Assembly (NCBI GenBank): GCA_963718895.1
Contig: CAVRAG010000008.1
Location: 1,088,001 to 1,152,000, forward strand
DNA length: 64,000 nt
Direction of reading: 5' to 3'
Origin: an uncultured Nitrososphaerota archaeon
GTDB taxonomy: Archaea; Thermoproteota; Nitrososphaeria; Nitrososphaerales; Gagatemarchaeaceae
Shown here: positions 1-64,000 of the stretch, in pieces
Layout of the letters: each line of letters opens with the position of its first letter
How positions within the stretch are numbered: the stretch's first letter is position 1
Position numbers and translations under genes: made by a program
The notes under the pieces: generated by a model
What the model was told of the DNA's origin: nothing
Seen by the model: only the letters and a program-made list of their open reading frames with translations
Database searches by the model: none

Positions 1-16
1 CGAGCCGCGAGAGGCA

Positions 17-769
17 TTGCTGAAGGTCGTTCCTGGAGAGGCCGCGCTGGTATTCTTGGAGCAGGAGGAGCGCACCCTCTTGATCTCAGACCTCCACCTC
101 GGCCTCGAGAAGGAGATGGCCAAGAAAGGATTCAGGATAACGTCGTACTCCGCGAAGATCCTGGACAGGATAAACGCGCTAGCCGAGAGGTACAGGGCGA
201 ACAGGATCGTGGTCTTGGGCGACGTGAAGCACTCCATCGGCAAGGTCGAGGATATCGACTGGACCGTCCTCCCGTGGTTCTTCGAGACCCTCCTCGACGT
301 CTTCGCCTCGGTCGAGGTCGTCCCGGGCAACCACGATGGGGGGATAAGGTCGCTCATCCCCGGCAGGGTGAAGGTTCACCCCTCCGACGGCATGGTGATA
401 GGGACGGAGGAGAAGGTCGGGGTGACCCACGGCCACTCCTGGCCCTCGAGGGAAGTGATATCCTGCGGGAAGATGGTGATGGGACACTCCCACTTCAGGT
501 ACGAGATGAGGGACAGGTTCGGGGCGAGGAGCAAGGAGGCGGTCTGGCTCTTTGCAAAGTATGACGTCGGGAAACTGCTCAGCAAGGCGGGCTACGAGGG
601 TGGCGCAGGGGAGGTGGGGGAGCTGATGGTCATGCCTCCCTTCAACAACCTGGTCGGAGGCCAGGCTATCAACGCGAAGGGTGGCTTCGACTTCGGGCCT
701 GTTCTGTCTTCAGGGACCGTCGACGTGGAAGGCGCCGACATATTCCTCTTGGACGGGACGCGCGTCTGA
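17..769 (+). CDS. Calcineurin-like metallophosphoesterase (archaeal ICC-like)
   Basis: Motifs SDLHLG, LGDVKH, GNHD, THGH and GHSH. Confidence 0.85.
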   Translation: MLKVVPGEAALVFLEQEERTLLISDLHLGLEKEMAKKGFRITSYSAKILDRINALAERYRANRIVVLGDVKHSIGKVEDIDWTVLPWFFETLLDVFASVEVVPGNHDGGIRSLIPGRVKVHPSDGMVIGTEEKVGVTHGHSWPSREVISCGKMVMGHSHFRYEMRDRFGARSKEAVWLFAKYDVGKLLSKAGYEGGAGEVGELMVMPPFNNLVGGQAINAKGGFDFGPVLSSGTVDVEGADIFLLDGTRV

Positions 770-771
770 GG

Positions 772-1137
772 CTACCGATACGCGCCCGACCCGTTGAGCG
801 ACTTCTGGATGAGCCGGTCGAGTGCGACCTCGCCGACCGCGCCGATGGCGGCGTCCACAGGGTGGCCGTGCTTGAAGACCATGAAGGTCGGTATCGACTG
901 GACGTCGTATCTTGTCGCTATCTCAGACTGTTCGTCGGTGTTCAGCTTCCCGAAGACGACCTTCCCGGCGTACTTCGCGGCAAGGCGGTCCACGACCGGC
1001 TCCATCGCCCTGCAGGGCGGGCACCAGACAGCCCAGAAGTCCACGAAGACGGGCCGTCCGTCGTTCACGTACTTGTCGAAGTCGGAAGAGGTTAGCGTGA
1101 CTATCGACGCGTGTTTCGAGGAGGCTTCCAGAGTCAT
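772..1137 (-). CDS. trxA: Thioredoxin
   Basis: VDFWAVWCPPC active site and SIPT motif. Start placed at ATG 1137 (MTLEASS) rather than at the ORF-track start 1293. Confidence 0.9.
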   Translation of the reverse strand: MTLEASSKHASIVTLTSSDFDKYVNDGRPVFVDFWAVWCPPCRAMEPVVDRLAAKYAGKVVFGKLNTDEQSEIATRYDVQSIPTFMVFKHGHPVDAAIGAVGEVALDRLIQKSLNGSGAYR

Positions 1138-1239
1138 CCTCTTCGCCTTCTCGTTTAGAATGTTTGCAAGTTCAGGATCAGACAACAGGTTTATGTCGGA
1201 CTGAGCGATGTATTTTAAGATTCCCGGGTTGTAGATCGA

Positions 1240-1854
1240 TTGACACTTCCATCTGAGGCGCGAATCGACGCCAACTCTGAGGGGCTTTGGCACGAGGAGC
1301 CGGTCGAGAGAATCGCGCGCAAGACCGCGGCCGTCGCAGTGATTCTCAGGTCAAGCCGTTCCGGCCAAGAACTGCTCCTGATGAGACGGGCAGACAGGGA
1401 AGGCGACCCCTGGTCCGGACAGGTGGCGTTTCCGGGTGGAAGGGTCGAAAGGGCTGACCGAAGCTTCAGGGAGACGGCAGCCCGTGAAGCCTTCGAGGAG
1501 TTGGGCCTAGTCCTGGACACGGAGAGGGACTTCATCGGTTACATGAGCCCGTTTCATACGCACGTCGGGGAGATGCCGGTGGTTCCGGCCCTCTTCAACG
1601 TGAGCGCGCCAGCACCAATCCTGCCAAACGCGGAGGTCTCCTCGTTCCGCTGGATAGCCCTCAGGGCCATCCGAGACCCGAAGAACCGCTCGGCATATGT
1701 CTTCGAGAGCGGGGGTATAGAACGGAGCCTCCCCTCGTACTCCCTCGATGGGTATCTGGTCTGGGGTCTGACGGAGAGGATGCTCTCTGCGCTCCTGGAA
1801 TTGGGGCCGGCATCGCTCCCCGAAACGACCCCGACCCGTTCGAGAACTACTTAG
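1240..1854 (+). CDS. Nudix hydrolase, CoA-pyrophosphatase-like
   Basis: WSGQVAFPGG followed by Nudix box ETAAREAFEELG; C-terminal VWGLT. Start uncertain. Confidence 0.85.
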   Translation: MTLPSEARIDANSEGLWHEEPVERIARKTAAVAVILRSSRSGQELLLMRRADREGDPWSGQVAFPGGRVERADRSFRETAAREAFEELGLVLDTERDFIGYMSPFHTHVGEMPVVPALFNVSAPAPILPNAEVSSFRWIALRAIRDPKNRSAYVFESGGIERSLPSYSLDGYLVWGLTERMLSALLELGPASLPETTPTRSRTT

Positions 1855-2302
1855 AGTAGGCCCTTATCTCTGCGAGCAGCGAGGGGTTTTCGCGCAGGAG
1901 CTCAACAAGCTTCTCAATCCTGTAGATCGTTATTGGTTGGACGTGGTGCTCGATTCCCTCGGTGTCCTCATAGGCGACCTTGCCCTCCACCCCGATGAGA
2001 GTGAGGAACTCCGAGAGGATTTCATGCCTCCTTATCACCGAGCGAGCCAGCTTCTCGCCCATTTCGGTGAGCAAGGTTCCCCGGTACGCTTCGTGCAGCA
2101 CGTATCCCTTCGACGCGAGCTTCCCGATCATGATCGATACCGTCGGAGGGGTGACCTCGAGCTTGTCCGAGATGTCGACAGTCGTCGCGTAGCCCTTCTC
2201 CTTGATGAGGTGATAGACTGCTTCAAGGTAGTCCTCGGAACGAGGAGTCTCATGCTTGCTCCGCGGTTGCCTCGGCATCCTTTCACATGCAATCACAGGC
2301 AA
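1847..2302 (-). CDS. mntR: DtxR/MntR-family metal-dependent repressor
   Basis: EDYLEAVY, HTH, RRHEILSEFL and EGIEH motifs; divergent from an Nramp gene. Confidence 0.85.
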   Translation of the reverse strand: MPVIACERMPRQPRSKHETPRSEDYLEAVYHLIKEKGYATTVDISDKLEVTPPTVSIMIGKLASKGYVLHEAYRGTLLTEMGEKLARSVIRRHEILSEFLTLIGVEGKVAYEDTEGIEHHVQPITIYRIEKLVELLRENPSLLAEIRAYSK

Positions 2303-2311
2303 CTTAAAAGG

Positions 2312-2351
2312 TTTATAATTAGGCTAGTCTAAACTCTTTTGACTGGTCTAA
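2312..2351 (+). promoter_or_regulatory. TATA box plus two tandem DtxR/MntR-type operators for mntH
   Basis: TTTATAAT at 2312-2319. Near-palindrome TTAGGCTAGTCTAA at 2319-2332 and a second copy TTTGACTGGTCTAA at 2338-2351; both resemble DtxR/MntR boxes (TTAGGNNAGCCTAA type). Confidence 0.7.
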
Positions 2352-2352
2352 G

Positions 2353-3622
2353 TTGAAGATCGCGAAGCTAGAGGCAGACCTCGATTCGCGGAAGGACCGT
2401 AGGGTGCGGTCGATCAGGCAGTTCATCGCGTACCTAGGGCCGACGCTCATCGTGAGCATGGCCTACATGGACCCGGGCAACTACGGCACGGGGATCCAGG
2501 CGGGGGCCCATCTTCAACTACGACCTGCTCTGGTCGGTCTGGGCAGCGAGCCTCTTCGCCATGGTTCTGCAGTACCTCTCCGGGAAGCTAGGTATCGCGA
2601 CGAATCACAGCCTTCCAGAGCTTCTGAGGACGTCGCTCAAGAAGCGCAGATACATAATCCCATACTGGCTGGGGGCCGAAATCGCTGCGGCCGCAACCGA
2701 CCTCGCCGAATATCTCGGGACAGTGATAGCGCTCAACATCCTGTTCGACATCCCGCTCCTCTACGCCGCCGTCTTCGGCGCGTTCGACGTCCTCATCCTG
2801 CTCGCCCTGACCTCTAGAAAGTTCAAGGTGCTCGAGCACTTCTTCCTGCTCTTCGTCTCGATAATCAGCTTCGGGTTCCTCTACGAGTCGATCGTGATCA
2901 AGCCGAACATCAACCAGAAACTTGTGCACTCGGTATCAATCAGCGTCAACCAGATGAGCGTTCTGGCGGTAGTCGGGATAATCGGCGCGACGGTGATGCC
3001 CCACGCGCTGTTCCTGCACTCCGACCTCACCAAGACGAGGGCAGAGGGCGCGACGATAGAAGAGAAGAGGGATCTGAGGAGGCTCCACCGGAACGAGGTC
3101 ATGGTCATCCTTGGTATCGCCGCGCTTGTGATCGTGGCCATCCTCGTAACGGCGGCCGCGGCCTTCTATCCGAATTACCAGAACATCTCCACCATCAAGC
3201 AGGCCTACGACATCCTCGTCCCCCTGTTCGGCAAGCTCGCTGCGGTCATCTTCGCGATAACTCTCCTCTCCTCGGGGCTCGCGTCGTCAATCACCGGGAC
3301 CCTGGCCGGCATCTCGATAATGAACGGACTTCTAGGGGTGTCGGTTAATGTCACGCTGAGGAGGATAGTGACGAGGTTCATCAATGTGTTCCCGACGACG
3401 ATAGCGATACTCCTGGGGATCAACCCACTCGCGCTGCTCGTGTACAGCCAGATCTTCCTCAGCATCCTGATTCCGCTTCCCATGATACCGCTGCTCATCT
3501 ACACGAGCAGGCGGGGGGTGATGGGAGAGTTCGTCAACCGCCACACGACGACCATCGTCGCGTCACTGGTGGCGCTTGTGATCGTAGTCCTCAACGTGTA
3601 CCTGACATTCAGTTCTGTCTAG
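2353..3622 (+). CDS. mntH: Nramp Mn2+/Fe2+ transporter (one +1 frameshift near 2507-2509, probably a sequencing error)
   Basis: AYMDPGN in ORF 2353 continues into [13 protein letters not shown] and SSITGTLAG in ORF 2561. Confidence 0.9.
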
Positions 3623-4119
3623 AAGACAGGGACGAGCGACTGCTGCCTCTTCTGCGCCCGCGACCTCCTCACCTCGCCGCGCTCGTAGGGGAAGACGACC
3701 CAGGTGTCGACGGTCTGGAGAGAGAAATCGGGGACGAAGGCGCTCCATGGTTTCGTGAAAAGGACGGCCGTCTTTATGGCTCGCGGCTTCTCGGAGCCGA
3801 GGTACCCCGTGACGGTCTCCATCGTCTCGCCGCCGTCCACGAGATCGTCGACCACGAGCACCTTCTTCCCAGAGATGTCTTCTATGATCGTCGTGAGGAT
3901 CTTCGGCTTCGTCCGCTCCCCTACGTCGGTGTATGACTTCACGTTGAGGAAGTCTATCTTGCAGCCGAGTCTGTCCGATACAACCATGGCGACCGGGATC
4001 CCGCCCCTCGCGATCCCGACCACCAAGTCAAACTTCTCTCCGCTCGAGATCACGATGTCAGCCAGCCTGGTCACGAGTTCGCCGTACTGGGCCCAACTCA
4101 GATAACGCAGCTTCGGCAA
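3619..4119 (-). CDS. Type I phosphoribosyltransferase (purine salvage, Hpt/Gpt-like)
   Basis: GIARGG, PRPP motif VLVVDDLVDGGET, WVVFPYE. Confidence 0.85.
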   Translation of the reverse strand: MPKLRYLSWAQYGELVTRLADIVISSGEKFDLVVGIARGGIPVAMVVSDRLGCKIDFLNVKSYTDVGERTKPKILTTIIEDISGKKVLVVDDLVDGGETMETVTGYLGSEKPRAIKTAVLFTKPWSAFVPDFSLQTVDTWVVFPYERGEVRRSRAQKRQQSLVPVF

Positions 4120-4153
4120 TCGACCTGCTCCTCCGCGACCCTCTAAAAAGTCT

Positions 4154-5086
4154 TCAAGCCGCGTCCGCCGGGCCGGCTGATTCTGGCTTCGGCTCAGGCG
4201 GCGCCACCAGGACCCTCCCCGGCCTGATGCGGGAGATGTAGATCCCGGCGAACATTATGACCACCCCGAGAATCTCGACCGAGGTCGGTATCTCGCCCGT
4301 AAGGAGGGCTTGGATGACGACCGAGGTGGCAGGGACGGCGAACGCCAGAGTGGTGACCCTGCCTATCGAGTCCATCCTAGCCATGGTGTTCCACAGCAGA
4401 AGCGTGATGGCGCCCCCGATCACCGAGACGTATCCGAGGTCGATGAAGAACCCGGGGGCGGGGTTCAGGTAGAATGTGAATGGAAAGAATGGTAGGAAAA
4501 GGAGACCTCCGATGAAGAACTGGGTCGCGACCGTCCGGACAGGCTCCTGGTTCTTCAGCTTCCTGTAGTACACCGTGTAGAGGCCCCAGAAGAACGCGTT
4601 GGTGACACTGAAGACCACCCCAGTCGTCGAGCCCCCTACCTCTGTCAGCGCGAGGCCGTAGGTCGCGACCCCGACGAACCCGATCAGCGCGCCAAGGGCT
4701 CCAAAACGCGTGGTACCCTCCTTCAGTATCACCACGGCGAGCGGGATCGCGAAGAGCGGCATGGTGTAGCTCAGGACCGCAGACTGCCCTGCGGAGACGT
4801 ACTGGAGACCCAGGGCCCAGAAGGCGCTGCTCAGGAACGCGAACAGCCCCAGGAAGATGGTGTCCCTGTTCAGGATAGGTCTGAAGTTTCGGGCGATTGC
4901 GAAGCATATCGTCGACGCTATGAGGTAGCGGATGCCCATGAAGACGAGTGGGTCGACATACTGGAGACCATCCTTGGCGAACTGGTACTGGAGGCTCGCC
5001 ACGAGCACGTAGGGCAGGGCGTAGGCGAACATGCTTCGAGGGGTGCTCATCGGGGCTGAGCCGGTGGGCATCCCACCTCGCTTCAT
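4154..5086 (-). CDS. EamA/DMT family transporter
   Basis: About 10 hydrophobic segments with duplicated EamA pattern (GLQYVSAGQSAVLSYTMPLF; ILKE). Confidence 0.85.
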   Translation of the reverse strand: MKRGGMPTGSAPMSTPRSMFAYALPYVLVASLQYQFAKDGLQYVDPLVFMGIRYLIASTICFAIARNFRPILNRDTIFLGLFAFLSSAFWALGLQYVSAGQSAVLSYTMPLFAIPLAVVILKEGTTRFGALGALIGFVGVATYGLALTEVGGSTTGVVFSVTNAFFWGLYTVYYRKLKNQEPVRTVATQFFIGGLLFLPFFPFTFYLNPAPGFFIDLGYVSVIGGAITLLLWNTMARMDSIGRVTTLAFAVPATSVVIQALLTGEIPTSVEILGVVIMFAGIYISRIRPGRVLVAPPEPKPESAGPADAA

Positions 5087-5117
5087 AAGTTAGCTGAACG
5101 CAGACTGTTGTCGAGAG

Positions 5118-5207
5118 TGGGCCGGGAGTGATTTGAACACTCGACTTTGGCGGCGACTGCTTTCGCTGTGTAAGAGCGACGTCATAACCAGGCTAGACCA
5201 CCGGCCC
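5118..5207 (-). tRNA. tRNA-Val(UAC) with a 15-nt non-canonical intron at about position 44/45 (5147-5161)
   Basis: Reverse complement reads GGGCCGG-TG-GTCTAGCCTGGTTATGAC-G-TCGCT-CTTACAC-AGCGA-A[AGCAGTCGCCGCCAA]AGTC-GAGTG-TTCAAAT-CACTC-CCGGCCC-A. AT-rich box about 25 nt upstream. Confidence 0.9.
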
Positions 5208-5379
5208 AAGCTCGTCCCGGTTGTGACCGGTAATAAGCATTGGAAGGGTCGCGCACCGCCAAGTCCGGCCGCTGTTCCTCCCACTGCAGGGCGGGCACGC
5301 GGATGGCATCATAGGCGGTCCGAATCCGCATGAGGCAGGCGCAGGGAGGAACCGGGTCCGCGGGAAGCGCCACAAAAAC

Positions 5380-5558
5380 TTAAATATAATTCGCGGGGCC
5401 GACTATCTCGAGTGGCGCGAATGAGAGGGGATCGACTTCATGGGAGCTGGTTCGGTTCATCAGTCGCGTTGACATGCATCTGAATATCAGAAGATTACCC
5501 TCCGGTATTTTCACCGTTACACGTCTTGCGCGTATGTCAACTACGAGAGGTGTAGGAT
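5380..5558 (+). promoter_or_regulatory. his operon promoter and long structured 5' leader
   Basis: AAAAAC-TTAAATATA (BRE/TATA) at 5374-5388; stem GTTGACATGC 5468-5477 / GTATGTCAAC 5532-5541; SD-like GAGGTG at 5547-5552. Confidence 0.55.
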
Positions 5559-6542
5559 ACGGCTGAGCAGCTGAAACTCGCCCTTCCGAAGGGTTCTCTT
5601 GAGAAGGCCACATTCGAGATCTTCCAGAAATCGTACTACAAGATCTCCGGCCAGGATAGGACCTACAGGCCCTATTTCAGCGACCCCGAGATAGAGCTCA
5701 GGATCCTGAGGCCGCAGGAGATCCCCGTCTACGTTGCGGACGGGGTCCAGGACGTGGGCATCACCGGAATAGACTGGATACGAGAGACGGGCGCCAACGT
5801 GGAGAAGGTCCTGGACTTGGAGTACGGGAAGGTGAAGATCGTGACTGCGTTCCCGAAGTCAGCGCCCTACGAGAAGGCGAGCGACCTGCTGGAGGACTAC
5901 TGGAAGAAGGGTAGGTCCGTCCGCGTCTCGGCGGAGTACCTCAATATCACCGCGGAGTACATTAAATCGATACCCACGTACAGGAAGCTCTTCGGGAAGA
6001 AGGAGCCCATGATAATCACCCCGTGGTGGAGGAAGGGGGACAACCCCAGGGCCAGCGTCTACCTCTCGTTCGGGGCGACCGAGGCGAAGCCTCCGGAGAT
6101 TGCCGACATCATAGTGGATGTCACCGAGACGGGCACGACCCTGGAGCAGAACAACCTCAGACAGGCGGAGACCATAATGGTCTCGACGGCCCACCTGGTC
6201 GCGAACAAGTCGGCGCTCAAGGACAGGTGGAAGAGAGAGAAAATCTTCGACCTCAAGGTCATGCTCGGAGGGGTCGTGGAGGCCCAGAAGAAGCTCCACA
6301 TCTTCGTCAACGTGAGGGAGGAGAATCTCCAGAAGCTCCTCTCGCAGCTGCCCGCGCTGAAGAGGCCGACGGTGAGCCCGCTCTCTGAGAAGGGCTGGTA
6401 CGACGTGAACACCGTAATCGGTCGGAGCGACCTGCTCAGGATGCTGCCCACGCTCAGGAAGCTCAGTCAGGGCCTCGTTGTCCACGAGCCGCAGCAGATC
6501 CTCTCTCTTGAGGAGTTCGCGGGAGAGAACGGCGAGAAATGA
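5559..6542 (+). CDS. hisG: ATP phosphoribosyltransferase (long form); apparent ACG start
   Basis: The open frame upstream of the ORF-track start gives AEQLKLALPKGSL...LRPQEIP...DVGITG; also SFGATEAKPP and DVTETGTTL. Confidence 0.93.
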   Translation, partial: TAEQLKLALPKGSLEKATFEIFQKSYYKISGQDRTYRPYFSDPEIELRILRPQEIPVYVADGVQDVGITGIDWIRETGANVEKVLDLEYGKVKIVTAFPKSAPYEKASDLLEDYWKKGRSVRVSAEYLNITAEYIKSIPTYRKLFGKKEPMIITPWWRKGDNPRASVYLSFGATEAKPPEIADIIVDVTETGTTLEQNNLRQAETIMVSTAHLVANKSALKDRWKREKIFDLKVMLGGVVEAQKKLHIFVNVREENLQKLLSQLPALKRPTVSPLSEKGWYDVNTVIGRSDLLRMLPTLRKLSQGLVVHEPQQILSLEEFAGENGEK

Positions 6543-7835
6543 ATGAGCTCCTTCCCCTGATCAGGACCGAAGGAAAGGACTTCGCCCGCGTGGCCGCCCG
6601 CATCAGGGGCCGGAAGCGCGACCTGACCTCCGTGGAGGAGGGGGCGCAGATGATCGATCGCGAGCGTCAGGAGCGGAGGCGACTCCGCGCTCAGGGAGCT
6701 GACGCTCGAGCTGGACCACGCGGACATCGGCCAGGAGATCCGGGTGGGGAAGGACGAGATCGACCGGGCGCTGGGGAGGGTCGACGCCAGACTGCTTGAG
6801 GCGATGAGGTTCTCTCTGAACCGCATCAGGAAGACACAGGGGCAGCTGCTTCGCAGGCTCTCGTACTCCTACGTCTCGAACGGCTTCATCGTGCGGACCA
6901 CCGCCAGGGGCCTTCCCTCTGTTGGGTGCTACATCCCGGGGGGGAGGGCCGTCTACGCCAGCACGGTCCTCATGACGGCGGGGGTGGCCAAGCTAGCCGG
7001 GGTCGGCCGGGTCGTGGTCTGCTCCCCTCCCGACCGGGACGGGGGCGTCAATGATGCCATCCTCGCCGCGGCCAGCATGTGCGGCGTGGATGAGGTCTAC
7101 AGGGTCGGAGGCGCACAGTCGATCGCGGCTCTCGCCTACGGGACAGAGTCGGTGCCGAGCGTCTCCAAGATCGTGGGCCCGGGCGGGCTCTACGTCTCGG
7201 TCGCGAAGCGGCTGGTCTCGAGGGATGTGCCGATCGACTTCTTCGCCGGACCCACGGAGATAGTTGTGGTCGGCGACCGGACGACAGACGCGAGGGTCGC
7301 TGCCTGGGACCTCGTCGGGCAGGCGGAGCACGGACAGGACAGCCTCTGTGGTCTGATCACCTGGGACCCCGGCCTCGCCAGGAAGGTCAGAGAGGAGGTC
7401 GCCAAGATTTCTTCGGGCGCCGAGAGACAGGAGTTCGTGAAGGGCGCCCTGGCCCGCGGGTTTGCGGCGGTCTGTCTCGACAGCGACGCTGCCGTCCGGC
7501 TTGTCAACGCCCTGGCCCCCGAGCATCTGGAGCTCATGATGGACGACCCCGGGGCCTTCTCTGAGAAGGTCAAGAGCGCGGGGTTGGTCCTCTCCGGGAA
7601 GTACGCGCCGTGCGCGGCGAGCGACTACTGCATAGGGACCGACCACGTGATCCCCACCGAAGGATACGCCGCAGTGAGGTCGAGCCTCTCGGTCCTAGAC
7701 TTCGTCAGGCTGAACTGGGCGGTAGAGGGCACGAGGGCGGGACTGAAGGCGGTCATGCCTTCTCTCAAGCTGCTCGCGGAGGCAGAGGGCCTACCCAACC
7801 ACTACAGGTCGGCGGAGTCGCGATTCACGCGATGA
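6539..7835 (+). CDS. hisD: Histidinol dehydrogenase (frameshift near 6655)
   Basis: GCYIPGGRA, GGAQSIAALAYGT, GQAEHG, APEHL, DYCIGTDHVIPT. The N-terminus lies in ORF 6539, with SGGDSALRELT in the shifted frame. Confidence 0.92.
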
Positions 7836-8923
7836 AGGAGACCAGCTACGAAGCTGTCGACCCCGGCGGCGGGACAGCTCTGATACGTCCCGGATCGCGG
7901 GAACTGCTGAAGAAGGTCGATGCCGTCGTCTTCGACTGCGACGGGACGCTGATTGACGTGCGCGAGTCCTACGATGCCACCATAATGAGGACCGTCACTG
8001 CGATGGTCGAGGATTTCTCGGGGATGAGCATGCCGATGGGGGAGGTCGGAGGGAGGATGATCCTGAAAGTCAGGAGCACCGGCGGGTTCAACGGCGACTG
8101 GGACACAACCTATGCCCTCTCGCTCTTCTCCGAGGTTGCCATTGAAAAGTCTCGTAAGGCGGCCCGCGGGAGAGAGGCATCCCTCGAACGCATCGTCGAG
8201 GAACTCTGGCAGCTGGTCGGCGACTTCGCCTCGAAGAAGAGGCTGGCGGGGCACAAGTCGGTGGACAGCTATCTCCTGCGGGAAGGCCTTGCATCCGACA
8301 GGCTCCAAGAGTTTCGAGAGTTTCTCGGTTACCCGGGGACTGCCATGACGAGCGCGATGGCAGCCACGTTCGACCAGATATACTACGGCGGGAAGCTCTA
8401 CCGCGAGATCTACGGAGTCAGACCGGCGGTCTGGCGTGACGAAGGGCTCATAGATAGGGAGACACTCCTGATCAGCCGCGGGGACCTTGTCCGCTTCAAG
8501 AGGATCGTCGGAGGAAAGAAGATGGCAATAGCGACGGGAAGGCCCTTCGTGGCGGTTAAGCACACGTTGGGGCGTCTTCTCGGATACTTCGAGAGGGACG
8601 CCTCCGTCTACATAGGAGACGGCGACATCGACCCTGAGCTCACTTCCGAGATGGCAAGGTACAGGAAACCTAGCGGCGCGAGCCTGGTCCGGGCGCACGA
8701 GGCCCTCTCGGCGAAGGTCATGCTCTACGTCGGAGACTCCGCTGAGGACAGGCTCATGGTGGATGACGCGCGCAGGCGGTACCAGAACACATTCTTTGCG
8801 GGCATATGCGGGAGCTCGTTCGACGAGAGAGCGCAGGTCTCGTATTTCACTCGGACCGATTCCGACCTGCTCGTCGGCTCGGTCAGCCAGGTTCCTGCGG
8901 TACTTGAGATGATCAGAAGATGA
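7832..8923 (+). CDS. HAD-superfamily hydrolase, probable histidinol-phosphate phosphatase
   Basis: VFDCDGTL, ATGRP, KP, YVGDSAED motifs; located inside the his operon; ATG overlaps the hisD stop. Confidence 0.75.
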   Translation: MKETSYEAVDPGGGTALIRPGSRELLKKVDAVVFDCDGTLIDVRESYDATIMRTVTAMVEDFSGMSMPMGEVGGRMILKVRSTGGFNGDWDTTYALSLFSEVAIEKSRKAARGREASLERIVEELWQLVGDFASKKRLAGHKSVDSYLLREGLASDRLQEFREFLGYPGTAMTSAMAATFDQIYYGGKLYREIYGVRPAVWRDEGLIDRETLLISRGDLVRFKRIVGGKKMAIATGRPFVAVKHTLGRLLGYFERDASVYIGDGDIDPELTSEMARYRKPSGASLVRAHEALSAKVMLYVGDSAEDRLMVDDARRRYQNTFFAGICGSSFDERAQVSYFTRTDSDLLVGSVSQVPAVLEMIRR

Positions 8924-9498
8924 GAGAAGCGAGACTCACGAGGAAGACAAAGGAGACGCAGATAGAGCTGTCCGTCAGCATAGACGGGACAGGGAAGTCG
9001 GACTGCAGAACGGGGGTGAAGTTCCTCGACCACATGCTCGACTCCTTCGCCACCCACAGCCTCGTCGACATCAGAGTGAGGGCCAAGGGCGACCTCCAGC
9101 ACCACCTGGTGGAGGACGTCGCTCTCGCGCTGGGGCAGGCCCTGAGCATGGCGCTCTCCGACAGGGCGGGGATAACCCGCTTCGGGCACGCCGTCGTCCC
9201 CATGGACGACACGCTGGCCCTGGTCAGCATCGACCTCGTCAAGAGGCCGTACTCGTCGATCCAGCTCGGGCTCGAACGGGTGATGGTCGAGGACGCCCCG
9301 AGGGAGGACCTCGAGCACTTCTTCGTCTCGCTCGCGACGAGCCTGGGCTCCACGGTGCACGTGAAGATGCTCGACGGGAGGAACGACCACCACAAGTTCG
9401 AGGCGGCCGTCAAGGGCGTCGCCCTTGCTTTCCGCGGCGCCGCGACCCCCGACCCCAGGCGATCCAAGAAGCCGCCTTCCTCCAAGGGCTCGATGTGA
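8920..9498 (+). CDS. hisB: Imidazoleglycerol-phosphate dehydratase
   Basis: RKTKET, FLDHML, HHLVED, PMDD, NDHHKFEA, PSSKG. Confidence 0.96.
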   Translation: MREARLTRKTKETQIELSVSIDGTGKSDCRTGVKFLDHMLDSFATHSLVDIRVRAKGDLQHHLVEDVALALGQALSMALSDRAGITRFGHAVVPMDDTLALVSIDLVKRPYSSIQLGLERVMVEDAPREDLEHFFVSLATSLGSTVHVKMLDGRNDHHKFEAAVKGVALAFRGAATPDPRRSKKPPSSKGSM

Positions 9499-10094
9499 CG
9501 TTGAGGTTCAAGGTCTTCAACTACGGAGCCGGTAACCTCTACAGCATACAGGCGGCTCTGAGAAGGGAGGGGGTGACCCCGAGCGTGACGAGGAAGGGGG
9601 CCGGCATTGAGGAGGCCGACGCGCTGATACTCCCAGGGGTGGGGAGCTTCGACCAGGCCGCGAGGACCCTCCCAATGGAACGGACTCGGGAAGTCATTCG
9701 TTCGGGCAAGCCGGTGCTTGGCGTCTGCCTTGGCCTCCAGTTGTTCTATTCATCGAGCGAGGAGGGTTCGTCGAAGGGGCTGTCGCTTCTCGAAGGCAGG
9801 GTGAGGCGCTTCCCGTCCTCGGTGAAGGTCCCCCAGATCGGCTGGAATACGCTGGCCATCAAGGAGACGAACGATTTCACAGATGGGGTGCCGGACGGGT
9901 CTTGGGTATACTACGTCAACTCCTATGTCCCTGTGGCGAAGGGCGAGTCGGTGGCAGCCACGAGCAGGTACGGAGTGGACTATCCCGCCCTCGTCGCCCA
10001 GAAGAACATCTTCGGCACCCAGTTTCATCCCGAGAAGTCGGGAACCGTCGGTCGCAGGGTCCTTCAGAACTTCATCCGGTCGGTGAGGAGGTAG
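9495..10094 (+). CDS. hisH: Imidazole glycerol phosphate synthase, glutaminase subunit
   Basis: LPGVGSF, GVCLGLQ, PQIGWN, QFHPEKS. Confidence 0.96.
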   Translation: MTLRFKVFNYGAGNLYSIQAALRREGVTPSVTRKGAGIEEADALILPGVGSFDQAARTLPMERTREVIRSGKPVLGVCLGLQLFYSSSEEGSSKGLSLLEGRVRRFPSSVKVPQIGWNTLAIKETNDFTDGVPDGSWVYYVNSYVPVAKGESVAATSRYGVDYPALVAQKNIFGTQFHPEKSGTVGRRVLQNFIRSVRR

Positions 10095-10098
10095 CGGC

Positions 10099-10814
10099 AT
10101 GGAACTTTGGGCTGCCATCGACCTCATGGAGGGCTCCGTGGTGACGCTGGTCCAGGGGAGGGCGAAGGAGAGGACGATCTGGGATGACAGTCCGCTCCAG
10201 CTCGCGGATAGATGGCAGGGGGAAGGAGCGGACGGGTTGCACGTCGATCGACCTCGACGCAGCGCTCGGCACTGGCTCGAACGCAGAGACGGTTCGCAGG
10301 ATCATCGGGGAATCGAGGACGCCGGTGCAGGTGGGAGGGGGGATCCGGAGCACAAAGATGGCCGGAGGATGGCTGGAGGATGGCGCGGCCAGGGTCGTCC
10401 TGGGGACGCTCGCGTTCAGCGATCCGGCCGCGGCTCGATCCCTCGTCGAGAGCTACGGACCTGACCGAGTGGTGGTCGCAGCGGACTACAGGGAGGGGAT
10501 GATCGTGACCAAGGGGTGGAAGGAGAGCCAGGGGATTCCCATCGTCGTTGGCGCGAAGAGGCTGGAGGCTCAGGGGTTCCAGAACCTGCTCACGACCGCT
10601 GTGGGAAGGGACGGCATGAGGTCAGGGCCTGACGTCGCGACCGTCAGGGAGCTCTCGCTGGCGAACCCGGATGAGGATAATCGCCTCTGGAGGGATTCGC
10701 GATCTCCGGGACCTTCTGGAACTGGAGCAGGCAGGCGCCCAGGCAGCGATAATCGGGAGGGCGCTCTACGAGGAGACGGTCAGGCTGGCCGAGGCGAAGG
10801 GGAGGACTGTCTGA
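10099..10814 (+). CDS. hisA: ProFAR isomerase (two +1 frameshifts near 10247 and 10664)
   Basis: AIDLMEG, HV-IDLDAA, QVGGGIRS, then IIASGGIR...IIGRALY* across three frames. Confidence 0.9.
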
Positions 10815-11572
10815 TGCCCCTGGCCAAGAGGATCGTCCCGTGCCTGGACGTCAAGGACGGGAGGGTCGTCAAGGGGGTGAAGTTCGAGGGGCTCAGGGAC
10901 GCCGGAGACCCCGTGGAGCTCGCAGAGAGATACAGGGATGAGGGCGCCGACGAGATCGTCTTCCTCGACATCACGGCGAGCCTCGAGAAGAGGGCTACCC
11001 TCAGGTCCCTCGTCAGGAAGGTGGCCGCGAACCTGGACATCCCCTTCACAGTCGGTGGCGGCATCCGGACGATGAGCGACGCGAGGCTCGCGCTCTGCAG
11101 CGGCGCCGACAAGGTCGCGGTGAACACCGCCGCGATACAGAGGCCATCGCTCATCGGGAGGCTCGCCGGGGTCTTCGGGTCCCAGTGCGTCGTCCTGGCC
11201 ATAGACGTGAAGAGTACCGATAGGGGTTATGAGGTGTTCAGCCACTCAGCCACCAGGCCCACCGGTCTCAGCGCTGGAGAGTGGGCGAAGAGGGCTGAGG
11301 GGCTGGGGGCGGGAGAGCTGCTCGTCACGTCCATAGACCGGGACGGGACCAAGAAGGGCTACGACGTACGGCTCCTCAGGGAGATCACGGCGAGCGTCAA
11401 CATCCCCGTCGTCGCGAGCGGTGGGGCCGGGAAGCTCGAGCACTTCCTTGAGGCGTTCCGTGACGCCGGATGCGACGCGGCTCTCGCGGCCTCGCTCTTC
11501 CACTACAGGGAGCTGACCGTCGGTCAGGTGAAAGATTATCTCAGGGGGAAGAACGTCGTGGTGAGACCTTGA
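10814..11572 (+). CDS. hisF: Imidazole glycerol phosphate synthase, cyclase subunit
   Basis: MPLAKRIVPCLDVKDGRVVKG, FLDITAS, SIDRDGT, ALAASLFH. Confidence 0.97.
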   Translation: MPLAKRIVPCLDVKDGRVVKGVKFEGLRDAGDPVELAERYRDEGADEIVFLDITASLEKRATLRSLVRKVAANLDIPFTVGGGIRTMSDARLALCSGADKVAVNTAAIQRPSLIGRLAGVFGSQCVVLAIDVKSTDRGYEVFSHSATRPTGLSAGEWAKRAEGLGAGELLVTSIDRDGTKKGYDVRLLREITASVNIPVVASGGAGKLEHFLEAFRDAGCDAALAASLFHYRELTVGQVKDYLRGKNVVVRP

Positions 11573-11584
11573 ACCAGGCCGACG

Positions 11585-11896
11585 ATGAAGGAGATAGACT
11601 TCGCCAAGGGGGACGGGCTGGTCCCCGTGGTGACCCAGGAAGCCACCTCGGGAAAGGTCCTGATGGTGGCCTACGCCAACGAGCAGGCGGTGAGGCTCAC
11701 CCTCGAGACGCACATGGCGCACTACTGGAGCAGGAGCAGGAACAAGCTCTGGAAGAAGGGCGAGGAGTCGGGGAACGTCCAGAGGGTCCACGACGTGCTG
11801 ATAGACTGCGACGGCGATACCCTGCTCTATGTGGTGGACCAGTCTGGACCGGCCTGTCATACCGGGAACGAGACCTGCTTCTTCAGGAAGCTCTAG
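11585..11896 (+). CDS. hisI: Phosphoribosyl-AMP cyclohydrolase
   Basis: [24 protein letters not shown]...CF. Confidence 0.95.
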
Positions 11897-11959
11897 AATA
11901 GCCGCTGCCTATCGCGCCGATTCCACGTCGGCGGTTAAGTACGGCAGGAAGCTAGTCGT

Positions 11960-12651
11960 TCGTGGAAACGAGGTCCGGTCTTCCGGAAAGTACTGAAGAC
12001 GAGTCTGAGGCCCCGCGATCTGGCGCAAGAAAGTTCCAGCCTCTTGACGTTCGAATCTATCTTCGTAAGGAGGCGCTCGCGCTGCGGCGATGGGTTCCTG
12101 AACGTCAATGCGCGGACCTACCAGTACAGAATCAGGCTGAGGGCGGTGGACCGCGAGTTCGTGGAGGCGTTCAACCAGGCGGTCTCGAAGGTTCTCGGGT
12201 GTCCGCCGCACTGGTTGTGGAAGGGAGGAAGGCGAAGGAGACCGAGGTCGAGTTCGGGAGCCACTTGCTGCACAAGTTCTTGTCGCAGTAACTGGATGAC
12301 TTGAAGCCCTTCATTGAGCATGACAAGACCTGCGCCGCTTCGTTAATCAGGGGGTTCTTCGACTCTGAAGGATGCGTCAACACTCGACGAGAGCTCACGG
12401 CGAGCAATACTGACTTGGGTCTCCTTCACTAGGTCCAAGAACTGCTGGAAGGAAGATTCGGCATCGAGACCACCGGACCTCACCTGGCTTCCAAAAAGAG
12501 CTCAACCCTAACAAATCGCGGGAAATCGCACTTCCGAAAGTCGGATTGCTTTCAGATCTACGTCCGAAAGTCTGGAATACAGGCGTTCCTTCGAGAAATC
12601 GGACTTACCATCAGGAGAAAATCTAATCGTATCCTCAAGCTTATAGAATGA
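11960..12651 (+). pseudogene. Decayed free-standing double-motif LAGLIDADG homing endonuclease
   Basis: CGDGF...YRIRLRAVDREFVEAF in one frame; LIRGFFDSEGCV...ASNTDLGLL...FLREIGLTIRRK in another; in-frame TAA and TAG stops plus frameshifts. Left boundary approximate. Confidence 0.8.
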
Positions 12652-12689
12652 ATAATTCTATAATCTAGTTATATTTCTTGAGAGAAATG

Positions 12690-12826
12690 CGCAGGGGGTG
12701 GGACATCCGTCGACGCTCGAGGAAGCCCTTTCAGGCCCTCTGTTTCGGGCATCGAATTCGAACCCACGAGTCCTTGCGAACAAAGGATTAGCAATCCTTC
12801 GCCATACCAGGCTTGGCTACCCCTGC
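12690..12826 (-). tRNA. tRNA-Ser(GCU) with a 53-nt intron in the T-loop (59/60; 12704-12756)
   Basis: GCAGGGG...AAGGA-TTGCTAA-TCCTT, long variable arm GTTC-GCAA-GGAC, GTGGG-TTCGAA[intron]T-CCCAC-CCCCTGC-G. Clean BHB with helix UUCG/CGGA and bulges AAU and UGU. Confidence 0.92.
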
Positions 12827-12995
12827 CCGCCGCGAATTCCGCGAGCCTCCTTATTGTGTGTTAGGGATTCTCTCGCTTGTGCTGTGTGACCACAGCCGAG
12901 CGAACGATGGTCCATAGTCCGAAGCCGACTAGGCGCAGCCCGACGAAGACGAGCGCGTGGTCGAAGACTCACCGAGTTTCCGACCCCGTGCCGCT

Positions 12996-14216
12996 CTAGG
13001 CAGCCTTGATTGTCGGCGCGCTCGGGACTTCGCCCAGGAGGCTCGCGGCGTCAGGCCTCACGCCCTTCTCCATGAGGATGTACTCGGCGTGGGCCCATCC
13101 CAGAGGGCACGCCCAGCAGACGTAGTCGGGAGATCTTATCGAGTGCACACCTCGCTCTATCTTTCGCACGCCGTTGAGGACGCGATCGCCGAACTCGAGC
13201 TCGTTCTCCTTCCAAAGGTTGTAGCCTTTCAGGGGCGCGACCTTCTCAGGGATGAAGAGGTCCGAGGTCACGACGGAATCGAGAAAATCGTAGCACGCCT
13301 CCTCGTCCTCGCTGCTGCCAATCTGATTGTAGAATCTGGCCGCCCAGATGGTGAAGAAGGGCCAGGAGGCTCCGGTCCCACCGGTGTACCAGTGCCAGTC
13401 ATGAACGACCTCGAAGTCCTGAAACCTGTTGAAGCCGCCGATTTCTTTGTTCCAGAGCGAGCTCCTGAGGCGCCCGAGAGTGCTCTCCAGAATCTTGTTG
13501 TCGTCGGACAATCCGAAGTAGAAGGGGGCAAGCACGCTCATGTCTGCAGCCTTGACTAACTCGCCAGACCTGCGCATGACCTTGACGAACGCGCCCGCCT
13601 CGGCGTCGTAGAGCTTCTCCGCGATCCTTGCGAATAGCGCCCGAGCGCGGCCAAGCCACTCCTCCTGCAGGTTGGGCAGCCCCACGGCCTCAGCCATGCG
13701 GGAGGCGTCGAGGAGCCCCCTGGCGGCCGCGCAGTTCGTCCAGATCTCGAACCCCTCCTCGAGCTCCCGGTTCTCGTGGATAGCGTTGGTGGTGTACACC
13801 AGCCCGGCCTGTCCGTCGATTGACCTGAGGGTGAAGGCGGAGCACTCCTCGACAAGACTCCACATCTCGCGCAGGAAGGCCACGTCGCCCGATTTCGAGT
13901 AGGTGTCGTGGATTCCCTGAAGAACTATCGGCGTGGTGTCGAGCTCGTGCTCGTTGGTGACGTATGGCAAACCGGCGTTGTAGCGCTGGTAGAACTCTCC
14001 TGCCGGTCTGCGCAGATCAGTCAGAAACCTGTAGAATCTCTTTGAACGCTCGAATTCGGCGCAGGCATTGAGCGCCATCGTCATGAAGACCGCGTCGCGA
14101 GGGTAGACGTAGGGGTACGCGTCGTCCGCCATGGTGGCCGTAAACCCTCCGCTCTTCTCCTGAAGACTCATGATGACCGCAAGGCTGCTGTCCACGAGTC
14201 TGGAGTTGCGCATCAA
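12996..14216 (-). CDS. GH15-like (alpha/alpha)6 glycoside hydrolase (glucoamylase family)
   Basis: YPYVYPRDA, AIHEN, IPEKV, PLGWAHAEY motifs. Confidence 0.8.
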   Translation of the reverse strand: MMRNSRLVDSSLAVIMSLQEKSGGFTATMADDAYPYVYPRDAVFMTMALNACAEFERSKRFYRFLTDLRRPAGEFYQRYNAGLPYVTNEHELDTTPIVLQGIHDTYSKSGDVAFLREMWSLVEECSAFTLRSIDGQAGLVYTTNAIHENRELEEGFEIWTNCAAARGLLDASRMAEAVGLPNLQEEWLGRARALFARIAEKLYDAEAGAFVKVMRRSGELVKAADMSVLAPFYFGLSDDNKILESTLGRLRSSLWNKEIGGFNRFQDFEVVHDWHWYTGGTGASWPFFTIWAARFYNQIGSSEDEEACYDFLDSVVTSDLFIPEKVAPLKGYNLWKENELEFGDRVLNGVRKIERGVHSIRSPDYVCWACPLGWAHAEYILMEKGVRPDAASLLGEVPSAPTIKAA

Positions 14217-14576
14217 ATTCGACAGGTTGAATCATAGATATAATTCGTATGGAGGCAAGTTACACCTTGGCGGGCTCACGGCCTTGGGTGCAGCACAGCC
14301 AAGAGGGCCGGATCGGTTTGTGGGATAGGCGGTTCTGAGAGCGGCTCTGCAATTCTTACAGCATTCTCATTCCGAACGTGGCGTCGAACGTGACCCATGC
14401 CTTTCTCGAGCGTCCTGAGGGATGGAAAAGACAGCGACGGTCGGCGTTAGGATTCGACTGTACATGGGGCCGAGCGACGGAAGTCACGAAGGTCTGATCT
14501 TTGGAGGGGTTTCAGGCGAGCTTGCGGGGGGCTGAATCGCGCTTGAAGAATGGCAATTCGGCAGGAAGACGAGGTG

Positions 14577-14915
14577 TCAAGAAGCAGTCTGTTGCGGCTC
14601 CTGAACTTCAACATCGAGGGTCGATTCTTTCATGGCGAGACCTCCTGACGACTTCATCCACGGCCTCCGCATGACGAACCGGACCCTTGCGCGTCCAGGG
14701 CGGATCGCTCTTATCGCGAACTGCATCTCCGCTTCTGCGGTCCCTCGAACGCCACCCGGGGCGGCGGAGGGTTCTTCCACGTCCCTCTTGACCACCTCCA
14801 CGACGCCGGCGCCCTCCTCGACCGTCGCTTCCCAAGCATATCCGACACTTCCCAGGCCCCTCAAAGCAACTATGTGCTCTTGGCCAATCCGGAGGCGCAG
14901 GGGTTGGGCAATCAA
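14577..14915 (-). CDS. Chagasin-family (MEROPS I42) cysteine peptidase inhibitor
   Basis: Three chagasin loops: GSVGYAW (NPTTGY.W-like), GGVRG, and RRPW; lies directly after a papain-family gene. Confidence 0.75.
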   Translation of the reverse strand: MIAQPLRLRIGQEHIVALRGLGSVGYAWEATVEEGAGVVEVVKRDVEEPSAAPGGVRGTAEAEMQFAIRAIRPGRARVRFVMRRPWMKSSGGLAMKESTLDVEVQEPQQTAS

Positions 14916-16613
14916 CTAGAGGATGATTTCGGCAGCGTTCCAGTTGAGGTTACCATCGCGCCAATAGTGCTGTATGTGACCATCGTCGCGCTCCACGATT
15001 AGCTCGAGGTTGAAGCCGAAGCTGCCTTCGACGAGTCCACCGACAGCGGTTATGTGGCCATCTCCGAACGTGGCACTGTGGTTCCACGACTGATTCCCAC
15101 CATTGTCCCTCCACCAGTGCTGTACCATCCCTCCCGAGGCCACGCAAAGCTCGAAGTTGCTCGCGGAGTACTCATTCGTGCCCCCGTACATGCCCTCTAT
15201 CATGCATGGGTGGCTCGAGATGCCGGAGCCGAAGGTTGTAGACGCTGCCCACGGCAGGTTCGGGTCGTCGTTGTTGCGCCACCAGTGCTGCATTTGTCCA
15301 CTCTGGAGTACGCACACTAGCTCAAAGTTGCCCTTGGTCCCAAACTGGCTCTGAATAAGGGTGGGTCCGCTGAAGGCGACGTTGCTCGCGAAACGGCCCC
15401 CGTCGTGCCATGGGTACCCGGCCGTGCTGTTGTCCCTCCACCAGTGGTTCAGCCTGCCGTCCGCCGTTCCCACCACGACCTCAAAGTTGCCGGGAGCGCC
15501 GTAGTTGCCCTGGATGAACCCCGGGAGTCCGGCCGCGTCGGAAGGGCCGAAGACACCACCGTCGTTCCACGTCTTCGAGCTCTGGTCGAAGTACCAGTGA
15601 TGCAGCCTGCTGCCCGTCGTCAAGAAGACCGTCTCGAAGTTCCGGTTGAAGGTCGTCGCGGTTAGGGTGGGCCAGGTTGCCGGGGAATCGTTGCCGAAAG
15701 GCGCGTATGCCTTCGACCATGGATACCCGCCGGCGTCGTTGTTTCTCCACCAATGCTGCAGCGCGGCCCCCGGCGCCCAGAGCAGCATCTCGAAGTTCCT
15801 GTGGTTCGTGCCGTTCCCGCTCTCGATGATGTTTCCACTGTGCAGCCTTCGCTTCGTCCAGGGATCTGGATTTGTGAGCGAGAGTCCTGTCTTCGCGTAG
15901 TAGTCGATGTTGCACTGTCCGTAGCCGACGAGAACGTAGCCGCCGTCCCCCCACCCCGTCCCCCAGGAGTTCTTCACTATCCAGGAATTCTGCGTGTCGT
16001 CGTAGCCGACGACCAGCATAACGTGGCCGCCCGCGTACTTCGCGGTCGCAGACTTCTTGTAGACGCCGTTACCGTAGCCGAAGAAATCGTCATACACATC
16101 GAACCCGCAAACCAGTGGGCCCACGGTGTCAAGCCAGGTCTTCTGGTCGTCGACGCTGCCCACGTCTGTGTATCCGTCCAGCCTCACCGAACGCCCCGAC
16201 CTGTCGCTCGTGGGATTGTAGTTCGCAGCTTGGGTGGTACCGGTGTAGTCCTTTGCGCCGAGACAGTCGTTGGGCGCGGGACTGAAGTACGAGCTCGTCC
16301 TCATCGTTGCGATCTGGCTATCATTGGTCACGTTCGGCCATCCATAGCAACCAGGGTCCGCTATCCCGTTCGATTTCACCCAATCGAGGGCCTGGTGTGC
16401 GTTCCCGCACGACCCGCATTTTGCACCGAGCCCGTCGTGGACGTCCCCTTCGGAGAGAACCGCCCAGACGCCCTGGTTGATACGCACCATGCTCTCCATC
16501 AACCCGGTGGAGGCGAACGCCCAGCATGCCTCGCACGGATCCTGGTCCCTTATCTCGGTCACCCAGGATTGGCCCCATCTGTTCCTCCAGTCGACGGAGA
16601 CAGGGTTGGTCAT
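14916..16613 (-). CDS. C1A papain-like cysteine peptidase fused to a Trp-rich beta-propeller (fucose-lectin/PLL-like repeats)
   Basis: SVDWR, QDPCEACWAF, GGHVMLVVGY, IVKNSWGTGWG; six NFE(L/V)...HW(W/Y)R/F repeats in the C-terminal half. Confidence 0.88.
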   Translation of the reverse strand: MTNPVSVDWRNRWGQSWVTEIRDQDPCEACWAFASTGLMESMVRINQGVWAVLSEGDVHDGLGAKCGSCGNAHQALDWVKSNGIADPGCYGWPNVTNDSQIATMRTSSYFSPAPNDCLGAKDYTGTTQAANYNPTSDRSGRSVRLDGYTDVGSVDDQKTWLDTVGPLVCGFDVYDDFFGYGNGVYKKSATAKYAGGHVMLVVGYDDTQNSWIVKNSWGTGWGDGGYVLVGYGQCNIDYYAKTGLSLTNPDPWTKRRLHSGNIIESGNGTNHRNFEMLLWAPGAALQHWWRNNDAGGYPWSKAYAPFGNDSPATWPTLTATTFNRNFETVFLTTGSRLHHWYFDQSSKTWNDGGVFGPSDAAGLPGFIQGNYGAPGNFEVVVGTADGRLNHWWRDNSTAGYPWHDGGRFASNVAFSGPTLIQSQFGTKGNFELVCVLQSGQMQHWWRNNDDPNLPWAASTTFGSGISSHPCMIEGMYGGTNEYSASNFELCVASGGMVQHWWRDNGGNQSWNHSATFGDGHITAVGGLVEGSFGFNLELIVERDDGHIQHYWRDGNLNWNAAEIIL

Positions 16614-16618
16614 GCGTC

Positions 16619-16963
16619 TCAGCTCGTCCCAGCGACATCCTTGAGCTCACTCGTTAGTGCGGCGGTGGCGGGCCGCCTCGTGAGCTGACTGACGAACGCA
16701 GGGCCGACCGTCATCCTGGGGTTCGCAGAGAGCAAGCTCTGGGCCACTCTGCGTTGATACACGAAAGGGTTTCCGGGCTGGTCCGTCAGGACCTGCTTGA
16801 AGTCAATCGGAGGGGTCGCCGACGCAACGGTCATCTGCTCGGTGATGCCTCCGAGCGGGTGCCGGGGGATCGGATTGGAACCTGCGAACTTCGGGTGAAC
16901 TGTCCAAGAAGCGTTCTCAGTCGTGAGAGCTTTCTTCAGGTCTCCGGCCGCGGAATAAGCCAT
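16619..16963 (-). CDS. Probable pro-region of the C1A peptidase (separate ORF or frameshifted N-terminus)
   Basis: ASWTV...PLGG resembles prokaryotic C1A prodomains; the stop lies 5 nt before the ATG of the catalytic ORF, in a different frame. Confidence 0.55.
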   Translation of the reverse strand: MAYSAAGDLKKALTTENASWTVHPKFAGSNPIPRHPLGGITEQMTVASATPPIDFKQVLTDQPGNPFVYQRRVAQSLLSANPRMTVGPAFVSQLTRRPATAALTSELKDVAGTS

Positions 16964-17059
16964 GGTTAGAATGTGCCTGAAGAATTATTTAAGGTAATCC
17001 ATACTTCCACCAGTGGTGAGCACTGTAGTGCTCTCGGCGTTCGGGGTTCGTCACTAAGT

Positions 17060-17377
17060 GGTGGCAGTCCCGCCGGAGTTCGTCACCTCGGCCTCCCCCA
17101 GTCCCGCACATCCGGCGGTCCCCCACGTAGACGGAGCAGCGTAACCGCGTCACCTTAGGGCTGCTCCCTCCCGGACCTCGCCCGGTTCGGCGATCCAGAG
17201 TCAGAGCCCCTCCTTCGAGGGACCTGCTCCTCACGACCACCCGCTCCGGCGTGAGATCAGCCCGCCCGAGTGCGTAGGTAGAAGGAGAGATGGCTTTACC
17301 CGACGGTTGCTGGCCACTGCGTAAAGCCGGTTTCAGCCTATCGGGAGACGGCTAGCCTCCCTGCCCTACCCGCCACC
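17060..17377 (-). ncRNA. ffs: Archaeal SRP (7S) RNA
   Basis: Helix 8 motif GAACCGGGCGAGGTCC-GGGA-GGGAGCAGCCCTAA; ends GGTGGCGG / CTGCCACC pair; length about 318 nt; TAAATATA about 25 nt upstream. Confidence 0.93.
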
Positions 17378-17388
17378 GAGACCGCGGA

Positions 17389-18330
17389 CTATTCTGGAGT
17401 ATATTTACTGTGCTGTTCGACCAGCTGCTTCATCCTGCAGACGCTGCAGATTCCCCCTGAGGAGGGGTGGCCGCAGATTGCACAGGGGACGGGGCTGGGA
17501 CCCTTGGAGACGGAGAGCTTGGAAGCGACCGACAGCGCCGAGTTCAGGAGCACATTTTTCATTCCGGGGTGTTTGGCCTCCAGCTCGTTGAGGTAATCCC
17601 TGACCTCGCTCCGGAGCCCTTCGTGCATGTACGGGCAGCTCGCGCTCTGGAAGGGCAGCCCGGAGAGGTGGGCGTACAGCGCCACCTCCTCCTCGTAGAT
17701 TTCCATGAAAGGCTTGACCCGACGGAGGGGGAAGTCTCCGGGGACCACCTGTGGGTCAATCCAGCCCAGCCTCTCGACATCTCCGTGCATCAGGTTCATC
17801 ATGAACGTCTGCACATAGTCGTCGAGGTTGTGCGCCGTCGCGATTACCTTCACTCCCGCCCGGACAGCCGCCTCGTCGATGGCGCGCCTCCTGAATACCC
17901 CGCACACGCTGCACGACGAAATCTCGCGCTCGTCTTTCCACGCGAGCGCATGGTCGAGGTCGAAGCCATAGAGCTCCTTGTATGAGACCACCACGTGCTC
18001 CAGACCGAGCTCCTTCGTGAGGGCCGCAGAGTGCCCGATCGACTCCTCCCTGTATCCCTCAACCCCCTCGTCCACCGTCAGGACGACCAGCTCGTAGCGC
18101 CTGGTATCGCTGAGGGCGTGAAGCACGCGCAGCAGCGAGAGGCTGTCTTTTCCCCCGGAGACTGCAACGCCGACCTTCTCGCCGTGGCCGAGCATGCTGA
18201 AGCGCGAGATCGTCTTCCTCGTCTTCTCGACTACGGAGGCTTGAAAGCACACCCCGCAGAGCACCTCACCCGAGTACCTGCGCGTGTAGAACGCAGGCCC
18301 CCCGCACCTTGCACACTCCGATCCGGACAT
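17389..18330 (-). CDS. ttuA: tRNA 2-thiolation protein TtuA/NcsA (TIGR00269-like)
   Basis: N- and C-terminal CxxC zinc fingers, SGGKDS PP-loop, CSVCGVFRR, TAHNLDD, CPY. Confidence 0.88.
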   Translation of the reverse strand: MSGSECARCGGPAFYTRRYSGEVLCGVCFQASVVEKTRKTISRFSMLGHGEKVGVAVSGGKDSLSLLRVLHALSDTRRYELVVLTVDEGVEGYREESIGHSAALTKELGLEHVVVSYKELYGFDLDHALAWKDEREISSCSVCGVFRRRAIDEAAVRAGVKVIATAHNLDDYVQTFMMNLMHGDVERLGWIDPQVVPGDFPLRRVKPFMEIYEEEVALYAHLSGLPFQSASCPYMHEGLRSEVRDYLNELEAKHPGMKNVLLNSALSVASKLSVSKGPSPVPCAICGHPSSGGICSVCRMKQLVEQHSKYTPE

Positions 18331-18374
18331 AGGCTGGCCTCTCGAGATGGATGAACGCTTAAAGAGTTCCGTCT

Positions 18375-19643
18375 TTGGTCGAAGTTCGGCACTTGGAGCA
18401 GGAATACAAGCGGTTTACGTTCACATACGGCATCATAATGCTGCGCACCAAGAGCGGCCTGTCTATCATGGACAGGCTGGGCAAGCGCAGGATTACCAAG
18501 CCGTTGGCCTGGTTCATGCTCTACCTGATGCCGATATCCGGGGGGCTGGCTCTCTTCCTGATACTCTCGGAGGTCTTCATCTTCCTTGGGCCCAAGGGCC
18601 AGCAGACCGTCGACTACGTGCGCACCATCACGCCGCTCGCGAACCTGCTGCTTCCCGGGCTCAACCCTTACGTGCCCATAGTCTACGGATGGCTGGCGAT
18701 AGTCGTCGCCATCGTGATTCACGAGTCGGCGCACGGAATAGTCGCGAGGAGCCTGGGGCTCCCCGTCAAGACTGCGGGGCTGATCTTCTTCTTCATCATC
18801 CCTCTGGGCGCCTTCGTCGAGCTCGACGAGACGCAGCTAAGAGAGACGAAGGTCCGGAACTCGCTGAGGGTCCTCGCCGCAGGATCTGGAATAAACTTCA
18901 TTGTCGGGTTGGTCTGCCTGGGCCTCCTCCTGCTCTCTGTCTCGGCCATGGTGCCCGCCGCGAACGGCTCAGCCATCGCCGGAGTCGAACAGGACACGTC
19001 CGGGCTTCCTTCGCCGGCTCTGCACGCGGGAATCATGCCAGGCGACTTCATAGTTCGGATAAACGGGGTCCCCAACAACGACCTTGGAAGCCTCAGCCTT
19101 CAACCGGGCCAGGTCATCAACGTCACAATCTGGAGGAATGGGCACACCATGACGTTGCCGCCCATAACTCTTGGGGAAACGATAACGGAGAACACGCAGA
19201 CCCATCAGAACACGACTCACCCATACCTGGGGGTCAGCTACATTCCCTACCAGGGACTCACGGGTGTAGTGAACAGCTACCTGCACGCCTCGAGGTCGGT
19301 GGTCCTCTACGTCATCCCTCCCGCGTTCCCCGGAGTCGCAGGAGAGGTCCCGTTCTCGGCCCAGCTCAGCATCTATTACGTATCGCCGCTCGGCGCCGCC
19401 ACGCCGATAGTGCAGAACATGCTCTTCTGGCTCTTCTTCGTTAACTTCAACCTGGCAATCTTCAACAACCTCCCCATCTATCCCATGGACGGCGGCCAGG
19501 CCCTGGAGCGGTTCCTGGTGGGCATAGGCAGGGGCAAGATCAACGATGACATCGCGAACAGAATCTCAATCGCAGTCACCGTCGTGCTCGCATTCACGCT
19601 GCTCTCGGTCGTTGTGGGACCGTATCTCAGCGCCTACGTCTGA
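18375..19643 (+). CDS. Site-2 protease (M50) with PDZ domain
   Basis: HESAH, GAFVE, SPALHAGIMPGD (PDZ), NNLPIYPMDG. Confidence 0.9.
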   Translation: MVEVRHLEQEYKRFTFTYGIIMLRTKSGLSIMDRLGKRRITKPLAWFMLYLMPISGGLALFLILSEVFIFLGPKGQQTVDYVRTITPLANLLLPGLNPYVPIVYGWLAIVVAIVIHESAHGIVARSLGLPVKTAGLIFFFIIPLGAFVELDETQLRETKVRNSLRVLAAGSGINFIVGLVCLGLLLLSVSAMVPAANGSAIAGVEQDTSGLPSPALHAGIMPGDFIVRINGVPNNDLGSLSLQPGQVINVTIWRNGHTMTLPPITLGETITENTQTHQNTTHPYLGVSYIPYQGLTGVVNSYLHASRSVVLYVIPPAFPGVAGEVPFSAQLSIYYVSPLGAATPIVQNMLFWLFFVNFNLAIFNNLPIYPMDGGQALERFLVGIGRGKINDDIANRISIAVTVVLAFTLLSVVVGPYLSAYV

Positions 19644-19681
19644 GGTTTGCCGGTTAAATAGTCCGAAGAACTCATCTGTCG

Positions 19682-19999
19682 ATGATAGAGCCACTTCTTC
19701 CCCCGCTCGCGTCGTCGCTGTACGTCGCACCAGTCGTACCCATCCCCCCTCCTCCCGACTTCGGATCGATGGTGCAGCATCTCGCCAGTGAGTTCAGCTC
19801 TGGTGGCTCGCAGTTGCTGCTCGCCATAGACGGTAGCGTGACAGACGTTATCAGGGTGGCCTACATCACGGTGCTCCTGGTCGGAGTCTTCATCTACTTC
19901 ACCAAGATCAACAGGAGGTTGGGTAGGGAGCTGATTATGGGAGGGATAGCCCTGGCAATCCTCTCGGAGTTCGTCTTCCCGGCCATGGTCACTGTCTGA
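19682..19999 (+). CDS. Small hypothetical membrane protein
   Basis: Two hydrophobic helices; start uncertain. Confidence 0.5.
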   Translation: MIEPLLPPLASSLYVAPVVPIPPPPDFGSMVQHLASEFSSGGSQLLLAIDGSVTDVIRVAYITVLLVGVFIYFTKINRRLGRELIMGGIALAILSEFVFPAMVTV

Positions 20000-21047
20000 G
20001 TGCGTACCTGAGGGTGGCGACGATCCCGCCGAAGGAGGCGACCTGCTTGCCGGTCTCGAGCGAAGAGTCGCAGAGATAGATCGTCCCGCCCTTCTGTTCG
20101 ACGGTTTTAAGCACCTGGACAACCTCCTCCTCGTCTGTGTTCCGTGCGAAGACGTCGTCGGAGACGAGGCATGACTCCACCGCCCCCGCCTCGGCCGCGG
20201 CCTTCACGCGGGGAAGCGCGTAGGCCACGCTCCCCTCGCCGCGCGCTATCCGCTTTATCACCTCCTCGACAATCGATTGAACCTTGACGAGCAGGCTGTC
20301 GCTGGCGACGCTCTTGAAGCCCTCGAACTTGAGGAGGCCCCTCACACCGTCGGCGCCGGAGAGGTCGAATCCCTCCATCAAGACGTAGCGTTTTCGCAGG
20401 TCTGGATCTGCAGCGACCCTGTTCGCGAGGGCCATCTTGGTGTGCCCCGGTCCGGCTATCGCAATCAAGTCACCTTCACGCCAGGAGTTCCTGAGCACGC
20501 CCACTATCTTCCTTAGGAAGGGCTCCGTGTCGACCTCCTGGCCGCCCTTTCCCGACGCTCCTGAATCGATGGTGGAGAGGATGGCGAGGTGGGAACCGCT
20601 CAGGAGGCCAACGCCCGCCTCCCGTCTGTCCATCGCGACCAGCAAGAAGCGCCCACCGGTCTTCCTCGCAGAGTCCAGGATGCTGGTGTAGACGGGCGAC
20701 CACTGCTCCTTCTTGAGCGTGAGGCCGAAACCCGGGGTGATCGAGACGGAGTGCTTCCCCGATGTGCTGACGCTCTCGTCGCTGGACTCCGTGATCCTCC
20801 CGCGGACGCGGAGACGGCCGACGCTGCTGTCCAGGAAGGCCTCCTCGACCAAGAGGGCTATGGTCACCTTAACTCTCTCTCCCCTGTCGGGCCGGGAGAA
20901 CTCGTCCTCCCTCTTCGAGACCCTAGAACTCTTGGTTACTATGGTGTCGCCTGGGCTGATGAGTCTTCGCAGAGTCCAGAGGTCATCCGGGAACTCCACG
21001 ACGAGAGCGCAGATTCCTTGCTTCGGGATGAACTTCGATACGATCAA
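19989..21047 (-). CDS. pelA: Pelota (Dom34) mRNA surveillance / ribosome rescue factor
   Basis: DDLWTL...PGD, GRLRVRG, AGPG, FGGIVATLRY; TTG start at 21047. Confidence 0.9.
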   Translation of the reverse strand: MIVSKFIPKQGICALVVEFPDDLWTLRRLISPGDTIVTKSSRVSKREDEFSRPDRGERVKVTIALLVEEAFLDSSVGRLRVRGRITESSDESVSTSGKHSVSITPGFGLTLKKEQWSPVYTSILDSARKTGGRFLLVAMDRREAGVGLLSGSHLAILSTIDSGASGKGGQEVDTEPFLRKIVGVLRNSWREGDLIAIAGPGHTKMALANRVAADPDLRKRYVLMEGFDLSGADGVRGLLKFEGFKSVASDSLLVKVQSIVEEVIKRIARGEGSVAYALPRVKAAAEAGAVESCLVSDDVFARNTDEEEVVQVLKTVEQKGGTIYLCDSSLETGKQVASFGGIVATLRYALRQ

Positions 21048-21057
21048 TGGGTCCAGG

Positions 21058-22341
21058 TTACTCGAGGCCCAGGTCCCTGAACGTCCCGACGCGTAGAGCC
21101 TCAGGCATATTCTTGATCTCGCCCACCCTGTGCCCGATAATCCCGTCCACCTTCGCCTTGGCTGCGGCATCGACGAGCCTTTGGGTTATGATCCCGTCGA
21201 AGATGATGAACTTGACCCCGGACTCTCCGTCGACCTTCTGGACGAGTTCGCTGATGGGGAACCTGCCCTTCTCGGCGAGCGCTTCATCGAGCAGGATGGC
21301 CTCCAGCGTCCCGTTGAGGGAGGGGAAGATCTCCGCGACCTTCTGCACCACCGGCTCCGGAGCCTGAGGTTCGGCGACCTGTTCGGGCGCCGCCTGGGCG
21401 ACCTGTGGTTCGCTGGGCTGGCGGGGTTCGCGCTGCTCGCGGGACTCGCGCGACTCACGGGGCTGCCGCGGCTCGCGCGGCTCGCGGTAGGGCCGTCTCG
21501 ACTCTTCCGACCTTTCGCCGCGGTCTGACCTCGACGGCCTCTGAGGCATGTCGGCTCTTAGAAGCTGTATGACCTCCATCGGCGTGAGGTCCTCTACCTC
21601 CTTGCCGTGGGGGGCCCTTAGAACTCTCTCGACCCTCGCAACCTGTTCAAGCTCCTTCTCGATCAGGTCACCGCCTCTGTCGCCGTCGAGTACCGCGATG
21701 AGCCTTCTCTTCCTTCCCAAGTCGATGACCGACTGCGGGATGCTCGTCCCTTCGACCGCGACTACGTTCTCTATCCCTGCCCTCAGGAAGAGTATGACAT
21801 CGGCGCGACCCTCGACGATGTAGACCATCTCGGAGGTGTAGACGCCCGGACCGGCTGGGAGGTTTTCCGTCCCGTAGCTCACGACCCTAGCCCTCTTCGT
21901 GGAGTCCTGAACGTCCTTCAGCAGATTCTCCCCCTCGCTCGCGGTCCTCGAGCCCCACTCCTTCATGATGTCCTTGGCCCTGTCGACTATCTGCTTTCTC
22001 CTCGAGGCCCTTACGTCCTCGATCGTGACAAGCTCGACCCTGGCGGAGCACGGGCCCACCTTGTCGACACTCTCCACGGCCGCCGCGATGAGGGCTGCGG
22101 TGCTGACATCGGTCGACATGGGGATGAGAATCTCGCCGTATGTCCGATCATTCTTGGACTCTAGATTGATCTCTATCCTCCCGACCTTCCAGCTCTTCTG
22201 CAGCTCGTTCAGGTTCATCTCTGGACCGAACAAGCCCTCCGTCTGACCAAAGATGGCGCCGATCATGTCGGCCTTTTCCACTACTCCATCTACTTCGAAC
22301 CTCAGTTTAACGAGGTACTTTACTATAGCCGAATCTGGCAA
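21058..22341 (-). CDS. dnaG: Archaeal DnaG-like protein (TOPRIM, exosome-associated)
   Basis: GVVEKADMIGAIFGQTEGLFG, VEGRAD, DGDRGGDLI, FDGIITQRL. Confidence 0.95.
   Translation of the reverse strand: MPDSAIVKYLVKLRFEVDGVVEKADMIGAIFGQTEGLFGPEMNLNELQKSWKVGRIEINLESKNDRTYGEILIPMSTDVSTAALIAAAVESVDKVGPCSARVELVTIEDVRASRRKQIVDRAKDIMKEWGSRTASEGENLLKDVQDSTKRARVVSYGTENLPAGPGVYTSEMVYIVEGRADVILFLRAGIENVVAVEGTSIPQSVIDLGRKRRLIAVLDGDRGGDLIEKELEQVARVERVLRAPHGKEVEDLTPMEVIQLLRADMPQRPSRSDRGERSEESRRPYREPREPRQPRESRESREQREPRQPSEPQVAQAAPEQVAEPQAPEPVVQKVAEIFPSLNGTLEAILLDEALAEKGRFPISELVQKVDGESGVKFIIFDGIITQRLVDAAAKAKVDGIIGHRVGEIKNMPEALRVGTFRDLGLE
21405..21490 (-). repeat. Degenerate 9-bp tandem repeat encoding an R-E/Q-P/S tripeptide linker in DnaG
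   Basis: Translation REPREPRQPRESRESREQREPRQP. Confidence 0.7.
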
Positions 22342-22433
22342 ATTGCATTCAACTCGTGTCAGCTAGTTATCCGAACTAACCTTAACGAGCCGAAGCAAAT
22401 TTCTCCTTTATTTAAACTCTTGGTAATGGTGGC

Positions 22434-22588
22434 GACCCGGCTGATCCCTCCCCCTGAGGGGTTGTGAGAATGGCTTCCAGAGGTCTGGGGAGCAACGCCT
22501 AGCTGCGTTCCAGACAGGCGCGTCTCCGCAGGGCGCCCCTGAGCAGGTACCGGTAGGCCAATGATTCTATCGACCCTCAGGCTGGGTC
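22434..22588 (+). ncRNA. Candidate structured ncRNA (about 155 nt), unassigned
   Basis: Long nested closing stem plus multi-way junction; G-U pairs favour the + strand; TTTATTTAAA at 22407-22416. Confidence 0.5.
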
Positions 22589-22652
22589 CGGGTCCGAGCG
22601 ATTGTCGGAAGGCATTAAGTCTGCGGTCCCCCGGCCGCCTGTGAAGTAGCGC

Positions 22653-23477
22653 ATGGCTTTCCTCTCAGTCGAAGGGGGACGGTTGTACTACGAGGCCGCT
22701 GGCTCAGGCAGGCCCCTGGTGATGATACACGCTGGCTTCCTCGACAGCAGGATGTGGGACGGCCAGTTCATGGCGTTCGCGGAGAAGAACAAGGTCGTTC
22801 GTTACGACGTGCGCGGCTTCGGTAGGTCAAGCAGGCCCGCCGAGGCCTACTCCGACGCGGAGGATCTACTCAGGCTGATGGAGCATCTCGGAATACCGGA
22901 TGCTTGCATCCTAGGCGTCTCCTACGGCGGGAGGATAGCGCTCGACTTGGCGACAGCGGTCCCGCGCAAGGTCTGCGGCCTCGTTCTGATCTCTCCCGGG
23001 ATAAGCGGGTACGTGAGCTCTGGTCCGGAGGAGACCAGGGAATGGGAGGAGTTCGAGAAGATGGAGAGCAGGCAGAACTTGGCAATCAGGCAGAAGAGGA
23101 TACGCGAAGCCGTCGGGATAGACCTTGAGATGTGGGCCTCAGCCCAAAGCCCGGCAGGGAGAAGGCGCCTGCTCCAGATAGCACTGGCCAACTCGCACGT
23201 CCACAAGAACCCCTGGTGGTGGAGATCAGCATACGCTCTGCAGGAATCTCCCCGACCTCTTGCTTTCGAGAGGCTGCCGTGGATCCGCGTCCCCACTCTG
23301 CTCATCGTGGGTGACGAAGATGTGAAGGGGATGCTGTCGAGGACCATGAGGCTGCACCGGCTCATCCCAGGCTCAGAACTCAGAATCATACGCGGGGCGG
23401 ATCATATCCCAAACATGTCTCGACCCCGCGAGTTCAACGCGGTCGTCTCCGCATTCCTGAAGAATCTCGACCGCTAG
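22653..23477 (+). CDS. Alpha/beta-fold hydrolase
   Basis: HAG, YDVRGFGRS, GVSYGG nucleophile elbow, GDED, ADH. Confidence 0.88.
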   Translation: MAFLSVEGGRLYYEAAGSGRPLVMIHAGFLDSRMWDGQFMAFAEKNKVVRYDVRGFGRSSRPAEAYSDAEDLLRLMEHLGIPDACILGVSYGGRIALDLATAVPRKVCGLVLISPGISGYVSSGPEETREWEEFEKMESRQNLAIRQKRIREAVGIDLEMWASAQSPAGRRRLLQIALANSHVHKNPWWWRSAYALQESPRPLAFERLPWIRVPTLLIVGDEDVKGMLSRTMRLHRLIPGSELRIIRGADHIPNMSRPREFNAVVSAFLKNLDR

Positions 23478-23692
23478 TACTATGATCATCGAGTTCTGCG
23501 AGACCCAAGAGTCTGTACAGCGTGGTCCGTACCCCAGAATTCGACTGCCCCCGGAACCGAGGCTCCTATCGGCTCGGTCCGGTTTCGGCCCGACCCGTGT
23601 CGGTGACGCACTGGCTGCGGCCTCGCAAGGCAGATCATCTCCAAGAGACAGATTAAGAGGAGCCGTCAGTCTGTGAAGGGGTCACCGTCTTC

Positions 23693-24784
23693 TCATCCTC
23701 CGCCGCCGCACCCGTTCGTGCAGGTGTACCAGGCATCGACGTAGGTGCCATTGGCGATCAACTGGAGCGGCCTGGTCGAGGTGGTGTTGTCCCCCCAGTA
23801 GGCGAAGAGCACGTCGTGAGTTGAGCCGTGGCACCTGTCGCAGTCCGCCGGATACAGATAGTAGGTAGCTGACGGGTTCAATCCGCTGAAGGTGAGGCCG
23901 TTCTCATCTGAGAAACCGGTCGCGACGACGGTCCCAGTCGAATCGTAGAGGGTCACCCACATCGCGGCACCCGGACCTGTGCATGACTCGTCGCAGGACG
24001 CTTGAGCGTTGACGCATGAGCTCGCAAAGCACGGAGCCCAGGTCGACGCAGGTACTCTGTGATCGTAGAGGGTTATCGTTCCAGGTCCTCCGCCGCCCTC
24101 AACACCGCCACTGCCGCACCCGTAGACGGCGGTGAAGGACGCGCTTCCACTCGTCGCCGTGAAGGGCCTCGGGTTTCCCCTGACGCCGTCTGACCAGTTG
24201 CTGAACGTGCAGTTACCGTAGCTGTCGGCCTGAACGACATACGAAGCACCTGCGTTGGTAGTGAATATTGCTGTGGTGAATCCGGTTGCCACGGTACTCC
24301 CGCCCTCAAGCAGGACTATGTAGAAGCCCGAGAGCGGATTCCCGCCCTTGTCCACGGAGTTCACCGTCACGCTCGAGCCACCGCCGCTCCCACAGTTGTA
24401 GACAGCTGTAATCTGGGTGTTGCCCTCTATGGAGATTGGTCGTGAGGGGTTTGTGCTGCCTGTGTCGGCCCAGTGGTCGAAACTGCAGGAGCCGTAGTTG
24501 TCCACCTGTACGGTGTACGACTGCCCGTCGCCTAGGGCGAACGTGGCAGGGGTGAAGCCGCTGGAGGCTAGACTGCTCCCCTGATAGAGGACTGTGTAGT
24601 ATCCAGTGAGCGAAGATCCATCCAGGTTCTCGCTCGTCACCGAAAGCTGGGATTGCGTCTGGCCGCCAGCGGGGATATGAGGCGCAACTGCCATGCAGGC
24701 CAAAGACAGGATTACGATGATGAAGAGCCCGGACGGATAGGTAGACCTCCCCAGCCGGCCCTGAGCATCAGTCGGCATGTGCAC
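23693..24784 (-). CDS. Secreted/surface protein with tandem beta-sandwich repeats and a Cys-rich C-terminal copy
   Basis: Signal-like hydrophobic stretch; repeats G(Y/F)Y.VL..G...A.GFT...F....G.SY.V..D.YG.C.F..W.D. Confidence 0.65.
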   Translation of the reverse strand: MHMPTDAQGRLGRSTYPSGLFIIVILSLACMAVAPHIPAGGQTQSQLSVTSENLDGSSLTGYYTVLYQGSSLASSGFTPATFALGDGQSYTVQVDNYGSCSFDHWADTGSTNPSRPISIEGNTQITAVYNCGSGGGSSVTVNSVDKGGNPLSGFYIVLLEGGSTVATGFTTAIFTTNAGASYVVQADSYGNCTFSNWSDGVRGNPRPFTATSGSASFTAVYGCGSGGVEGGGGPGTITLYDHRVPASTWAPCFASSCVNAQASCDESCTGPGAAMWVTLYDSTGTVVATGFSDENGLTFSGLNPSATYYLYPADCDRCHGSTHDVLFAYWGDNTTSTRPLQLIANGTYVDAWYTCTNGCGGGG

Positions 24785-24927
24785 CGATTGAAGCGCCCCA
24801 GGGTTTCAGAAGAACTCAAGGAGTTCTATGGAGAAGGGTTCTGACACGGCCTTCCATTCTGTGCCTCCAGAATCCTGTCAGCCCGGAATTTCTCAGCTCC
24901 CGAGCCGGTTTCCCGAGTCGGGTCCAT

Positions 24928-25380
24928 CTACTTCTCTATCCACTCGGACTCCCCGTCTTCGTAGACCTCCTTCTTCCTCAGGTGGCCCTCCGGCTTGAAT
25001 CGGCTCACCAGTTCCTGGAGCGCCGAGAAAGTCTCAGGGCGAGCCCTGCCAGCAGCTATCACCATCACGAGCACCTCTCCCGGCCGGAAACTTCCCTCAT
25101 AGTGATAGATCAGGGCGACCTGCAAGCCGAACTTCCTCTTCACCTCGGCGCATATGCGACGGAAGGCCTTGGCCGAGTACTCGTGCTCGGTCCCTATCTG
25201 AAGTTCCTCGACCTTCCTGCCTGCGAACCCAGGGGACTTCGCCAGGCCCACATAGGTGGCGATGGCTCCGGTGGCGTCCTCGGTGACCTTGAGGACCGCG
25301 CCCATGATCTCTTCATAGCTCAGTGAACCTTTCCTGTAGACGCCGGAGGCTGGAAGTTTGGGCGGATTGTCTTTGGGCAC
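24928..25380 (-). CDS. moaE: Molybdopterin synthase large subunit
   Basis: GAIATYVG, H..G...PGE, R...F, KKEVYEDG...W; GTG start with an AT-rich box about 25 nt upstream. Confidence 0.78.
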   Translation of the reverse strand: MPKDNPPKLPASGVYRKGSLSYEEIMGAVLKVTEDATGAIATYVGLAKSPGFAGRKVEELQIGTEHEYSAKAFRRICAEVKRKFGLQVALIYHYEGSFRPGEVLVMVIAAGRARPETFSALQELVSRFKPEGHLRKKEVYEDGESEWIEK

Positions 25381-25546
25381 GGGCGCGGCCGTTCCCGGAA
25401 TCTCTGATATAGATTCCCCTCCGACAACCCCCCCCCCGACGCCAGATCTGGAGGAAGCTGAGGGTCGGACGCGATTGGCAGAGCGGCCGATGAATCCACA
25501 AGCGGCTGCGCACGCCGGACAAACCGCGCCGTCATCGCAAGAGCCC

Positions 25547-25969
25547 TCAGGTCTTCGTGGTGAGGGCAATGATTTCAGGGACCGTGGGCGCGAAGCGCGC
25601 AAGGTTCTCCACGTGGAGGAAGGTCCCGTGCGAGGCTTTCAGGAGACGTCTCCTGTGGGTCAGAGAGGTCTTCACGCCCCTCAGGGCGAAGAACCCCGCG
25701 TACCTTGCGGCGAGCCTCCTGCCTTCATCATCAAGGTCTGTTAGGATGATCGCGAGCTTGACCCGGCGCAGGGCCGCGGCCGCCCTCTCGGAATGGAGGG
25801 CTGCCTTCGTGAAGATGGGCCCGTTGTATCCGAGCCCGGTGAGCGCGTCCCGGTCGCGTTTCCCCTCAACTACGACCGCCGCGCCATCTTCGGCGAGTGC
25901 GTTGAGCTCGCAGACGAACCCTGTGAGGAACTCGATGAACTCTTGGAAGCGTCTTCCAGGGTCGACCAT
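25547..25969 (-). CDS. Small TOPRIM-domain protein (RNase M5-like)
   Basis: VVVEGKRD and LTDLDDEG motifs. Confidence 0.85.
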   Translation of the reverse strand: MVDPGRRFQEFIEFLTGFVCELNALAEDGAAVVVEGKRDRDALTGLGYNGPIFTKAALHSERAAAALRRVKLAIILTDLDDEGRRLAARYAGFFALRGVKTSLTHRRRLLKASHGTFLHVENLARFAPTVPEIIALTTKT

Positions 25970-26324
25970 GTCTATCGCTATGTGGCCCGCCTCTGAACAG
26001 CTCGACTCATCTCCCGGCTTGTAGCCGGCATCGGCAAGCCTCTTTAAACGGGCCGAGCGTTTTCAGCGTCAGTCGCATAAAAGTCTATCCAGCGGGAGGT
26101 GGCTTCCGCCTGTCGCGCGACTGGGTAAACCATCCGTTCATCAAAGCATTATTGGTGCCTTCGCGGGTGGCCGTTTTTCGCGCGTTCCGACGGAAGCCGT
26201 GCGCAATCCCAGAATCCTGGTTATAATAGATTGCAGTGACGGTGAAGTCACGAGCCCGGCTCCCCAGCGGGGTCTCTGGTGGTCAAGCCCCGGTCGCCCT
26301 GGTCCGGGCGAAGAACCGAAGCAC

Positions 26325-27950
26325 CTAGAAGAATCGTGTGAGGTCTATCTCGAAGCCCGCGACCGGGACGTCGAGTCCGAACGCGGCAACCGCCGACGGC
26401 TTCAGCTCGCCCACGTATCCAATCCCGGTTCCGTCCACCACGACTTCGGCGCATCTTCCCTCTGCGAAGGCCCAGTGCTGTGCGATCTTCGTCTCGATCC
26501 CGAGGCCGAGGTGCTCTCGCACAAGGGCCTCGAGGTACGTCTTCGCCTCCGAGAAGGAGGACGAGGAATGTGCGACGACCGCGGCCAGACGCGGCACCTC
26601 GACGATATCGGAATGGGCCCTCACGAAGACGCGGCCGACTTCGAAGACCCTCTGAGGATAGGCCGCCTTCACGTTCCGTGCGAGGGTGGTCATAAGCGAG
26701 GGAATGATCGAGTCGCGGAGGATGTGATGCTCCAGCGTCCTCGGATTCTCAACCTCTATCCTCAGGTCCTCAGGTCTCGAGAACTTCTCGTACAGCGAGA
26801 TGGCGTCCACCAGGTCGTAGTTCATCGTCTCAATGAATCCGGCCATCGCCACCGATTCGGAGACCCCGTCGAGAGCGGAGTTCACCCGGGCGAGCCGACC
26901 CGGTTCTTTGCTCGCAGGGTAGAGCGGTTCTATCCTGTCTAGTCCGTATCCTATGGCTACCTCCTCGGCCAAGTCCACAGCATGTATGATGTCGACCCGG
27001 TATCGCGGGATAAGGGCAATGCCGTCGCTGCCGAGCCCGAGCCTGCTCCTCCCGAGGCAGTCCTTCATCTCGGACTGACTCAGGTCCAGGCCCGTCATCC
27101 TCGCCGCCAGCTTCCCGTCGAACCTCATCTCCATCGGGGACAGGTCGGGCGTGATCCTCGACGAGTCCTTGTACTCCATGCGCACGGACTCTACCCTGCC
27201 GCCGGCGTCGGCCAGAGCAGAGCAGATTATCGCGAGCGCTTCCCCGCCCACCCTTTCGTCGGTCGAGGTCACGTCGATGAAGAGGTCCCTGGTCGTGGTG
27301 TCGACCTTCGTCGAGTTCCCGTTGATGATCGGAGGGAACGAGAGGACCGTGTCCTTGGAGTCATAGAGCATGGGATACACCGCCGCGCCTCTGAGGATCG
27401 GCCCGTAGACTACGCCTGTCTCGGTCTCCCGGAGTATCTCTCCCACTGTCATCTTCTTCGTCGAACCGAGCGGAGCGAACTGGAATGATTCGGGGACCCC
27501 CTTGTAGTGGAGCGGTGGCCTGATCGCGTCGAGGTTGTGCAGTCCTATGGCGGCCTTCTTCCTCCTCCTGCCGATGCCGTTGTGCAGATCCTCCTGCATC
27601 GAGATCAGCTGTCTGACCGTCTCGTCGTCCAACCTCAGGCCCCGTGCCACCGCGCCGGCGATCCATGGGCGAACCTTCGCAAGATTGGCGTCCGCGATGA
27701 CCGTGATCGACCCCTCCGCGACCTGGTAGGTGGGGAGCCCGACCTCCGACCCGACGAGGCCCCTGAGCGCTCTTGCTATACCGTAGTCGGTCGAGAAGTC
27801 GGCCCTGTTCGGGTTGTACTCGATCCTTACCGAGTCCGCATCCACGCTCTCGATGTCCAGGCCGAGGAAGGGAAGCCTATCCAGGATCCTCTCCTGGGAG
27901 AGGCCTGTCATCTTGCTGAGCCGGTTAAAGTATATCTTCAGAACTGGCAA
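26325..27950 (-). CDS. pheT: Phenylalanine-tRNA ligase beta subunit
   Basis: NPNRAD, QEDLH, SFPPIIN, DLAEEVAIGYG, VFEVGRV. Confidence 0.95.
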   Translation of the reverse strand: MPVLKIYFNRLSKMTGLSQERILDRLPFLGLDIESVDADSVRIEYNPNRADFSTDYGIARALRGLVGSEVGLPTYQVAEGSITVIADANLAKVRPWIAGAVARGLRLDDETVRQLISMQEDLHNGIGRRRKKAAIGLHNLDAIRPPLHYKGVPESFQFAPLGSTKKMTVGEILRETETGVVYGPILRGAAVYPMLYDSKDTVLSFPPIINGNSTKVDTTTRDLFIDVTSTDERVGGEALAIICSALADAGGRVESVRMEYKDSSRITPDLSPMEMRFDGKLAARMTGLDLSQSEMKDCLGRSRLGLGSDGIALIPRYRVDIIHAVDLAEEVAIGYGLDRIEPLYPASKEPGRLARVNSALDGVSESVAMAGFIETMNYDLVDAISLYEKFSRPEDLRIEVENPRTLEHHILRDSIIPSLMTTLARNVKAAYPQRVFEVGRVFVRAHSDIVEVPRLAAVVAHSSSSFSEAKTYLEALVREHLGLGIETKIAQHWAFAEGRCAEVVVDGTGIGYVGELKPSAVAAFGLDVPVAGFEIDLTRFF

Positions 27951-29440
27951 TTTGTCTCCTCCTCAACCAATCAAGGTCGTTGTTGTAGAGCTCCCGAATG
28001 TCCTCTAACCCGAGTCGCAGCATTAGCAATCGCTCGAGCCCGCACCCCCAGGCGATGACGGGCTTCTTGACACCAAGAGGCTGGGTCACTTCCGGACGGA
28101 AGATACCCGAGCCGCCCATCTCCAGCCACTTCCCTACCTTCTCGTAGTAGACCATGACCTGCATCGAGGGCTCGGTGTAGGGGAAGTACGAGGGCCAGAG
28201 CTTGACGCCGCTCATCCCCAGCTTCCCGTAGAACCTCGTCAGGACTCCCATCAGGTGCCGGAGGTTGAGCCCCTCCCCGATCACGATTCCCTCCATCTGG
28301 TGCAGCTCTGCGAGGTGCTTGTAGTCCAGGTTCTCGTTCCTGTACACCCTGCCGACGCTGAAGACACGGGTCTCCCTGTCCCCCGAATCCATGGTAGCCC
28401 TGATGGTGAGAGCGGTGTTGTGGGTCCTGAGCACAAGCCGCCGAGCCTCCTCAACGTCCCACTTGTACCTCCAACCCTTGCTCCCTGTCTCGCCCCCGTT
28501 CTCGTGCGCGGCAGCGACCCGGTCGACGTGGTCCTTCCTCTGGAGAGTCCCGTCCCTGCCGCCCTTGATGTAGAAGGTGTCCTGAAGCTCCCTTGCTGGG
28601 TGGTCCTGAGGAGTGAAGAGTGCATCAAAGTTCCAGAAGGAAGTCTGTATCGAGTTCCCGGCTATCTCGACGAACCCCATCGAGAGGTAGACCTCCCTGA
28701 CCTCGTTGATGAATTCCTTTACCGGGTGCCTTCTCCCCGGGAAGAAGCTGGCCGAGGGAGCCCTGACGTCGATGGGCCTGAGCTTCACGGCGGCTCCGGA
28801 GGACCTGATGGAGGCGAGCAGGTCGGGAGTCAGCTTCTCCACATAGGGCTCGGTCTCCGCCGAGGAGAGCGCTTCCAGGCCGGCCTTGGTTATCGTCACC
28901 GTCGTGACCCTGGAGTCCTTGCGGACCACGAGGCCTCGCTTGAGGAGGTCCACGATGAGCATCCTGAATTCAGGTCCGACCTTCGACTCCTCCACACCTC
29001 CGGCAAGCTTAGAGAGCAGGCCCCGAAGCTTCTTCGCGCCCGCGGGGTCCTTGATCACTACAATGGGGCCGCCCGGCTGCTGGACGATCGATACCCACCC
29101 CATCGACGATGCGCGGCCCAGAGCCGCGGAGAACTCCTGGTTCGACTTGAACTGAGCCTTCAACTCCGACATCGGGAGCGAACCCTTGGCCTCTTCGAGC
29201 TTGCCCACGATTAGGAGTTCTGGAGGTTCAGCGTTCGTCGCGACCAGGTACGAACGTCGACGTCTCCTGGACCATCAGGAGGGCCTTCGAGCTGAGCCAG
29301 CTTAGGGAGCGTCTAATCTGGTCTGGAAGAAGGCCCGTTGATTCGACGAGCGAGTCGAAGTCGAAGGTCTTGCCGGAGCTCAGGCCGTAGAGGACCTTCC
29401 TCTCGATGGGATGGAGCGGGGTCTTCTCGGCTTCGCTCAT
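27925..29440 (-). CDS. pheS: Phenylalanine-tRNA ligase alpha subunit (frameshift near 29245)
   Basis: FWNFDALFTPQDHPARELQDTF, LRTHNT, YFPYTEPS, GCGLERL; N-terminus MSEAEKTPLHPIE in another frame. Confidence 0.93.
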
Positions 29441-30567
29441 CGTGCCATCGAGTCCAAGGTCTTCCGGCTCTTCTCCAGCAGTTCTTCCGCGTCCCTCATC
29501 AGCGACTCGCGCTTCTTCTGGTGCTCCTCCAGGTATCTCTTGACCAGTGTCGCGAGCTCCTTCTTGCAGTCGCCGCACATCCTGACTCCTCCGTAGCACT
29601 CGTCGTACACCCTCTTCGCATAGGCGTCATCGGTCGCGAAGTGGAACAGGTAGAGATCGTAGATGGGGCACTTGTCCGCCTCCCCACCTATCCTCCTCTG
29701 CTCCTCGACCGTCGACCTCCCTCCGGTGAACCCCGCCATGACCTTGCGCGCCGCCGAGGATGGGTCCTCGTTCAGGTAGAAGGTCGATGCAGCGCTTCGT
29801 TTGGACATCTTCGTCGCGCCGTCGAGGCTCTTGATGAGCTTGTGGTAGATCGCCGAGGGAGGGATGAAGCCGAAGTCTTTGTGGAAGCTGTTTGCGAGGT
29901 CCCTCGCCAGCCTGATGTGCGGGTCCTGGTCCGCGCCGACGGGGACCATGATGGGCTTGGGGCCGCCGAACTCCGGGAGCTGGGGCATGAGTATGTCACC
30001 CGCCTGGATGAGGGCCGACAGGTAGAGCCCCACCTGCCTCTCCCCGTAGATCGCCCTGAGCATGTTGTTGGTCACCCCGGCCGAGAAGATCGTGGCCAGC
30101 CGCATCACCCGAATCTCTTGGCTCTGCTTGTAGACCACGGCCCTCTCAGGGTCTAGTCCCAGGGCGAGGATATCGGCCACGTTCTGTATCGCAATCTTAG
30201 AGGACTCCTGCAGGGACAGCCCGTTGTCATTGTAGGCCTCCACGTCGGCGATCGCATAGAAGACCGTGGCCTTCTTCGAGAGCGACTGGAAGTAGATCAT
30301 GTCGTCAGCGGTCATCTTCGTGCCCAGATGGAAGATGCCAGAGGGCTTGATGCCGCTCATCACCGCGAACGGTTTGTTGTTGTCGATGGCGTCGGCGATC
30401 CTGCCGAGGTCTCTCTGTCCGAAGTCTATCCCGCGTCTCATGTGGAGGCTCGGACTCTTGAAGCGAGGAAGGACGGAGTCCATCCTCTCGATCCCGAACT
30501 CCGAATGCAGGCGCTGGTAGTTGTCCACCGAGGTCTCGCCCCAGGGGTCCAGCCGGTCGCTCTCCAC
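29437..30567 (-). CDS. trpS: Tryptophan-tRNA ligase
   Basis: LDPW, HLGT (HIGH), VPVGADQDPH, KMSK, GGR, CGDCK. Confidence 0.95.
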   Translation of the reverse strand: MESDRLDPWGETSVDNYQRLHSEFGIERMDSVLPRFKSPSLHMRRGIDFGQRDLGRIADAIDNNKPFAVMSGIKPSGIFHLGTKMTADDMIYFQSLSKKATVFYAIADVEAYNDNGLSLQESSKIAIQNVADILALGLDPERAVVYKQSQEIRVMRLATIFSAGVTNNMLRAIYGERQVGLYLSALIQAGDILMPQLPEFGGPKPIMVPVGADQDPHIRLARDLANSFHKDFGFIPPSAIYHKLIKSLDGATKMSKRSAASTFYLNEDPSSAARKVMAGFTGGRSTVEEQRRIGGEADKCPIYDLYLFHFATDDAYAKRVYDECYGGVRMCGDCKKELATLVKRYLEEHQKKRESLMRDAEELLEKSRKTLDSMAR

Positions 30568-30627
30568 AATGCGCAGGTCGAACCGACGGATTAAATTACT
30601 TTCTCGGCTGGTTCTCAGACACTGCTC

Positions 30628-31095
30628 TCACTCTCGGCGGAGCCTGCCCTCTACGTCGACCTCGCCCTTCCGTATCCTAGTGGACGATATCGGCTTGCCA
30701 TCCTCTGCCGAGACCCATCGGATGGTCACCAGTGCGAGTGGGGGGAACCCCTTCTCCGCCCTGAGCCGGTTGGCGAGCTCCAGCCGCGACGCGGTCTCCG
30801 GGCTGGCGACGAGTGCCTGCACGCCTCCGTCCACGATCCCGGGCCCGAAGTAGTCGTAGAGCTTGGCGATGACGTACCGCCTTCCCGGGAAGTTCTGCTT
30901 GAGGAAGCGCCTCAGGTCCGCCTCCCTCCAATCGTAGTTGTGCTCGGTCTTCTTCCCGACCCTCTCGACGAACTCGTCCGAGGTCAGGCCGATTACCACC
31001 TCGTCACCGACCTCGAAGCTCTTCTCGAGGAGCCTCCGGTGCCCGGCGTGGATGTGGTCGAACGTTCCGCCGGTCGCGACCCTCCTGAACCTCAA
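30628..31095 (-). CDS. coaD: Archaeal phosphopantetheine adenylyltransferase
   Basis: GGTFDHIHAGH, VASPET, ISSTRIR. Confidence 0.9.
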   Translation of the reverse strand: MRFRRVATGGTFDHIHAGHRRLLEKSFEVGDEVVIGLTSDEFVERVGKKTEHNYDWREADLRRFLKQNFPGRRYVIAKLYDYFGPGIVDGGVQALVASPETASRLELANRLRAEKGFPPLALVTIRWVSAEDGKPISSTRIRKGEVDVEGRLRRE

Positions 31096-31207
31096 ATCGA
31101 GGCTCGCCCCGGCTCAGCCCGAAGTTTCAAATAACATTCGCCACCGAGTCGCCGGTGGAAAGCGGATAAAAAGAGTTGATGAGAACACGCGCATCCCGGA
31201 ACAGTAT

Positions 31208-32077
31208 GTGAAGTCGGGGAGGATCGCCAGGGAGGTCAGGCAGTGGATCCTCGCAAACGTCCGAGCGGGCTCAGGCCTGCTCGATGTGGCGGAGAAGGTG
31301 GAGGCGGAGATAGTCCGCAGGGGCGGTCAGCCCGCATTCCCGACCGGGCTCGGAGTCAACGAGGTCACGGCACATTACGCGCCTCAGGAGGACGAGGTTG
31401 GGGTGATCCAGGAGAGCGACGTCGTGAAGATAGACTATGGCGTCCACATCGACGGATACGTCGCCGATACGTCGATAACGATAACAGAGAACCCGCAGTT
31501 TCAGTCGCTTCTCGAGGCGACCGAGAAGGCCCTGCAGGCGGCGATCGACGTAGTCAAGCGCGACAGGAGGATCGGCGAGATAGGCAAGGCCATCAGCTCC
31601 TCGGCGGAGAGGGATGGATTCAGGCCCATAAGCAACCTGAGCGGCCACACGGTCGAGCAGTACCAGGTCCACGCAGGGAAGAGCATACCCAACCTCTACT
31701 CGCCCAACCTTCCGATGCTGAAGAACGAAGACGTGTTCGCCATCGAGCCTTTCCTGACGCTCCCTGACGCCGCCGGCTATGTCGTCGAGGCGCCGCAAGA
31801 GAACATATTCTCGCTCATCGTCAGGCGGAAGACAGGCAACAAGGAACTCGACGAGCTCATGGACTTCATCTGGAACGAAAGGAAGACACTCCCGTTCTCG
31901 CCGCGCTGGTACGGCGGGAGGTACAAGGAAGGACGGCTACTCGTCCTGCTCGAGGAGCTCGAGAAGAGACGGATGGTCACCTCGTACGCGACGCTGGTCG
32001 AGGCCTCTGGTAAGGCCGTGGCCCAGTTCGAGCACACGATGGCGATCGACGAGGGCGGTCTGGTTATCTTGACCTAG
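31208..32077 (+). CDS. map: Type II methionine aminopeptidase
   Basis: AFPTG, AHY, KIDYGVHIDGYVADT, NLSGH, FAIEPF, AQFEHT; exact start uncertain (about 31175-31208). Confidence 0.93.
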   Translation: MKSGRIAREVRQWILANVRAGSGLLDVAEKVEAEIVRRGGQPAFPTGLGVNEVTAHYAPQEDEVGVIQESDVVKIDYGVHIDGYVADTSITITENPQFQSLLEATEKALQAAIDVVKRDRRIGEIGKAISSSAERDGFRPISNLSGHTVEQYQVHAGKSIPNLYSPNLPMLKNEDVFAIEPFLTLPDAAGYVVEAPQENIFSLIVRRKTGNKELDELMDFIWNERKTLPFSPRWYGGRYKEGRLLVLLEELEKRRMVTSYATLVEASGKAVAQFEHTMAIDEGGLVILT

Positions 32078-32268
32078 GTCTTCGGCGGAGCCTCACCGTA
32101 GATCAGGGTTATCTTCGTCGGATTGCCGCACTTGGAGCACTTTCCTCCCTCCTTCGTGACGAAGTCCCCCACCTGGAAGGGCCTCTTGGTCTTTTGCCCG
32201 TCGACCGGACACTCCTCAATCGTGTAGACCAGAAACTTGGCCTTGCCGTCCTTTGACATCGAGTTCAT
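32074..32268 (-). CDS. Small zinc-ribbon protein
   Basis: CPVD...RPFQVGDFV...CSKC...IYGE; co-oriented downstream of DUF1512. Confidence 0.7.
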   Translation of the reverse strand: MNSMSKDGKAKFLVYTIEECPVDGQKTKRPFQVGDFVTKEGGKCSKCGNPTKITLIYGEAPPKT

Positions 32269-32270
32269 TT

Positions 32271-33386
32271 CTACTGCGCGACCCCGAGGGTGTTGCCGAT
32301 GCCGGCTAGCAAGACCTTGTCGCCCTCCTTCGTCTTCTCCTCGATCACCCTGTTGATGAGGACCTGGACCTTGTCCGAGGCCTCTGCTATCTCCTTGCGC
32401 ATCACGGTTATCGCCTCGAGTATGCTCTGCTTCACCAGTATCGCGTAGACGGGCACCTTGTGGGTGGACGAGACCTCTTCTATCTTGAACTTGTCGACGC
32501 CTATCCCCCCGATGGCAGCACCGACGCCTTCCGCTATCTCGCCGGTCTTCTCGCCTTCGAGCTTGAGCGCCGCGTCCACCATGATGATCGCGTTGAGCGG
32601 CACCTTCATCTCCTCGACGAGCTTCTGGATCGCGACTCCTGGCTCGCCCACGTAGCCCATCGGACCTTCAGCCTTCAGCACGTACAGCGTCCTACCCTTG
32701 TACTCGCCGACCGTCATCACTGTGTCCTTCCCGACGACCTGCTTCGGCAGGTTCGCCATGTAGCGCGAGGCTATGACCGGGCCTATCCCATCTCCCACGG
32801 GTTGGCCCAGCTTGAACGTGTCGACGGCGTTCACGAGGGCATCCGCCTCCTGGAGCACCATCGGCATTATCATCTGGAGCTGGAAGAGGAGCATGTACGA
32901 GTTCGTCTTCTTCCCGAGGAGGTAGTAGTGCCTGACGACCTTGTGAATCTGGTTCAGCGATGTCGCTATCTCGAGGATGTTCTCGGCAACAGAGATCTTT
33001 GTCGGGTCGAGGTTCGGGATCATCTGGCTCACCTCTGCCCGCACCCTCTCGTCCCTGGTGTTGGTGATGTGCTGGAGCTTACCCACAATGCCGTTCGGGT
33101 CCATGTCGACGGGCATTATCGTGACGTAGTCGAGGAACTCGTCGATTCGCTGGGTGGGGTCGCCCGTCACCTTTCCCGAGCTCGTGAAGTAGTCTATCGC
33201 TTCCTTGCGCGACTTGTCCCTCATGAGCTTGAGGCGGCCGAGCGCCCGCGAGATGTCGTTCGCAATGAGGTACATCTGGAGCCTCTGTCCATAGATGAAG
33301 AACACGAAGATCGAGAGCAGCCAGACAACATTCACGAGGCTGTTCACATCGACCAACTGTAGGACCTGACCGGAAATCAACGACAC
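32271..33386 (-). CDS. DUF1512 family protein
   Basis: DPNGIV, PVGDGIGP, VDAALKLEGE, GIGNTLGVAQ. Confidence 0.85.
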   Translation of the reverse strand: MSLISGQVLQLVDVNSLVNVVWLLSIFVFFIYGQRLQMYLIANDISRALGRLKLMRDKSRKEAIDYFTSSGKVTGDPTQRIDEFLDYVTIMPVDMDPNGIVGKLQHITNTRDERVRAEVSQMIPNLDPTKISVAENILEIATSLNQIHKVVRHYYLLGKKTNSYMLLFQLQMIMPMVLQEADALVNAVDTFKLGQPVGDGIGPVIASRYMANLPKQVVGKDTVMTVGEYKGRTLYVLKAEGPMGYVGEPGVAIQKLVEEMKVPLNAIIMVDAALKLEGEKTGEIAEGVGAAIGGIGVDKFKIEEVSSTHKVPVYAILVKQSILEAITVMRKEIAEASDKVQVLINRVIEEKTKEGDKVLLAGIGNTLGVAQ

Positions 33387-33476
33387 TCTATTGCACTAAA
33401 GAGGCTGGTCGCGGGCACCTAAACTTAAACGTTTTACAGAACAGAAAATGCAAGAAAAGTTGATGGAAGGGAATGG

Positions 33477-33593
33477 GTGCCGGCACTTGGACTTCGCGAG
33501 AGCTCTCGCACCTCACTAACACCCAAGCGACGTGTGGTTTGACGTCTGGGTTCGGAATGAGACCAGGTCGGACCCACACGCTATGGCCGGCTG
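33477..33593 (-). rRNA. rrf: 5S rRNA (stand-alone)
   Basis: Reverse complement GCCGGCCATAGC...CTCATTCCGAACCCAGACGTCAAACC...AGTGAGGTGCGAGAGCTCTCGCGAAG...TGCCGGC. Confidence 0.95.
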
Positions 33594-33644
33594 AGGAAGC
33601 CGTCCTGGCGCGGCTAGATTAACCTTTCCAATCTGCCGAATCCC

Positions 33645-33977
33645 GTGAGCACAACGGTCGAAGCGCCCAAACGCATAAGAGCAGAAAAGTCTCCCGGAGT
33701 GGGCGTGCAGAGGAGACTCCTGGACATCCTGGCATGTCCCATAGACAAGTACTACCCGCTCAGACTGATCGAGCTCAAGGCCGAGGGAGAGAAGGTGGTC
33801 AGCGGCGTGATACTCTGCGACAAGTGCGGGAGGTTCTACCCCATAATCGACGAGATACCGGTGATGCTCCCCGACGAGCTCAGGAACAAGAAGGAGGACC
33901 TCGACTTCCTGGCCCAGTGGAAGTCTCAGCTTCCCTCGGAGGTCGTCCAGAAGGGTCTCCCACACAACCTTTCATAA
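33645..33977 (+). CDS. Trm112-family methyltransferase activator
   Basis: LLDILACPIDK...LCDKCGRFYPIIDEIPVML. Confidence 0.85.
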   Translation: MSTTVEAPKRIRAEKSPGVGVQRRLLDILACPIDKYYPLRLIELKAEGEKVVSGVILCDKCGRFYPIIDEIPVMLPDELRNKKEDLDFLAQWKSQLPSEVVQKGLPHNLS

Positions 33978-34164
33978 GAGGGCCTCGCAGACATTCATGT
34001 CCGCCTGTCTTCTTCTCTTGCACGATTTCTTGGCCCCCTGACGAAAGTCTCCCTGCGGATTGCCGTCGGCTTGGGTTGCCGGTCCGGGGAAGGAACGAGT
34101 CACGTACCTAGAAGATTCTTCTGTTTGCGATATAATGTTGGTTGGGATCTCGAACCTGAGAGTC

Positions 34165-34419
34165 ATGGCCAAGCTGACGACCGAGAAAAGAGAAGAACTT
34201 CCAGCCTCTGAATACGCCTGCCCTATCGACAAGAAGCTGCCGATAAACGACGCCGCGCACGTCCGGAACGCGATGGCCCGCTTCGACCAGGTGATTACGG
34301 ACAAGTGCCACCCAGTGGAGGCGAGAAACAGGATACTCGCAGCGGCCAAGAGGTACGGTGTAGACGTCAAGGAGTTCGGGAAGGTCAGGGAGTTCAAGAG
34401 CACCTCAAGAGAAGGCTAG
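34165..34419 (+). CDS. Small conserved protein (DUF6582-like)
   Basis: REELPASEYACP..KKLPINDAAHVRNAMARF...ILAAAKRYGV; family assignment from memory. Confidence 0.6.
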   Translation: MAKLTTEKREELPASEYACPIDKKLPINDAAHVRNAMARFDQVITDKCHPVEARNRILAAAKRYGVDVKEFGKVREFKSTSREG

Positions 34420-34499
34420 CGCGGCGATGCGGCGGGGTCAAATCTAGGGCGGAACATTTTTCCTCAGCCTAATAATCAAAAGGATTGTTCTGTTTCAAC

Positions 34500-35036
34500 A
34501 TGGTCGTCGGCCGATTCCAAGTGATGGCTGTCCTGCAGGCCGCGCGAGCGCGCACACTAGGCCTCCCGCTCGAATCTGCGCACTCCTGGGGACTCAATCG
34601 GGCGATATTCTACGCAGCCGCGAAGAGGGGCTTCAGAGGCAAGCAGGCCCCGTCCGGGCATGTGTCTGATAAGATCCACCCCGCCCACGCCAAGTCGGAG
34701 GCGAAGGTGGGAGAATATCACCTCGGAGACGAACTAGCATTCAAGGACGCGGGGAGCAGCAAGACAAGCCCGATATTCTCGATTGGGGGAGAACCACAGA
34801 CCGAGGAGGACTTCCAGAGACAGGTAGAAGCAAGGTTTCAGGGCAGGTTTGGGGAGGCCTGGGAGGAAGCTCTCGACTATCTGAAGCATTTCGACAGAGC
34901 TACCCTCGAGTCGCAGAGCAGGTTCTTCTCCGACGTCTACCGCCCGAAGAGGGATGAGTTTGCAAGCAAGTGGACGCAGATCAGCAACGCCAAGGTCGTG
35001 GGGGTCGCTCCCAGAACGAGACGGAAGAGTAGTTAG
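34500..35036 (+). CDS. Conserved hypothetical protein
   Basis: GRFQVMAVLQAARA...SWGLNRAIFYAAAKRG; codon usage looks coding. Confidence 0.7.
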   Translation: MVVGRFQVMAVLQAARARTLGLPLESAHSWGLNRAIFYAAAKRGFRGKQAPSGHVSDKIHPAHAKSEAKVGEYHLGDELAFKDAGSSKTSPIFSIGGEPQTEEDFQRQVEARFQGRFGEAWEEALDYLKHFDRATLESQSRFFSDVYRPKRDEFASKWTQISNAKVVGVAPRTRRKSS

Positions 35037-35194
35037 AACTCCCCTGATGAGTTGAGGCCAATAAGGAGGATTAGGAATTTCTTGGCAAGCGGAAGGAGAG
35101 GTTGCCTAAGCATCGTCAAAGGAGTGCACATATAGCCCTTCATAAACCCAACTCCACAAGATTCAAAAGGGAATATCACCTACCCTTATGGTCT

Positions 35195-35761
35195 TTGTCA
35201 GTTTCAACCATCGACCCGAAGCAGCTCAAGAAGATAAGGGTCCAGCTTGGAATAACCCAGTCCGAGCTGGCGCGCGCAGCGGGTGTTAGCCAATCTCTCA
35301 TCGCGAAGCTCGAGTCCGGTCTGGTCGACCCGTCGTTCAGCACTATGAAGTCAATATCGGAGGCGCTGAGGTCCCAGATCAGGATAGAGGGCAAGAAGGC
35401 TTCCGAGGTCATGTCCAAGCCTGTCATATCGATACAGTCGAACGTGACGGTCTCGGACAGTGTCAATGCGATGAAGAAGAGCGGGATATCACAGCTCCCC
35501 GTCTACTCAGGGCCCCGACTGGTCGGCTCCATAACCGAGAACCAGATAGTCCAACTCCTCAGCACAGTGGACGACCCCAGGAGCATCCTCAGCAAGCCTG
35601 TGGCGAACTACCTGCAGCCGACCTTCCCCGTCGTTAGCGCAGACACCCCTGTCGAGGCGCTATTCTCGCTCTTCAAGTTCGTCCCGGCTGTCCTCGTGGC
35701 GACGGGAGACAAGGTCGAGGGTGTGATCACGAAGATAGACATGCTCTCGGCCGAGGTCTAG
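35195..35761 (+). CDS. XRE-HTH plus CBS-pair transcriptional regulator
   Basis: GITQSELARAAGVSQSLIAKLESG, SQLPV, GVITKID; start approximate. Confidence 0.88.
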   Translation: MSVSTIDPKQLKKIRVQLGITQSELARAAGVSQSLIAKLESGLVDPSFSTMKSISEALRSQIRIEGKKASEVMSKPVISIQSNVTVSDSVNAMKKSGISQLPVYSGPRLVGSITENQIVQLLSTVDDPRSILSKPVANYLQPTFPVVSADTPVEALFSLFKFVPAVLVATGDKVEGVITKIDMLSAEV

Positions 35762-35884
35762 GCGCACAGATCCCGAGTGGCACCCCGGCGGGACGTCTCG
35801 AGGGCGGCGGAAGCGGTGGCGACGAGACGATCCCGCGCAAAGGTCTCACAAGGCTTAAAGAATCTGAATCGGGCAAACCTGACG

Positions 35885-36904
35885 TTGAATCAGAAGATAG
35901 GGTTGGGTCTGGTGGGAGCCGGCGCAATCGGCCGGGTGCACGCGAAGAACATCTACGAGAAGGTACCGAATGCGACGCTCGCCGCGGTCGCGGACATCGA
36001 CCAGAAGGCTGCGACGAGCATAGCGGATCTCAACGGCCACGCCAAGGTCTATTCGGATTACGCTGACATGCTGCGCGACGACTCCGTCCACGCCCTCGTG
36101 CTCTGCGTCCCGCCCTTCCTCAAGCTTGAGATAACCAAGAAGGCCGCCCAGGCCGGGAAGCACATCTTCTGCGAGAAGCCCATGGCCCTCACGATGCAGG
36201 ACGCCGACGAGATGGTCTCGGCGGTGGACGGCTCGGGGATAAAGTTCCAGGTCGGTTATCAGAGGAGGTTCGATCCCTCCTACGTCAAGGCGAGGTGGGC
36301 GGTGGAGACGGGCAAGCTGGGCAGGCTGCTCATGATCAAGGAGCACAACAGGGACCCGCCCGCCCCTATCACGGGCTGGTCGACCAACCCCAAGAAGAGC
36401 GGGGGAATCTTCCTGGACACCACGAGCCACGACTTCGACGCAGTCAGGTGGCTCGCGGGTAGCGAGGTCGTCCGGGTATATGCCGAGGGGGACGCCTTAA
36501 TCTATGAGGACCTGAAGAAGAACGGCGATTACGATACGGTGACGGTGATGATGAGGCTCGCGAACGGAGCCCTCGGGTTTGTGGACAACTGCTACCACAC
36601 CGTCTACGGGTTTGACGGCAGGCTGGAGATCCTCGGCACCGAGGCAGCCGTCTCGACCTCGATCGGGGAGCAGACCTTCGCGCACATCTACACCAAGGAC
36701 GGGACCTCAAACGAGTTCTTCGACGGATACGCCACCAGGTGGGCTCAGGCGTACCTAGACGAGCTCGTCGACTTCGTCCAGTGCGTAATCACGGGGAAGG
36801 ACCCGAAGGCCACAGTAAGAGACGGACGGGCCGCCGTGGAGATAGGACTCGCGGCACGAGCATCCATAGAGCAGCAGAAGCCGATAACGCTCCCCTTCCG
36901 ATAA
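35885..36904 (+). CDS. Gfo/Idh/MocA oxidoreductase (inositol 2-dehydrogenase-like)
   Basis: GAGAIG, CEKP, GYQRRFD, GGIFLDTTSHDFD. Confidence 0.85.
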   Translation: MNQKIGLGLVGAGAIGRVHAKNIYEKVPNATLAAVADIDQKAATSIADLNGHAKVYSDYADMLRDDSVHALVLCVPPFLKLEITKKAAQAGKHIFCEKPMALTMQDADEMVSAVDGSGIKFQVGYQRRFDPSYVKARWAVETGKLGRLLMIKEHNRDPPAPITGWSTNPKKSGGIFLDTTSHDFDAVRWLAGSEVVRVYAEGDALIYEDLKKNGDYDTVTVMMRLANGALGFVDNCYHTVYGFDGRLEILGTEAAVSTSIGEQTFAHIYTKDGTSNEFFDGYATRWAQAYLDELVDFVQCVITGKDPKATVRDGRAAVEIGLAARASIEQQKPITLPFR

Positions 36905-36931
36905 GAGGGGGAGGTGGGGGAGTCGGCAGGG

Positions 36932-37675
36932 CTAATCCTTCAGAAGTTTCTGTAGATATTTGTAGTTCTTCTTCGCTGATTCAGCCATGCTCCCCTTGTG
37001 GGGGAAGTCGACTTCGACCATGATCCATCCTTTGTACTTGGCTTTCTTTAGCGCTCGCGCCACCGCCGGCATGTCTACCACGCCCTCGCCCAGGTCGACG
37101 AAGTCCTTGTCGTAGTCTATCTTGGCAGGGTCAACGTGCTCCCTGAGGTCCTTGAGGTGCACGAGCACGATCCTGCTCTTGTACTTCGCTATGAACTTGG
37201 GAAGGTCTATCCTCAGGGCTTCGAGGTGGGCCGAATCGAAGCAGATCCCGGCGTCCGAGGCCTTGAGGAGGGCGTCCAGCTGGCGGAGGTTCTCGGCATT
37301 GCTGCGGACGTGAGGGTGAACGGCAATCTTCATCCCCTTCTTCCCGAACGCGACCGTGAGCGCCTTCGTCACCTTGGCGGCGCTCTTGTCATCCTTCTCG
37401 AAGAGGCACAGCCACCCCGACTCGGCACCCATCTTCTTCGCGACGTCGGCCATGTCCGTCGTCGTCTCATTCAGGGCCATAGAGACGACCTCCAGGCCCA
37501 CCTTCTTTGCGAGCTTCTTGACCTGGCCCGGATTCCTCTTGAGGACCTCCGGCATCACCGCGTACTCTATGCCGACGCCTTCGTAGCCGGCGTCCTTGAT
37601 CGAGCCAAGTATCTCGCTGAACTGCTTGACGTCCTTTATGTCGCCCCATCCGAGGGCCGCGCACGATATTTTCAT
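36932..37675 (-). CDS. Sugar phosphate isomerase/epimerase (IolE/xylose-isomerase-like TIM barrel)
   Basis: HPH, CFDSAH, VHLKD, LGEGVVD, YKGWIMVE. Confidence 0.8.
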   Translation of the reverse strand: MKISCAALGWGDIKDVKQFSEILGSIKDAGYEGVGIEYAVMPEVLKRNPGQVKKLAKKVGLEVVSMALNETTTDMADVAKKMGAESGWLCLFEKDDKSAAKVTKALTVAFGKKGMKIAVHPHVRSNAENLRQLDALLKASDAGICFDSAHLEALRIDLPKFIAKYKSRIVLVHLKDLREHVDPAKIDYDKDFVDLGEGVVDMPAVARALKKAKYKGWIMVEVDFPHKGSMAESAKKNYKYLQKLLKD

Positions 37676-37713
37676 CGCCCTGTGTCACCCTTCTATCTAA
37701 CTGTCAAGGCAGC

Positions 37714-39693
37714 CTAGCCTTGGTTCGACACGAACTGAACGGTGTTGAAGATCACCGTCGACGACTGGCCGCTGTAGACTGGGTCAACGTAGAAGCTGTT
37801 GACTACCTGGTTGTTCCAGACGATGGAGCCCGCTCCGAAGAACAGCTTGATCGTCCCCAGCCAGATGTACGGAGCATCGTTGTACTCCTGGGCCTGGGCC
37901 TTGGTGCAGAGCGCGACGATCTGCGAGGTGTTCGAGGTGGAGGTGAACGCGTTCACGCACGCCTGAACTATCGGGTTCGAGTATATCGCCCAGTTGTTGG
38001 ACGCCGTGTTGTTGTTGGACGAGAGCAACCAGTTGTCCGCCGGAGTGTCGGCCGCCGGAGCGAACGTGCCTGTGCCGAACCAGGTCAGCTGGGATATGGA
38101 CTGAGAGTCGTTCAGCGCCAGCGCGTAGGAGCCGGTCCCTCCGGTGTTCGGGAGAGCGTACTGGGAGGCCGGCGTGACGATGATGTTCACCGTCAGGCCG
38201 ATCTTCGAGAGGTCTAGGGCGACTATCTGTGCAGCGTTGTTGCAGTAGTCGCATCCCTGCACGACCCTGAATTGGAGCGGAGGCAGCGCCGCGACGTTGA
38301 TGTTGGCCGCCTTGAGTATAGCCAAGGACTGGGTCACGTTGTACTGGTACGGAGGCAGATTCCCTAGGTCGTAGAACTGGGAAAATATCGGATATTCAGG
38401 TCCGACCATCGGATTCAGCCCTCCGAAGAAGACGGTGTCCGATATGGCCGTATAGTTGATCGCGTGTACGATCGCCTGTCGGACGGCGGTGATGTTTGTC
38501 GGAGACCTCTGTGTGTTCATTGCTATGCCAACGAACACAGCGGCCTTGCTCGGGAACTGGAAGACTCCGTACTGGCTCGGCTTGGCCTGGGCGAGCGGCA
38601 GATCTTGGCTCAGGATGCCCGCTATCTGGGCCTGTCCGCTCGAGAGGTCCGTGTAGCGAGAGACGTCATTGAAGTTCGCCTTCACGACCACGTTCTTGAC
38701 GTGGCCTGGGTCGAGGTATGGGTTGGCCTGTACCTGGGCGGCTGTGAGGTCAGCGCCCCAGTAGCCAGGGTTCTGTGTGAACTGGACGTAAGAGTTCTCG
38801 GAGAACCCCGAGACGACGTACGGTCCTGTGCCGGGTATCGGGTTCTCATTGAAGTAGGTGTTCATCTGTACCGGCGTGCCAAAGCCTCCGTGGTCGAGCA
38901 GCCACTGTGTGTCGAACATCAGCCCGACGTAGACCACCAGGGCGCCTAGGAAGTAGTTGAACGGAGCCTGCAGATGGAAAACTATGGTATTGGGGTTCGT
39001 CACGTAAATCGGCCAGTTCTGGTTCTCCATCATCGAGAGTGCGGCCGGGCCGGGGTTGATCAGACCACCGCTCTGGTTCAGGAGAGCGATCGAGGAAGGC
39101 CCGAAGTTCACAGGCGCCATGTTGAAGACGTTGTACGACTCCAGGAAGGCCGAACTGTTGCCCGAGAGGTAGTAGAATCCGTACATCTCAGCCCAGACCT
39201 GGTAGGCGTTGAACGGGTTACCGTCGGAGAACTTGACGCCCTGACGGAGGTTGAAGGTGTAGGTCCTCCCATCCGCAGACTGGGTGAAGTTACTCGCCAG
39301 GTCCGGCAGGTACTGCACCGTCCCCTGCTTGTAGAGCGCGCTCGCGTTGAGCGTGATGAGGGGCTGGTAGACCGTGTAGGTCAGCCAGTTTGGATACGGG
39401 ACCTCGCCTATGGCGGTAAGCTGGTCGAGGTCCGCCGGCGCAGGCCAGAAGACATCGTCGATCGTGAGCGTGTTCGGCGCGCTCGAACTCGACGTGGTGC
39501 TGCTGCTATTGCTCGACGAATTGTTGGAGCCCGAGAAGTAGATGAAAGCCACCGCGGCTACGACGATGAGGACAATTACAACAGCTGCGACCGCCATGCG
39601 GCCTATCGCAGACCTGCGACTCGCTAAGAATTGCAAGACTAAGGGCGAAATGTGCCCAGAACTGTATTTAAGCGTTCTTCGGTCTAGACTCAC
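37714..39693 (-). CDS. ABC transporter substrate-binding protein, family 5 (OppA/DppA-like), no adjacent permease
   Basis: PDLAS...YTFNLRQGVKFSDG, PGTGPY, NPGYW, VRQAI; N-terminal RRSA|IG plus hydrophobic helix and Ser/Thr linker. Confidence 0.85.
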   Translation of the reverse strand: MSLDRRTLKYSSGHISPLVLQFLASRRSAIGRMAVAAVVIVLIVVAAVAFIYFSGSNNSSSNSSSTTSSSSAPNTLTIDDVFWPAPADLDQLTAIGEVPYPNWLTYTVYQPLITLNASALYKQGTVQYLPDLASNFTQSADGRTYTFNLRQGVKFSDGNPFNAYQVWAEMYGFYYLSGNSSAFLESYNVFNMAPVNFGPSSIALLNQSGGLINPGPAALSMMENQNWPIYVTNPNTIVFHLQAPFNYFLGALVVYVGLMFDTQWLLDHGGFGTPVQMNTYFNENPIPGTGPYVVSGFSENSYVQFTQNPGYWGADLTAAQVQANPYLDPGHVKNVVVKANFNDVSRYTDLSSGQAQIAGILSQDLPLAQAKPSQYGVFQFPSKAAVFVGIAMNTQRSPTNITAVRQAIVHAINYTAISDTVFFGGLNPMVGPEYPIFSQFYDLGNLPPYQYNVTQSLAILKAANINVAALPPLQFRVVQGCDYCNNAAQIVALDLSKIGLTVNIIVTPASQYALPNTGGTGSYALALNDSQSISQLTWFGTGTFAPAADTPADNWLLSSNNNTASNNWAIYSNPIVQACVNAFTSTSNTSQIVALCTKAQAQEYNDAPYIWLGTIKLFFGAGSIVWNNQVVNSFYVDPVYSGQSSTVIFNTVQFVSNQG

Positions 39694-39699
39694 TCAGCT

Positions 39700-40965
39700 T
39701 CACTTGCGGGCTGAGAGAATTCCCTGCATCCGCCGATTCTTCCTTCTCAGTGCGAACAGGCCACCCAGTGCGAGAAGGAGTACGGCGTTCGCAGCGACCG
39801 GCGCGAGGTAGTTCCACGACACCGATGACGAACTGGCGGTGCTACTTGGGGTCGTGGCAGATGAGGTCGACGGCGCGGAGCCCGTCGTCGCCACGCTCGT
39901 CAGAGAAGAGCTAGACGGCGAGGTCAGGGTCGTTGAGGCTGCCGAGGAGGTGGTGACCGATACGAGGTTTGCATCAGAGATGACAGATACGGTCCCTGCA
40001 CCATACTCAGTGACATAGACTTCCCCCTTCGCGGAGTCGTAGGCGACGCCCGTCGGGTTGCCCGCCGCCGGCACGGTCGCGACGACCTTGTCGTCGCTGT
40101 CAGATGCCACCGAGACGGTGTTGCCGCCGGCGTTGGCCACGAACATTTCACCCTTGCCAGAATCATAGGCGACGCCATCGGGGTTGCTTCCCACGGTCAC
40201 GGTCGCGACGACCTGGTTGCTGACGTCCGATATCACGGAGAGTGTGTTGGAGCCCTGATTGCTGACGAAGAGCTGTCCCTTGGCCGGGTCGTAGGCTATG
40301 CCATAGGGCGAGATCCCCACGGATATGTTCGCCACCACCGCGTTTGTGGTGTCAGATATCACGGACACGGTGTTGGATAGGGACAGGGCAGGGCCGGGCG
40401 TGGCGACGAAAACCTCGCCTTTTCCGGAGTCATAGGCCATCCCTTCGGGAGCGCTCACTCCCTTCACGGTTGCGACGACCGCACCGGTACTGTCCGAGAT
40501 CACAGACACCGTGTTCGAACCCTGGTTGCCGACAAAGACCTCCCCCTTGCCCGAATCGTAGACTATGCCGATGGGCTCACTTCCAACGGGCACCGACTCT
40601 GTGACCACGTTGTTACTGTCTGATATCGCGGAGACGGCGCTCCCGAACGCGTTGGCGACCCAGACCTCGCCCTTTGCTGGGTCGTAGGCCACGCCGAGAG
40701 GGCTTCTCACCGAGACGTTTGCCGAGACCGACTTGGTGGCGTCTGATATCACCGAGACCGTACCGGAGACATAGTTTGCGACGAACAACTCACCCTTGGC
40801 CGAGTCGTAGGCGATTCCAGATGGTTGCGCTCCGACGACGATGGTCGAAGGCTGGCCGCGAGCCGTAGAGGCGGTAGAAACAGAGAGGAGGAAGAGGACC
40901 CATATCAAGAAGGTAATCGACCTATGGCTGGAGGGTAGAGCGGCCACGACAGTGATGGCATTCAC
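39700..40965 (-). CDS. YVTN/YncE-type beta-propeller surface protein with S/T linker and C-terminal anchor
   Basis: About seven repeats of P.G.AYDS.KGE.FVAN....TVSVISD. Confidence 0.85.
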   Translation of the reverse strand: MNAITVVAALPSSHRSITFLIWVLFLLSVSTASTARGQPSTIVVGAQPSGIAYDSAKGELFVANYVSGTVSVISDATKSVSANVSVRSPLGVAYDPAKGEVWVANAFGSAVSAISDSNNVVTESVPVGSEPIGIVYDSGKGEVFVGNQGSNTVSVISDSTGAVVATVKGVSAPEGMAYDSGKGEVFVATPGPALSLSNTVSVISDTTNAVVANISVGISPYGIAYDPAKGQLFVSNQGSNTLSVISDVSNQVVATVTVGSNPDGVAYDSGKGEMFVANAGGNTVSVASDSDDKVVATVPAAGNPTGVAYDSAKGEVYVTEYGAGTVSVISDANLVSVTTSSAASTTLTSPSSSSLTSVATTGSAPSTSSATTPSSTASSSSVSWNYLAPVAANAVLLLALGGLFALRRKNRRMQGILSARK

Positions 40966-41098
40966 GTCGCGATATCTAAGTCTTCGAGGACTGCGACAGG
41001 TACTCCCGGCTCTCGTCCAGCTCGGGACCTCGGCCGCTCTCGGGGCAGACCCACCGTAAGCGTACCCGAGCTTTCGACGATTCCTACATCACACATGA

Positions 41099-42367
41099 AT
41101 GCCTTCGGACGAGCGATGGACCATGTACGATGGCGAGCTTCGACGCTACAAGCTTGTGAACCTCGGCCGCCAGCTGGAAGGTCCCACGCTCGCTCGGGTC
41201 GATATCAACCTGCCCGCATCTCATGAGAGGATAGAGGAGGACGCGCTCAGGATGCGGGTGTATTCCCACGTCCTCGAGATGTACTCGGAGTATTCGGGGT
41301 TGGTCGTCATGAGCCACCAGGGCAGGAAGGGAGACGACGACTTCACCTCGCTCAGTCCCCACATGCGCTCGCTCAGGAGGCTCCTACCGCGGGACGTGGC
41401 GATCGAGTTCGTCCAGTACCAGAACGTCTTCACCGAAGAGACCAGAGAGAAGATCCGCAGCTTGAGGCGCAGGCAGATAATGCTGCTCGACAACATGCGA
41501 TACTTCGAAGAGGAGAAGAAATGGGACCCGCTGAGGTCTAGGTACGTCCAGTTCTTCAAGGGAGTCATAGGAACGTGCGTCAACGACTCGATGCCGACCT
41601 GGCACAGAGAGGACTCGAGCCTGATGTGCCTGCCGCACATCGCACAGACCTACATCGGGCTGCGCTCCAGCCACGAGCTGAGAATCCTGCACGATGTGAT
41701 TCAGAGCAAGGAGCCGAAAGCACTCGTGATGGGCGGGGCGAAGCTCCAGAAGGTCTCCGATCTGAAGAAGATAGCACACTCTGGCGTCGAGATCTATACG
41801 GGGGGCCTCGCGGGGCAGCTGATCGCGAGGGCCAAAGGATACGATTTGGGCGAACTGAACAACGCCTACCTGGAGCGGAGATTCACCCCGGCCGAGTACG
41901 AAGACGCAAGGGCACTGAACGACCTATCGCCGGAAGCCGGGATCCCCAAGGTTCGCCATCCTATCGATTTCGTCGTCGAGATGAACGGCTCGAGGGATAA
42001 CGTCCGGCTGGAAGAACTTCCGGACCGGCCCGGAGTCATAAAGGACATCGGAGAGGAGACGATGGAGATCTACGCAGAATCGCTACAGGACAGCCCGATA
42101 AGAGTTAGGGCCGGTCCTCTCGGCGTCTACGAAGAGAACTACCTCAACGGGCTGGAGCTGACGAAGAGGATAAGCGGAGATGGGCTGATCTTCCTCGGAG
42201 GAGACACGTCCCAGGAACTCAATGAAGGTGGCTTGCTTGGACACATAGAGGATGCCGGAGGGAGCATCTGCGTCAGCGGAGGTTCGTTCCTGCACGGATG
42301 GGCCGGGGGGTCGTTCCCCTCCATCGACCTGCTCCTCCGCTCGCAGACCCCGGTCCTAGCCGACTAG
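41099..42367 (+). CDS. pgk: Phosphoglycerate kinase (divergent)
   Basis: RVDINLP, SHQGR, LLDNMRY, ND....HR, GGAK, DIG, GPLGVYE, GGDT. Confidence 0.8.
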   Translation: MPSDERWTMYDGELRRYKLVNLGRQLEGPTLARVDINLPASHERIEEDALRMRVYSHVLEMYSEYSGLVVMSHQGRKGDDDFTSLSPHMRSLRRLLPRDVAIEFVQYQNVFTEETREKIRSLRRRQIMLLDNMRYFEEEKKWDPLRSRYVQFFKGVIGTCVNDSMPTWHREDSSLMCLPHIAQTYIGLRSSHELRILHDVIQSKEPKALVMGGAKLQKVSDLKKIAHSGVEIYTGGLAGQLIARAKGYDLGELNNAYLERRFTPAEYEDARALNDLSPEAGIPKVRHPIDFVVEMNGSRDNVRLEELPDRPGVIKDIGEETMEIYAESLQDSPIRVRAGPLGVYEENYLNGLELTKRISGDGLIFLGGDTSQELNEGGLLGHIEDAGGSICVSGGSFLHGWAGGSFPSIDLLLRSQTPVLAD

Positions 42368-42497
42368 CTCGACCCTGCGGACGCCGGGCGGGTGCCGGGG
42401 TTGGCCGTGCTCGCAGCGGAAGCAAGGTCGAGCAGCAAGAGCGGGAGGCGACGTTCAGATCGGGGTCACATGAGGGCCGAGAGCGATCTAGGCGGGA

Positions 42498-43641
42498 CTA
42501 GAGCGCGGCCTCACTCATGGCTAGGGTCAACGCTGAGACAAAGAGCCACCACAGAGCTGTCAGCGCCGCCAGCGCCGCTCTCAGGAAGTCGAGTACAGAG
42601 GACGATGGGCCCGTGAAAGCCAGATCGCCCGTTCCATTCTGAGGGCCCGTGGCGGCCGAGGTGACCGGCTCCGTATTCGTGGATGTGGAACTGGACACGG
42701 TCGTGGAAGAGAGGGAGACGCTCGAGGTCGTGCTCGTCGTCGTGACAGCCGTCGTGCTAGTGGAGGTCGTTTCAGAGGCGGGTGACGCTAGCGATCGCGA
42801 CCTCGGCCGCGAAGTAGCTCGGCAGGGTGCCGTAGGGGTTGGGGAGGCGGTCATCGGTGAAGTAGACGTAGCCCACGCGACCCTCCATCGCACGAAGTTC
42901 GCCCGTTGTCGGTTCCCCCGTCCCATAGGAGATGATGGAGAGATTTCCGCTCGTGTAGCCGGGATAGAGGGTCTGGGTCGAGGTGAGGTTGGGAAGCCCA
43001 GAGTGCTCATAGATGACGATAGTGGTCATCGTCCCGAGGTAGCTCGCTGGTACCAGCGTCCCCGCGTTGCCTGCGGTGAACGTGAAGCCCAGCGACCTTG
43101 CGTAAGAGTCGACAGCTGAGTAATACCCGACGTATCCAACCGAGCTAGCCATCTCGTCGAAGAAGATGCCATTGACGTGATACCACGAAAGGTAGTGAAG
43201 CGCATCCGAGTCCACCTGGTTCATCGGCCTCGCGCCATAGCTCGTATGGTCGTATCCGAGCACCGTGATGCCGGCGGCCTCGAGCTGAGCTATTCCCCGG
43301 ACATAGTTTGGGTCTAACGAATTCCCCGGCCCGCTGTCCGGGTTGACAATCGCCACGACCGCGACCGAAGGATTGGCCTGCTCGGCCTGGATGACCGTTC
43401 TCCAGGTGCTGCCGGGATAGGTGTAGAGCGGAATCATGATTCCCGCGCGTGGGGCCGCTGAGGCAGGGGCTGCTCGCGCAACAGGGTAGCAGACGGAACA
43501 GAGGATCACGGCAAGGAGTAGGACTCGAAGGAGCGGTCTCCTGGGTCCTGGTGGACGCGCCTGAATGAAGCTACTCGATGAGTCGTTTCTCGGGACCGGT
43601 GACGGCTTTCCCTCCCTTTGGACTTCTCTTTCCACCCACAT
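42498..43641 (-). CDS. Spherulin-4-like glycoside hydrolase (GH135) with S/T linker and C-terminal membrane anchor (frameshift near 42780)
   Basis: IPLYTYP, IVNPDSGPG, VLGY, GIFFDE, VIYE, NPYGTLPSY; tail in ORF 42498. Confidence 0.8.
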
Positions 43642-43969
43642 CGCATGTCACCTGTGCCTGCCACCTGTGACTCATCGGCGAGGCAGCGAAGAAAAGAGCA
43701 TCCGAGCAGGTGCTCGCACCTGTGAGCAAATGCGAGCATCCTCTCCCGAGGTTCGAGGCTTCCAAACCCCCAACGGGCACCCAGGGACGAACAATCAGGG
43801 CTATCTGGGAAGCGAGGTTCGGTCGGCTGGTCGAAGGACCCGCCATGCAACTGGGCAACCCGAAGTCCGGTCCCCGCCCGTACTTTGCGGCATTCCGAGT
43901 CGGATGTCCTCCTCGGCTGAACGACCCCATCAGATTCGGCTATAAGATAGCAGTGAGGTATGCCCGCCG

Positions 43970-44316
43970 AGGGGGCGTAGCCTAGCCAGGTATGCTATGC
44001 CGTTTATGTCGCCATATCTCTAAATCAGGGACCTTTGAGCCATGGAGCAGGCTACCCTGCGTAGGCTGCCCGAGAGTTGTCCTCCTCGACGAAGTGCATT
44101 CAATTGGCCCCTAGCTCAGTAGTGGCCTTCGGGCGAAGGCCGATACCATCCGCGTAAAGGAGGTCGGTGACAGGCTCGCCGGTTCTCGTCGCAAAATAGT
44201 GACAGAACCACGGCTGAGGGAAGGTATGGTGGTCATCGTAGGCGACAGACGGCGGCTAGGTACTTATGATCCACTTTAAAGCACGACATCAAAGTCGTGC
44301 ATGTTGGGTCCCCTAC
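43970..44316 (+). ncRNA. Candidate large pseudoknotted ncRNA (about 345 nt), unassigned
   Basis: TATAAGAT at 43941-43948; more than ten compatible helices including a long-range closing stem and a loop pseudoknot; no long ORF inside. Confidence 0.55.
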
Positions 44317-44435
44317 GAGCTGGTCTCCAAATACAAAACAAGAATTGAAACTGCGGATTAGCTTGGCACTAGTGATTTCTCCCGAACCTCACTCATTACT
44401 ACCAGGCGATTTTACGTTTGAAATCATGACACTCC

Positions 44436-45074
44436 CTAGACCGGAACTCGGGGGTGAGCTTGTTCCGCGACCAAGAAAGAGGTCGAGTTTACTGGAATGC
44501 AGAAGGCGAAGCTCGTTTGTGGGCCTGGCGGTGTAGGGAGGGATTGAGTGTACCTACAGTTTTGCCACGACTCCTCTCCGCTACCGGATGTGAGTGGGAA
44601 CCAAATTGTTATGGTGAAGTTCTGGTTCGATGTGCCAGTGATGTCAATCTGTTGGGTGCAACCCTTGGAGGAAGCAGCCGCTGCGGCACAGTTGAACAAG
44701 TACCCGCCAGAAGAGGAGAAACAAGGCGCAGAGTAATTCATGACCCCGTAGCTTATGCCGCATCCTGGGGCGGCGCCCAAATACACCAGGCCGTACCAGG
44801 TGCTTACTGTCGCGGTTGTTGTTTCAGTGGCGGTGCGGGTCTCTGTCGTGCTGAAGTTGGTTTGGGAGACCACAGTTTCCGTTTGATACGATGTAGTAGT
44901 TGTCGTGTAGTTCGTCCGTAAAGTCAGAGTTTGGGTGGAAGTGGACGTGCTAGTAAGCGTACGTGTGGCCGATAGGGGCGAGATTGCCAAAGAGGCGACC
45001 AAAACCACTAGGACGATTGTGCAGGCCAGTAAGGCTACAACAGTTGACTTGATCCCTCTTCTTCGGCGCGTCAA
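44436..45074 (-). CDS. Membrane-anchored extracellular protein with Thr-rich stalk and Cys-rich domain
   Basis: RRRRG|I plus hydrophobic helix, T-rich linker, six Cys in the C-terminal domain; TTG start assumed. Confidence 0.65.
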   Translation of the reverse strand: MTRRRRGIKSTVVALLACTIVLVVLVASLAISPLSATRTLTSTSTSTQTLTLRTNYTTTTTSYQTETVVSQTNFSTTETRTATETTTATVSTWYGLVYLGAAPGCGISYGVMNYSAPCFSSSGGYLFNCAAAAASSKGCTQQIDITGTSNQNFTITIWFPLTSGSGEESWQNCRYTQSLPTPPGPQTSFAFCIPVNSTSFLVAEQAHPRVPV

Positions 45075-45230
45075 ATCCACGTAAGTGTTGACAATGTCAC
45101 TAATCATAAAGACTTTTGTCAGAATTGATTTCGTTTTGGTCATGGTCGTATTCCTCAATCGTAACTTGATTATTTGGTTCCCATGTCAGCAGATAAGAGA
45201 TCATGAAACCACCTGCTTAGGGAGGCCAGG

Positions 45231-46247
45231 CTAGTTGCTTTGACCAAAATCCATGTAGCCTGATCCAGCCGAACAGCTCCCGCTATTGAGTGTGAGGTTG
45301 TTCGACTCTCCTGTGTATCCACCACCATTACAAGTTGCCGTGTCCGAGTTACCATTCAAGTCCCACAAATGGACTTCCACGTACATATATGTCCCGGTGT
45401 TAAATTCTGCTCGGCTCCCTCCTGCAATACCAAACACATTGAATTCACTATATGTCCAATTGCTTGAAGCCAAATTCATGAAGTCCGTAACGGTATTCGT
45501 CCAGCATGTATCTGTGGAGAAGTCGCACATCTTCGAAATGTCATTTCCGTTCTGGCCCGTAATCCCCTCTAGCAGCACACTACCCAAGTGAGTAGGTAAT
45601 TCCGTCGAAGTCGTCGTTGGGCTACTGCTTGCCGCATAGCAACTGGTTTCGCTTCCTACCGTATATGGAGTCCAACTAGTCACTCCGGTTGGGCTACTCG
45701 ATGGGCATGATCCGTGCACGGTGTAATAGTCTATCAAGACGTACTCCATGAATAACGAACCCTCATTTGTGCCCGAACCAAAATTTTGGAAGACGAATTG
45801 CTGCCATGCAGTTACGGTGCCGCTCGTATATGAGGTAGTTGTCGACCAATGGTTGGTGTTTACCTGAAGACTGTATAGGTCGGAGCCTGACGTGTTGTCA
45901 GTTTCTGAAGTCAGGCCGGTGATTCCGCTGAAAAGCCCCTCAGTCTCGCCAATGGCATTCGACGCACCAGCGACCTTATCAACTCCATTTCCGACGACAG
46001 TGAGGGTCGATGAAGGAGTGCCACATGCTGCGGCGCTCCAAGTAGTACTGGGATAACTGATAGAGGAGCAACCTTCGTTCGCTGGGTTAGTCTGGAGCGC
46101 TAGTTGCTCCCATTCGGATTTGGTAATCGTAGTTGCGGACGCCGACAGAACAGGCATACCTACCAAGAGAATTACAAACGCCATTACGGTGAACCTTCCT
46201 AACTTCGTCCCGTATCCCAAGCGGCTCATGTGATTTCTGTGATTCAC
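45231..46247 (-). CDS. Secreted protein with thermopsin-like motifs
   Basis: Signal peptide; YSLQVNTN and AWQQFVFQN resemble the thermopsin SLQLN / W.QNV motifs; several Cys pairs. Confidence 0.55.
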   Translation of the reverse strand: MNHRNHMSRLGYGTKLGRFTVMAFVILLVGMPVLSASATTITKSEWEQLALQTNPANEGCSSISYPSTTWSAAACGTPSSTLTVVGNGVDKVAGASNAIGETEGLFSGITGLTSETDNTSGSDLYSLQVNTNHWSTTTSYTSGTVTAWQQFVFQNFGSGTNEGSLFMEYVLIDYYTVHGSCPSSSPTGVTSWTPYTVGSETSCYAASSSPTTTSTELPTHLGSVLLEGITGQNGNDISKMCDFSTDTCWTNTVTDFMNLASSNWTYSEFNVFGIAGGSRAEFNTGTYMYVEVHLWDLNGNSDTATCNGGGYTGESNNLTLNSGSCSAGSGYMDFGQSN

Positions 46248-46469
46248 AATTCCTATTTATTACCGTGGCTTACAATGTAGAACAAGTGCTTGAAGTTGCA
46301 GTAGTGCTTCACAGGACGGATTGAAATTATTTCAAATCCACGCATCCTTGTGACCAAATCTTCAGAAATGGTTAAACGCAATATGATGAGTATCGGTCGA
46401 AGAAAAATTCGTTTGGAATAAACCTCATTAGAAAGCTCATAAATGCTCTTATGTGCATCTTACGTAGTA

Positions 46470-46885
46470 GCAGCGGAAGACCCAAACCAAGGCCTTTCGG
46501 TTCGATGTCAGCTCACTTGAGAGACGAGAGAAAGCAGCCATGCATGTTCGTATGATCAAGAATGACTTCATGAGCATGATGCTGGCCGACAGGCTTTTCA
46601 TCGATCCGATTGTCAGGGCTTTCACGAGATCAGCTTCAGCGATGAGACCTTCCTGTTTATTCTAGGCAGCGCTGACACAGACGCGCTGGAGATGACAGGC
46701 TCCGAGATGGCAAGAAAGCATTTTCCGCTGGCGCCCGAACTATACAGGAGTAATAGGCACCCTCTGGCGTTCAGGGAATTCGTTACAGAGGTTCTGGGAA
46801 AGCACGCCGGCTGGTCTTATGTGGAAGTCCACGGCAAGGAACTGAGTGGACCACGCTGAGGCATCCCTTTGGCCGCGGAACTGAC
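46470..46885 (+). pseudogene. Degenerate tandem paralog of the RHH regulator at 46943
   Basis: KTQTKAFRFDV...DRLFIDP, frameshift, then ELYRSN...FREFVTEVL.KH..W; aligns by eye with 46943-47482; truncated. Confidence 0.75.
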
Positions 46886-46942
46886 GTAGGGATTATTGAA
46901 CGACAAGAATCTTAATTAGCGAGTCCACAAATATCTTACTGC

Positions 46943-47482
46943 ATGTCCATGGAAACGAGAAGGACGAAAACGAAGACCTTCCGTTTTGACGTTGACTTGA
47001 TTGAGGCATTGGGGAGAAGCGCGAAGCGCGCACAAATGACTGAGAATGCTTTCTTGAGTGAAATGCTGAAAGATCGTGTTATGATTGACCCTCTCTTTCC
47101 AGCATTTGAGGAACTCAGGCTAAGCACTGACATGTTTCGTACTATCCTAAGTGCCACCAATGCAGATGTATTGGAAGCCGTAGCTTCGGAGACTGCGCAG
47201 AAGAATGCGCAGCTGATTCGCGAGCTCTATGAGAGCAATGACCGTGCCCTGACCTTACAAGAATTCATAACCGAAGTGCTAGCGAGCCATTCACATTGGT
47301 TCCACATCGAGGGCAACTACAAGTCGTCTCATCGTTCCATGACCTTGCGCCACACCTTCGGCTTGAAATGGTCAACTTTTGTCAGAGCATATGTTAGCAG
47401 TACACATGATGTCTTCTCAAAAGACAAGATCAAGATTGATGTGGCGGATCAATTTGTCCGGATAGAGTGGACGCCAACGTAG
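46943..47482 (+). CDS. RHH-like DNA-binding domain plus C-terminal HxxG..WS domain regulator
   Basis: TFRFDVDLIEAL...N....ML; C-terminal RHTFGLKWSTF. Confidence 0.65.
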   Translation: MSMETRRTKTKTFRFDVDLIEALGRSAKRAQMTENAFLSEMLKDRVMIDPLFPAFEELRLSTDMFRTILSATNADVLEAVASETAQKNAQLIRELYESNDRALTLQEFITEVLASHSHWFHIEGNYKSSHRSMTLRHTFGLKWSTFVRAYVSSTHDVFSKDKIKIDVADQFVRIEWTPT

Positions 47483-47696
47483 AGAGTTGAAGGACATAGT
47501 TACGCAACAGGCAAATCAAACGGTCCGGGCAATGATGCAGGTGGTCCAAGACTGCCTGCAAGTCGAAATCTCACTAACTAGTTGCGCCTAGCTGTCCTGC
47601 CTTGCATCCTCGACGCCAAGAACTCGCGTTCTTGCCAGACACATCGCGCCGAGCCGAGTGGGGCCACCAGACCTCTACTCGTCCTCTCGTAAGTTC

Positions 47697-47873
47697 ATGG
47701 TCGTTTTAGACTACGCGGCGTGGAACATTTTCGTGGCCATGGCGGGGGGCTTTGCGATTCTCTACATGGCAATGCTGATAATACTAAGTAGCGGCCCTGG
47801 TGAAACTCGCAAGCTGAAGGTTGCGCAAGACGATAATCCCTCCATACATGAGTTCTCCCCCACACCGGCCTAA
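47697..47873 (+). CDS. Small single-pass membrane peptide (copy 1)
   Basis: MVVLDYAAWNIFVAMAGGFAILYMAMLIIL...; paralog at 57530. Confidence 0.6.
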   Translation: MVVLDYAAWNIFVAMAGGFAILYMAMLIILSSGPGETRKLKVAQDDNPSIHEFSPTPA

Positions 47874-48003
47874 AGTCGTCTGAATTTGCAGGGTAGACGG
47901 TTCGAAGGTCCAAATGAGGTCCAGAAGCCCTGCAATCTGCGTCTCTTAAAACTCAGGTGAATCTGAGAGAAGGGAGGAAAGGTTTAGAAAAAAGGGCAAC
48001 ATC

Positions 48004-49056
48004 TTGACCGTCATGGGTGCCAGCGCTAGGCAGGTTCAAACTAGGAAGTCCATGCGCGAGGCACCCTTGAAAGTGGGACTTACCTACGACACGCGGGACG
48101 ACTTCAAGTTCGTCAGTGATGAGCCAGACGACTGGGATGCAGAGTTCGAGGTCTCAACGGCGATAGACGACATCGCTCATGCCATAGAAGACGGAGGTCA
48201 CGAAGCCGTCTTCATCGGAAGCGGCAGGAAACTGCTGGAGAACTTCCATCACTTCGAAAGCTCGGTCGACGTCGTATTCAACATAGCTGAAGGCTACTTC
48301 GGGAGAGCCCGGGAGGCACAGATCCCCGCCATGCTCGAACTGGCCGGGGTCCCCTACGTCGGTTCCGACAGCTACGCTCTCGCTCTTGCGGCGAACAAGT
48401 GGCACACAAAGGTCCTGGCACTGAACTACGGCGTCAGGACCCCGGCATTCGAGGTCGTTCACACGGCCGATGAACTCGACACACTCGGTCTGAAGTATCC
48501 GGTGATTCCAAAGTTGTGTTACGAGGGCAGCAGCAAAGGACTGAGAGCCGATTCGGTAGCCCACGACAAGATAGAGTTGACGCGCCTGACGCGGTATCTG
48601 CTTCGGTCGTACAAGCAGCCAGTGATAATCGAGGAGTTCATCGAAGGAAAGGAAGTCGACGTGCCGATGATCGGTACCTCCCCTTCGAGTGCGTTTGGCG
48701 TCGTCGGACTCACACTTGATGGCAGTCTCGACCTGAACGAGCGGTTTCTCACTTCGAGCATAGTTCGAGCCGACGGGTACGGGTTCAGATTCCCGCTGGA
48801 TGAACCGTATGTCGGAGAAGTGGAGAGAGGTGCGGTCAAGATTTACAATCTGCTGGAATGCAAGGATTTTGGACGGATAGACATGAGAATCAGCAGGGAA
48901 GGCACACCATATCTCCTTGAAGTAAACCCATACCCATTCCTGGGAAAGCACAGCAGCTTCAACGCGATAGCGGAATCGACCATCGGCTACACCAGGATGA
49001 TAGGGATGATCCTCGAAAGCGCCCTTCGCAGGTACAGCCTGAAGCCGGTGCCCTAG
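48004..49056 (+). CDS. ATP-grasp ligase, D-Ala-D-Ala ligase-like family
   Basis: VFNIAEG, REAQIP, PYVGSD, EGSSKG, EEFIEGKE, GRIDMR, LEVNP. Confidence 0.85.
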   Translation: MTVMGASARQVQTRKSMREAPLKVGLTYDTRDDFKFVSDEPDDWDAEFEVSTAIDDIAHAIEDGGHEAVFIGSGRKLLENFHHFESSVDVVFNIAEGYFGRAREAQIPAMLELAGVPYVGSDSYALALAANKWHTKVLALNYGVRTPAFEVVHTADELDTLGLKYPVIPKLCYEGSSKGLRADSVAHDKIELTRLTRYLLRSYKQPVIIEEFIEGKEVDVPMIGTSPSSAFGVVGLTLDGSLDLNERFLTSSIVRADGYGFRFPLDEPYVGEVERGAVKIYNLLECKDFGRIDMRISREGTPYLLEVNPYPFLGKHSSFNAIAESTIGYTRMIGMILESALRRYSLKPVP

Positions 49057-51538
49057 TCCAGGAAATGTATGTCGCAGGGGTAGTAGCCGAGCTCGTAGAA
49101 CCATTTCTGGGGGCGGTTTGTGAGAAGATCTGGTTCGACGTCTCGACATCCTTCATTCCCTCCGTTTCCTTCCCAAGTCTTGAGAGGATTGTCCCCCTCA
49201 GTCTCAGTCGCTTGCCATGGACGAGGGACGTGTCTCCTTTCCACTCGTTGGGAGGATACTTCTCGACCCATTCCAGAGCCTCACGATACCTCCCCATCGC
49301 CAGCAGGACGGTCGACAGATTGAAGGCGAAGTAGTCTTGGATCAGCGGTTCCCCCGACCTTTCGACGAGCGGAATCAACCTCGCCAAGATCTCGAAGCTC
49401 TCCGTGTACTCACCTCGCAAGCTGTAAATCATGGCGATGTTGGTGAGGATGCAGATTCTGTCGAAGTCCTCGGTTGCTTTGCTCTCGGCCTCGCTTAGGA
49501 CATCGTAGGCATTGTCGAGCCGCTTCATCTGCGTGTAAACGATCCCCAGGTTGTTGAGAGGGGCATCTATCTCATAGGAGTCGATTTTGCGGTATATCAC
49601 AAGCGCCTGGGACAGGTTGGACTCTGCAGACTCGAATTGGCCCAAGTACAGTTGTTCTGCACCCATGTTATTGAAGGACCGAGCCAGCTCGATTGTTGAG
49701 TCGCTCTGCCTGAATACATTGATGGCTTGAGTTATCATGTCCACCGCCCGTCTCGAATCATAGATCATCCCAGACTTCCTCTGCAACACCGCCAACCCTG
49801 TAAGGTCTCTCACGAGATTGAAGGCCTTCTGACTCTCCCCGTAGTAATCCTTCGCCTGCTCATGGTTTCCGAAGTGGTCGGCCAAGGTGGACAGGATTGA
49901 ATACGTCGAACCCCTCATGTGCTGATTCTGGGTCTTCTCGAACACTCGTGCTGCGACTTCGAGGTGTTCTCTTCCTCTCTCGCTGGCTTCGATGGTGCCG
50001 ATAAAGCGGCAGCACTTCCCGGCCAGAAGGTGAGATTGAGCGAATTGCTCAGTCTCGAGAGTGCATCTCTTGATCGCGGACAAGGAGTGAGCAAAGGCGT
50101 CGCCGAACAACCCGCTCGAGAACTCTGCGGTTGCGAGCTCCAGCAAGAGTGAGGCTTCCGAAAGGGGCTCGATCCTGACCTTCCCACTCTCGACCATGAA
50201 CAAGCAGCTTCGTAGGTAGTTTACCGCACTGCCGAACGAGAGGTTCCTTGTCGACATCTCGGCAGCGTTCCGATACAGCGGAAAGGCGGTGTAGTAGTTG
50301 CCGGCCATCTCATAGTGATAGGCCGTCAGTTGCGGTTCGTCAGCGGTCCTTCCAATCCTGTCGTAGTATTCGGCAACTTCACGGTGCTGGTCCCTTGCGA
50401 GGGAGCCTTGAGAGGCGAGGATGACCTCTCTGGTGGTATCGTGGTCGAACTCGCAAGAGTCGGGCGATTCCGTCTCACGGATGATCCCGTAATCAGAGTC
50501 GACCTGTTCGAGAATGTGCTTCACCTTCAGAGCTTGGAGGCCCGAGATGAACGCCACATCCTCGACCGAGAACCGCCTTCCCAGCATCGCGGCGTAGTCC
50601 AGCACCAGACGAGCGTCTCCGCTCTCCTTCTGAATCTGCAAGAGCTGGTTACCCACGAAACTCCGGAGTTCAGCGGGCAAAGCCTTCGGGAGTGCGTCCG
50701 AACCTCTCATCTCCTTGATTGTCTTCACGATGTACAGGGGGTTGCCGCCGGTACGCTCGACGAGCACGTTCACGTTCCGGCCCTCGATCCTCCCTCGGGA
50801 CATCTGCTTGACGAGTTGTGCGGACGAACGAACGCGGAGCGGCTCGAGATGTACGAAGGTTGAACCGACGTGACTAGCCATCGCTTCAATTATCGCAGCG
50901 TTACCCTTTTCTCGCTCAAACGTAGCGCTCTTCTCCCTGAAGCACAGGACCGCCAACACTCTAATCTTGGCTATGTTGTCGATCAGGTAGCCGAGGGCCT
51001 CAAGGGAGGAAGAGTCGAACCTCTGGGCGTCGTCGAAGAATGCCACGATGGGCCTCTTCTTGGAGACCTTCTCGAACAACGCGAAGAAGACGTTTCTTAC
51101 GTAGAGGGAGTTCGAGATCTGTCTCACGTCGGTCGAGGACAATCCTGCGACGCTTTTGGCTAAGTTGACCCCGATGTCAACGTACTGGCCAATCGAAGGC
51201 ATTAGCACAGCGAGGTTCGCCAGTGTCGAAGCCACCTGTTTCCCTCGATCGCGGCTGGTCGTGGTTTTGAGGAGCCCTTCCAGCATCTCTCCCAGGGCCG
51301 AATAGGGGCCCGTCGCGTATTCTCGGCCCACCGCCCGGACGACGAAGGCAGACTCTTGATTCACCTCTCCGAGGAACCTGGCTGCAAGCGCTGTCTTCCC
51401 CACCCCGGGCTCGCCGTTAATGAAGACCGCCCTTCCGATTCCTGTTTGAATAACCTCAGCGAGAGCTTCGTTTAGAATCGAGAGTGGTTCCTCTCTGTCG
51501 ACGAAGATGTCCTCGGTTTCCGTCCGCACTCTGGACAA
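49053..51538 (-). CDS. STAND-like AAA ATPase plus TPR repeats (frameshift near 49120; true C-terminus probably ...WFYELGYYPCDIHFLD)
   Basis: FVDREE, GEPGVGKT, FFDDAQRFD, TGGNPLY, FDHD, TPR helices (NNMG, LNNLG). Confidence 0.8.
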
Positions 51539-51626
51539 CTGGCGTTTCGAGGCAGCGGGTGGTTATATTTGGCTTACCAATCATAATCACCGCCCGCTTT
51601 AGTCACGTCTTCTAGATGGGTCAGAG

Positions 51627-52058
51627 ATGCTTCAAAAAATCGAGATTCGGCCGGTTGAACTGTATGACGCTGTTCCGCTCCTGCGGCTGGAAGCGAGATG
51701 CTTCGGGATGAGGTATTCGTCGAATTCGCTGTATTACTGGCGACCGATACTCGATTACTGCTGGGCCTACAAGGCCGCCCGAGACGACGAGATTCTTGGC
51801 GGAGTGATAGCAATGCCGACTCGGCAAGGGAAGGTGTACATCAACTCACTTTTCGTTCATCCTCGAATGCGAGGGTTGGGCATCGGGTCCCAACTCTTGG
51901 GAACAGTCCTCGGGTTGCCTGCCATTGGTTTCGTTCTGGATGTCAAAGTTGACAAGAGACGACTAATCGAGATGTACCAGAGGCATGGATTCAAGATCAT
52001 TAGGAACGAGACAAACTACTACCTGGACGGGTCGGACAGAGTTGTAATGGAAAGGTAG
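51627..52058 (+). CDS. GNAT N-acetyltransferase (RimI-like)
   Basis: LFVHPRMRGLGIGSQLL, YQRHGF, NYYLDG. Confidence 0.85.
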   Translation: MLQKIEIRPVELYDAVPLLRLEARCFGMRYSSNSLYYWRPILDYCWAYKAARDDEILGGVIAMPTRQGKVYINSLFVHPRMRGLGIGSQLLGTVLGLPAIGFVLDVKVDKRRLIEMYQRHGFKIIRNETNYYLDGSDRVVMER

Positions 52059-52121
52059 CTGTAAGACTTGGGTTCATGGCCCTTCATCTTCGCGGTTCAA
52101 TGCAAACGCGTTCGAGAGACC

Positions 52122-52484
52122 TTACCCAAGTTTCCCGTCATTTTCGGGAAAGGTATGGCTGTCATTGCAACCGTTGGACGGCGGTTCGGTGTTTATCCGC
52201 AGTGAAGCTGGGTTGGATTTCCAACTAGCGCGCCGGTGTGGATTACGGCCGCCGACAAAGACTAGCATCATCCCAAGAATACTAAGGGCGACGGAAAGTC
52301 CAAAGACCCAGCCAGAGTAGGCAAGACTTGAGACTGAGCTTGGCCCGAGGTAACTTTGAGGAGAGCTCCGGAGGCTGACCGATCCCGTCGCAACTACCAA
52401 AGCGAACAGGATCATGGCGACACCGCAAGCCAACTCTAACTTCCAACTATACTCGTTGATTCCCGTTTCGTGTTTCAAACTCAA
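52122..52484 (-). CDS. Small two-TM membrane protein
   Basis: Two hydrophobic helices; downstream of the secreted protein at 52648. Confidence 0.55.
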   Translation of the reverse strand: MSLKHETGINEYSWKLELACGVAMILFALVVATGSVSLRSSPQSYLGPSSVSSLAYSGWVFGLSVALSILGMMLVFVGGRNPHRRASWKSNPASLRINTEPPSNGCNDSHTFPENDGKLG

Positions 52485-52647
52485 TCATCTAGCCCGCGCT
52501 TGGAGGGAAGTATTTACGTCTAACTTGAGACGGGCAGATGCCATCGTGCTGTCTAAAACTATTGGGGTGAGGTCGCCTCTCGCCAAGTTCGACCTCAGCT
52601 TGATTCATCACTTGGCGGCGAGACCTTCTCGACTACCCACGCAATCA

Positions 52648-53367
52648 CTAGAAGGAGGGGAATGAGTAGCTCCATCCGGTGCAGTAGGAGCCGAGGTACC
52701 ACCAGCTGGTCGAATCAGGACTCATATAGCTCCAGGTGTCAGATGCAGAGTTGTACTGGACAGCGGGCCAGCTCGCGATGCCTTGGGCCGTTATGACGCC
52801 TTCCGCTCCTCCTTGCGCTTCCTCCGTCCAGGCAATTGTGCCTCCCTGACCATACGAAGTACTTCCCGGACCAGAGCATTGAGCTTCGCCGTTGCTTACA
52901 TAGCCAGTGGAACAGTTACTCGGACCGTTGCAGATTCCCACTCCAGTAATGACGCCTTGGGCATTGACATTGACTTCGAGGACGTCCTGGGTGTACATAG
53001 CGACGCCAAGAACGTTGGTCCAGGTCATCGACTCTTGTGACGACATCTCACACGGACACGTGATGAGCGGTTGAGCGCCGCCTGCGCTAGTTGAGCTCTG
53101 AGTCGTATTGATGGATATAGTTGTTTGTTCCCATAGACCTGGCGATACCTGTATCTTGGGGAGAGTTTCTGACCAATAGCCACCTGGCCCTACAACAGAA
53201 CCACTGATTGTGATGTATGTGGGTTGAGTAGAGGCAAGTGTATGGGACACGGGAAGTGCCAGCATGAGAAGGATTATGGAAATGCTAGCGGCTTTCATCA
53301 ATGAAGATCCTTTAGCCTTCCATCCTTTAGCTGAGAGTCTTGTATTCGGCAGAAACGTTTCTTTCAT
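52648..53367 (-). CDS. Secreted Cys-containing protein
   Basis: Signal peptide (IILLMLALPVSHTLA), linker ending AQPL, then a Cys/Trp/Gly-rich domain. Confidence 0.6.
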   Translation of the reverse strand: MKETFLPNTRLSAKGWKAKGSSLMKAASISIILLMLALPVSHTLASTQPTYITISGSVVGPGGYWSETLPKIQVSPGLWEQTTISINTTQSSTSAGGAQPLITCPCEMSSQESMTWTNVLGVAMYTQDVLEVNVNAQGVITGVGICNGPSNCSTGYVSNGEAQCSGPGSTSYGQGGTIAWTEEAQGGAEGVITAQGIASWPAVQYNSASDTWSYMSPDSTSWWYLGSYCTGWSYSFPSF

Positions 53368-53444
53368 GATTGTAGTCTCATCACAGATGACATATAATGA
53401 GCAGACATACCAAGTGATACTTTTTACATGGGTTAATCCGGCCT

Positions 53445-53999
53445 TTGCCCATGGAAACGATAATCCACCACGCCGCAGAACGCCACCAACTTCACCCTGT
53501 TCATGTCAACTTCAAGATTCCGTCAGAAGTGCACAACTCTCTGGAGAGAGCGGCGATAGACGATAAGTTAAGTTTGAATGCACTAGTAAACCAGATTCTC
53601 TCTAGGTATGTCTCGTTTGAGAAGACAACGGTCGACGAACCCGTCTTAATTCCAAAGTTTCTATTCGCCGAACTGATCAAAGCTTTCCCGGAGGAGCAGG
53701 CCAAAGCGGCAGGGGCGCTGTTGGGCGCCAAGCTAAGACAGGATTTTGCTTTCCATGGGATCAGACAAGACTCCCAGGCGATTCTGAATTTTCACCTTCG
53801 GCAGATGGGTGCGTATTCAAGATGGTATAATCTTGAAGTGTCGAGGACCGACGTTCGAATAAGAGCCGCTCTCTTGCATGGGTATGGTCAAAACTGGTCG
53901 GCATTCTTGACCCAGTACTATCAATCAGCCATAAAGGCCGTCACAGGCGCAGATCCTCGAATAGAACATGAAGGCGGCACCATAGTAATCACATTCTGA
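53445..53999 (+). CDS. RHH-like plus HxxG..WS domain regulator (same family as 46943)
   Basis: VNFKIPSEVHNSLERAA....SLNALVNQILSRY; LHGYGQNWSAFL. Confidence 0.7.
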   Translation: MPMETIIHHAAERHQLHPVHVNFKIPSEVHNSLERAAIDDKLSLNALVNQILSRYVSFEKTTVDEPVLIPKFLFAELIKAFPEEQAKAAGALLGAKLRQDFAFHGIRQDSQAILNFHLRQMGAYSRWYNLEVSRTDVRIRAALLHGYGQNWSAFLTQYYQSAIKAVTGADPRIEHEGGTIVITF

Positions 54000-54260
54000 G
54001 CGAAGAAGCAGTTATTCTGACTCTCATCCCAATGGTTTCTGCGGCGCAGGGCCCGATTGACTTGGTTGAGCCTTGGGATTCCTAGTTCGAGTATTGGGAA
54101 ATCTAGTGTCGGCGGCACAGGGACGCCGATCGCGAGGATTTCAGCCAAACTGTGAACCGTAGCTAGAGCCGGTCGAGAAGGCTGATATGCCAACTAGCGT
54201 CAAGACCAAGGACAGGGCGGACGAATGCGGCCTTTCTGTCAACCGTCCCACTGAATCAGG

Positions 54261-54581
54261 CTAGTTTCCATTTTCGTGCCTAATCGTGAAGTACTTTTGC
54301 TGAAGGTTCTCTAACCGAGAGAGCAGTTCTAGACCGTGCGAAGTGATATACATCTTGGTCCTAGAATTATTGGTCTCGGCGCGCATGAAACCCTCGAGGA
54401 TCAGATGGTCGAGCGTGCTTCTGAGCTCCTTCTCCTCAGGCCTCAAGCCTGACCAGCCATAGATCTCATCGATCAGCTCCCATTCATCCATTGGTTGACT
54501 GCGCAAGGCCGTCAGGATGACTAGCTGCAGGTTGGCTTTCAACCACTTTAAGCGTATTCTGAACTGCGTCCAGTTCATCAT
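54261..54581 (-). CDS. PadR-like winged-helix protein
   Basis: LVILTAL...PM...ELI...L..L..EG......YITSHG. Confidence 0.65.
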   Translation of the reverse strand: MMNWTQFRIRLKWLKANLQLVILTALRSQPMDEWELIDEIYGWSGLRPEEKELRSTLDHLILEGFMRAETNNSRTKMYITSHGLELLSRLENLQQKYFTIRHENGN

Positions 54582-54607
54582 GCTCCCATCACCGAATGCC
54601 TTCTGAG

Positions 54608-54973
54608 TCAGCGGACGTGGTCTGCCTGAGGACCTGTGACGCTGAGGCGCAGCTGCATGAGACTGAGCTCATCCCTCCACCCCTTTAGCAAGATGCGGCC
54701 AAGAGGCGTCAATCGTAGGGAGGTCCTTCTTCCGTTCTTCACCTTTGTAATCGCCCCGCTGCCTTCCATTGAGTCAATCACAGGGTACACCTGTCCGGGG
54801 CTGAGGAGGACCTCGAAATCCACGCACACTGTGGCGATGATGTCATAGCCGCATACGTCTCGTCTATCGACGTTATCCAAGATCAGGTATTCAAGCATGG
54901 AATTGACAAGGCCCCGCCTGTAACGTCTTACCATCAATTCGACGCCGTCGCTTCCTATCGATTGGGCCAACAA
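54608..54973 (-). CDS. PadR-like winged-helix protein
   Basis: LIL......CGYDII...LSPGQVYPVI...E..G.I......LTPLG. Confidence 0.75.
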   Translation of the reverse strand: MLAQSIGSDGVELMVRRYRRGLVNSMLEYLILDNVDRRDVCGYDIIATVCVDFEVLLSPGQVYPVIDSMEGSGAITKVKNGRRTSLRLTPLGRILLKGWRDELSLMQLRLSVTGPQADHVR

Positions 54974-55021
54974 TCCCGATACCTATGGCTGAAATGACAA
55001 TGCACCTGTAATAAACGTTTC

Positions 55022-56152
55022 ATGAAGATAGGAGCGATTATTAGGGTATTCGTTAACGTCTTGCCGTTGAGCGAGAGAATCGCTGACCTAGTTCAGGCGA
55101 TTAACCGCATCGGGATAAAGAACGTCGCTGCGCTGTCACGCATGACCAGCATGCCCAAAGAAACCATCAGGTATATGCTCAAGAAGAGGTTCCCCGTGCT
55201 CGACCTTGCTGTCGAGACCGTCTTCAACTTGGGTGAGCTGGGCCTGCAGCGGTACTCTGCAACCTTCAAATTCGCGCCGAACGCGCTGCCGCACGCCAAT
55301 TCAATCCTCGACAAACTGGCGAGCGTGGCCTTCCTGACATACCGCTCGGGGACGCTCCTAGAGCCAACGCACGTCGCGCTTTTTGCGGTCCCAGTGCTCG
55401 TTGAGGAAGAGTTCCAGTCGTTTCTGAGAGGCCTCGTCGACGCAGGAGTCCTGAAGGGCGTGGAGTCCAAGAGGTTGGAGTGGGCGAGGAACCCAGAGTT
55501 GAAGTGCGAGTACTACGATTTCGACTCCGGACACTGGAACGTAGACTGGAAGGCGGTCGGGTCGCATCACGAGGCACCCCCCTCTCCAATCGTCGTGGAC
55601 CAGCCTCGCCTGAAGCCGGCCATCGATCGGAGCGACATCCTCCTGATTAAGGAGCTTGAGGCAAGTTCGCTGAGGAACCTTGCGGAGATCTCGGGGAAGC
55701 TCAAGATGAACGCCGTGACCCTCAGGTGGCACTACAGGAAACACGTGCTGCCAGTCATCTCTCATCACAGGGTGCGTTGGATCCCGGCGCGCGGTGGTGA
55801 CAAGTCCAAGGTTGTGGGTGTCTCATTCGGCTTCAGCCAGCTTACGAGGTCGCAGATCGGAAAGGCCAGACTGCTATTCAACAATTTTCCTTTTGCCTGG
55901 TACGAGGCGGGGTCGCGCGACGGGAGCTACAGGGCCGACTTGGCGATTCCAATCAACGAGTTGGTCCCTTCGCTCGAGTTCCTGAACGCAAGGTTGGGCG
56001 AGATGTCGCCTCCTCCATGGAAGACTTACGTCCTCGATCTCCCATCGAGCATGCATTACACTGTTCCCTACGAGAACTTCACCGAGGAAGGGGGGTGGGC
56101 CTTCGACCCCGAGGAGGCCCTGAACTCGATTCTTTCAGTCGCGAGAGTCTGA
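55022..56152 (+). CDS. Large Lrp/AsnC-like regulator with two HTH modules
   Basis: N-terminal NVAALSRMTSMPKETIRY plus LGL; second module IDRSDILLIKELE..SLRNLAEISGKL.M...TLRWHY; YYDF..G.W and F...GGW motifs. Confidence 0.7.
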   Translation: MKIGAIIRVFVNVLPLSERIADLVQAINRIGIKNVAALSRMTSMPKETIRYMLKKRFPVLDLAVETVFNLGELGLQRYSATFKFAPNALPHANSILDKLASVAFLTYRSGTLLEPTHVALFAVPVLVEEEFQSFLRGLVDAGVLKGVESKRLEWARNPELKCEYYDFDSGHWNVDWKAVGSHHEAPPSPIVVDQPRLKPAIDRSDILLIKELEASSLRNLAEISGKLKMNAVTLRWHYRKHVLPVISHHRVRWIPARGGDKSKVVGVSFGFSQLTRSQIGKARLLFNNFPFAWYEAGSRDGSYRADLAIPINELVPSLEFLNARLGEMSPPPWKTYVLDLPSSMHYTVPYENFTEEGGWAFDPEEALNSILSVARV

Positions 56153-56176
56153 GAGCAGCATCGTCAGTCTGTCATT

Positions 56177-56320
56177 CTAGGTGGGGCCTCCTCCGATCGG
56201 ATCTCCGTCGAGCCCGCCGATGTGAAGCGGGAGGAGCCCGTGAGTCGCGAGGGTGATCGCGACCAATCCAAGGACGAGGGGGACCCACAGGTGGAGGTTG
56301 TTCCGTAGCGATAGTCTCAT
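56177..56320 (-). CDS. Unannotated 47-aa hydrophobic propeptide (candidate signalling peptide precursor)
   Basis: MRLSLRNNLHLWVPLVLGLVAITLATHGLLPLHIGGLDGDPIGGGPT*; TAATATT box 21-27 nt upstream of the ATG; below the ORF-track cutoff. Confidence 0.6.
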   Translation of the reverse strand: MRLSLRNNLHLWVPLVLGLVAITLATHGLLPLHIGGLDGDPIGGGPT

Positions 56321-56577
56321 GACCGCGGGGTGCCCCGACGAATATTAGCACACTATTCAGACCGAAGTTACTAAATTCGTAAAGTCCAGCGGATAACGTA
56401 AGTCAAATTCGATGACGTTGGCGGTTGGCCTTCTTTCCTGCCGACCGAAAGCCTCCTACAACCATGCAATAGTTGTGGAAAATGTGGCGGGTCGGCATGT
56501 CAACTTTATCGTTCGCACGATACGCATGTATGTCTGTGGTGTAAACGCTTATCTCAGCCTCTCATCCTCCGAAAGAT

Positions 56578-57474
56578 GTGAGCGACACAGAACTCTTGGT
56601 GGGGGAGGACGCCAAGCTCGTAGTTCTAACCGAGGTAGAAGAGAAGGTTCTGACGATAACCGCCAACGTCACGCCAGAAAGCGTGGGCACTGACAAGATA
56701 AAGAGGGAAGGGACGAAGTTCTTCGCTCCCGGAGGCAAGTTCGGGGCGTTCCTCGGCGCGGTCAAGCCCGACGACATCAAGGTCGCCAGGAAGACGGCCG
56801 TGCTCCGCCCTTATTGGCGGATATCCGGAGGCTTTGCCTGCAGGTACCTGAGACGGCACAGCCACAGGCTCTCGCTGGAGAACGATGTGGAATCTGTGAC
56901 CATCTACGGAAAGCCACAGTCCGTCACCGGCGAGAGGTTGCGATTGAGCGACATGCTCGCCAAGGCCGGTGCGAGCACAAGCTTGGGTTACGGACCTGTG
57001 AAGCTGTCGCTTGGCCCTCTGGAGAGCATTATGAAGGGGAAGATTTCCTCTGTACTCGGCAGCAAGGATACCGAGCTGGAGCGCAGGGTGGAGGTTGCCC
57101 TGCCCGACATAATCGAGAGCGCAGTATTCACCTACACGGGGCGGTTCCTGTTCGACGCGACTCAGGGAACGGAGAGCAAGGAGATCTTCGACCTTCTCGA
57201 AGGCAAGGACCTCATTCCAACGAGAGAACCTGCGCTCAAGAGGACAGGGCTCGTGCTGGAGCCGTCATTTACCAGGGAGGAAGTTATCGAGGAGGTCAGG
57301 AAGCGTCTAGCCAAGAAGCCGGAGGAGACTCCCCGCAGGGTCATCGAGCAGGAATTCGTGTTGACCGAGCTGTGCCTCATATACCTGCCCTCGTACGACT
57401 TCACGCTGGAGTATAACGGAAAAATGAGGACTCTGCGCCTCGATGGCGTGACAGGCGAGTTCAAGGCGAGTTGA
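56578..57474 (-). other. Antisense shadow ORFs (56626-56865, 57162-57464); not coding, the gene is on the + strand
   Basis: They lie opposite the 298-aa + strand ORF. Confidence 0.3.
56578..57474 (+). CDS. Conserved hypothetical archaeal protein
   Basis: 298-aa ORF with host-like codon use; PYW and IYLPSY...LDGVTG motifs. Confidence 0.7.
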   Translation: MSDTELLVGEDAKLVVLTEVEEKVLTITANVTPESVGTDKIKREGTKFFAPGGKFGAFLGAVKPDDIKVARKTAVLRPYWRISGGFACRYLRRHSHRLSLENDVESVTIYGKPQSVTGERLRLSDMLAKAGASTSLGYGPVKLSLGPLESIMKGKISSVLGSKDTELERRVEVALPDIIESAVFTYTGRFLFDATQGTESKEIFDLLEGKDLIPTREPALKRTGLVLEPSFTREEVIEEVRKRLAKKPEETPRRVIEQEFVLTELCLIYLPSYDFTLEYNGKMRTLRLDGVTGEFKAS

Positions 57475-57529
57475 CCAAAGAATGGGAGATATGGACGACC
57501 TAATCATGATTCCAAGCGCTTTGATAATC

Positions 57530-57652
57530 ATGGCGGTCATGGATTACGCGGCGTGGCAGATTTTTGTGACAGTCGCTGGAGGCTTTGCAATCCTCTACAT
57601 GGGCTTGCTGATAATACTCGAAGTGGCGGTCGTCGCAAAACTCGTAAGCTGA
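57530..57652 (+). CDS. Small single-pass membrane peptide (copy 2; probable 1-nt deletion in the tail)
   Basis: MAVMDYAAWQIFVTVAGGFAILYMGLLIIL; the shifted frame gives KTRKL, matching ETRKL of copy 1. Confidence 0.55.
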   Translation: MAVMDYAAWQIFVTVAGGFAILYMGLLIILEVAVVAKLVS

Positions 57653-57783
57653 TGTTTGATCGATAAAGGACGTAAGATCACTCAGGGCTAGTTCTTCTCT
57701 ACCAACGGCTTCCGCTTTCTCCCTGAGATTGACTCATCTAATTGTGATGCTCTAAAACATAACTTTTTACACAACCAATTGGT

Positions 57784-58224
57784 ATGATTGTGGTGCGAAC
57801 GCTAATGAAGCCTCAGCATTATGCTCACGTCTCGTTGCGAGTTGCTTTCGTCGTCGTAGTCTCATTAGTGTTGATGATGCTCGGAATGGTCGTAGCGCCA
57901 TTGGTGTCGGCTTCCTCTAATCAGTCCCTCCCGTTATCGCAATCCACGGGGCAAGCACAATTCCGGTTCAATGATACGGTCTCTGCCGTGGTGAATCTGG
58001 TATACGCGACTCCAATACCTGGGGCGGGACAACCCCACTCAAATGGGACAGTAGTCGTCCCAAACGCGATCTCATCACCTGCGAACACGTCTGCCCCATG
58101 CGTGCCGAGCTTGGCATATCCAAGGTCGAATAACCCTACGGAATCCACGGGCCCACGAACCGCTTGCTCTTCTGGAGTCGCTCTCCTCACAGTGGTTGGA
58201 GTGTGTTGGAGCGTCCCCGATTAA
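57784..58224 (+). CDS. Putative secreted protein (possibly truncated)
   Basis: Signal-peptide-like hydrophobic stretch ending VSA-SS. Confidence 0.45.
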   Translation: MIVVRTLMKPQHYAHVSLRVAFVVVVSLVLMMLGMVVAPLVSASSNQSLPLSQSTGQAQFRFNDTVSAVVNLVYATPIPGAGQPHSNGTVVVPNAISSPANTSAPCVPSLAYPRSNNPTESTGPRTACSSGVALLTVVGVCWSVPD

Positions 58225-58771
58225 GGTGAAAGAATGGGACTTTCTCTCAGGAAACTATCAGTCGAATTTGGAATCGAGAGACCGGTCTTGCTCAAATTGA
58301 AGGCCGAATTCGAGAGGGAAAAATAGCGTAGTCTGAACTACGAGCGTCTCAGGATAAGGTTGCGGAACATGCGGGATGCAAGATTAGAGAATAGGCCTGT
58401 CGTTCAATTTCAAAGAGAGCGAGTATCAAGCAGGGCAAGATTGATGAGACAGATTTGAATCTGAGGCTAATGCGACTGGGTACAAGAATTGAAATAGGCA
58501 GGTTGGCATGCTGCATTCAACGGGAGCAGCGACATAGCCTAGTCTGCCCTCTCTTTCGAGAGACCTACCCCAATCTTCCGACAGCCTATACTACGAAGGA
58601 ATCAAGAGGAATGACGACATAGGTTCGGTAAGCTTCAAGTGGAATTTGCTGCAAGAACACATCTTGTTCCAGCACGTTACAGTCTTAGAAGCAGCAGGAA
58701 AGACATAGAGCAAAATGGAAGGACTATGCTAGTGTCGAGTATGAACCGAAGAAGAGACCACAGCTAATCGC

Positions 58772-59314
58772 CTAGCGTTTCAATAGAGTGGCGAAGAAAT
58801 CCAATATGATTGTCTTGTTAGTCCTGTAGAATTCCAAGGCCGCTTGAAGGTTATGAGCCCTCTCACCCATGTAGCTGTCATCCAACTTCGAGAAGAACAA
58901 GACTGCGGTATCTAGAAGGTCGTCCACAAGCGGCACCAAGTTCCAACTCCTCTCTTCGGGTTTCACATTCAGCCTTCTCCAATCAAGGTGGGCGATCTCA
59001 TTGTTCACCCTCTGTTCTAGTTTCTGGAGGTTATCCGTCCAATCTCCTCTAATCTTCTGCCACCCGTTGACGTAGTCAGATGCTTGTGCATGACCCTTGA
59101 CCGCTCCGTAGAAGAAGAATTCGAGAAGATTGCGAGAGTGCAGGAGGGTGTGCTCGAGTGCCGTATTCTGAAACACGACGAAGAGGTTCCCATCAATCGA
59201 GGCCTGATGTTTCACAAGGGAACCAAAGAAGGACCTGCAATTGAGCAGCTCCTCGACCTCGTAGCAGACATGCTCGTTGAGGAAGCGTACCTTGTCTTCC
59301 TCGCTCCGCTCCAC
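58772..59314 (-). CDS. HEPN-like protein (AbiU2-type)
   Basis: E...LH.RNL.EFF and RVNNEIAH (Rx6H) motifs. Confidence 0.55.
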   Translation of the reverse strand: MERSEEDKVRFLNEHVCYEVEELLNCRSFFGSLVKHQASIDGNLFVVFQNTALEHTLLHSRNLLEFFFYGAVKGHAQASDYVNGWQKIRGDWTDNLQKLEQRVNNEIAHLDWRRLNVKPEERSWNLVPLVDDLLDTAVLFFSKLDDSYMGERAHNLQAALEFYRTNKTIILDFFATLLKR

Positions 59315-59353
59315 AAAGTCTTGACTATGGCGGTAAGAGATATTCGTTGCGCA

Positions 59354-60337
59354 CTATTTAGTCTCCGGTTGACGAGTCAACACGTCTACGATTTGTGGTA
59401 TTCTACGATAGACGAAATAGATTAGACCGAACACGATGGCAAGTGTGAGGAAATACCAAGGAAAGGCTTGTGTCCTTATGAGTTCGAAGAAGGGTAAGAG
59501 TAGCGTAGCGAGGATAAGCAAGAGGGTAATTGTGATTAGAGACACCGAAAGACGTTCAAGGTTCTTTGATGACTTCTTGACTTCATCAATACTCGCCACT
59601 TGTCTTTTCATGGTCAGATAGAGAATCCTGCCGTGTAATTCTAAGGCCTTGATGCTATCATTTACAGCAGGTGACCTGTCCTTTTCTACCTCGCCTATCT
59701 TGTCGGTTGTCTTCTTAGTCAGTTCGTCAATCTGGGAGATCAACTGTTCAATATCTGCGTCAGGCGGGAGTTCAGCAACCACAGAGGCATCGGAGGCAGC
59801 GGTAGATGCGGCTTGAGTAGGTTGCTGAGGTGTTGTAGGTGTCGGTGGTTGCAAAGGCGGTGGGTTTGGCTCTCTAAGATTGAGCAGGTTCCCTAGGAAT
59901 AGGATTAGCACGATGAGGAATCCAATCATGGCTGCAATGGTGGCGTCAGCTATCCAGACATTGCTGAACTTGATGATTATCCCGCTGACTAGACCGATCA
60001 CCACTAAGCTGCTAAACGCAGTTGCCATGAGGTAAGACGAGACGACATACATCGACTTGGCAAAATTGTGGAATCTTACCACCCGGTCACGGTAAAGCAA
60101 GAGAGTGTAGGTCAGGAGAGCGAAGACGATGAAGAGGACTCCGAAAGTAATCACAATTTCGAAGTGTAGAGAGTTGATTTGCTGCGCCAGCGTCTGAGTT
60201 GTCGCGGTTGAATTTCCACTTGGGGTGGGAGTGAGAGAAGATTCCGAGGGTAAGGTGAAACCTAGGAACACGGCGAGCAGTGAGCCCAGGGTGAGAATGT
60301 GTTCAACGAACCTTAGCTTTCTCTCATATTCGTCCAA
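59354..60337 (-). CDS. Multi-pass membrane protein with coiled-coil
   Basis: Four plus two TM helices separated by a Pro/Thr linker and a coiled-coil. Confidence 0.6.
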   Translation of the reverse strand: MDEYERKLRFVEHILTLGSLLAVFLGFTLPSESSLTPTPSGNSTATTQTLAQQINSLHFEIVITFGVLFIVFALLTYTLLLYRDRVVRFHNFAKSMYVVSSYLMATAFSSLVVIGLVSGIIIKFSNVWIADATIAAMIGFLIVLILFLGNLLNLREPNPPPLQPPTPTTPQQPTQAASTAASDASVVAELPPDADIEQLISQIDELTKKTTDKIGEVEKDRSPAVNDSIKALELHGRILYLTMKRQVASIDEVKKSSKNLERLSVSLITITLLLILATLLLPFFELIRTQAFPWYFLTLAIVFGLIYFVYRRIPQIVDVLTRQPETK

Positions 60338-60342
60338 TAACG

Positions 60343-60909
60343 ATGTTAGACTTCGAGCAGTTTCTTAAGGGTTCTCACCGTTTATTCTCGCACTGCCGAA
60401 GGCAGTTTCAAGACGAAACGGCTCATTATGGTAGCATTGGAACTTGGACCAACAGATATTACATGCGCCCTGACCATTATTTCGGACAGCGTCGAAAGAT
60501 GGATGTATGGCAGATAGGAATTCGGGGGTTCGCTATGCCAGTGCTCTCAGTCGCAGATGCTGGGTTCACCTATGCCATTAATCAGGTGGTTACGAGTTTG
60601 GCTCAGACATGGATAGGAAACGGTCGCGTGCTAACCACGATTCCAGAATACGGGTTGTTTGCCATTTCCGTGGTCCTAATGATGTTGTTCATGACGATCC
60701 TGGGCTACTTTGAAGATCTGACACATGGACTTGACTTCCCTAAACAGGCCGTGGTTTATGCTATAGGAGCTTCGGCTGGGCTTGCTTATTTTGGCGGTGC
60801 GATAACCGAAGTAACCTTGGGGGGCATAGGTTCAGACGCCATCTACTCTTCTGTAGCTTCCATCATCATACTGCTGATAGGAGCGGCAATTAGCATGAAC
60901 CTGAATTGA
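60343..60909 (+). CDS. Membrane protein (start probably near 60499)
   Basis: Three to four hydrophobic helices. Confidence 0.5.
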   Translation: MLDFEQFLKGSHRLFSHCRRQFQDETAHYGSIGTWTNRYYMRPDHYFGQRRKMDVWQIGIRGFAMPVLSVADAGFTYAINQVVTSLAQTWIGNGRVLTTIPEYGLFAISVVLMMLFMTILGYFEDLTHGLDFPKQAVVYAIGASAGLAYFGGAITEVTLGGIGSDAIYSSVASIIILLIGAAISMNLN

Positions 60910-60953
60910 ACGTTAACCCCTTCTTGAACTTGCTATTATGGTCTTTTCGTCTT

Positions 60954-61868
60954 CTACTTCGGGTATATGCTAAGAACGTTGCCTTCTCGCTCTTCGAGTA
61001 GCCCTATTGCGACGGTTGTCCGAAAGTCCGAGTTGGCGAGAAAGCCCTTGAGCATCCCCTTCGGATTGAAGACTCTCAAATCGCCGTTATCTCCGCCTCT
61101 TCCCTTGACCAGCTTGATTACGTCCTGCGTATAAGGACTGATGGATGCGAAGCGAGAGATTCTGACCGATTCCCCGATCGCGGCTTTAGAGATCTGCTCC
61201 GTTGCAGCGAGCCATTTGGTGACGTCTTCCTTGGTGGGAGACCCGCCTCGGCTCTTGCACTCGGCAATGGCGACTAACTTGCCATCGCTATTGAATCCGG
61301 CGACGTCGATGTCATAGGGCACCCCGTCCCTGCCAACAATCTTCTGCCTGAACTTGATCGTTTCAATCTTGTTCTTGTCGTGTATGTACTCTCCCATCCT
61401 CCACTCGAAGAATCTCCCCTGAGGGTCAGACTGCATCTCGCAGAAGGAGGTATACAGACCCGCGAGGGCTCCATCGCTAAGAAGCTCGAGCAGCTCAACC
61501 ATGTTCTTCTTGAATTCAAACCTAGACCTGTAGTACTCGGCAATCTGCTCTATGACCGTCTTGCTGATCTTCGCCTTGGTGAGTTCAACGATCATCTTCT
61601 CTTTGGGAACGTCGATTCGCTTGACCTCACGGAGTGAAGTACGGACGACGGTTCTCCTGATCTTCTCCTTGACGGTCGTCTCACGCTCAATTTCTTCCTC
61701 GGTATACTGAACGACATACTCCTTGACTTTCTCGTAGGATAAGACCCCACCCACCAACATGGAAAGGAAAGCTTTGTCTGCGCTCGCAGGGTACCTGATC
61801 CCTTCACTGTCAGCTATCTTCTTGAGCTGCTCTGCGTCCAGCTTTCCAATCAACTCCTGGGCAGACAA
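60954..61868 (-). CDS. PD-(D/E)xK restriction endonuclease-like protein (Mrr-cat type)
   Basis: GRFFE, I.G..G..YDIDVAG, IAECK, ..DV..W motifs. Confidence 0.7.
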   Translation of the reverse strand: MSAQELIGKLDAEQLKKIADSEGIRYPASADKAFLSMLVGGVLSYEKVKEYVVQYTEEEIERETTVKEKIRRTVVRTSLREVKRIDVPKEKMIVELTKAKISKTVIEQIAEYYRSRFEFKKNMVELLELLSDGALAGLYTSFCEMQSDPQGRFFEWRMGEYIHDKNKIETIKFRQKIVGRDGVPYDIDVAGFNSDGKLVAIAECKSRGGSPTKEDVTKWLAATEQISKAAIGESVRISRFASISPYTQDVIKLVKGRGGDNGDLRVFNPKGMLKGFLANSDFRTTVAIGLLEEREGNVLSIYPK

Positions 61869-61996
61869 CGCACATTCTGATACAATCCTACATAGATAAG
61901 CTCTTCCGATGCTTCCTCAATGTGGGTGGCAAGGCGAGTGACTGCCGAGATGCACTATGTTGCTCTCGCCGATTTCATTGAGAGGTCATGCGATTC

Positions 61997-62893
61997 TCAA
62001 TGCATTGAATGGAAGAGTTGCGACCACGATTGAAAGATCGGGTCCAGGCTGTACTGCACGATGTACGGTGATACAGCGATGAGAACCGGGACTGCTATCG
62101 CTAATGTGCCCAGGATCCAAGTTTGGTTCCTTCTGACAGCCACGCCGAGACCAGCCCTATCCACTAGCTCGGTTGTTGTCTTCCCCGTTCTCTCAGAGAG
62201 TTCCTTCACAAAGCCGTTGTAGTCTACGGAATCCGAATCAAGACACCTCAGCAGTCTTGAGATGGACAGCCTCCTCAGGGGAGAGCCGAATAGAGTTGCG
62301 TTAAGGCTCAAGTCGTCTCTTAGTGCCAGGCCCACGTTTTTAGCGCTCAAACGGCTGAAGTACGCCAATGAATCGTCGAGCCATGAGGTCGTGGGTGGTC
62401 TTTCGGCGTCAAACTCCGACAACAAGCAGGCACGCAGGGCGTACACGGGTCGAGGAGACCAGAAATTCAACTGCGTCTGAATCAGAACTAACTCTACCGC
62501 CCAGATGTATAGGAAAGCGAGCGTTAGTGGGCTGCTTGAGAAGAACGTGGCAAGGTCATCATGAATGAGCGGGGTGGCGACGCCCAGGATTAGAGCTCCA
62601 AGCATAATGAAGTACCCTGTCCGTTTGATCCCTCTCACCTTGGTAAGGAATGCAGAAGGATGGGCAGCCGACATGGTCGGTGTCTCATCGTCCCAGCGCC
62701 CCGCTAGACGTCTCCCAACCGCAAAAGGAAGGAGTAACATTGCCGATCCCGTGACAAGCAAGCTGAACGCCTTTGGAACCCCTGCAAGGATGGGGACGAC
62801 AGCCATCGTCAGAGAGAGAATTCCGATTAGTAAGCTCCACCACAACAAGAGAATGAATTCCGTGTATCTGGTCTGCCAGAACTTGTCATTCAA
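61997..62893 (-). CDS. Membrane protein, unknown function
   Basis: About five hydrophobic helices. Confidence 0.55.
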   Translation of the reverse strand: MNDKFWQTRYTEFILLLWWSLLIGILSLTMAVVPILAGVPKAFSLLVTGSAMLLLPFAVGRRLAGRWDDETPTMSAAHPSAFLTKVRGIKRTGYFIMLGALILGVATPLIHDDLATFFSSSPLTLAFLYIWAVELVLIQTQLNFWSPRPVYALRACLLSEFDAERPPTTSWLDDSLAYFSRLSAKNVGLALRDDLSLNATLFGSPLRRLSISRLLRCLDSDSVDYNGFVKELSERTGKTTTELVDRAGLGVAVRRNQTWILGTLAIAVPVLIAVSPYIVQYSLDPIFQSWSQLFHSMH

Positions 62894-63009
62894 TCAACAC
62901 GTCTGCCCCAGCCCTGATACTTAGGCTTGATTGCCCTCGCAGCAGGACACTGTGGACATGCAATGGTTGGCGACTATTCATACTCGACTGGCCTTACGAT
63001 TGGTCGCCG

Positions 63010-63675
63010 CTAGGGCAGTTGGTCTTTCGCCAATCTTGAACTGGCGAACCGGTTGTCGATGAAGAGCCTTTCGATGGACTCCTTGAGCTCCTTATTGTCG
63101 AATTTCCACTCCTCTGGGGAGAAGACAAAGCTGCTTGCCGCACTGTAGAGCAAACCAAGGAAGAAAAATTGAGCTTCGTGGCTCAGCTCGCAATTGTGGC
63201 ACCACGCCTCTTCCGATTGCTTGGGAATGAACTCCAGCGGGATGGTCCTCTTGCTTGCTCTTTCCATAGTATCTTGCAGGAATTTGTGGAAGACTGGGAA
63301 TAGCGTCTTCTCAATCTCGACGCCAAAATTCTCGTCTATCCAATCGCCGAAGCCTGTGTCCAAGATGGCAGGAAGCCACCTTGAGCGTAGGATGTTCCTA
63401 TGCGCCTTGAGTTCATTGTCCCACTCCCTTTCAACAACTCCTCTTTCATGTAGAGCCTTGAGAGTCTGATAGATTATCGATCGCCCAACTCGAATCTTCT
63501 GTTCGCTCAACCTGTCGGAAACCTTGCTCGCAGTCAGTCCTTTGGGTCCTGCTTCCCAGAGGATGTTTATGACGGCGAATGTGGGCTCCTTCGAGAGCCA
63601 CAGCGCTTCGCTCTCGCTCTCCACGGGATAGCTGGAGAAATACCTGTTTTCAAATACCGAGTCCTTTGATGACAT
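63010..63675 (-). CDS. Winged-helix transcriptional regulator with C-terminal CxxC-xxx-H metal site
   Basis: VINILWEAG..GLTASKVS...RSIIYQTLKALHERGVV; WCHNCELSHE. Confidence 0.65.
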   Translation of the reverse strand: MSSKDSVFENRYFSSYPVESESEALWLSKEPTFAVINILWEAGPKGLTASKVSDRLSEQKIRVGRSIIYQTLKALHERGVVEREWDNELKAHRNILRSRWLPAILDTGFGDWIDENFGVEIEKTLFPVFHKFLQDTMERASKRTIPLEFIPKQSEEAWCHNCELSHEAQFFFLGLLYSAASSFVFSPEEWKFDNKELKESIERLFIDNRFASSRLAKDQLP

Positions 63676-64000
63676 GATCTTACCTCATGGTGAGGGTGAC
63701 TCCCGAGGTAGATAAGCAGGAATCATGGATTCTAGAGAATCCCGTATTCTCTGGATTTCTAAACCCAGGGACATAGACGGGCGGTTGGACCTGGCATGGC
63801 ATGACACGAATCAAAGACTGGTCTAAGGTCGGGAATATACCCGAAGAGCCGTGCGAGTACAAACTATTTGATGGTGATAAGCTGATCCGCAATGGCAGCT
63901 CATGCAACTGCAAGAGAAGACTGAAAGAACACCGAAGAAGCATTGCCGAGGCGACCGGGTTCAAGGTTCGCCTGACTCGAAACTGCGAGGAAGCCAGAAC

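Follow-up and report, generated by a model that had tools for sequence, protein, structure and literature searches.

Integration on the 5' side of tRNA genes

Archaeal elements seldom insert into the 5' half of a tRNA gene, but this mode has already been described. The pTN3-like integrases of Thermococcales use the 5' half of a tRNA gene as attB (PMC8371274, citing Cossu 2017 and Krupovic & Bamford 2008), and after this 5'-half integration the rebuilt tRNA is served from the integrase side (PMC8371274). In Caldiarchaeum subterraneum, an insertion combining a tRNA-Thr 5' fragment with a recombinase has been reported, as has the element CalSub-E1, and the 5'-distal mode of integration is rare (PMC3293823; PMC6563490). 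For tRNA-gene islands, the outline of the Islander principle gives displacement of a 3' fragment as the usual case, the native promoter staying on the tRNA (PMC4383910).

The locus compared here belongs to an uncultured Nitrososphaerota archaeon (Gagatemarchaeaceae, assembly GCA_963718895.1). The window is the whole stretch of 64,000 nt that was analysed, i.e. positions 1,088,001-1,152,000 of the forward strand of contig CAVRAG010000008.1; bare numbers are positions in this window, the prefix C8 marks positions on the contig, and G and L numbers designate compared genomes and loci. A junction with a direct repeat, an integrase gene and a mosaic of non-coding cassettes is present at this locus. 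The stretch 43930-44314 is very probably an attL, the left junction at which a mobile element of about 60.3 kb has integrated into the 5' part of tRNA-Trp(CCA). With the same high confidence, it comprises the native promoter of tRNA-Trp, now orphaned, a displaced fragment of the tRNA 5' end and the non-coding end of the element.

As in the pTN3-like case, recombination involves the 5' part of a tRNA gene, the displaced 5' fragment lies at the far end, and the integrase adjoins the rebuilt tRNA, whose upstream region is that of the element. However, a tblastn search with the integrase found six distant bacterial recombinases (about 25% identity) as its only matches in a plasmid collection, and none in a phage collection, so that these matches do not place it in the pTN3-like family. 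The host is also different, being an intron-rich archaeon of peat and soil runs; the 25-nt core stops within the D loop, and next to it is a hairpin-rich mosaic arm of about 320 nt. The recombinase-bearing Caldiarchaeum element likewise leaves a 5' tRNA fragment upstream of the tRNA, but it is 1.8 kb long and proposed as a driver of intron gain, and the portions of the two articles that deal with it describe no conserved cassette after the fragment (PMC3293823; PMC6563490). With the tRNA-gene islands, as their principle is outlined, the locus shares a rebuilt target gene and a displaced fragment that mark the ends, whereas the displaced fragment and the fate of the promoter differ (PMC4383910).

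An orphaned tRNA-Trp start and a distant integrase

The core at 43970 opens with AGGGGGCGTAGCCTAGCCAGGTATG and matches C8:1192302-1192326 with 100% identity; these are the opening 25 nt of an intact, intron-bearing tRNA-Trp(CCA) lying 60.3 kb downstream. A genome search returned these two copies of the perfect repeat and no other. The intact gene, with its anticodon loop CUCCAG and a 71-nt insert, reaches 53.4 bits with the Rfam tRNA model; neither ARAGORN nor Rfam calls a tRNA at 43970 or in the stretch. Multi-intron tRNAs are abundant in this genome. The initial annotation had seen a mimic of a tRNA acceptor plus D-arm in these first nucleotides, which are instead an exact copy of the 5' end of tRNA-Trp. 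It had also offered, as an alternative, that an integration event had left a tRNA fragment behind, and proposed a genome search for a full tRNA with the same start; this search yielded the intact tRNA-Trp, and the alternative is thereby correct.

Table 1. Coordinates of the features at and near the junction (window numbering)
Feature	Position	Strand	Remarks
Orphaned native tRNA-Trp promoter region ("P1")	43930-43969	+	TATA box and match upstream of relatives' tRNA-Trp
att core, displaced tRNA-Trp(CCA) 5' fragment, position -1 to D loop	43970-43994	+	25-nt perfect direct repeat
Inverted repeat, left arm	43973-44013		Runs from within the tRNA-derived core into cassette A
Cassette A, non-coding element end after the tRNA-Trp core	43995-44105	+	83% identical copy, no start-codon ORF
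Cassette B, with a degenerate 5' piece of another tRNA at its head	44104-44279	+	Homologs, covariance model R1
3' sub-module of cassette B, GG.AAGGTATGG..GTCAT....CAGACGGCGGCT.GGTA.TTATG.(T/C)CCAC	44213-44274	+	Common to the "short" cassettes of about 125 nt
Inverted repeat, right arm, GGCGACA-GACGGC-GGCTAGGT...	44241-44272		Pairs with the left arm
Hairpin GCACGAC/GTCGTGC, and CCCCT able to pair with 43970-43974	44281-44314	+	This locus only
5'-truncated short cassette inside the island (probable left end of an older element)	52090-52196	+	R1 match C8:1140146-1140196, 24.2 bits

The TATA box TATAAGAT at 43941-43948 stands 22-29 nt 5' of the tRNA start, and both it and AGGGGGCGTAGCCTAGCCAGGTATG are placed as first annotated. 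The approximately 40 nt before 43970 (cagattcggctataag...) are found directly upstream of the intact tRNA-Trp in four of eight loci of relatives (L016, L018, L020, L022), whereas the intact tRNA-Trp of this genome has a different upstream region, common to two of the eight. Three of the relatives with the native promoter (L018, L020, L022) carry a full-length integrase upstream; the fourth, L016, lies near a contig end and has a short integrase start only. No empty site was found among the relatives' tRNA-Trp loci examined, each of which has an integrase or a different upstream region, and the left flank, 64-70% identical to its congeners, is too diverged for synteny to define the insertion.

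Directly upstream of the intact tRNA-Trp, and divergent from it, lies an integrase ORF (L010:161-1546, minus strand) with a Phage_integrase domain (E 2.7e-8); on the contig the integrase is encoded at C8:1190965-1192254. Elements flank tRNA-Trp in both directions, the 60-kb one on its 5' side and one of about 31.5 kb on its 3' side. The island boundary proposed earlier is real: at 44000 the GC content declines from 0.60 to about 0.50 (0.604 for 43001-44000, 0.535 for 44001-45000 and 0.478 for 45001-46000). The left 32 kb of the element stay at about 0.50 against 0.60, and the right 28 kb have chromosome-like GC, so that the 60-kb segment may be two elements in tandem. A Pfam scan of the six ORFs nearest the junction gave no family for any of the four on the island side, and PGK and Spherulin4 on the chromosome side. 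Ten of 20 further large ORFs have no family, and among the remaining ones are STAND NTPase, HicB-like, ArdC-N, HerA/DUF87 and ParB_N proteins. It is therefore the 25-nt repeat, the distal intact tRNA, the integrase, the GC fall and the mobile-element genes, taken together, that point to an attL junction.

The assembly was compared with contigs from four DNA runs, which are short and of low depth, so that uncovered parts are uninformative. None of them bridges 43982-44010 without differences, and among them neither the joint nor an empty site is seen. Two cross the boundary between cassettes A and B (44105) without differences; this composite is thus not an assembly artefact at 44105.

In the proposed mechanism, a tyrosine integrase would recombine the attP of the element with the 5' part of tRNA-Trp(CCA), the crossover falling in the D-loop region. 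The native promoter and the first 25 tRNA nucleotides would stay on the left, fused to the non-coding end of the element, and the rest of the tRNA, now 60.3 kb downstream, would be rebuilt by the element's own 25-nt copy. The rebuilt tRNA-Trp would in this way have exchanged its upstream region for one next to the divergently oriented integrase gene. Both the hairpins and the core-containing 28-bp inverted repeat would be part of the architecture of a recombination site, and the orphaned tRNA promoter may still fire and read through them, with a structured RNA as by-product.

A mosaic of two cassettes

The non-coding end of the element (43995-44314) combines two cassettes in a mosaic. Both have a tRNA 5' fragment at their head, and each is found elsewhere alone in the genus, directly after such a fragment. 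Cassette A recurs at C8:1193699-1193845 in an 83% identical copy that follows a degenerate Trp core and lacks cassette B; more distant copies are in G002 and G001. Cassette B, where model R1 scores 186 bits, is headed by GGCCCCTAGCTCAGTA (44106-44121), which is a degenerate 5' piece from a second tRNA, and includes the hairpins 44124-44141 and 44178-44214. Its homologs, 81-85% identical, are located in G001, G015, G005 and one metagenome contig, in all four without cassette A, and partial copies occur in G010 and G021. In G005, cassette B follows the native promoter with a 17-nt tRNA fragment, and the intact tRNA lies 1.35 kb downstream; this locus is a second case of such a tRNA 5'-fragment junction. 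The G015 copy is followed, about 90 nt on, by a T arm and an acceptor strand matching its 5' fragment; no such downstream tRNA 3' piece is present at the other cassette-B copies. A tmRNA-like reading of the G015 locus was rejected, ARAGORN being negative there and the other copies having no 3' piece. The presence of cassette B with the core of another tRNA suggests that the element changed or stacked integration modules.

The 3' sub-module of cassette B is also that of the short cassettes. R1 positions 112-164 match within such cassettes in G001 and G011, and match alone at three loci of G001 and at 52146-52196 of the window. Homology to all cassette-B relatives stops before 44281.

Among the 97 genomes of the family, BLAST found matches in 11, mostly to the tRNA piece only, and model R1 in seven, all of one genus; these family-wide searches found no homolog carrying both cassettes. 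In metagenome contigs there were eight exact-word hits, two of which are true homologs, one of them identical to L011. A homolog in viral contigs was considered and discarded: a 21-nt cassette-B word in one contig lies inside a coding region with no further similarity, and the cassette-A pattern has no match in viral contigs. A protein-coding role was likewise rejected, as the cassettes contain no ORF with a start codon. In cassette B, variable sites are distributed 19/17/15 by codon position, with no codon periodicity, and one minus-strand frame is open in all five copies, again without a start codon.

No Rfam family matches the stretch, nothing reaching the gathering score, and in 43700-44600 at E<=10 the one match is a chance CRISPR-repeat hit outside the stretch. 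RNase P RNA, HEARO, GOLLD, ROOL and group I/II introns are like the stretch in size and multi-helix fold, but none gives a covariance-model match at E<=10. RNase P RNA was set aside as a candidate; that of the genome lies at C8:1259792-1260078 (185 bits).

Folding and possible roles of the junction

The initial annotation read 43970-44314 as a single pseudoknotted RNA of about 345 nt with its own promoter, a ribozyme or RNP scaffold. Much of what it drew is there. Seven of the eight long-range or terminal helices checked pair fully where they were placed (GCGTAGC/GCTATGC, GCCGTT/GACGGC, TGTCGCC/GGCGACA, GACC/GGTC, TGAGC/GCTCA, ATACC/GGTAT and AGGGG/CCCCT), the four local hairpins are present as written, and the pseudoknot is off by one position (CTAGCC at 43982-43987, not 43981-43986). 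The + strand folds beyond chance (MFE -141.2 kcal/mol, z = -3.3, none of 100 shuffles as good). An interrupted inverted repeat of 28 bp closes the stretch at -39.8 kcal/mol, far beyond chance: shuffled 3' arms give -24.3 +/- 4.4, with 2/1000 reaching the true value, and among 531 sliding 45-nt windows over 8 kb the true arm alone does so. The right arm departs from the cassette-B consensus (AACCATCAGACGGCAGCTCGGTAT) exactly at the bases giving complementarity to the local left arm. These locus-specific changes, together with the continuity of the two cassettes in DNA contigs, argue for a single RNA. However, its promoter and first 25 nt are those of tRNA-Trp, the remainder consists of two cassettes found separately at other loci, and the long-range fold joining them has no homolog; as the cassettes occur apart, conservation does not extend to the complete 345-nt fold. 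No other locus has the 3' hairpin or the AGGGG/CCCCT helix, Rfam is negative, covariation is sparse, and the minus strand folds equally well (-132.8 kcal/mol, z = -3.97), which weakens the claim that G-U pairs favour the + strand. The single RNA is thus highly improbable. Among the earlier observations, the helices, the TATA box, the fold beyond shuffles and the island boundary stand, whereas the strand preference and the tRNA mimicry fall; in its interpretation, the integration-site alternative holds in place of the ribozyme-sized RNA. It is scarcely credible that the stretch is half of a split tRNA, or a tRNA gene interrupted by a giant intron. The richness of the genome in multi-intron tRNAs and the T arm and matching acceptor at the G015 copy would fit it, but the window copy has neither of these 3' parts, the other cassette-B copies have no downstream 3' piece, ARAGORN and Rfam are negative in the stretch and at the cassette loci, and the presence of an intact tRNA-Trp leaves the alternative unsupported.

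The cassettes, rather than the whole 345 nt, might instead be structured non-coding RNAs of mobile elements, a possible but unlikely reading. They would be transcribed from a tRNA-type promoter, captured from the host when integrated and the element's own when free, and their 3' end would fold onto the tRNA fragment. This is compatible with attL and differs only on the purpose of the sequence after the core. A promoter-bearing tRNA start precedes every copy. In the alignment of five full cassette-B copies (A3; partial L014 and L015 and duplicate L055 left out), the local helices are kept, with 87.3% of cells paired against 28-46% in slid controls, and 3/33 pairs are compensatory, i.e. changed on both sides, against 1.0 +/- 0.8 in shuffles, 18/500 of which reach 3. 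The consensus fold of this non-coding cassette is about 11 kcal/mol better on the + strand (-54.3 vs -43.6), which leans towards a role as RNA rather than DNA. In 4/6 copies, an alternative drawing of hairpin 44124-44141 has a C(UUCG)G loop. No 8-mer is common to the integrase-side arm and the 43995-44340 arm, and none is directly repeated in 43995-44340, so that lambda-type repeated arm sites are not visible, which also speaks against the hairpins as recombination-site architecture. Against this reading, the five sequences come from one genus and may reflect recent spread, a neighbouring gene having 94% protein identity between two of the genomes. The short cassettes show 0/30 compensatory pairs (A4, six sequences, truncated L064 left out), cassette A has no strand preference (-28.3 vs -29.1, on 3/5 rows of A2), and 5' cores pair with their own 3' ends no more specifically than with those of other copies (-18.6 vs -19.2 kcal/mol). 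Runs of T5 act as terminators for archaeal RNA polymerase, and those on the + strand of the short cassettes should stop it early. The helices are nevertheless real, some being conserved within cassette B, and a structured transcript may exist, although no RNA run is indexed as containing the stretch. Neutral debris of serial integrations and deletions, whose hairpins would be relics of former sites with no present function, seems rather unlikely: the mosaic make-up, the truncated cassette at 52090-52196, the degenerate tRNA cores, and integrase remnants with a frameshifted integrase nearby would all be expected of it, but the first ~80 nt of cassette B are near invariant (10/81 columns variable) while all flanks differ, and its helices are maintained.

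Integron attC sites and the attP of CTX-phage are folded single-strand sites in which a tyrosine recombinase acts on an imperfect inverted repeat containing the crossover region, and their structure is conserved more than their sequence. The resemblance of the attL junction to them is formal only, and its arms lie 100-230 nt apart. Speculatively, and with a low probability, archaeal integrative elements could be bounded by a new class of folded, "tRNA-headed" elements to which the cassettes belong; in each, the 3' end of a 125-310-nt cassette would fold onto the core. Such a fold might present the core as a folded, possibly single-stranded attP comparable to these sites, or an RNA made from the captured tRNA promoter might report or control the integrated state. 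The right arm in the window would then have changed at the bases needed to pair with the newly acquired tRNA-Trp core and cassette A.

The analysis removes a false lead, as the stretch is not a new ribozyme-sized class of RNA, and provides a record of 5'-side tRNA integration beyond the Thermococcales, the host being an uncultured archaeon of peat and soil runs. An insertion of this kind leaves a live tRNA promoter orphaned and directed into the element. The analysis also defines a small family of conserved non-coding cassettes, always placed after a tRNA 5' fragment, whose role as recombination-site fold or as RNA becomes a tractable question.

The displaced tRNA-Trp start and its element

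The core, a 25-nt 5' fragment of tRNA-Trp (43970-43994), has a perfect same-strand copy 60.3 kb downstream (C8:1192302-1192326), recovered by a whole-genome search with the stretch 43941-44330. This second copy starts an intact tRNA scoring 53.4 bits against the Rfam tRNA model, with the acceptor sequence GGGGGCG, an anticodon loop CUCCAG carrying a 71-nt insert, and a normal T arm; it is an intron-bearing tRNA-Trp(CCA). Immediately upstream, on the opposite strand, lies an ORF of 430-461 aa with a Phage_integrase domain (E 2.7e-8). GC content drops from 0.60 to about 0.50 at 44000 and remains low for 32 kb, the last 28 kb before the integrase being chromosome-like. Among the six ORFs nearest the junction, all four on the island side are without a Pfam family, and the chromosome side encodes PGK and Spherulin4; of another 20 large ORFs examined from the DNA separating the repeats, 10 are likewise unassigned. 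Those assigned include STAND AAA_16-TPR NTPase, D-Ala-D-Ala-ligase-like, HicB-like, Peptidase_A4, ArdC-N, TFIIB-like, HerA/DUF87, ParB_N and PBP-like proteins. The NTPase, HicB-like and Penicillinase_R-like proteins tabulated below are cargo of the island, where the majority of the remaining ORFs lack a Pfam assignment. Repeat, intact tRNA, adjoining integrase, composition break and gene content together are what usually marks an integrated element, the unusual point being a displaced fragment that derives from the tRNA 5' end. The stretch is very probably the attL (left) junction of this element.

The promoter-like TATAAGAT (43941-43948) and AGGGGGCGTAGCCTAGCCAGGTATG (from 43970) are both present where the initial annotation had placed them. 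When upstream regions were compared at eight tRNA-Trp loci of relatives, the window's approximately 40 nt (cagattcggctataag...) were found before an intact gene at four (L016, L018, L020, L022). The region upstream of the window genome's own intact tRNA-Trp is different and of the type seen at L017 and L024, a third type preceding L019 and L023. This comparison identifies 43930-43969 as a genuine tRNA-Trp promoter without its gene, and the intact tRNA-Trp is now served by an upstream region travelling with the integrase. No clean empty site was found among the eight loci because the relatives with the native-type promoter carry an integrase, full-length and upstream of the tRNA in L018, L020 and L022 (about 84% identity among them, 37% to that of the window genome) and seen only as a short start in L016, which lies near a contig end.

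The tRNA-Trp intron (71 nt; within L010:1502-1642, C8:1192303-1192443) contains UGAUGA-like box motifs reminiscent of a C/D-box guide RNA and matches no Rfam family. Euryarchaeal tRNA-Trp introns hold C/D-box guide RNA.

Features of the window and of its genome (G000)
Feature	Location	Strand	Evidence
tRNA-Val(TAC), non-canonical intron after anticodon arm	window 5117-5207	-	Rfam
Archaeal SRP RNA	window 17062-17375	-	Rfam, 99.7 bits
5S rRNA	window 33475-33594	-	Rfam, 73.5 bits
STAND-type AAA_16 + TPR NTPase, 859 aa	window 48959-51538	-	
Truncated short cassette	window 52090-52196		covariance-model match
HicB-like protein	window 53445-53999	+	weak match
Penicillinase_R-like repressor	window 63010-63675	-	weak match
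Integrase paralogs	C8:627717-628898, C8:986372-987303, C4:98718-99662, C7:481979-483190		
Integrase paralogs, further	C11:6574-7731, C9:4970-5188, C5:7399-7938		

Two separable cassettes behind the fragment

The core is followed by cassette A (43995-44105) and cassette B (44104-44279). Both are non-coding, with no ORF having a start codon and with the 51 variable columns of cassette B split 19/17/15 by codon position. An 83% identical copy of cassette A (C8:1193699-1193845) is preceded by a degenerate Trp core and a frameshifted integrase, without cassette B behind it, and weaker copies occur in the related genomes G002 and G001. Cassette B has 81-85% homologs in G001, G015, G005 and one metagenome contig, and partial copies in G010 and G021; cassette A accompanies none of these copies. 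Each cassette-B copy is headed by the 17 nt that open another tRNA, GGGCCCGTAGCTCAGTA. In G005, the sequence upstream of this fragment is that found upstream of the same tRNA in the window genome, and the intact tRNA lies 1.35 kb downstream with no integrase, so that the locus reads as a second, decayed example of such a junction.

A cassette-B covariance model finds matches in 7 of 97 family genomes, all from one genus, and also picks up "short" cassettes of about 125 nt in G001 and G011, which have nothing but the 3' sub-module in common with cassette B and are headed by a tRNA-Trp-like start of 15 nt. In G011, a short cassette stands behind the integrase-side upstream region, as expected for an unrecombined attP or a tandem junction. 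At L012 (G015:C19), a T arm and acceptor 3' strand (…GGGTTCAATTCCCGTCGGGCCCG) follow cassette B after about 90 nt and complement the heading 5' fragment, and the locus thus resembles a tRNA with about 250 nt in place of its middle, although neither a tRNA nor a tmRNA is predicted at it. At L011 and L053, 10-15 nt before cassette B and just upstream of the fragment, the tRNA start is tandemly duplicated over a short length (CGGCCCGTA..CGGGCCCGTAGC).

Strand exchange by the integrase would occur inside the core, in the D-loop region, with an attP ordered as integrase-side arm, core and cassette A; the two presumed attP arms share no 8-mer. Cassette B and its degenerate second core may be relics, or else another integration module, which would stem from an ancestor targeting the other tRNA. 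The orphaned promoter may still initiate at about 43969 and transcribe the hairpins; on the + strand, a T4 run first occurs at about 44411. Contigs from two DNA runs span the A/B boundary and show no differences there, and one spans the promoter-to-core join, with no clean bridging contig over 43982-44010. No RNA run turned up that contains the stretch, a result that weighs neither for nor against its expression.

Structured RNA or junction DNA

The initial annotation favoured an unclassified RNA of about 345 nt and offered a tRNA fragment left at an integration site as its alternative. The repeat, the intact tRNA-Trp and the integrase bear out the latter, and the search for a full tRNA with the same start leads to tRNA-Trp(CCA) from C8:1192302 onward. 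At gathering thresholds, Rfam recognizes only the SRP RNA, 5S rRNA and tRNA-Val elsewhere in the window; no known family is found in 43941-44330, even with permissive filters and E<=10, and ARAGORN calls no tRNA or tmRNA there. RNase P RNA was discarded as a candidate: the genome's own is at C8:1259792-1260078 (185 bits), the stretch is unmatched, and the short RNase P-T model gives nothing above its cut-off. Seven of eight long-range or terminal helices checked pair fully, and the pseudoknot partner CTAGCC sits one base to the right of its annotated place. The + strand folds at -141.2 kcal/mol (z = -3.3) with none of 100 shuffles as good; the minus strand folds equally well (-132.8 kcal/mol, z = -3.97), so that energy by itself gives no indication of a + strand RNA. 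Since cassettes A and B stand together in the window only, the global fold is without homolog, and one continuous RNA that starts with a tRNA-Trp fragment is highly improbable.

A functional structured RNA at the level of a cassette, compatible with the attL reading, is doubtful, if less so. In five cassette-B sequences, the annotated local helices plus a closing helix (tRNA-like start with 44254-44260) are kept, with 87.3% of cells paired against 28-46% in slid controls; three pairs changed on both sides, versus 1.0 +/- 0.8 in shuffles (reached by 18/500), ATACC/GGTAT being the least conserved helix. RNAalifold gives -54.3 kcal/mol (+) vs -43.6 (minus) for cassette B, -26.9 vs -23.8 for six short cassettes (0/30 compensatory pairs), and -28.3 vs -29.1 for three rows of cassette A. 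Complementarity of the cassette 3' end to the tRNA-derived start is present in all architectures. In the window, it forms a 28-bp interrupted repeat (43973-44013 with 44241-44272, -39.8 kcal/mol), an energy reached by 2 of 1000 shuffles and by no other 45-nt segment of the 8 kb scanned, and the bases creating this complementarity are those at which the right arm departs from the consensus of cassette B. Across copies, pairing of a core is no stronger with its own than with foreign 3' ends (-18.6 vs -19.2 kcal/mol). Together, these tests speak for local folds that are conserved and for a terminal inverted repeat, without distinguishing DNA from RNA.

Integration at the 5' side of tRNA genes

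Paralogs of the integrase (23-45% identity) occupy several other genome sites, several near tRNA genes, and the genome appears to be rich in elements of this kind. The same tRNA-Trp is also occupied on its 3' side, outside the window, where another integrated element, about 31.5 kb long (C8:1192452-1223946), ends in a repeat of the tRNA 3' end (22/23 nt identical, C8:1223924-1223946); a frameshifted integrase immediately follows the tRNA, and GC is low from about C8:1193850. In two relatives, the sequence behind tRNA-Trp matches C8:1224323 onward. L014 (G010:C2, 1680-2830) carries a 1.1-kb insert with a PIN-domain (VapC-like) ORF and a partner ORF, bounded by the direct repeat GGGTCTGGACC and with its end adjoining a tRNA 3' fragment; a miniature of this insert, about 100 nt long, occurs in L061. 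In the window genome, a 5' partial duplicate (about 60 nt) of a three-intron tRNA, 1.4 kb upstream of the intact copy (C8:571846 and C8:570403, both minus strand), is possibly another small 5'-side insertion.

Three published reports describe comparable cases, and the window element works like them. After integration into a 5' tRNA half, expression of the rebuilt tRNA is driven by the promoter of the integrase (PMC8371274). In a survey of elements from thaumarchaea, 5'-distal recombination is termed "considerably less frequent", with a single case named, in Caldiarchaeum (PMC6563490); for that organism, a 5' tRNA-Thr fragment is described 1.8 kb ahead of its gene, the two being separated by a recombinase (PMC3293823). 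The integrase, a possible member of the pTN3 family, gave distant bacterial matches only. A limited literature search found no description of conserved cassettes behind a displaced fragment, and absence from print is not claimed. The window junction belongs to a known but rare kind, 5'-side tRNA integration; across the genus, the 5' side of tRNA-Trp looks like an integration hot spot.

What the first reader, a model, noticed from the sequence alone, without database searches (positions are those of the whole stretch)
55022..56420. Candidate archaeal peptide-signalling (quorum-sensing-like) pair: Lrp-like double-HTH regulator plus a hidden 47-aa propeptide
Seen: an ORF missed by the track at 56177-56320 (minus strand) encodes MRLSLRNNLHLWVPLVLGLVAITLATHGLLPLHIGGLDGDPIGGGPT. 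It has a basic N-terminus, a hydrophobic export/TM segment and a short acidic, Gly-rich tail (DGDPIGGGPT). It has its own TATA-like box (TAATATT, leaderless spacing) and stops 24 nt from the stop of a convergent 376-aa regulator with two Lrp/AsnC-type HTH modules. Known: small hydrophobic precursors whose C-terminal few residues become the signal, encoded beside their intracellular receptor, are the layout of Bacillota RRNPP systems (SHP/Rgg, PapR/PlcR, Phr/Rap). Lrp-family ligand domains bind amino acids, and this window also encodes an M50 site-2 protease and an Opp-type binding protein, the classes used for processing and import in those systems. Inference: this may be a peptide-sensing system built on an Lrp scaffold that controls the neighbouring PadR genes and secreted-protein modules. 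I know of no described archaeal system of this type.
Basis: partly seen in the sequence, partly recalled or inferred. Interest (0 to 1): 0.85.

Follow-up and report, generated by a model that had tools for sequence, protein, structure and literature searches.

The report
Archaeal regulator paired with small peptide
A hidden 47-residue gene beside a double Lrp-type regulator is real and belongs to a large unnamed family of small exported-looking peptides that almost always sit next to such regulators in some soil archaea, so it may be a peptide-signalling pair, but signalling itself is untested.

Summary
ORF 56177-56320(-) exists as described, 24 nt from the stop of the 376-aa ORF. ORF length alone means nothing here (839 of 1000 shuffles give an ORF this long); conservation makes it a gene. 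dN/dS is 0.28-0.46 in frame against about 1 or more in the other sense frames. A profile trained on other genomes ranks the five ORFs beside regulator paralogs as the top 5 of 29,583 small ORFs in this genome. In 201 Nitrososphaerales genomes, 58 have the peptide, 66 the regulator and 57 both. Of 95 peptide matches, 76 lie convergent and 9 divergent to a regulator. The regulator folds confidently (pLDDT 92) as two fused Lrp/AsnC modules. The peptide family (at least 507 clusters, all 'hypothetical', no Pfam) has a basic N-terminus, a TM-strength helix, an invariant Gly and an acidic Gly-rich tail. The tail is tandemly repeated in some members. The layout resembles streptococcal SHP/Rgg on a non-homologous scaffold. 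Export, processing, re-import and binding are untested, and the M50 and Opp genes are not linked. Gene pair about 0.9; signalling mechanism about 0.4.

The parts
55022..56152 (+). Tandem (fused double) Lrp/AsnC-like protein. The longest ORF is 376 aa; the likely true start is TTG 55067 (361 aa).
   Evidence: ORF. 45 homologs, with precomputed PF13404 on many. HTH_AsnC-type found in 30 of 46 aligned members, none in the window copy. The family profile hits solved Lrp/AsnC regulators (ST1022 E 4e-5, PH0140 1.8e-4). AF2 pLDDT 92.3, pTM 0.89, two [HTH + beta-alpha-beta-beta-alpha-beta] modules. Foldseek: NirDL 4ch7 E 1e-8 over the full length, and Lrp/AsnC regulators on each half.
56177..56320 (-). 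Small gene, 47 aa: basic N-terminus, TM-strength helix, invariant Gly28, acidic Gly-rich tail (LLPLHIGGLDGDPIGGGPT after the Gly).
   Evidence: ORF. dN/dS 0.28-0.46 in frame against 0.97-1.40 in the other sense frames, one in-frame 3-nt indel, differences mostly at third codon positions. Rank 3 of 29,583 genome ORFs, E 0.0015, with a profile trained without this genome or its closest relative. Best 19-residue hydropathy 1.87, N-side charge +2, C-side -2. No Pfam, NCBIfam or Rfam match.
56341..56382 (-). Conserved promoter/operator footprint of the small gene: TATA-like TAATATT (56341-56347), box TTAGTAAC-N6-CTGAATA-N6-TAATA (56343-56374), and a 15-nt imperfect palindrome TTACGAATTTAGTAA (56368-56382).
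   Evidence: Conserved among 10 loci whose regulators are 45-80% identical, while the flanking intergenic DNA has diverged. The full pattern occurs once in the 3.13-Mb genome and its core twice (window and C4 paralog). The palindrome matches its own reverse complement at 12 of 15 positions. Binding by the regulator is inferred, not shown.
54608..54973 (-). PadR-like gene (121 aa) transcribed divergently from the regulator. It is a clade-specific third member of the neighbourhood.
   Evidence: PF03551 E 8.8e-6, 26.1 bits, just under the 27-bit cut-off. The same family lies upstream of and divergent from the regulator in 7 of 7 loci of the window's clade, and in none of the other 19 regions.
54261..54581 (-). 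Second small winged-helix (PadR-like) gene, 106 aa.
   Evidence: Weak HTH_45 and padR_acidobact hits. Its family is present in 3 of 26 regions: window, C4 paralog and L043.

Best explanation
This is a two-gene module. One gene encodes a cytoplasmic DNA-binding regulator made of two fused Lrp/AsnC modules (a built-in pseudo-dimer). The other encodes its cognate small peptide. SHOWN: both genes are real, the peptide gene is under purifying selection, and the two are tightly and specifically linked across Nitrososphaerales in two gene orders. The peptide has a signal/anchor-type N-terminal half and a short acidic Gly-rich C-terminal unit that is duplicated in tandem in some members. The peptide gene has a private conserved promoter element. 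INFERRED: the precursor inserts N-in/C-out. It is cut after the invariant Gly (small residues at -3/-1) or inside the membrane, which releases the 14-20-residue C-terminal unit. The released peptide, or the precursor directly, modulates the regulator. The regulator binds the conserved box upstream of the peptide gene and so closes an autoregulatory loop, and in the window's clade it also acts on the divergent PadR-like gene. Functionally this would work like streptococcal SHP/Rgg pheromone pairs, but on a non-homologous Lrp scaffold and in an archaeon. My confidence is about 0.9 that the gene pair is real and functionally coupled, and about 0.4 for the full signalling mechanism.
For: Coding-type conservation. 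Leave-out profile: the top 5 of 29,583 ORFs in this genome are the five beside regulator paralogs. In 19 of 26 regions of about 18 kb, the only significant profile hit is convergent and 3-229 nt from the regulator's end; one of these (L054) was not in the training set. Order-wide sample of 201 genomes: peptide in 58, regulator in 66, both in 57. Of 95 peptide matches, 76 are convergent (median 36 nt between match ends) and 9 are divergent-upstream, all in family f7 with regulators only 23-26% identical to the window's. There are 1-5 convergent pairs per genome, and the paralogs in this genome have different tails. Tail units are tandemly repeated: 2x in L013, 3x in L014 and L015, 2x in P0217 and P0236, with each repeat starting right after the invariant Gly. 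In the 120 best database members the acidic residue before x-I-G-G is 96% D/E, and the position after GG is hypervariable at 1.28 bits. Signal-like features: at least 2 K/R in the first 12 residues in 238 of 248, hydropathy at least 1.6 in 86%, C-side net negative in 218 of 248, and A/T/S at -3 in 199 of 240. The promoter footprint is unique in the genome. The most conserved regulator residues lie in the two predicted recognition helices: R40, E47, T48, R50, Y51 and N230, T233, H237, H241. SHP/Rgg parallels, from passages of PMC3679016: shp lies convergent-downstream or divergent from rgg; the mature peptide is the C-terminal part and starts with Asp or Glu (for example DIIIIVGG, ETIIIIGGG); genomes carry several copies; the protease (Eep) and importer (Ami) are encoded elsewhere.
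Against: There is no evidence of transcription, translation, export, cleavage, re-import or binding. The first 10 residues (3.4-4.3 bits each) and the helix are as conserved as the tail. That is unusual for a mere export signal and fits a resident membrane protein. No protease, transporter or modifying enzyme is conserved near the pair. The solved Lrp/AsnC relatives that were hit bind amino acids (entry titles: glutamine, Ile, D-allo-Ile), not peptides. Only 85 of the 150 listed regulator matches have a detectable partner, and 7 of 26 regions have none, so the regulator fold can work without a peptide. The best full-length structural match is an enzyme (NirDL), not a regulator. When the repeat-bearing members are left out of the training set, the window peptide drops to rank 14, E 11. 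Related genomes are not independent, so the co-occurrence counts overstate statistical support.
Confidence: 0.4

Rival explanations
1. The small protein is a resident single-pass membrane protein. It could be a micro-sensor or anchor that tethers or modulates the regulator through its conserved cytoplasmic N-terminus, or it could simply be the regulator's dedicated target gene. In this reading no diffusible peptide or cell-to-cell signal is involved.
For: Conservation along the whole length, including near-invariant M-T-L-D-E-K-I-R-Y-G and a helix rich in small residues. The hydrophobic segment of 18-22 residues is of TM strength. No export, processing or import genes are linked. The private promoter box and tight adjacency are explained equally well by a regulator-target or regulator-partner relation.
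Against: Tandem duplication of exactly the post-Gly tail unit in several lineages, and the hypervariable position inside an otherwise fixed tail, point to the external tail as the functional, dosage-sensitive, specificity-bearing part. An invariant Gly with small residues at -3 looks like a cleavage site. The cytoplasmic N-terminus offers only about 9 residues for contact.
Confidence: 0.3
2. The double Lrp-fold protein is not a transcription factor. It would be a peptide-binding or peptide-modifying protein, as NirDL/AhbAB are enzymes with this fold, with its winged helices recognising the conserved N-terminal 'leader' of the small protein. That would be a RiPP-like maturation pair.
For: The best full-length structural match is siroheme decarboxylase NirDL (4ch7, E 1e-8, TM 0.53/0.62). 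Strongly conserved leader-like N-terminus and multi-core-like repeated tails.
Against: Only 10% identity to NirDL. The only Pfam matches among the 46 members at E <= 0.01, apart from two single-member hits, are HTH-type DNA-binding families. The family profile hits genuine Lrp/AsnC regulators by sequence. The most conserved residues sit in basic recognition helices. No modifying enzyme, protease or exporter is conserved nearby.
Confidence: 0.08
3. The small protein is a membrane-active toxin, holin-like peptide or bacteriocin-like peptide, and its expression is kept in check by the adjacent regulator and/or by convergent (antisense) transcription.
For: Size and a single hydrophobic helix. Convergent genes with only 24 nt between stops, so the transcripts may overlap. 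Several copies per genome.
Against: The pair also occurs in divergent order, where 3' overlap is impossible. The tail is acidic and Gly-rich rather than basic. The C4 copy keeps an intact small gene although its regulator reading frame is broken, which would be hazardous for a toxin. That break could, however, be an assembly error.
Confidence: 0.05
4. The ORF is a chance open frame in GC-rich intergenic DNA, and the conserved DNA is a non-coding element such as a terminator or an RNA.
For: ORF length is not significant: 839 of 1000 shuffles give an ORF of 47 aa or more, and other frames are open in the same stretch.
Against: Frame-specific purifying selection and an in-frame indel. Protein-level similarity persists where the regulators are only 23-33% identical and the DNA is unalignable. 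At least 507 database clusters. No Rfam match at E <= 1.
Confidence: 0.02

Closest known systems
SHP/Rgg pheromone-regulator pairs of streptococci (RRNPP superfamily)
   Same: A small hydrophobic precursor gene lies directly beside its cytoplasmic HTH regulator, either convergent-downstream or divergent. The functional part is the C-terminal end, with a conserved Asp/Glu followed by hydrophobic residues and Gly-Gly. Genomes carry several paralogous pairs. The peptide gene's own promoter is a target. The protease and importer are encoded elsewhere. (SHP facts are from passages of PMC3679016; the archaeal facts are.)
   Different: The receptor is a fused double Lrp/AsnC fold, not a TPR-type Rgg, so there is no homology. 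The precursor is about 40-47 aa with a strongly conserved N-terminus, and some members have 2-3 tandem tail units. The host is an archaeon. Secretion, Eep-like processing, Opp-like import and binding are all untested here.
Classical archaeal/bacterial Lrp/AsnC (FFRP) regulators, e.g. ST1022, PH0140, PH1519, E. coli AsnC
   Same: Each half has the HTH plus alpha/beta ligand-domain fold (Foldseek TM to target 0.52-0.65 over about 140 residues). There are profile-level sequence hits and HTH_AsnC-type Pfam hits in 30 of 46 family members.
   Different: Two modules are fused in one chain of 361-376 aa, with extra conserved Trp-rich segments after each ligand domain (nearly invariant W154, W172, W176, W359). 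The window copy falls below all Pfam thresholds. The known ligands of the solved relatives are amino acids. No small peptide gene partner is known for them (my recollection; searches listed none).
Siroheme decarboxylase NirDL / AhbA-AhbB
   Same: The same tandem double Lrp-like architecture, and the best full-length structural match (4ch7 E 1e-8, 4czc 5.6e-8).
   Different: 10% identity and rmsd 7.5-10 A. None of the 46 members matched a Pfam family of that enzyme at E <= 0.01. The conserved partner is a small membrane peptide, not haem-pathway genes; I did not search specifically for haem genes.
Multi-copy secreted peptide precursors (e.g. yeast alpha-factor, multi-core RiPP precursors; recalled, not checked in a paper here)
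   Same: Some members repeat the C-terminal unit 2-3 times behind a single N-terminal hydrophobic segment (L013-L015, P0217, P0236).
   Different: Most members, including the window's, carry one unit. No processing sites or enzymes have been identified.

Membership tests
Lrp/AsnC (FFRP) transcription regulators | N-terminal AsnC-type winged HTH | tested here: met
   PF13404 in 30 of 46 aligned family members. The window copy itself has no Pfam hit at E <= 0.1, but its model shows two three-helix HTH units (H16-59 and H203-245), and the family profile aligns to the HTHs of solved Lrp proteins.
Lrp/AsnC (FFRP) transcription regulators | C-terminal beta-alpha-beta-beta-alpha-beta ligand (RAM) domain | tested here: met
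   The DSSP pattern appears twice in the model. Foldseek aligns 137-154 columns to whole Lrp/AsnC chains (2efn, 2dbb, 7fby, 2cyy, 2cg4, 8q90) with TM to target 0.52-0.65.
Lrp/AsnC (FFRP) transcription regulators | Single module of about 150 aa that assembles into dimers or octamers | tested here: not met
   Two modules are fused in one chain of 361-376 aa, and homologs are 336-407 aa. The oligomeric state is unknown.
Lrp/AsnC (FFRP) transcription regulators | Sequence-specific DNA binding modulated by a small ligand | not testable with these tools
   Only indirect evidence: conserved basic recognition helices and a conserved, genome-unique box upstream of the small gene.
RRNPP (incl. SHP/Rgg) peptide quorum-sensing systems | Receptor with a TPR-type peptide-binding domain (plus an HTH in most members) | tested here: not met
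   No TPR or Rgg family was found in 46 members, and the fold is double Lrp/AsnC. This is therefore not a member and could at most be an analogue.
RRNPP (incl. SHP/Rgg) peptide quorum-sensing systems | Small propeptide gene adjacent to the receptor gene | tested here: met
   85 of 95 peptide matches are adjacent to a listed regulator match, 76 convergent and 9 divergent.
RRNPP (incl. SHP/Rgg) peptide quorum-sensing systems | Propeptide is secreted, processed to a short C-terminal peptide, re-imported and bound by the receptor | not testable with these tools
   Only sequence features fit. No RNA run was listed. The complex job gave no verdict.
Siroheme decarboxylase (NirDL/AhbAB) | Sequence membership in the enzyme family | tested here: not met
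   10% identity in the structural alignment. No such Pfam family appears among the 16 families hit by the 46 members.
Siroheme decarboxylase (NirDL/AhbAB) | Tandem or heterodimeric double Lrp-like architecture | tested here: met
   4ch7 aligns over 375 columns, E 1e-8, TM 0.53 (query) and 0.62 (target).
Sec-type signal peptide / signal anchor (small protein) | Basic n-region, hydrophobic h-region, small residues at -3 and -1 (rule recalled) | tested here: met
   At least 2 K/R in the first 12 residues in 238 of 248 members. Best 19-residue hydropathy of at least 1.6 in 86%. Gly is 100% conserved at the presumed -1 position. A/T/S at -3 in 199 of 240. These are heuristics only, and real cleavage was not tested. 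The h-region is long (18-22 residues), so an uncleaved anchor is equally possible.
Class III (type IV pilin-like) signal peptides | [K/R]-[G/A] immediately before the hydrophobic stretch (motif recalled from the FlaFind work, not checked in a paper) | tested here: not met
   The family consensus is K-[IV]-R-[YL]-G-M, so the basic residue sits at -3, not -2. The window peptide (MRLSLRNNLHLWVP...) has no G/A after its basic residues.

The most novel reading that the evidence does not exclude
Non-ammonia-oxidiser-type Nitrososphaerales may use genetically encoded peptide pheromones. Each genome would carry 1-5 cognate pairs of a secreted 14-20-residue acidic Gly-rich peptide (sometimes made from multi-copy precursors) and a cytoplasmic fused double-Lrp receptor that autoinduces the peptide gene. 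That would be the first receptor-cognate peptide cell-to-cell signalling system in Archaea. It would have evolved convergently with SHP/Rgg on an unrelated scaffold, and it would add peptides to the ligand range of the Lrp/AsnC fold.
Probability: 0.35. Interest if true: 0.92.

Novelty: new variant of a known kind. Interest (0 to 1): 0.78.

Why it matters
As far as I recall, peptide-based quorum sensing with a cytoplasmic cognate receptor is known only from Bacillota and their phages. In Archaea only a few non-peptide signals have been reported. This statement is recalled, and the listings of searches showed no archaeal peptide/Lrp system. This work turns a single hidden ORF into a defined, widespread and so far unnamed two-gene family: at least 507 peptide clusters, and 57 of 201 sampled Nitrososphaerales genomes carrying both genes. 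It comes with concrete testable parts: a promoter box, a predicted cleavage point, natural tail variants and repeat forms. If the signalling reading is right, it opens cell-to-cell communication in uncultured soil archaea to experiment and extends the ligand range of one of the commonest archaeal regulator folds. If the rival reading is right, it is still a new family of small membrane proteins hard-wired to a new subfamily of regulators, and a useful example for small-ORF annotation.

Tried and rejected
Pfam and NCBIfam on the window proteins and on all 23 aligned small proteins gave no family for either protein of the pair, apart from one chance-level MS_channel hit at E 0.024 in 1 of 23. 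Rfam on 54500-57000 at E <= 1 gave nothing.

Complex prediction (regulator alignment A1 plus peptide alignment A2) returned 'no answer', scores 0.01 and 0.00 against a mark of 0.32, and the controls were not run. I count this neither for nor against binding.

The look-up of sequencing runs (kind rna, window 55000-57500): no RNA holder was listed.

ESM Atlas: the regulator's nearest clusters are unnamed or Lrp/AsnC-type archaeal HTH proteins of 349-415 aa. The peptide's best score was 0.81, which is uninformative.

A first profile that included this genome's own L005 and L007 sequences trivially recovered them and did not list the window ORF in its top 40. I replaced it with the leave-out design. 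In that call, the second profile (without the repeat-bearing members) ranked the window ORF only 14th (E 11).

Neighbourhood clustering of 26 regions found no conserved protease, transporter or modifying enzyme.

The phylum-wide sample of 400 other genomes had no peptide match at E <= 1e-4. That draw held none of the families that were positive in the order-wide sample, so it bounds the range only loosely.

PF12942 (archaeal AmoA) was not found in this genome, but the control rang nowhere and the genome is 80.5% complete, so nothing follows.

I rejected the type IV pilin-like signal reading (motif not met) and the chance-ORF reading. Supplementary files of papers were not consulted and could hold small-ORF lists that I did not see.

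Papers: for PMC3679016 I read passages through 'find'. For all other papers I saw only the search listings (titles and abstract starts).

The counts include the unpublished genome G108, which has one peptide match and three regulator matches. Without it the figures are 57 peptide, 65 regulator and 56 both, out of 200 genomes.
Full report
THE OBSERVATION. The window is G000:C8:1088001-1152000. Its stop lies 24 nt from the end of the convergent ORF 55022-56152(+). TAATATT sits 20 nt upstream of its ATG. As a bare ORF it is unremarkable. 839 of 1000 shuffles of the 425-nt gap contain an ORF of 47 aa or more, and two other frames of the same strand are open over the same stretch. Everything therefore depends on conservation.

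THE SMALL GENE IS REAL. Three close copies exist: the window's, a paralog on contig C4 of the same genome, and one in genome G144. They differ at 27-29 nucleotides. Differences concentrate at third codon positions, and the single indel is 3 nt and in frame. dN/dS is 0.28-0.46 in the ORF's frame, against 0.97-1.40 in the two other sense frames. The antisense frame that shares its third positions also scores below 1, as expected. For comparison, the regulator gives 0.12. Upstream of the ATG, about 70 nt are conserved among the three copies, while DNA further upstream has diverged to 54-64% identity over 200 nt.

THE GENE IS PART OF A FAMILY TIED TO THE REGULATOR. I oriented 35 loci by their regulator homolog. 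Most showed a convergent 40-80-aa ORF directly downstream with one architecture: M..D.K[IV]R.G, about 20 hydrophobic residues, (A)HG, then ..[PF]L[DE].IGG... This held even where the regulators are only 28-33% identical to the window's.

I trained a profile only on sequences from other genomes, also leaving out the closest relative G144. It ranked the five ORFs beside regulator paralogs as numbers 1-5 of the 29,583 ORFs of 25-130 aa in this genome. The window ORF was third, at E 0.0015. A second profile without the three repeat-bearing members ranked it only 14th (E 11), so the window clade is a divergent branch of the family.

In 26 regions of about 18 kb, 19 had a significant hit. In each of those the only significant hit was convergent and 3-229 nt from the regulator's end, and one of them (L054) was not in the training set. 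Seven regions had none.

In an order-wide sample of 201 genomes, the peptide profile matched 58 and the regulator profile 66. 57 genomes had both. The one peptide-only genome (G158) had a weak hit (E 9e-4) inside a 308-aa frame. Of 95 peptide matches, 76 lay convergent to a listed regulator match, with a median of 36 nt between match ends. Nine more, all in family f7, lay upstream of the regulator and divergent from it. I confirmed this on five fetched loci, whose regulators are 23-26% identical to the window's. Ten matches had no listed regulator match beside them; 23 regulator matches were not listed, and some of these contigs are short. Convergent pairs per genome: 24 genomes had 1, 13 had 2, 3 had 3, 3 had 4 and 1 had 5. 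Adjacency that survives a change of gene order is good evidence of functional coupling. Related genomes are not independent, so I do not attach a P-value.

Neither family was found in the two best-sampled families of the order: the regulator in 0 of 40 each for f12 and f15, and the peptide in 0 of 40 and 1 weak hit of 40. No peptide match appeared in 400 other genomes drawn phylum-wide. Sources name homolog-bearing MAGs 'Nitrososphaerales archaeon'.

THE FAMILY IS UNNAMED. The peptide profile finds 507 clusters at E <= 0.01 among 5.8 billion proteins, and 105 representatives at 50% identity among 1.84 billion. All are called 'hypothetical protein' or nothing, and none has a Pfam domain. No member of the alignment matches Pfam or NCBIfam. 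Longer database entries are N-terminal over-extensions by gene callers.

In the 120 best members, the N-terminal M-T-L-D-E-K-I-R-Y-G is nearly invariant. The helix is rich in small residues. One Gly after the helix is 100% conserved. The tail reads P-L-[D/E 96%]-x-I-G-G-X-G-x, where X is the most variable column at 1.28 bits. Other tail types exist, for example L[DE]GGG.AD.

Several members repeat the whole post-Gly unit in tandem: 2x in L013, 3x in L014 and L015, and 2x in P0217 and P0236. Physical features fit a signal peptide or signal anchor with N-in/C-out topology. Basic residues are at the N-terminus in 238 of 248 members. Hydropathy reaches TM strength in 86%. The C-side is net negative in 218 of 248. 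A/T/S stands at -3 before the invariant Gly in 199 of 240. These are heuristics, and the -3/-1 rule is recalled.

THE REGULATOR. The window protein has no Pfam or NCBIfam hit. However, 30 of 46 aligned relatives carry HTH_AsnC-type. The family profile hits solved Lrp/AsnC regulators: ST1022 at 4e-5, PH0140 at 1.8e-4, and LrpC, LrpA and PH1519 more weakly. The hits fall mainly on profile positions 180-327 and more faintly on the first half.

AlphaFold2 on the 46-sequence alignment gives pLDDT 92.3 and pTM 0.89, with two consecutive [three-helix HTH + beta-alpha-beta-beta-alpha-beta] modules. Foldseek's best full-length matches are the siroheme decarboxylase NirDL, itself a fusion of two Lrp-like modules (4ch7 E 1e-8, 10% identity). 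Each half matches classical Lrp/AsnC regulators. The most conserved residues of the family lie in the two predicted recognition helices, and there are conserved Trp-rich segments after each ligand domain.

I therefore read it as a DNA-binding pseudo-dimer and keep 'Lrp-fold enzyme or peptide binder' as a minor rival. Homologs are 361-365 aa and start at about residue 16 of the ORF, so the real start is probably TTG 55067.

PROMOTER FOOTPRINT. In the ten loci of the window's wider clade (regulators 45-80% identical), the sequence upstream of the small gene keeps (A/T)TTAGTAAC-N6-CTG[C/A]ATA-N5/6-(G)TAATA. This ends 20-29 nt before the start codon, while the surrounding DNA is unalignable. In the window this is 56343-56374(-). 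It overlaps a 15-nt imperfect palindrome (56368-56382, 12 of 15 self-complementary). The full pattern occurs once in the 3.13-Mb genome, and its core occurs twice, at the window and at the C4 paralog. The distant clade has a different conserved box, TTGATGAAAAGG.GGAACTAG. A private, clade-specific operator-like element in front of the peptide gene is what an autoregulatory loop predicts. Binding by the regulator is inferred. The resemblance to 15-bp Lrp boxes is recalled, not tested.

NEIGHBOURS. Across the 26 regions the only family present throughout is the regulator. A PadR-like gene (window 54608-54973) lies upstream and divergent in all 7 loci of the window's clade and in none of the other 19. 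A second small winged-helix gene occurs in 3 regions. M50 is found in 14 of 14 control genomes, and this genome has 9 SBP_bac_5 matches. They are not evidence for the system. In SHP/Rgg the protease and importer are also encoded elsewhere (PMC3679016, passages).

MECHANISM. The closest functional analogue is SHP/Rgg. According to passages of PMC3679016, shp genes lie divergent from rgg (groups I and II) or downstream and convergent (group III). [quoted passage not shown] Strains carry up to six pairs. The shp promoter is the target. Eep and Ami act in maturation and import. The archaeal pairs share each of these layout features, but the receptor fold is unrelated. I therefore propose export, release of the post-Gly unit, and sensing by the double-Lrp regulator, which then acts on the peptide promoter.

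Several points weigh against this. The N-terminus and helix are as conserved as the tail. No transport or processing genes are linked. Solved Lrp relatives bind amino acids. About 43% of listed regulator paralogs (65 of 150) lack a detectable partner. The main rival is a resident membrane micro-protein that is the regulator's partner or target. It explains the linkage and the promoter box equally well, but not the tandem duplication of the tail unit or the hypervariable tail position. I put 0.9 on 'real, functionally coupled pair', 0.4 on the signalling mechanism and 0.3 on the membrane-protein rival.

NOVELTY. Four literature searches (listings only) showed no archaeal peptide/Lrp system. Neither protein family has a curated model. 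It is not a member of RRNPP, because the receptor-fold test was not met. If the signalling reading holds, it is a convergent variant of that kind of system in another domain of life.

LIMITS. There is no expression data (no RNA run was listed). Paper supplements were not seen. Counts include one unpublished genome (G108), and removing it lowers each relevant count by one.

Noticed in passing
G000:C4:238812-240079 (loci L002/L003/L009): The 78%-identical paralog of the regulator is split into two frames by a frameshift inside the second HTH (around ...LLIKELEAGSL...). Its convergent small gene and promoter box are intact. This is either a pseudogenised receptor with a surviving peptide gene or an assembly error in this MAG (80.5% complete, 5.4% contamination).
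   Followed up: partly
G000:C7:130054-130242 (-), locus L006: Beside a 25-27%-identical regulator paralog lies a 62-aa ORF made of five tandem DPIGGFGPS units. It has no hydrophobic segment, and a stop codon lies 4 codons upstream of its ATG. Only this frame is open across the repeats. It is either a signal-less multi-copy relative of the peptide tail or a decayed relic (profile E 0.0013-0.014).
   Followed up: partly
G144:C1:1736104-1737355 and 2160540-2161791: Two copies of the regulator/peptide pair with identical scores in one closed contig. This is a recent large duplication or an assembly artefact.
   Followed up: no
Loci L059-L063 (genomes G044, G054, G113, G088, G034; family f7): Here the peptide gene (MSTDEKIRLGLLALS...LDEIGG.G..) lies 160-330 nt upstream of the regulator and is transcribed divergently, instead of lying convergent downstream.
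   Followed up: yes
window 44001-64000: GC content drops from about 0.58-0.65 in the first 44 kb to 0.49-0.56 in the last 20 kb, which holds the pair and many ORFs without a family. This may be a variable or acquired region.
   Followed up: no
window 56578-57474 (+) and 57482-57652 (+): A 298-aa protein with no Pfam or NCBIfam hit, followed by a 56-aa hydrophobic ORF, shares the intergenic region with the small gene's promoter. Neither is found at the C4 or G144 copies of the pair, so it is probably an insertion and not a conserved output gene.
   Followed up: partly
Loci L041-L043 (G118, G156, G174): The pairs whose peptides carry 2-3 tail repeats sit among very large (1,041-1,324 aa) proteins with hydrophobic N-termini (cluster 'fam 7', 6 members in 3 loci) and two other shared small families. 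These are possible clade-specific output genes.
   Followed up: no
Loci L020, L022-L024, L027, L029, L031, L037: The distant clade has its own conserved box, TTGATGAAAAGG.GGAACTAG, about 30-45 nt upstream of the peptide start. It differs from the window clade's TTAGTAAC...CTGCATA...TAATA element, which suggests clade-specific operators.
   Followed up: partly
window 55022-55069: The annotated-length ORF (376 aa, ATG 55022) is probably 15 codons too long. Homologs (361-365 aa) align from the TTG at 55067, which leaves a 93-nt divergent promoter region shared with the PadR-like gene.
   Followed up: partly
table (regulator matches across 201 genomes): Many regulator paralogs without a detectable peptide partner match the family profile only up to about position 348-352 of 368. 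They seem to lack the C-terminal helix present in the peptide-linked ones. I have not quantified this or placed it on a tree.
   Followed up: no
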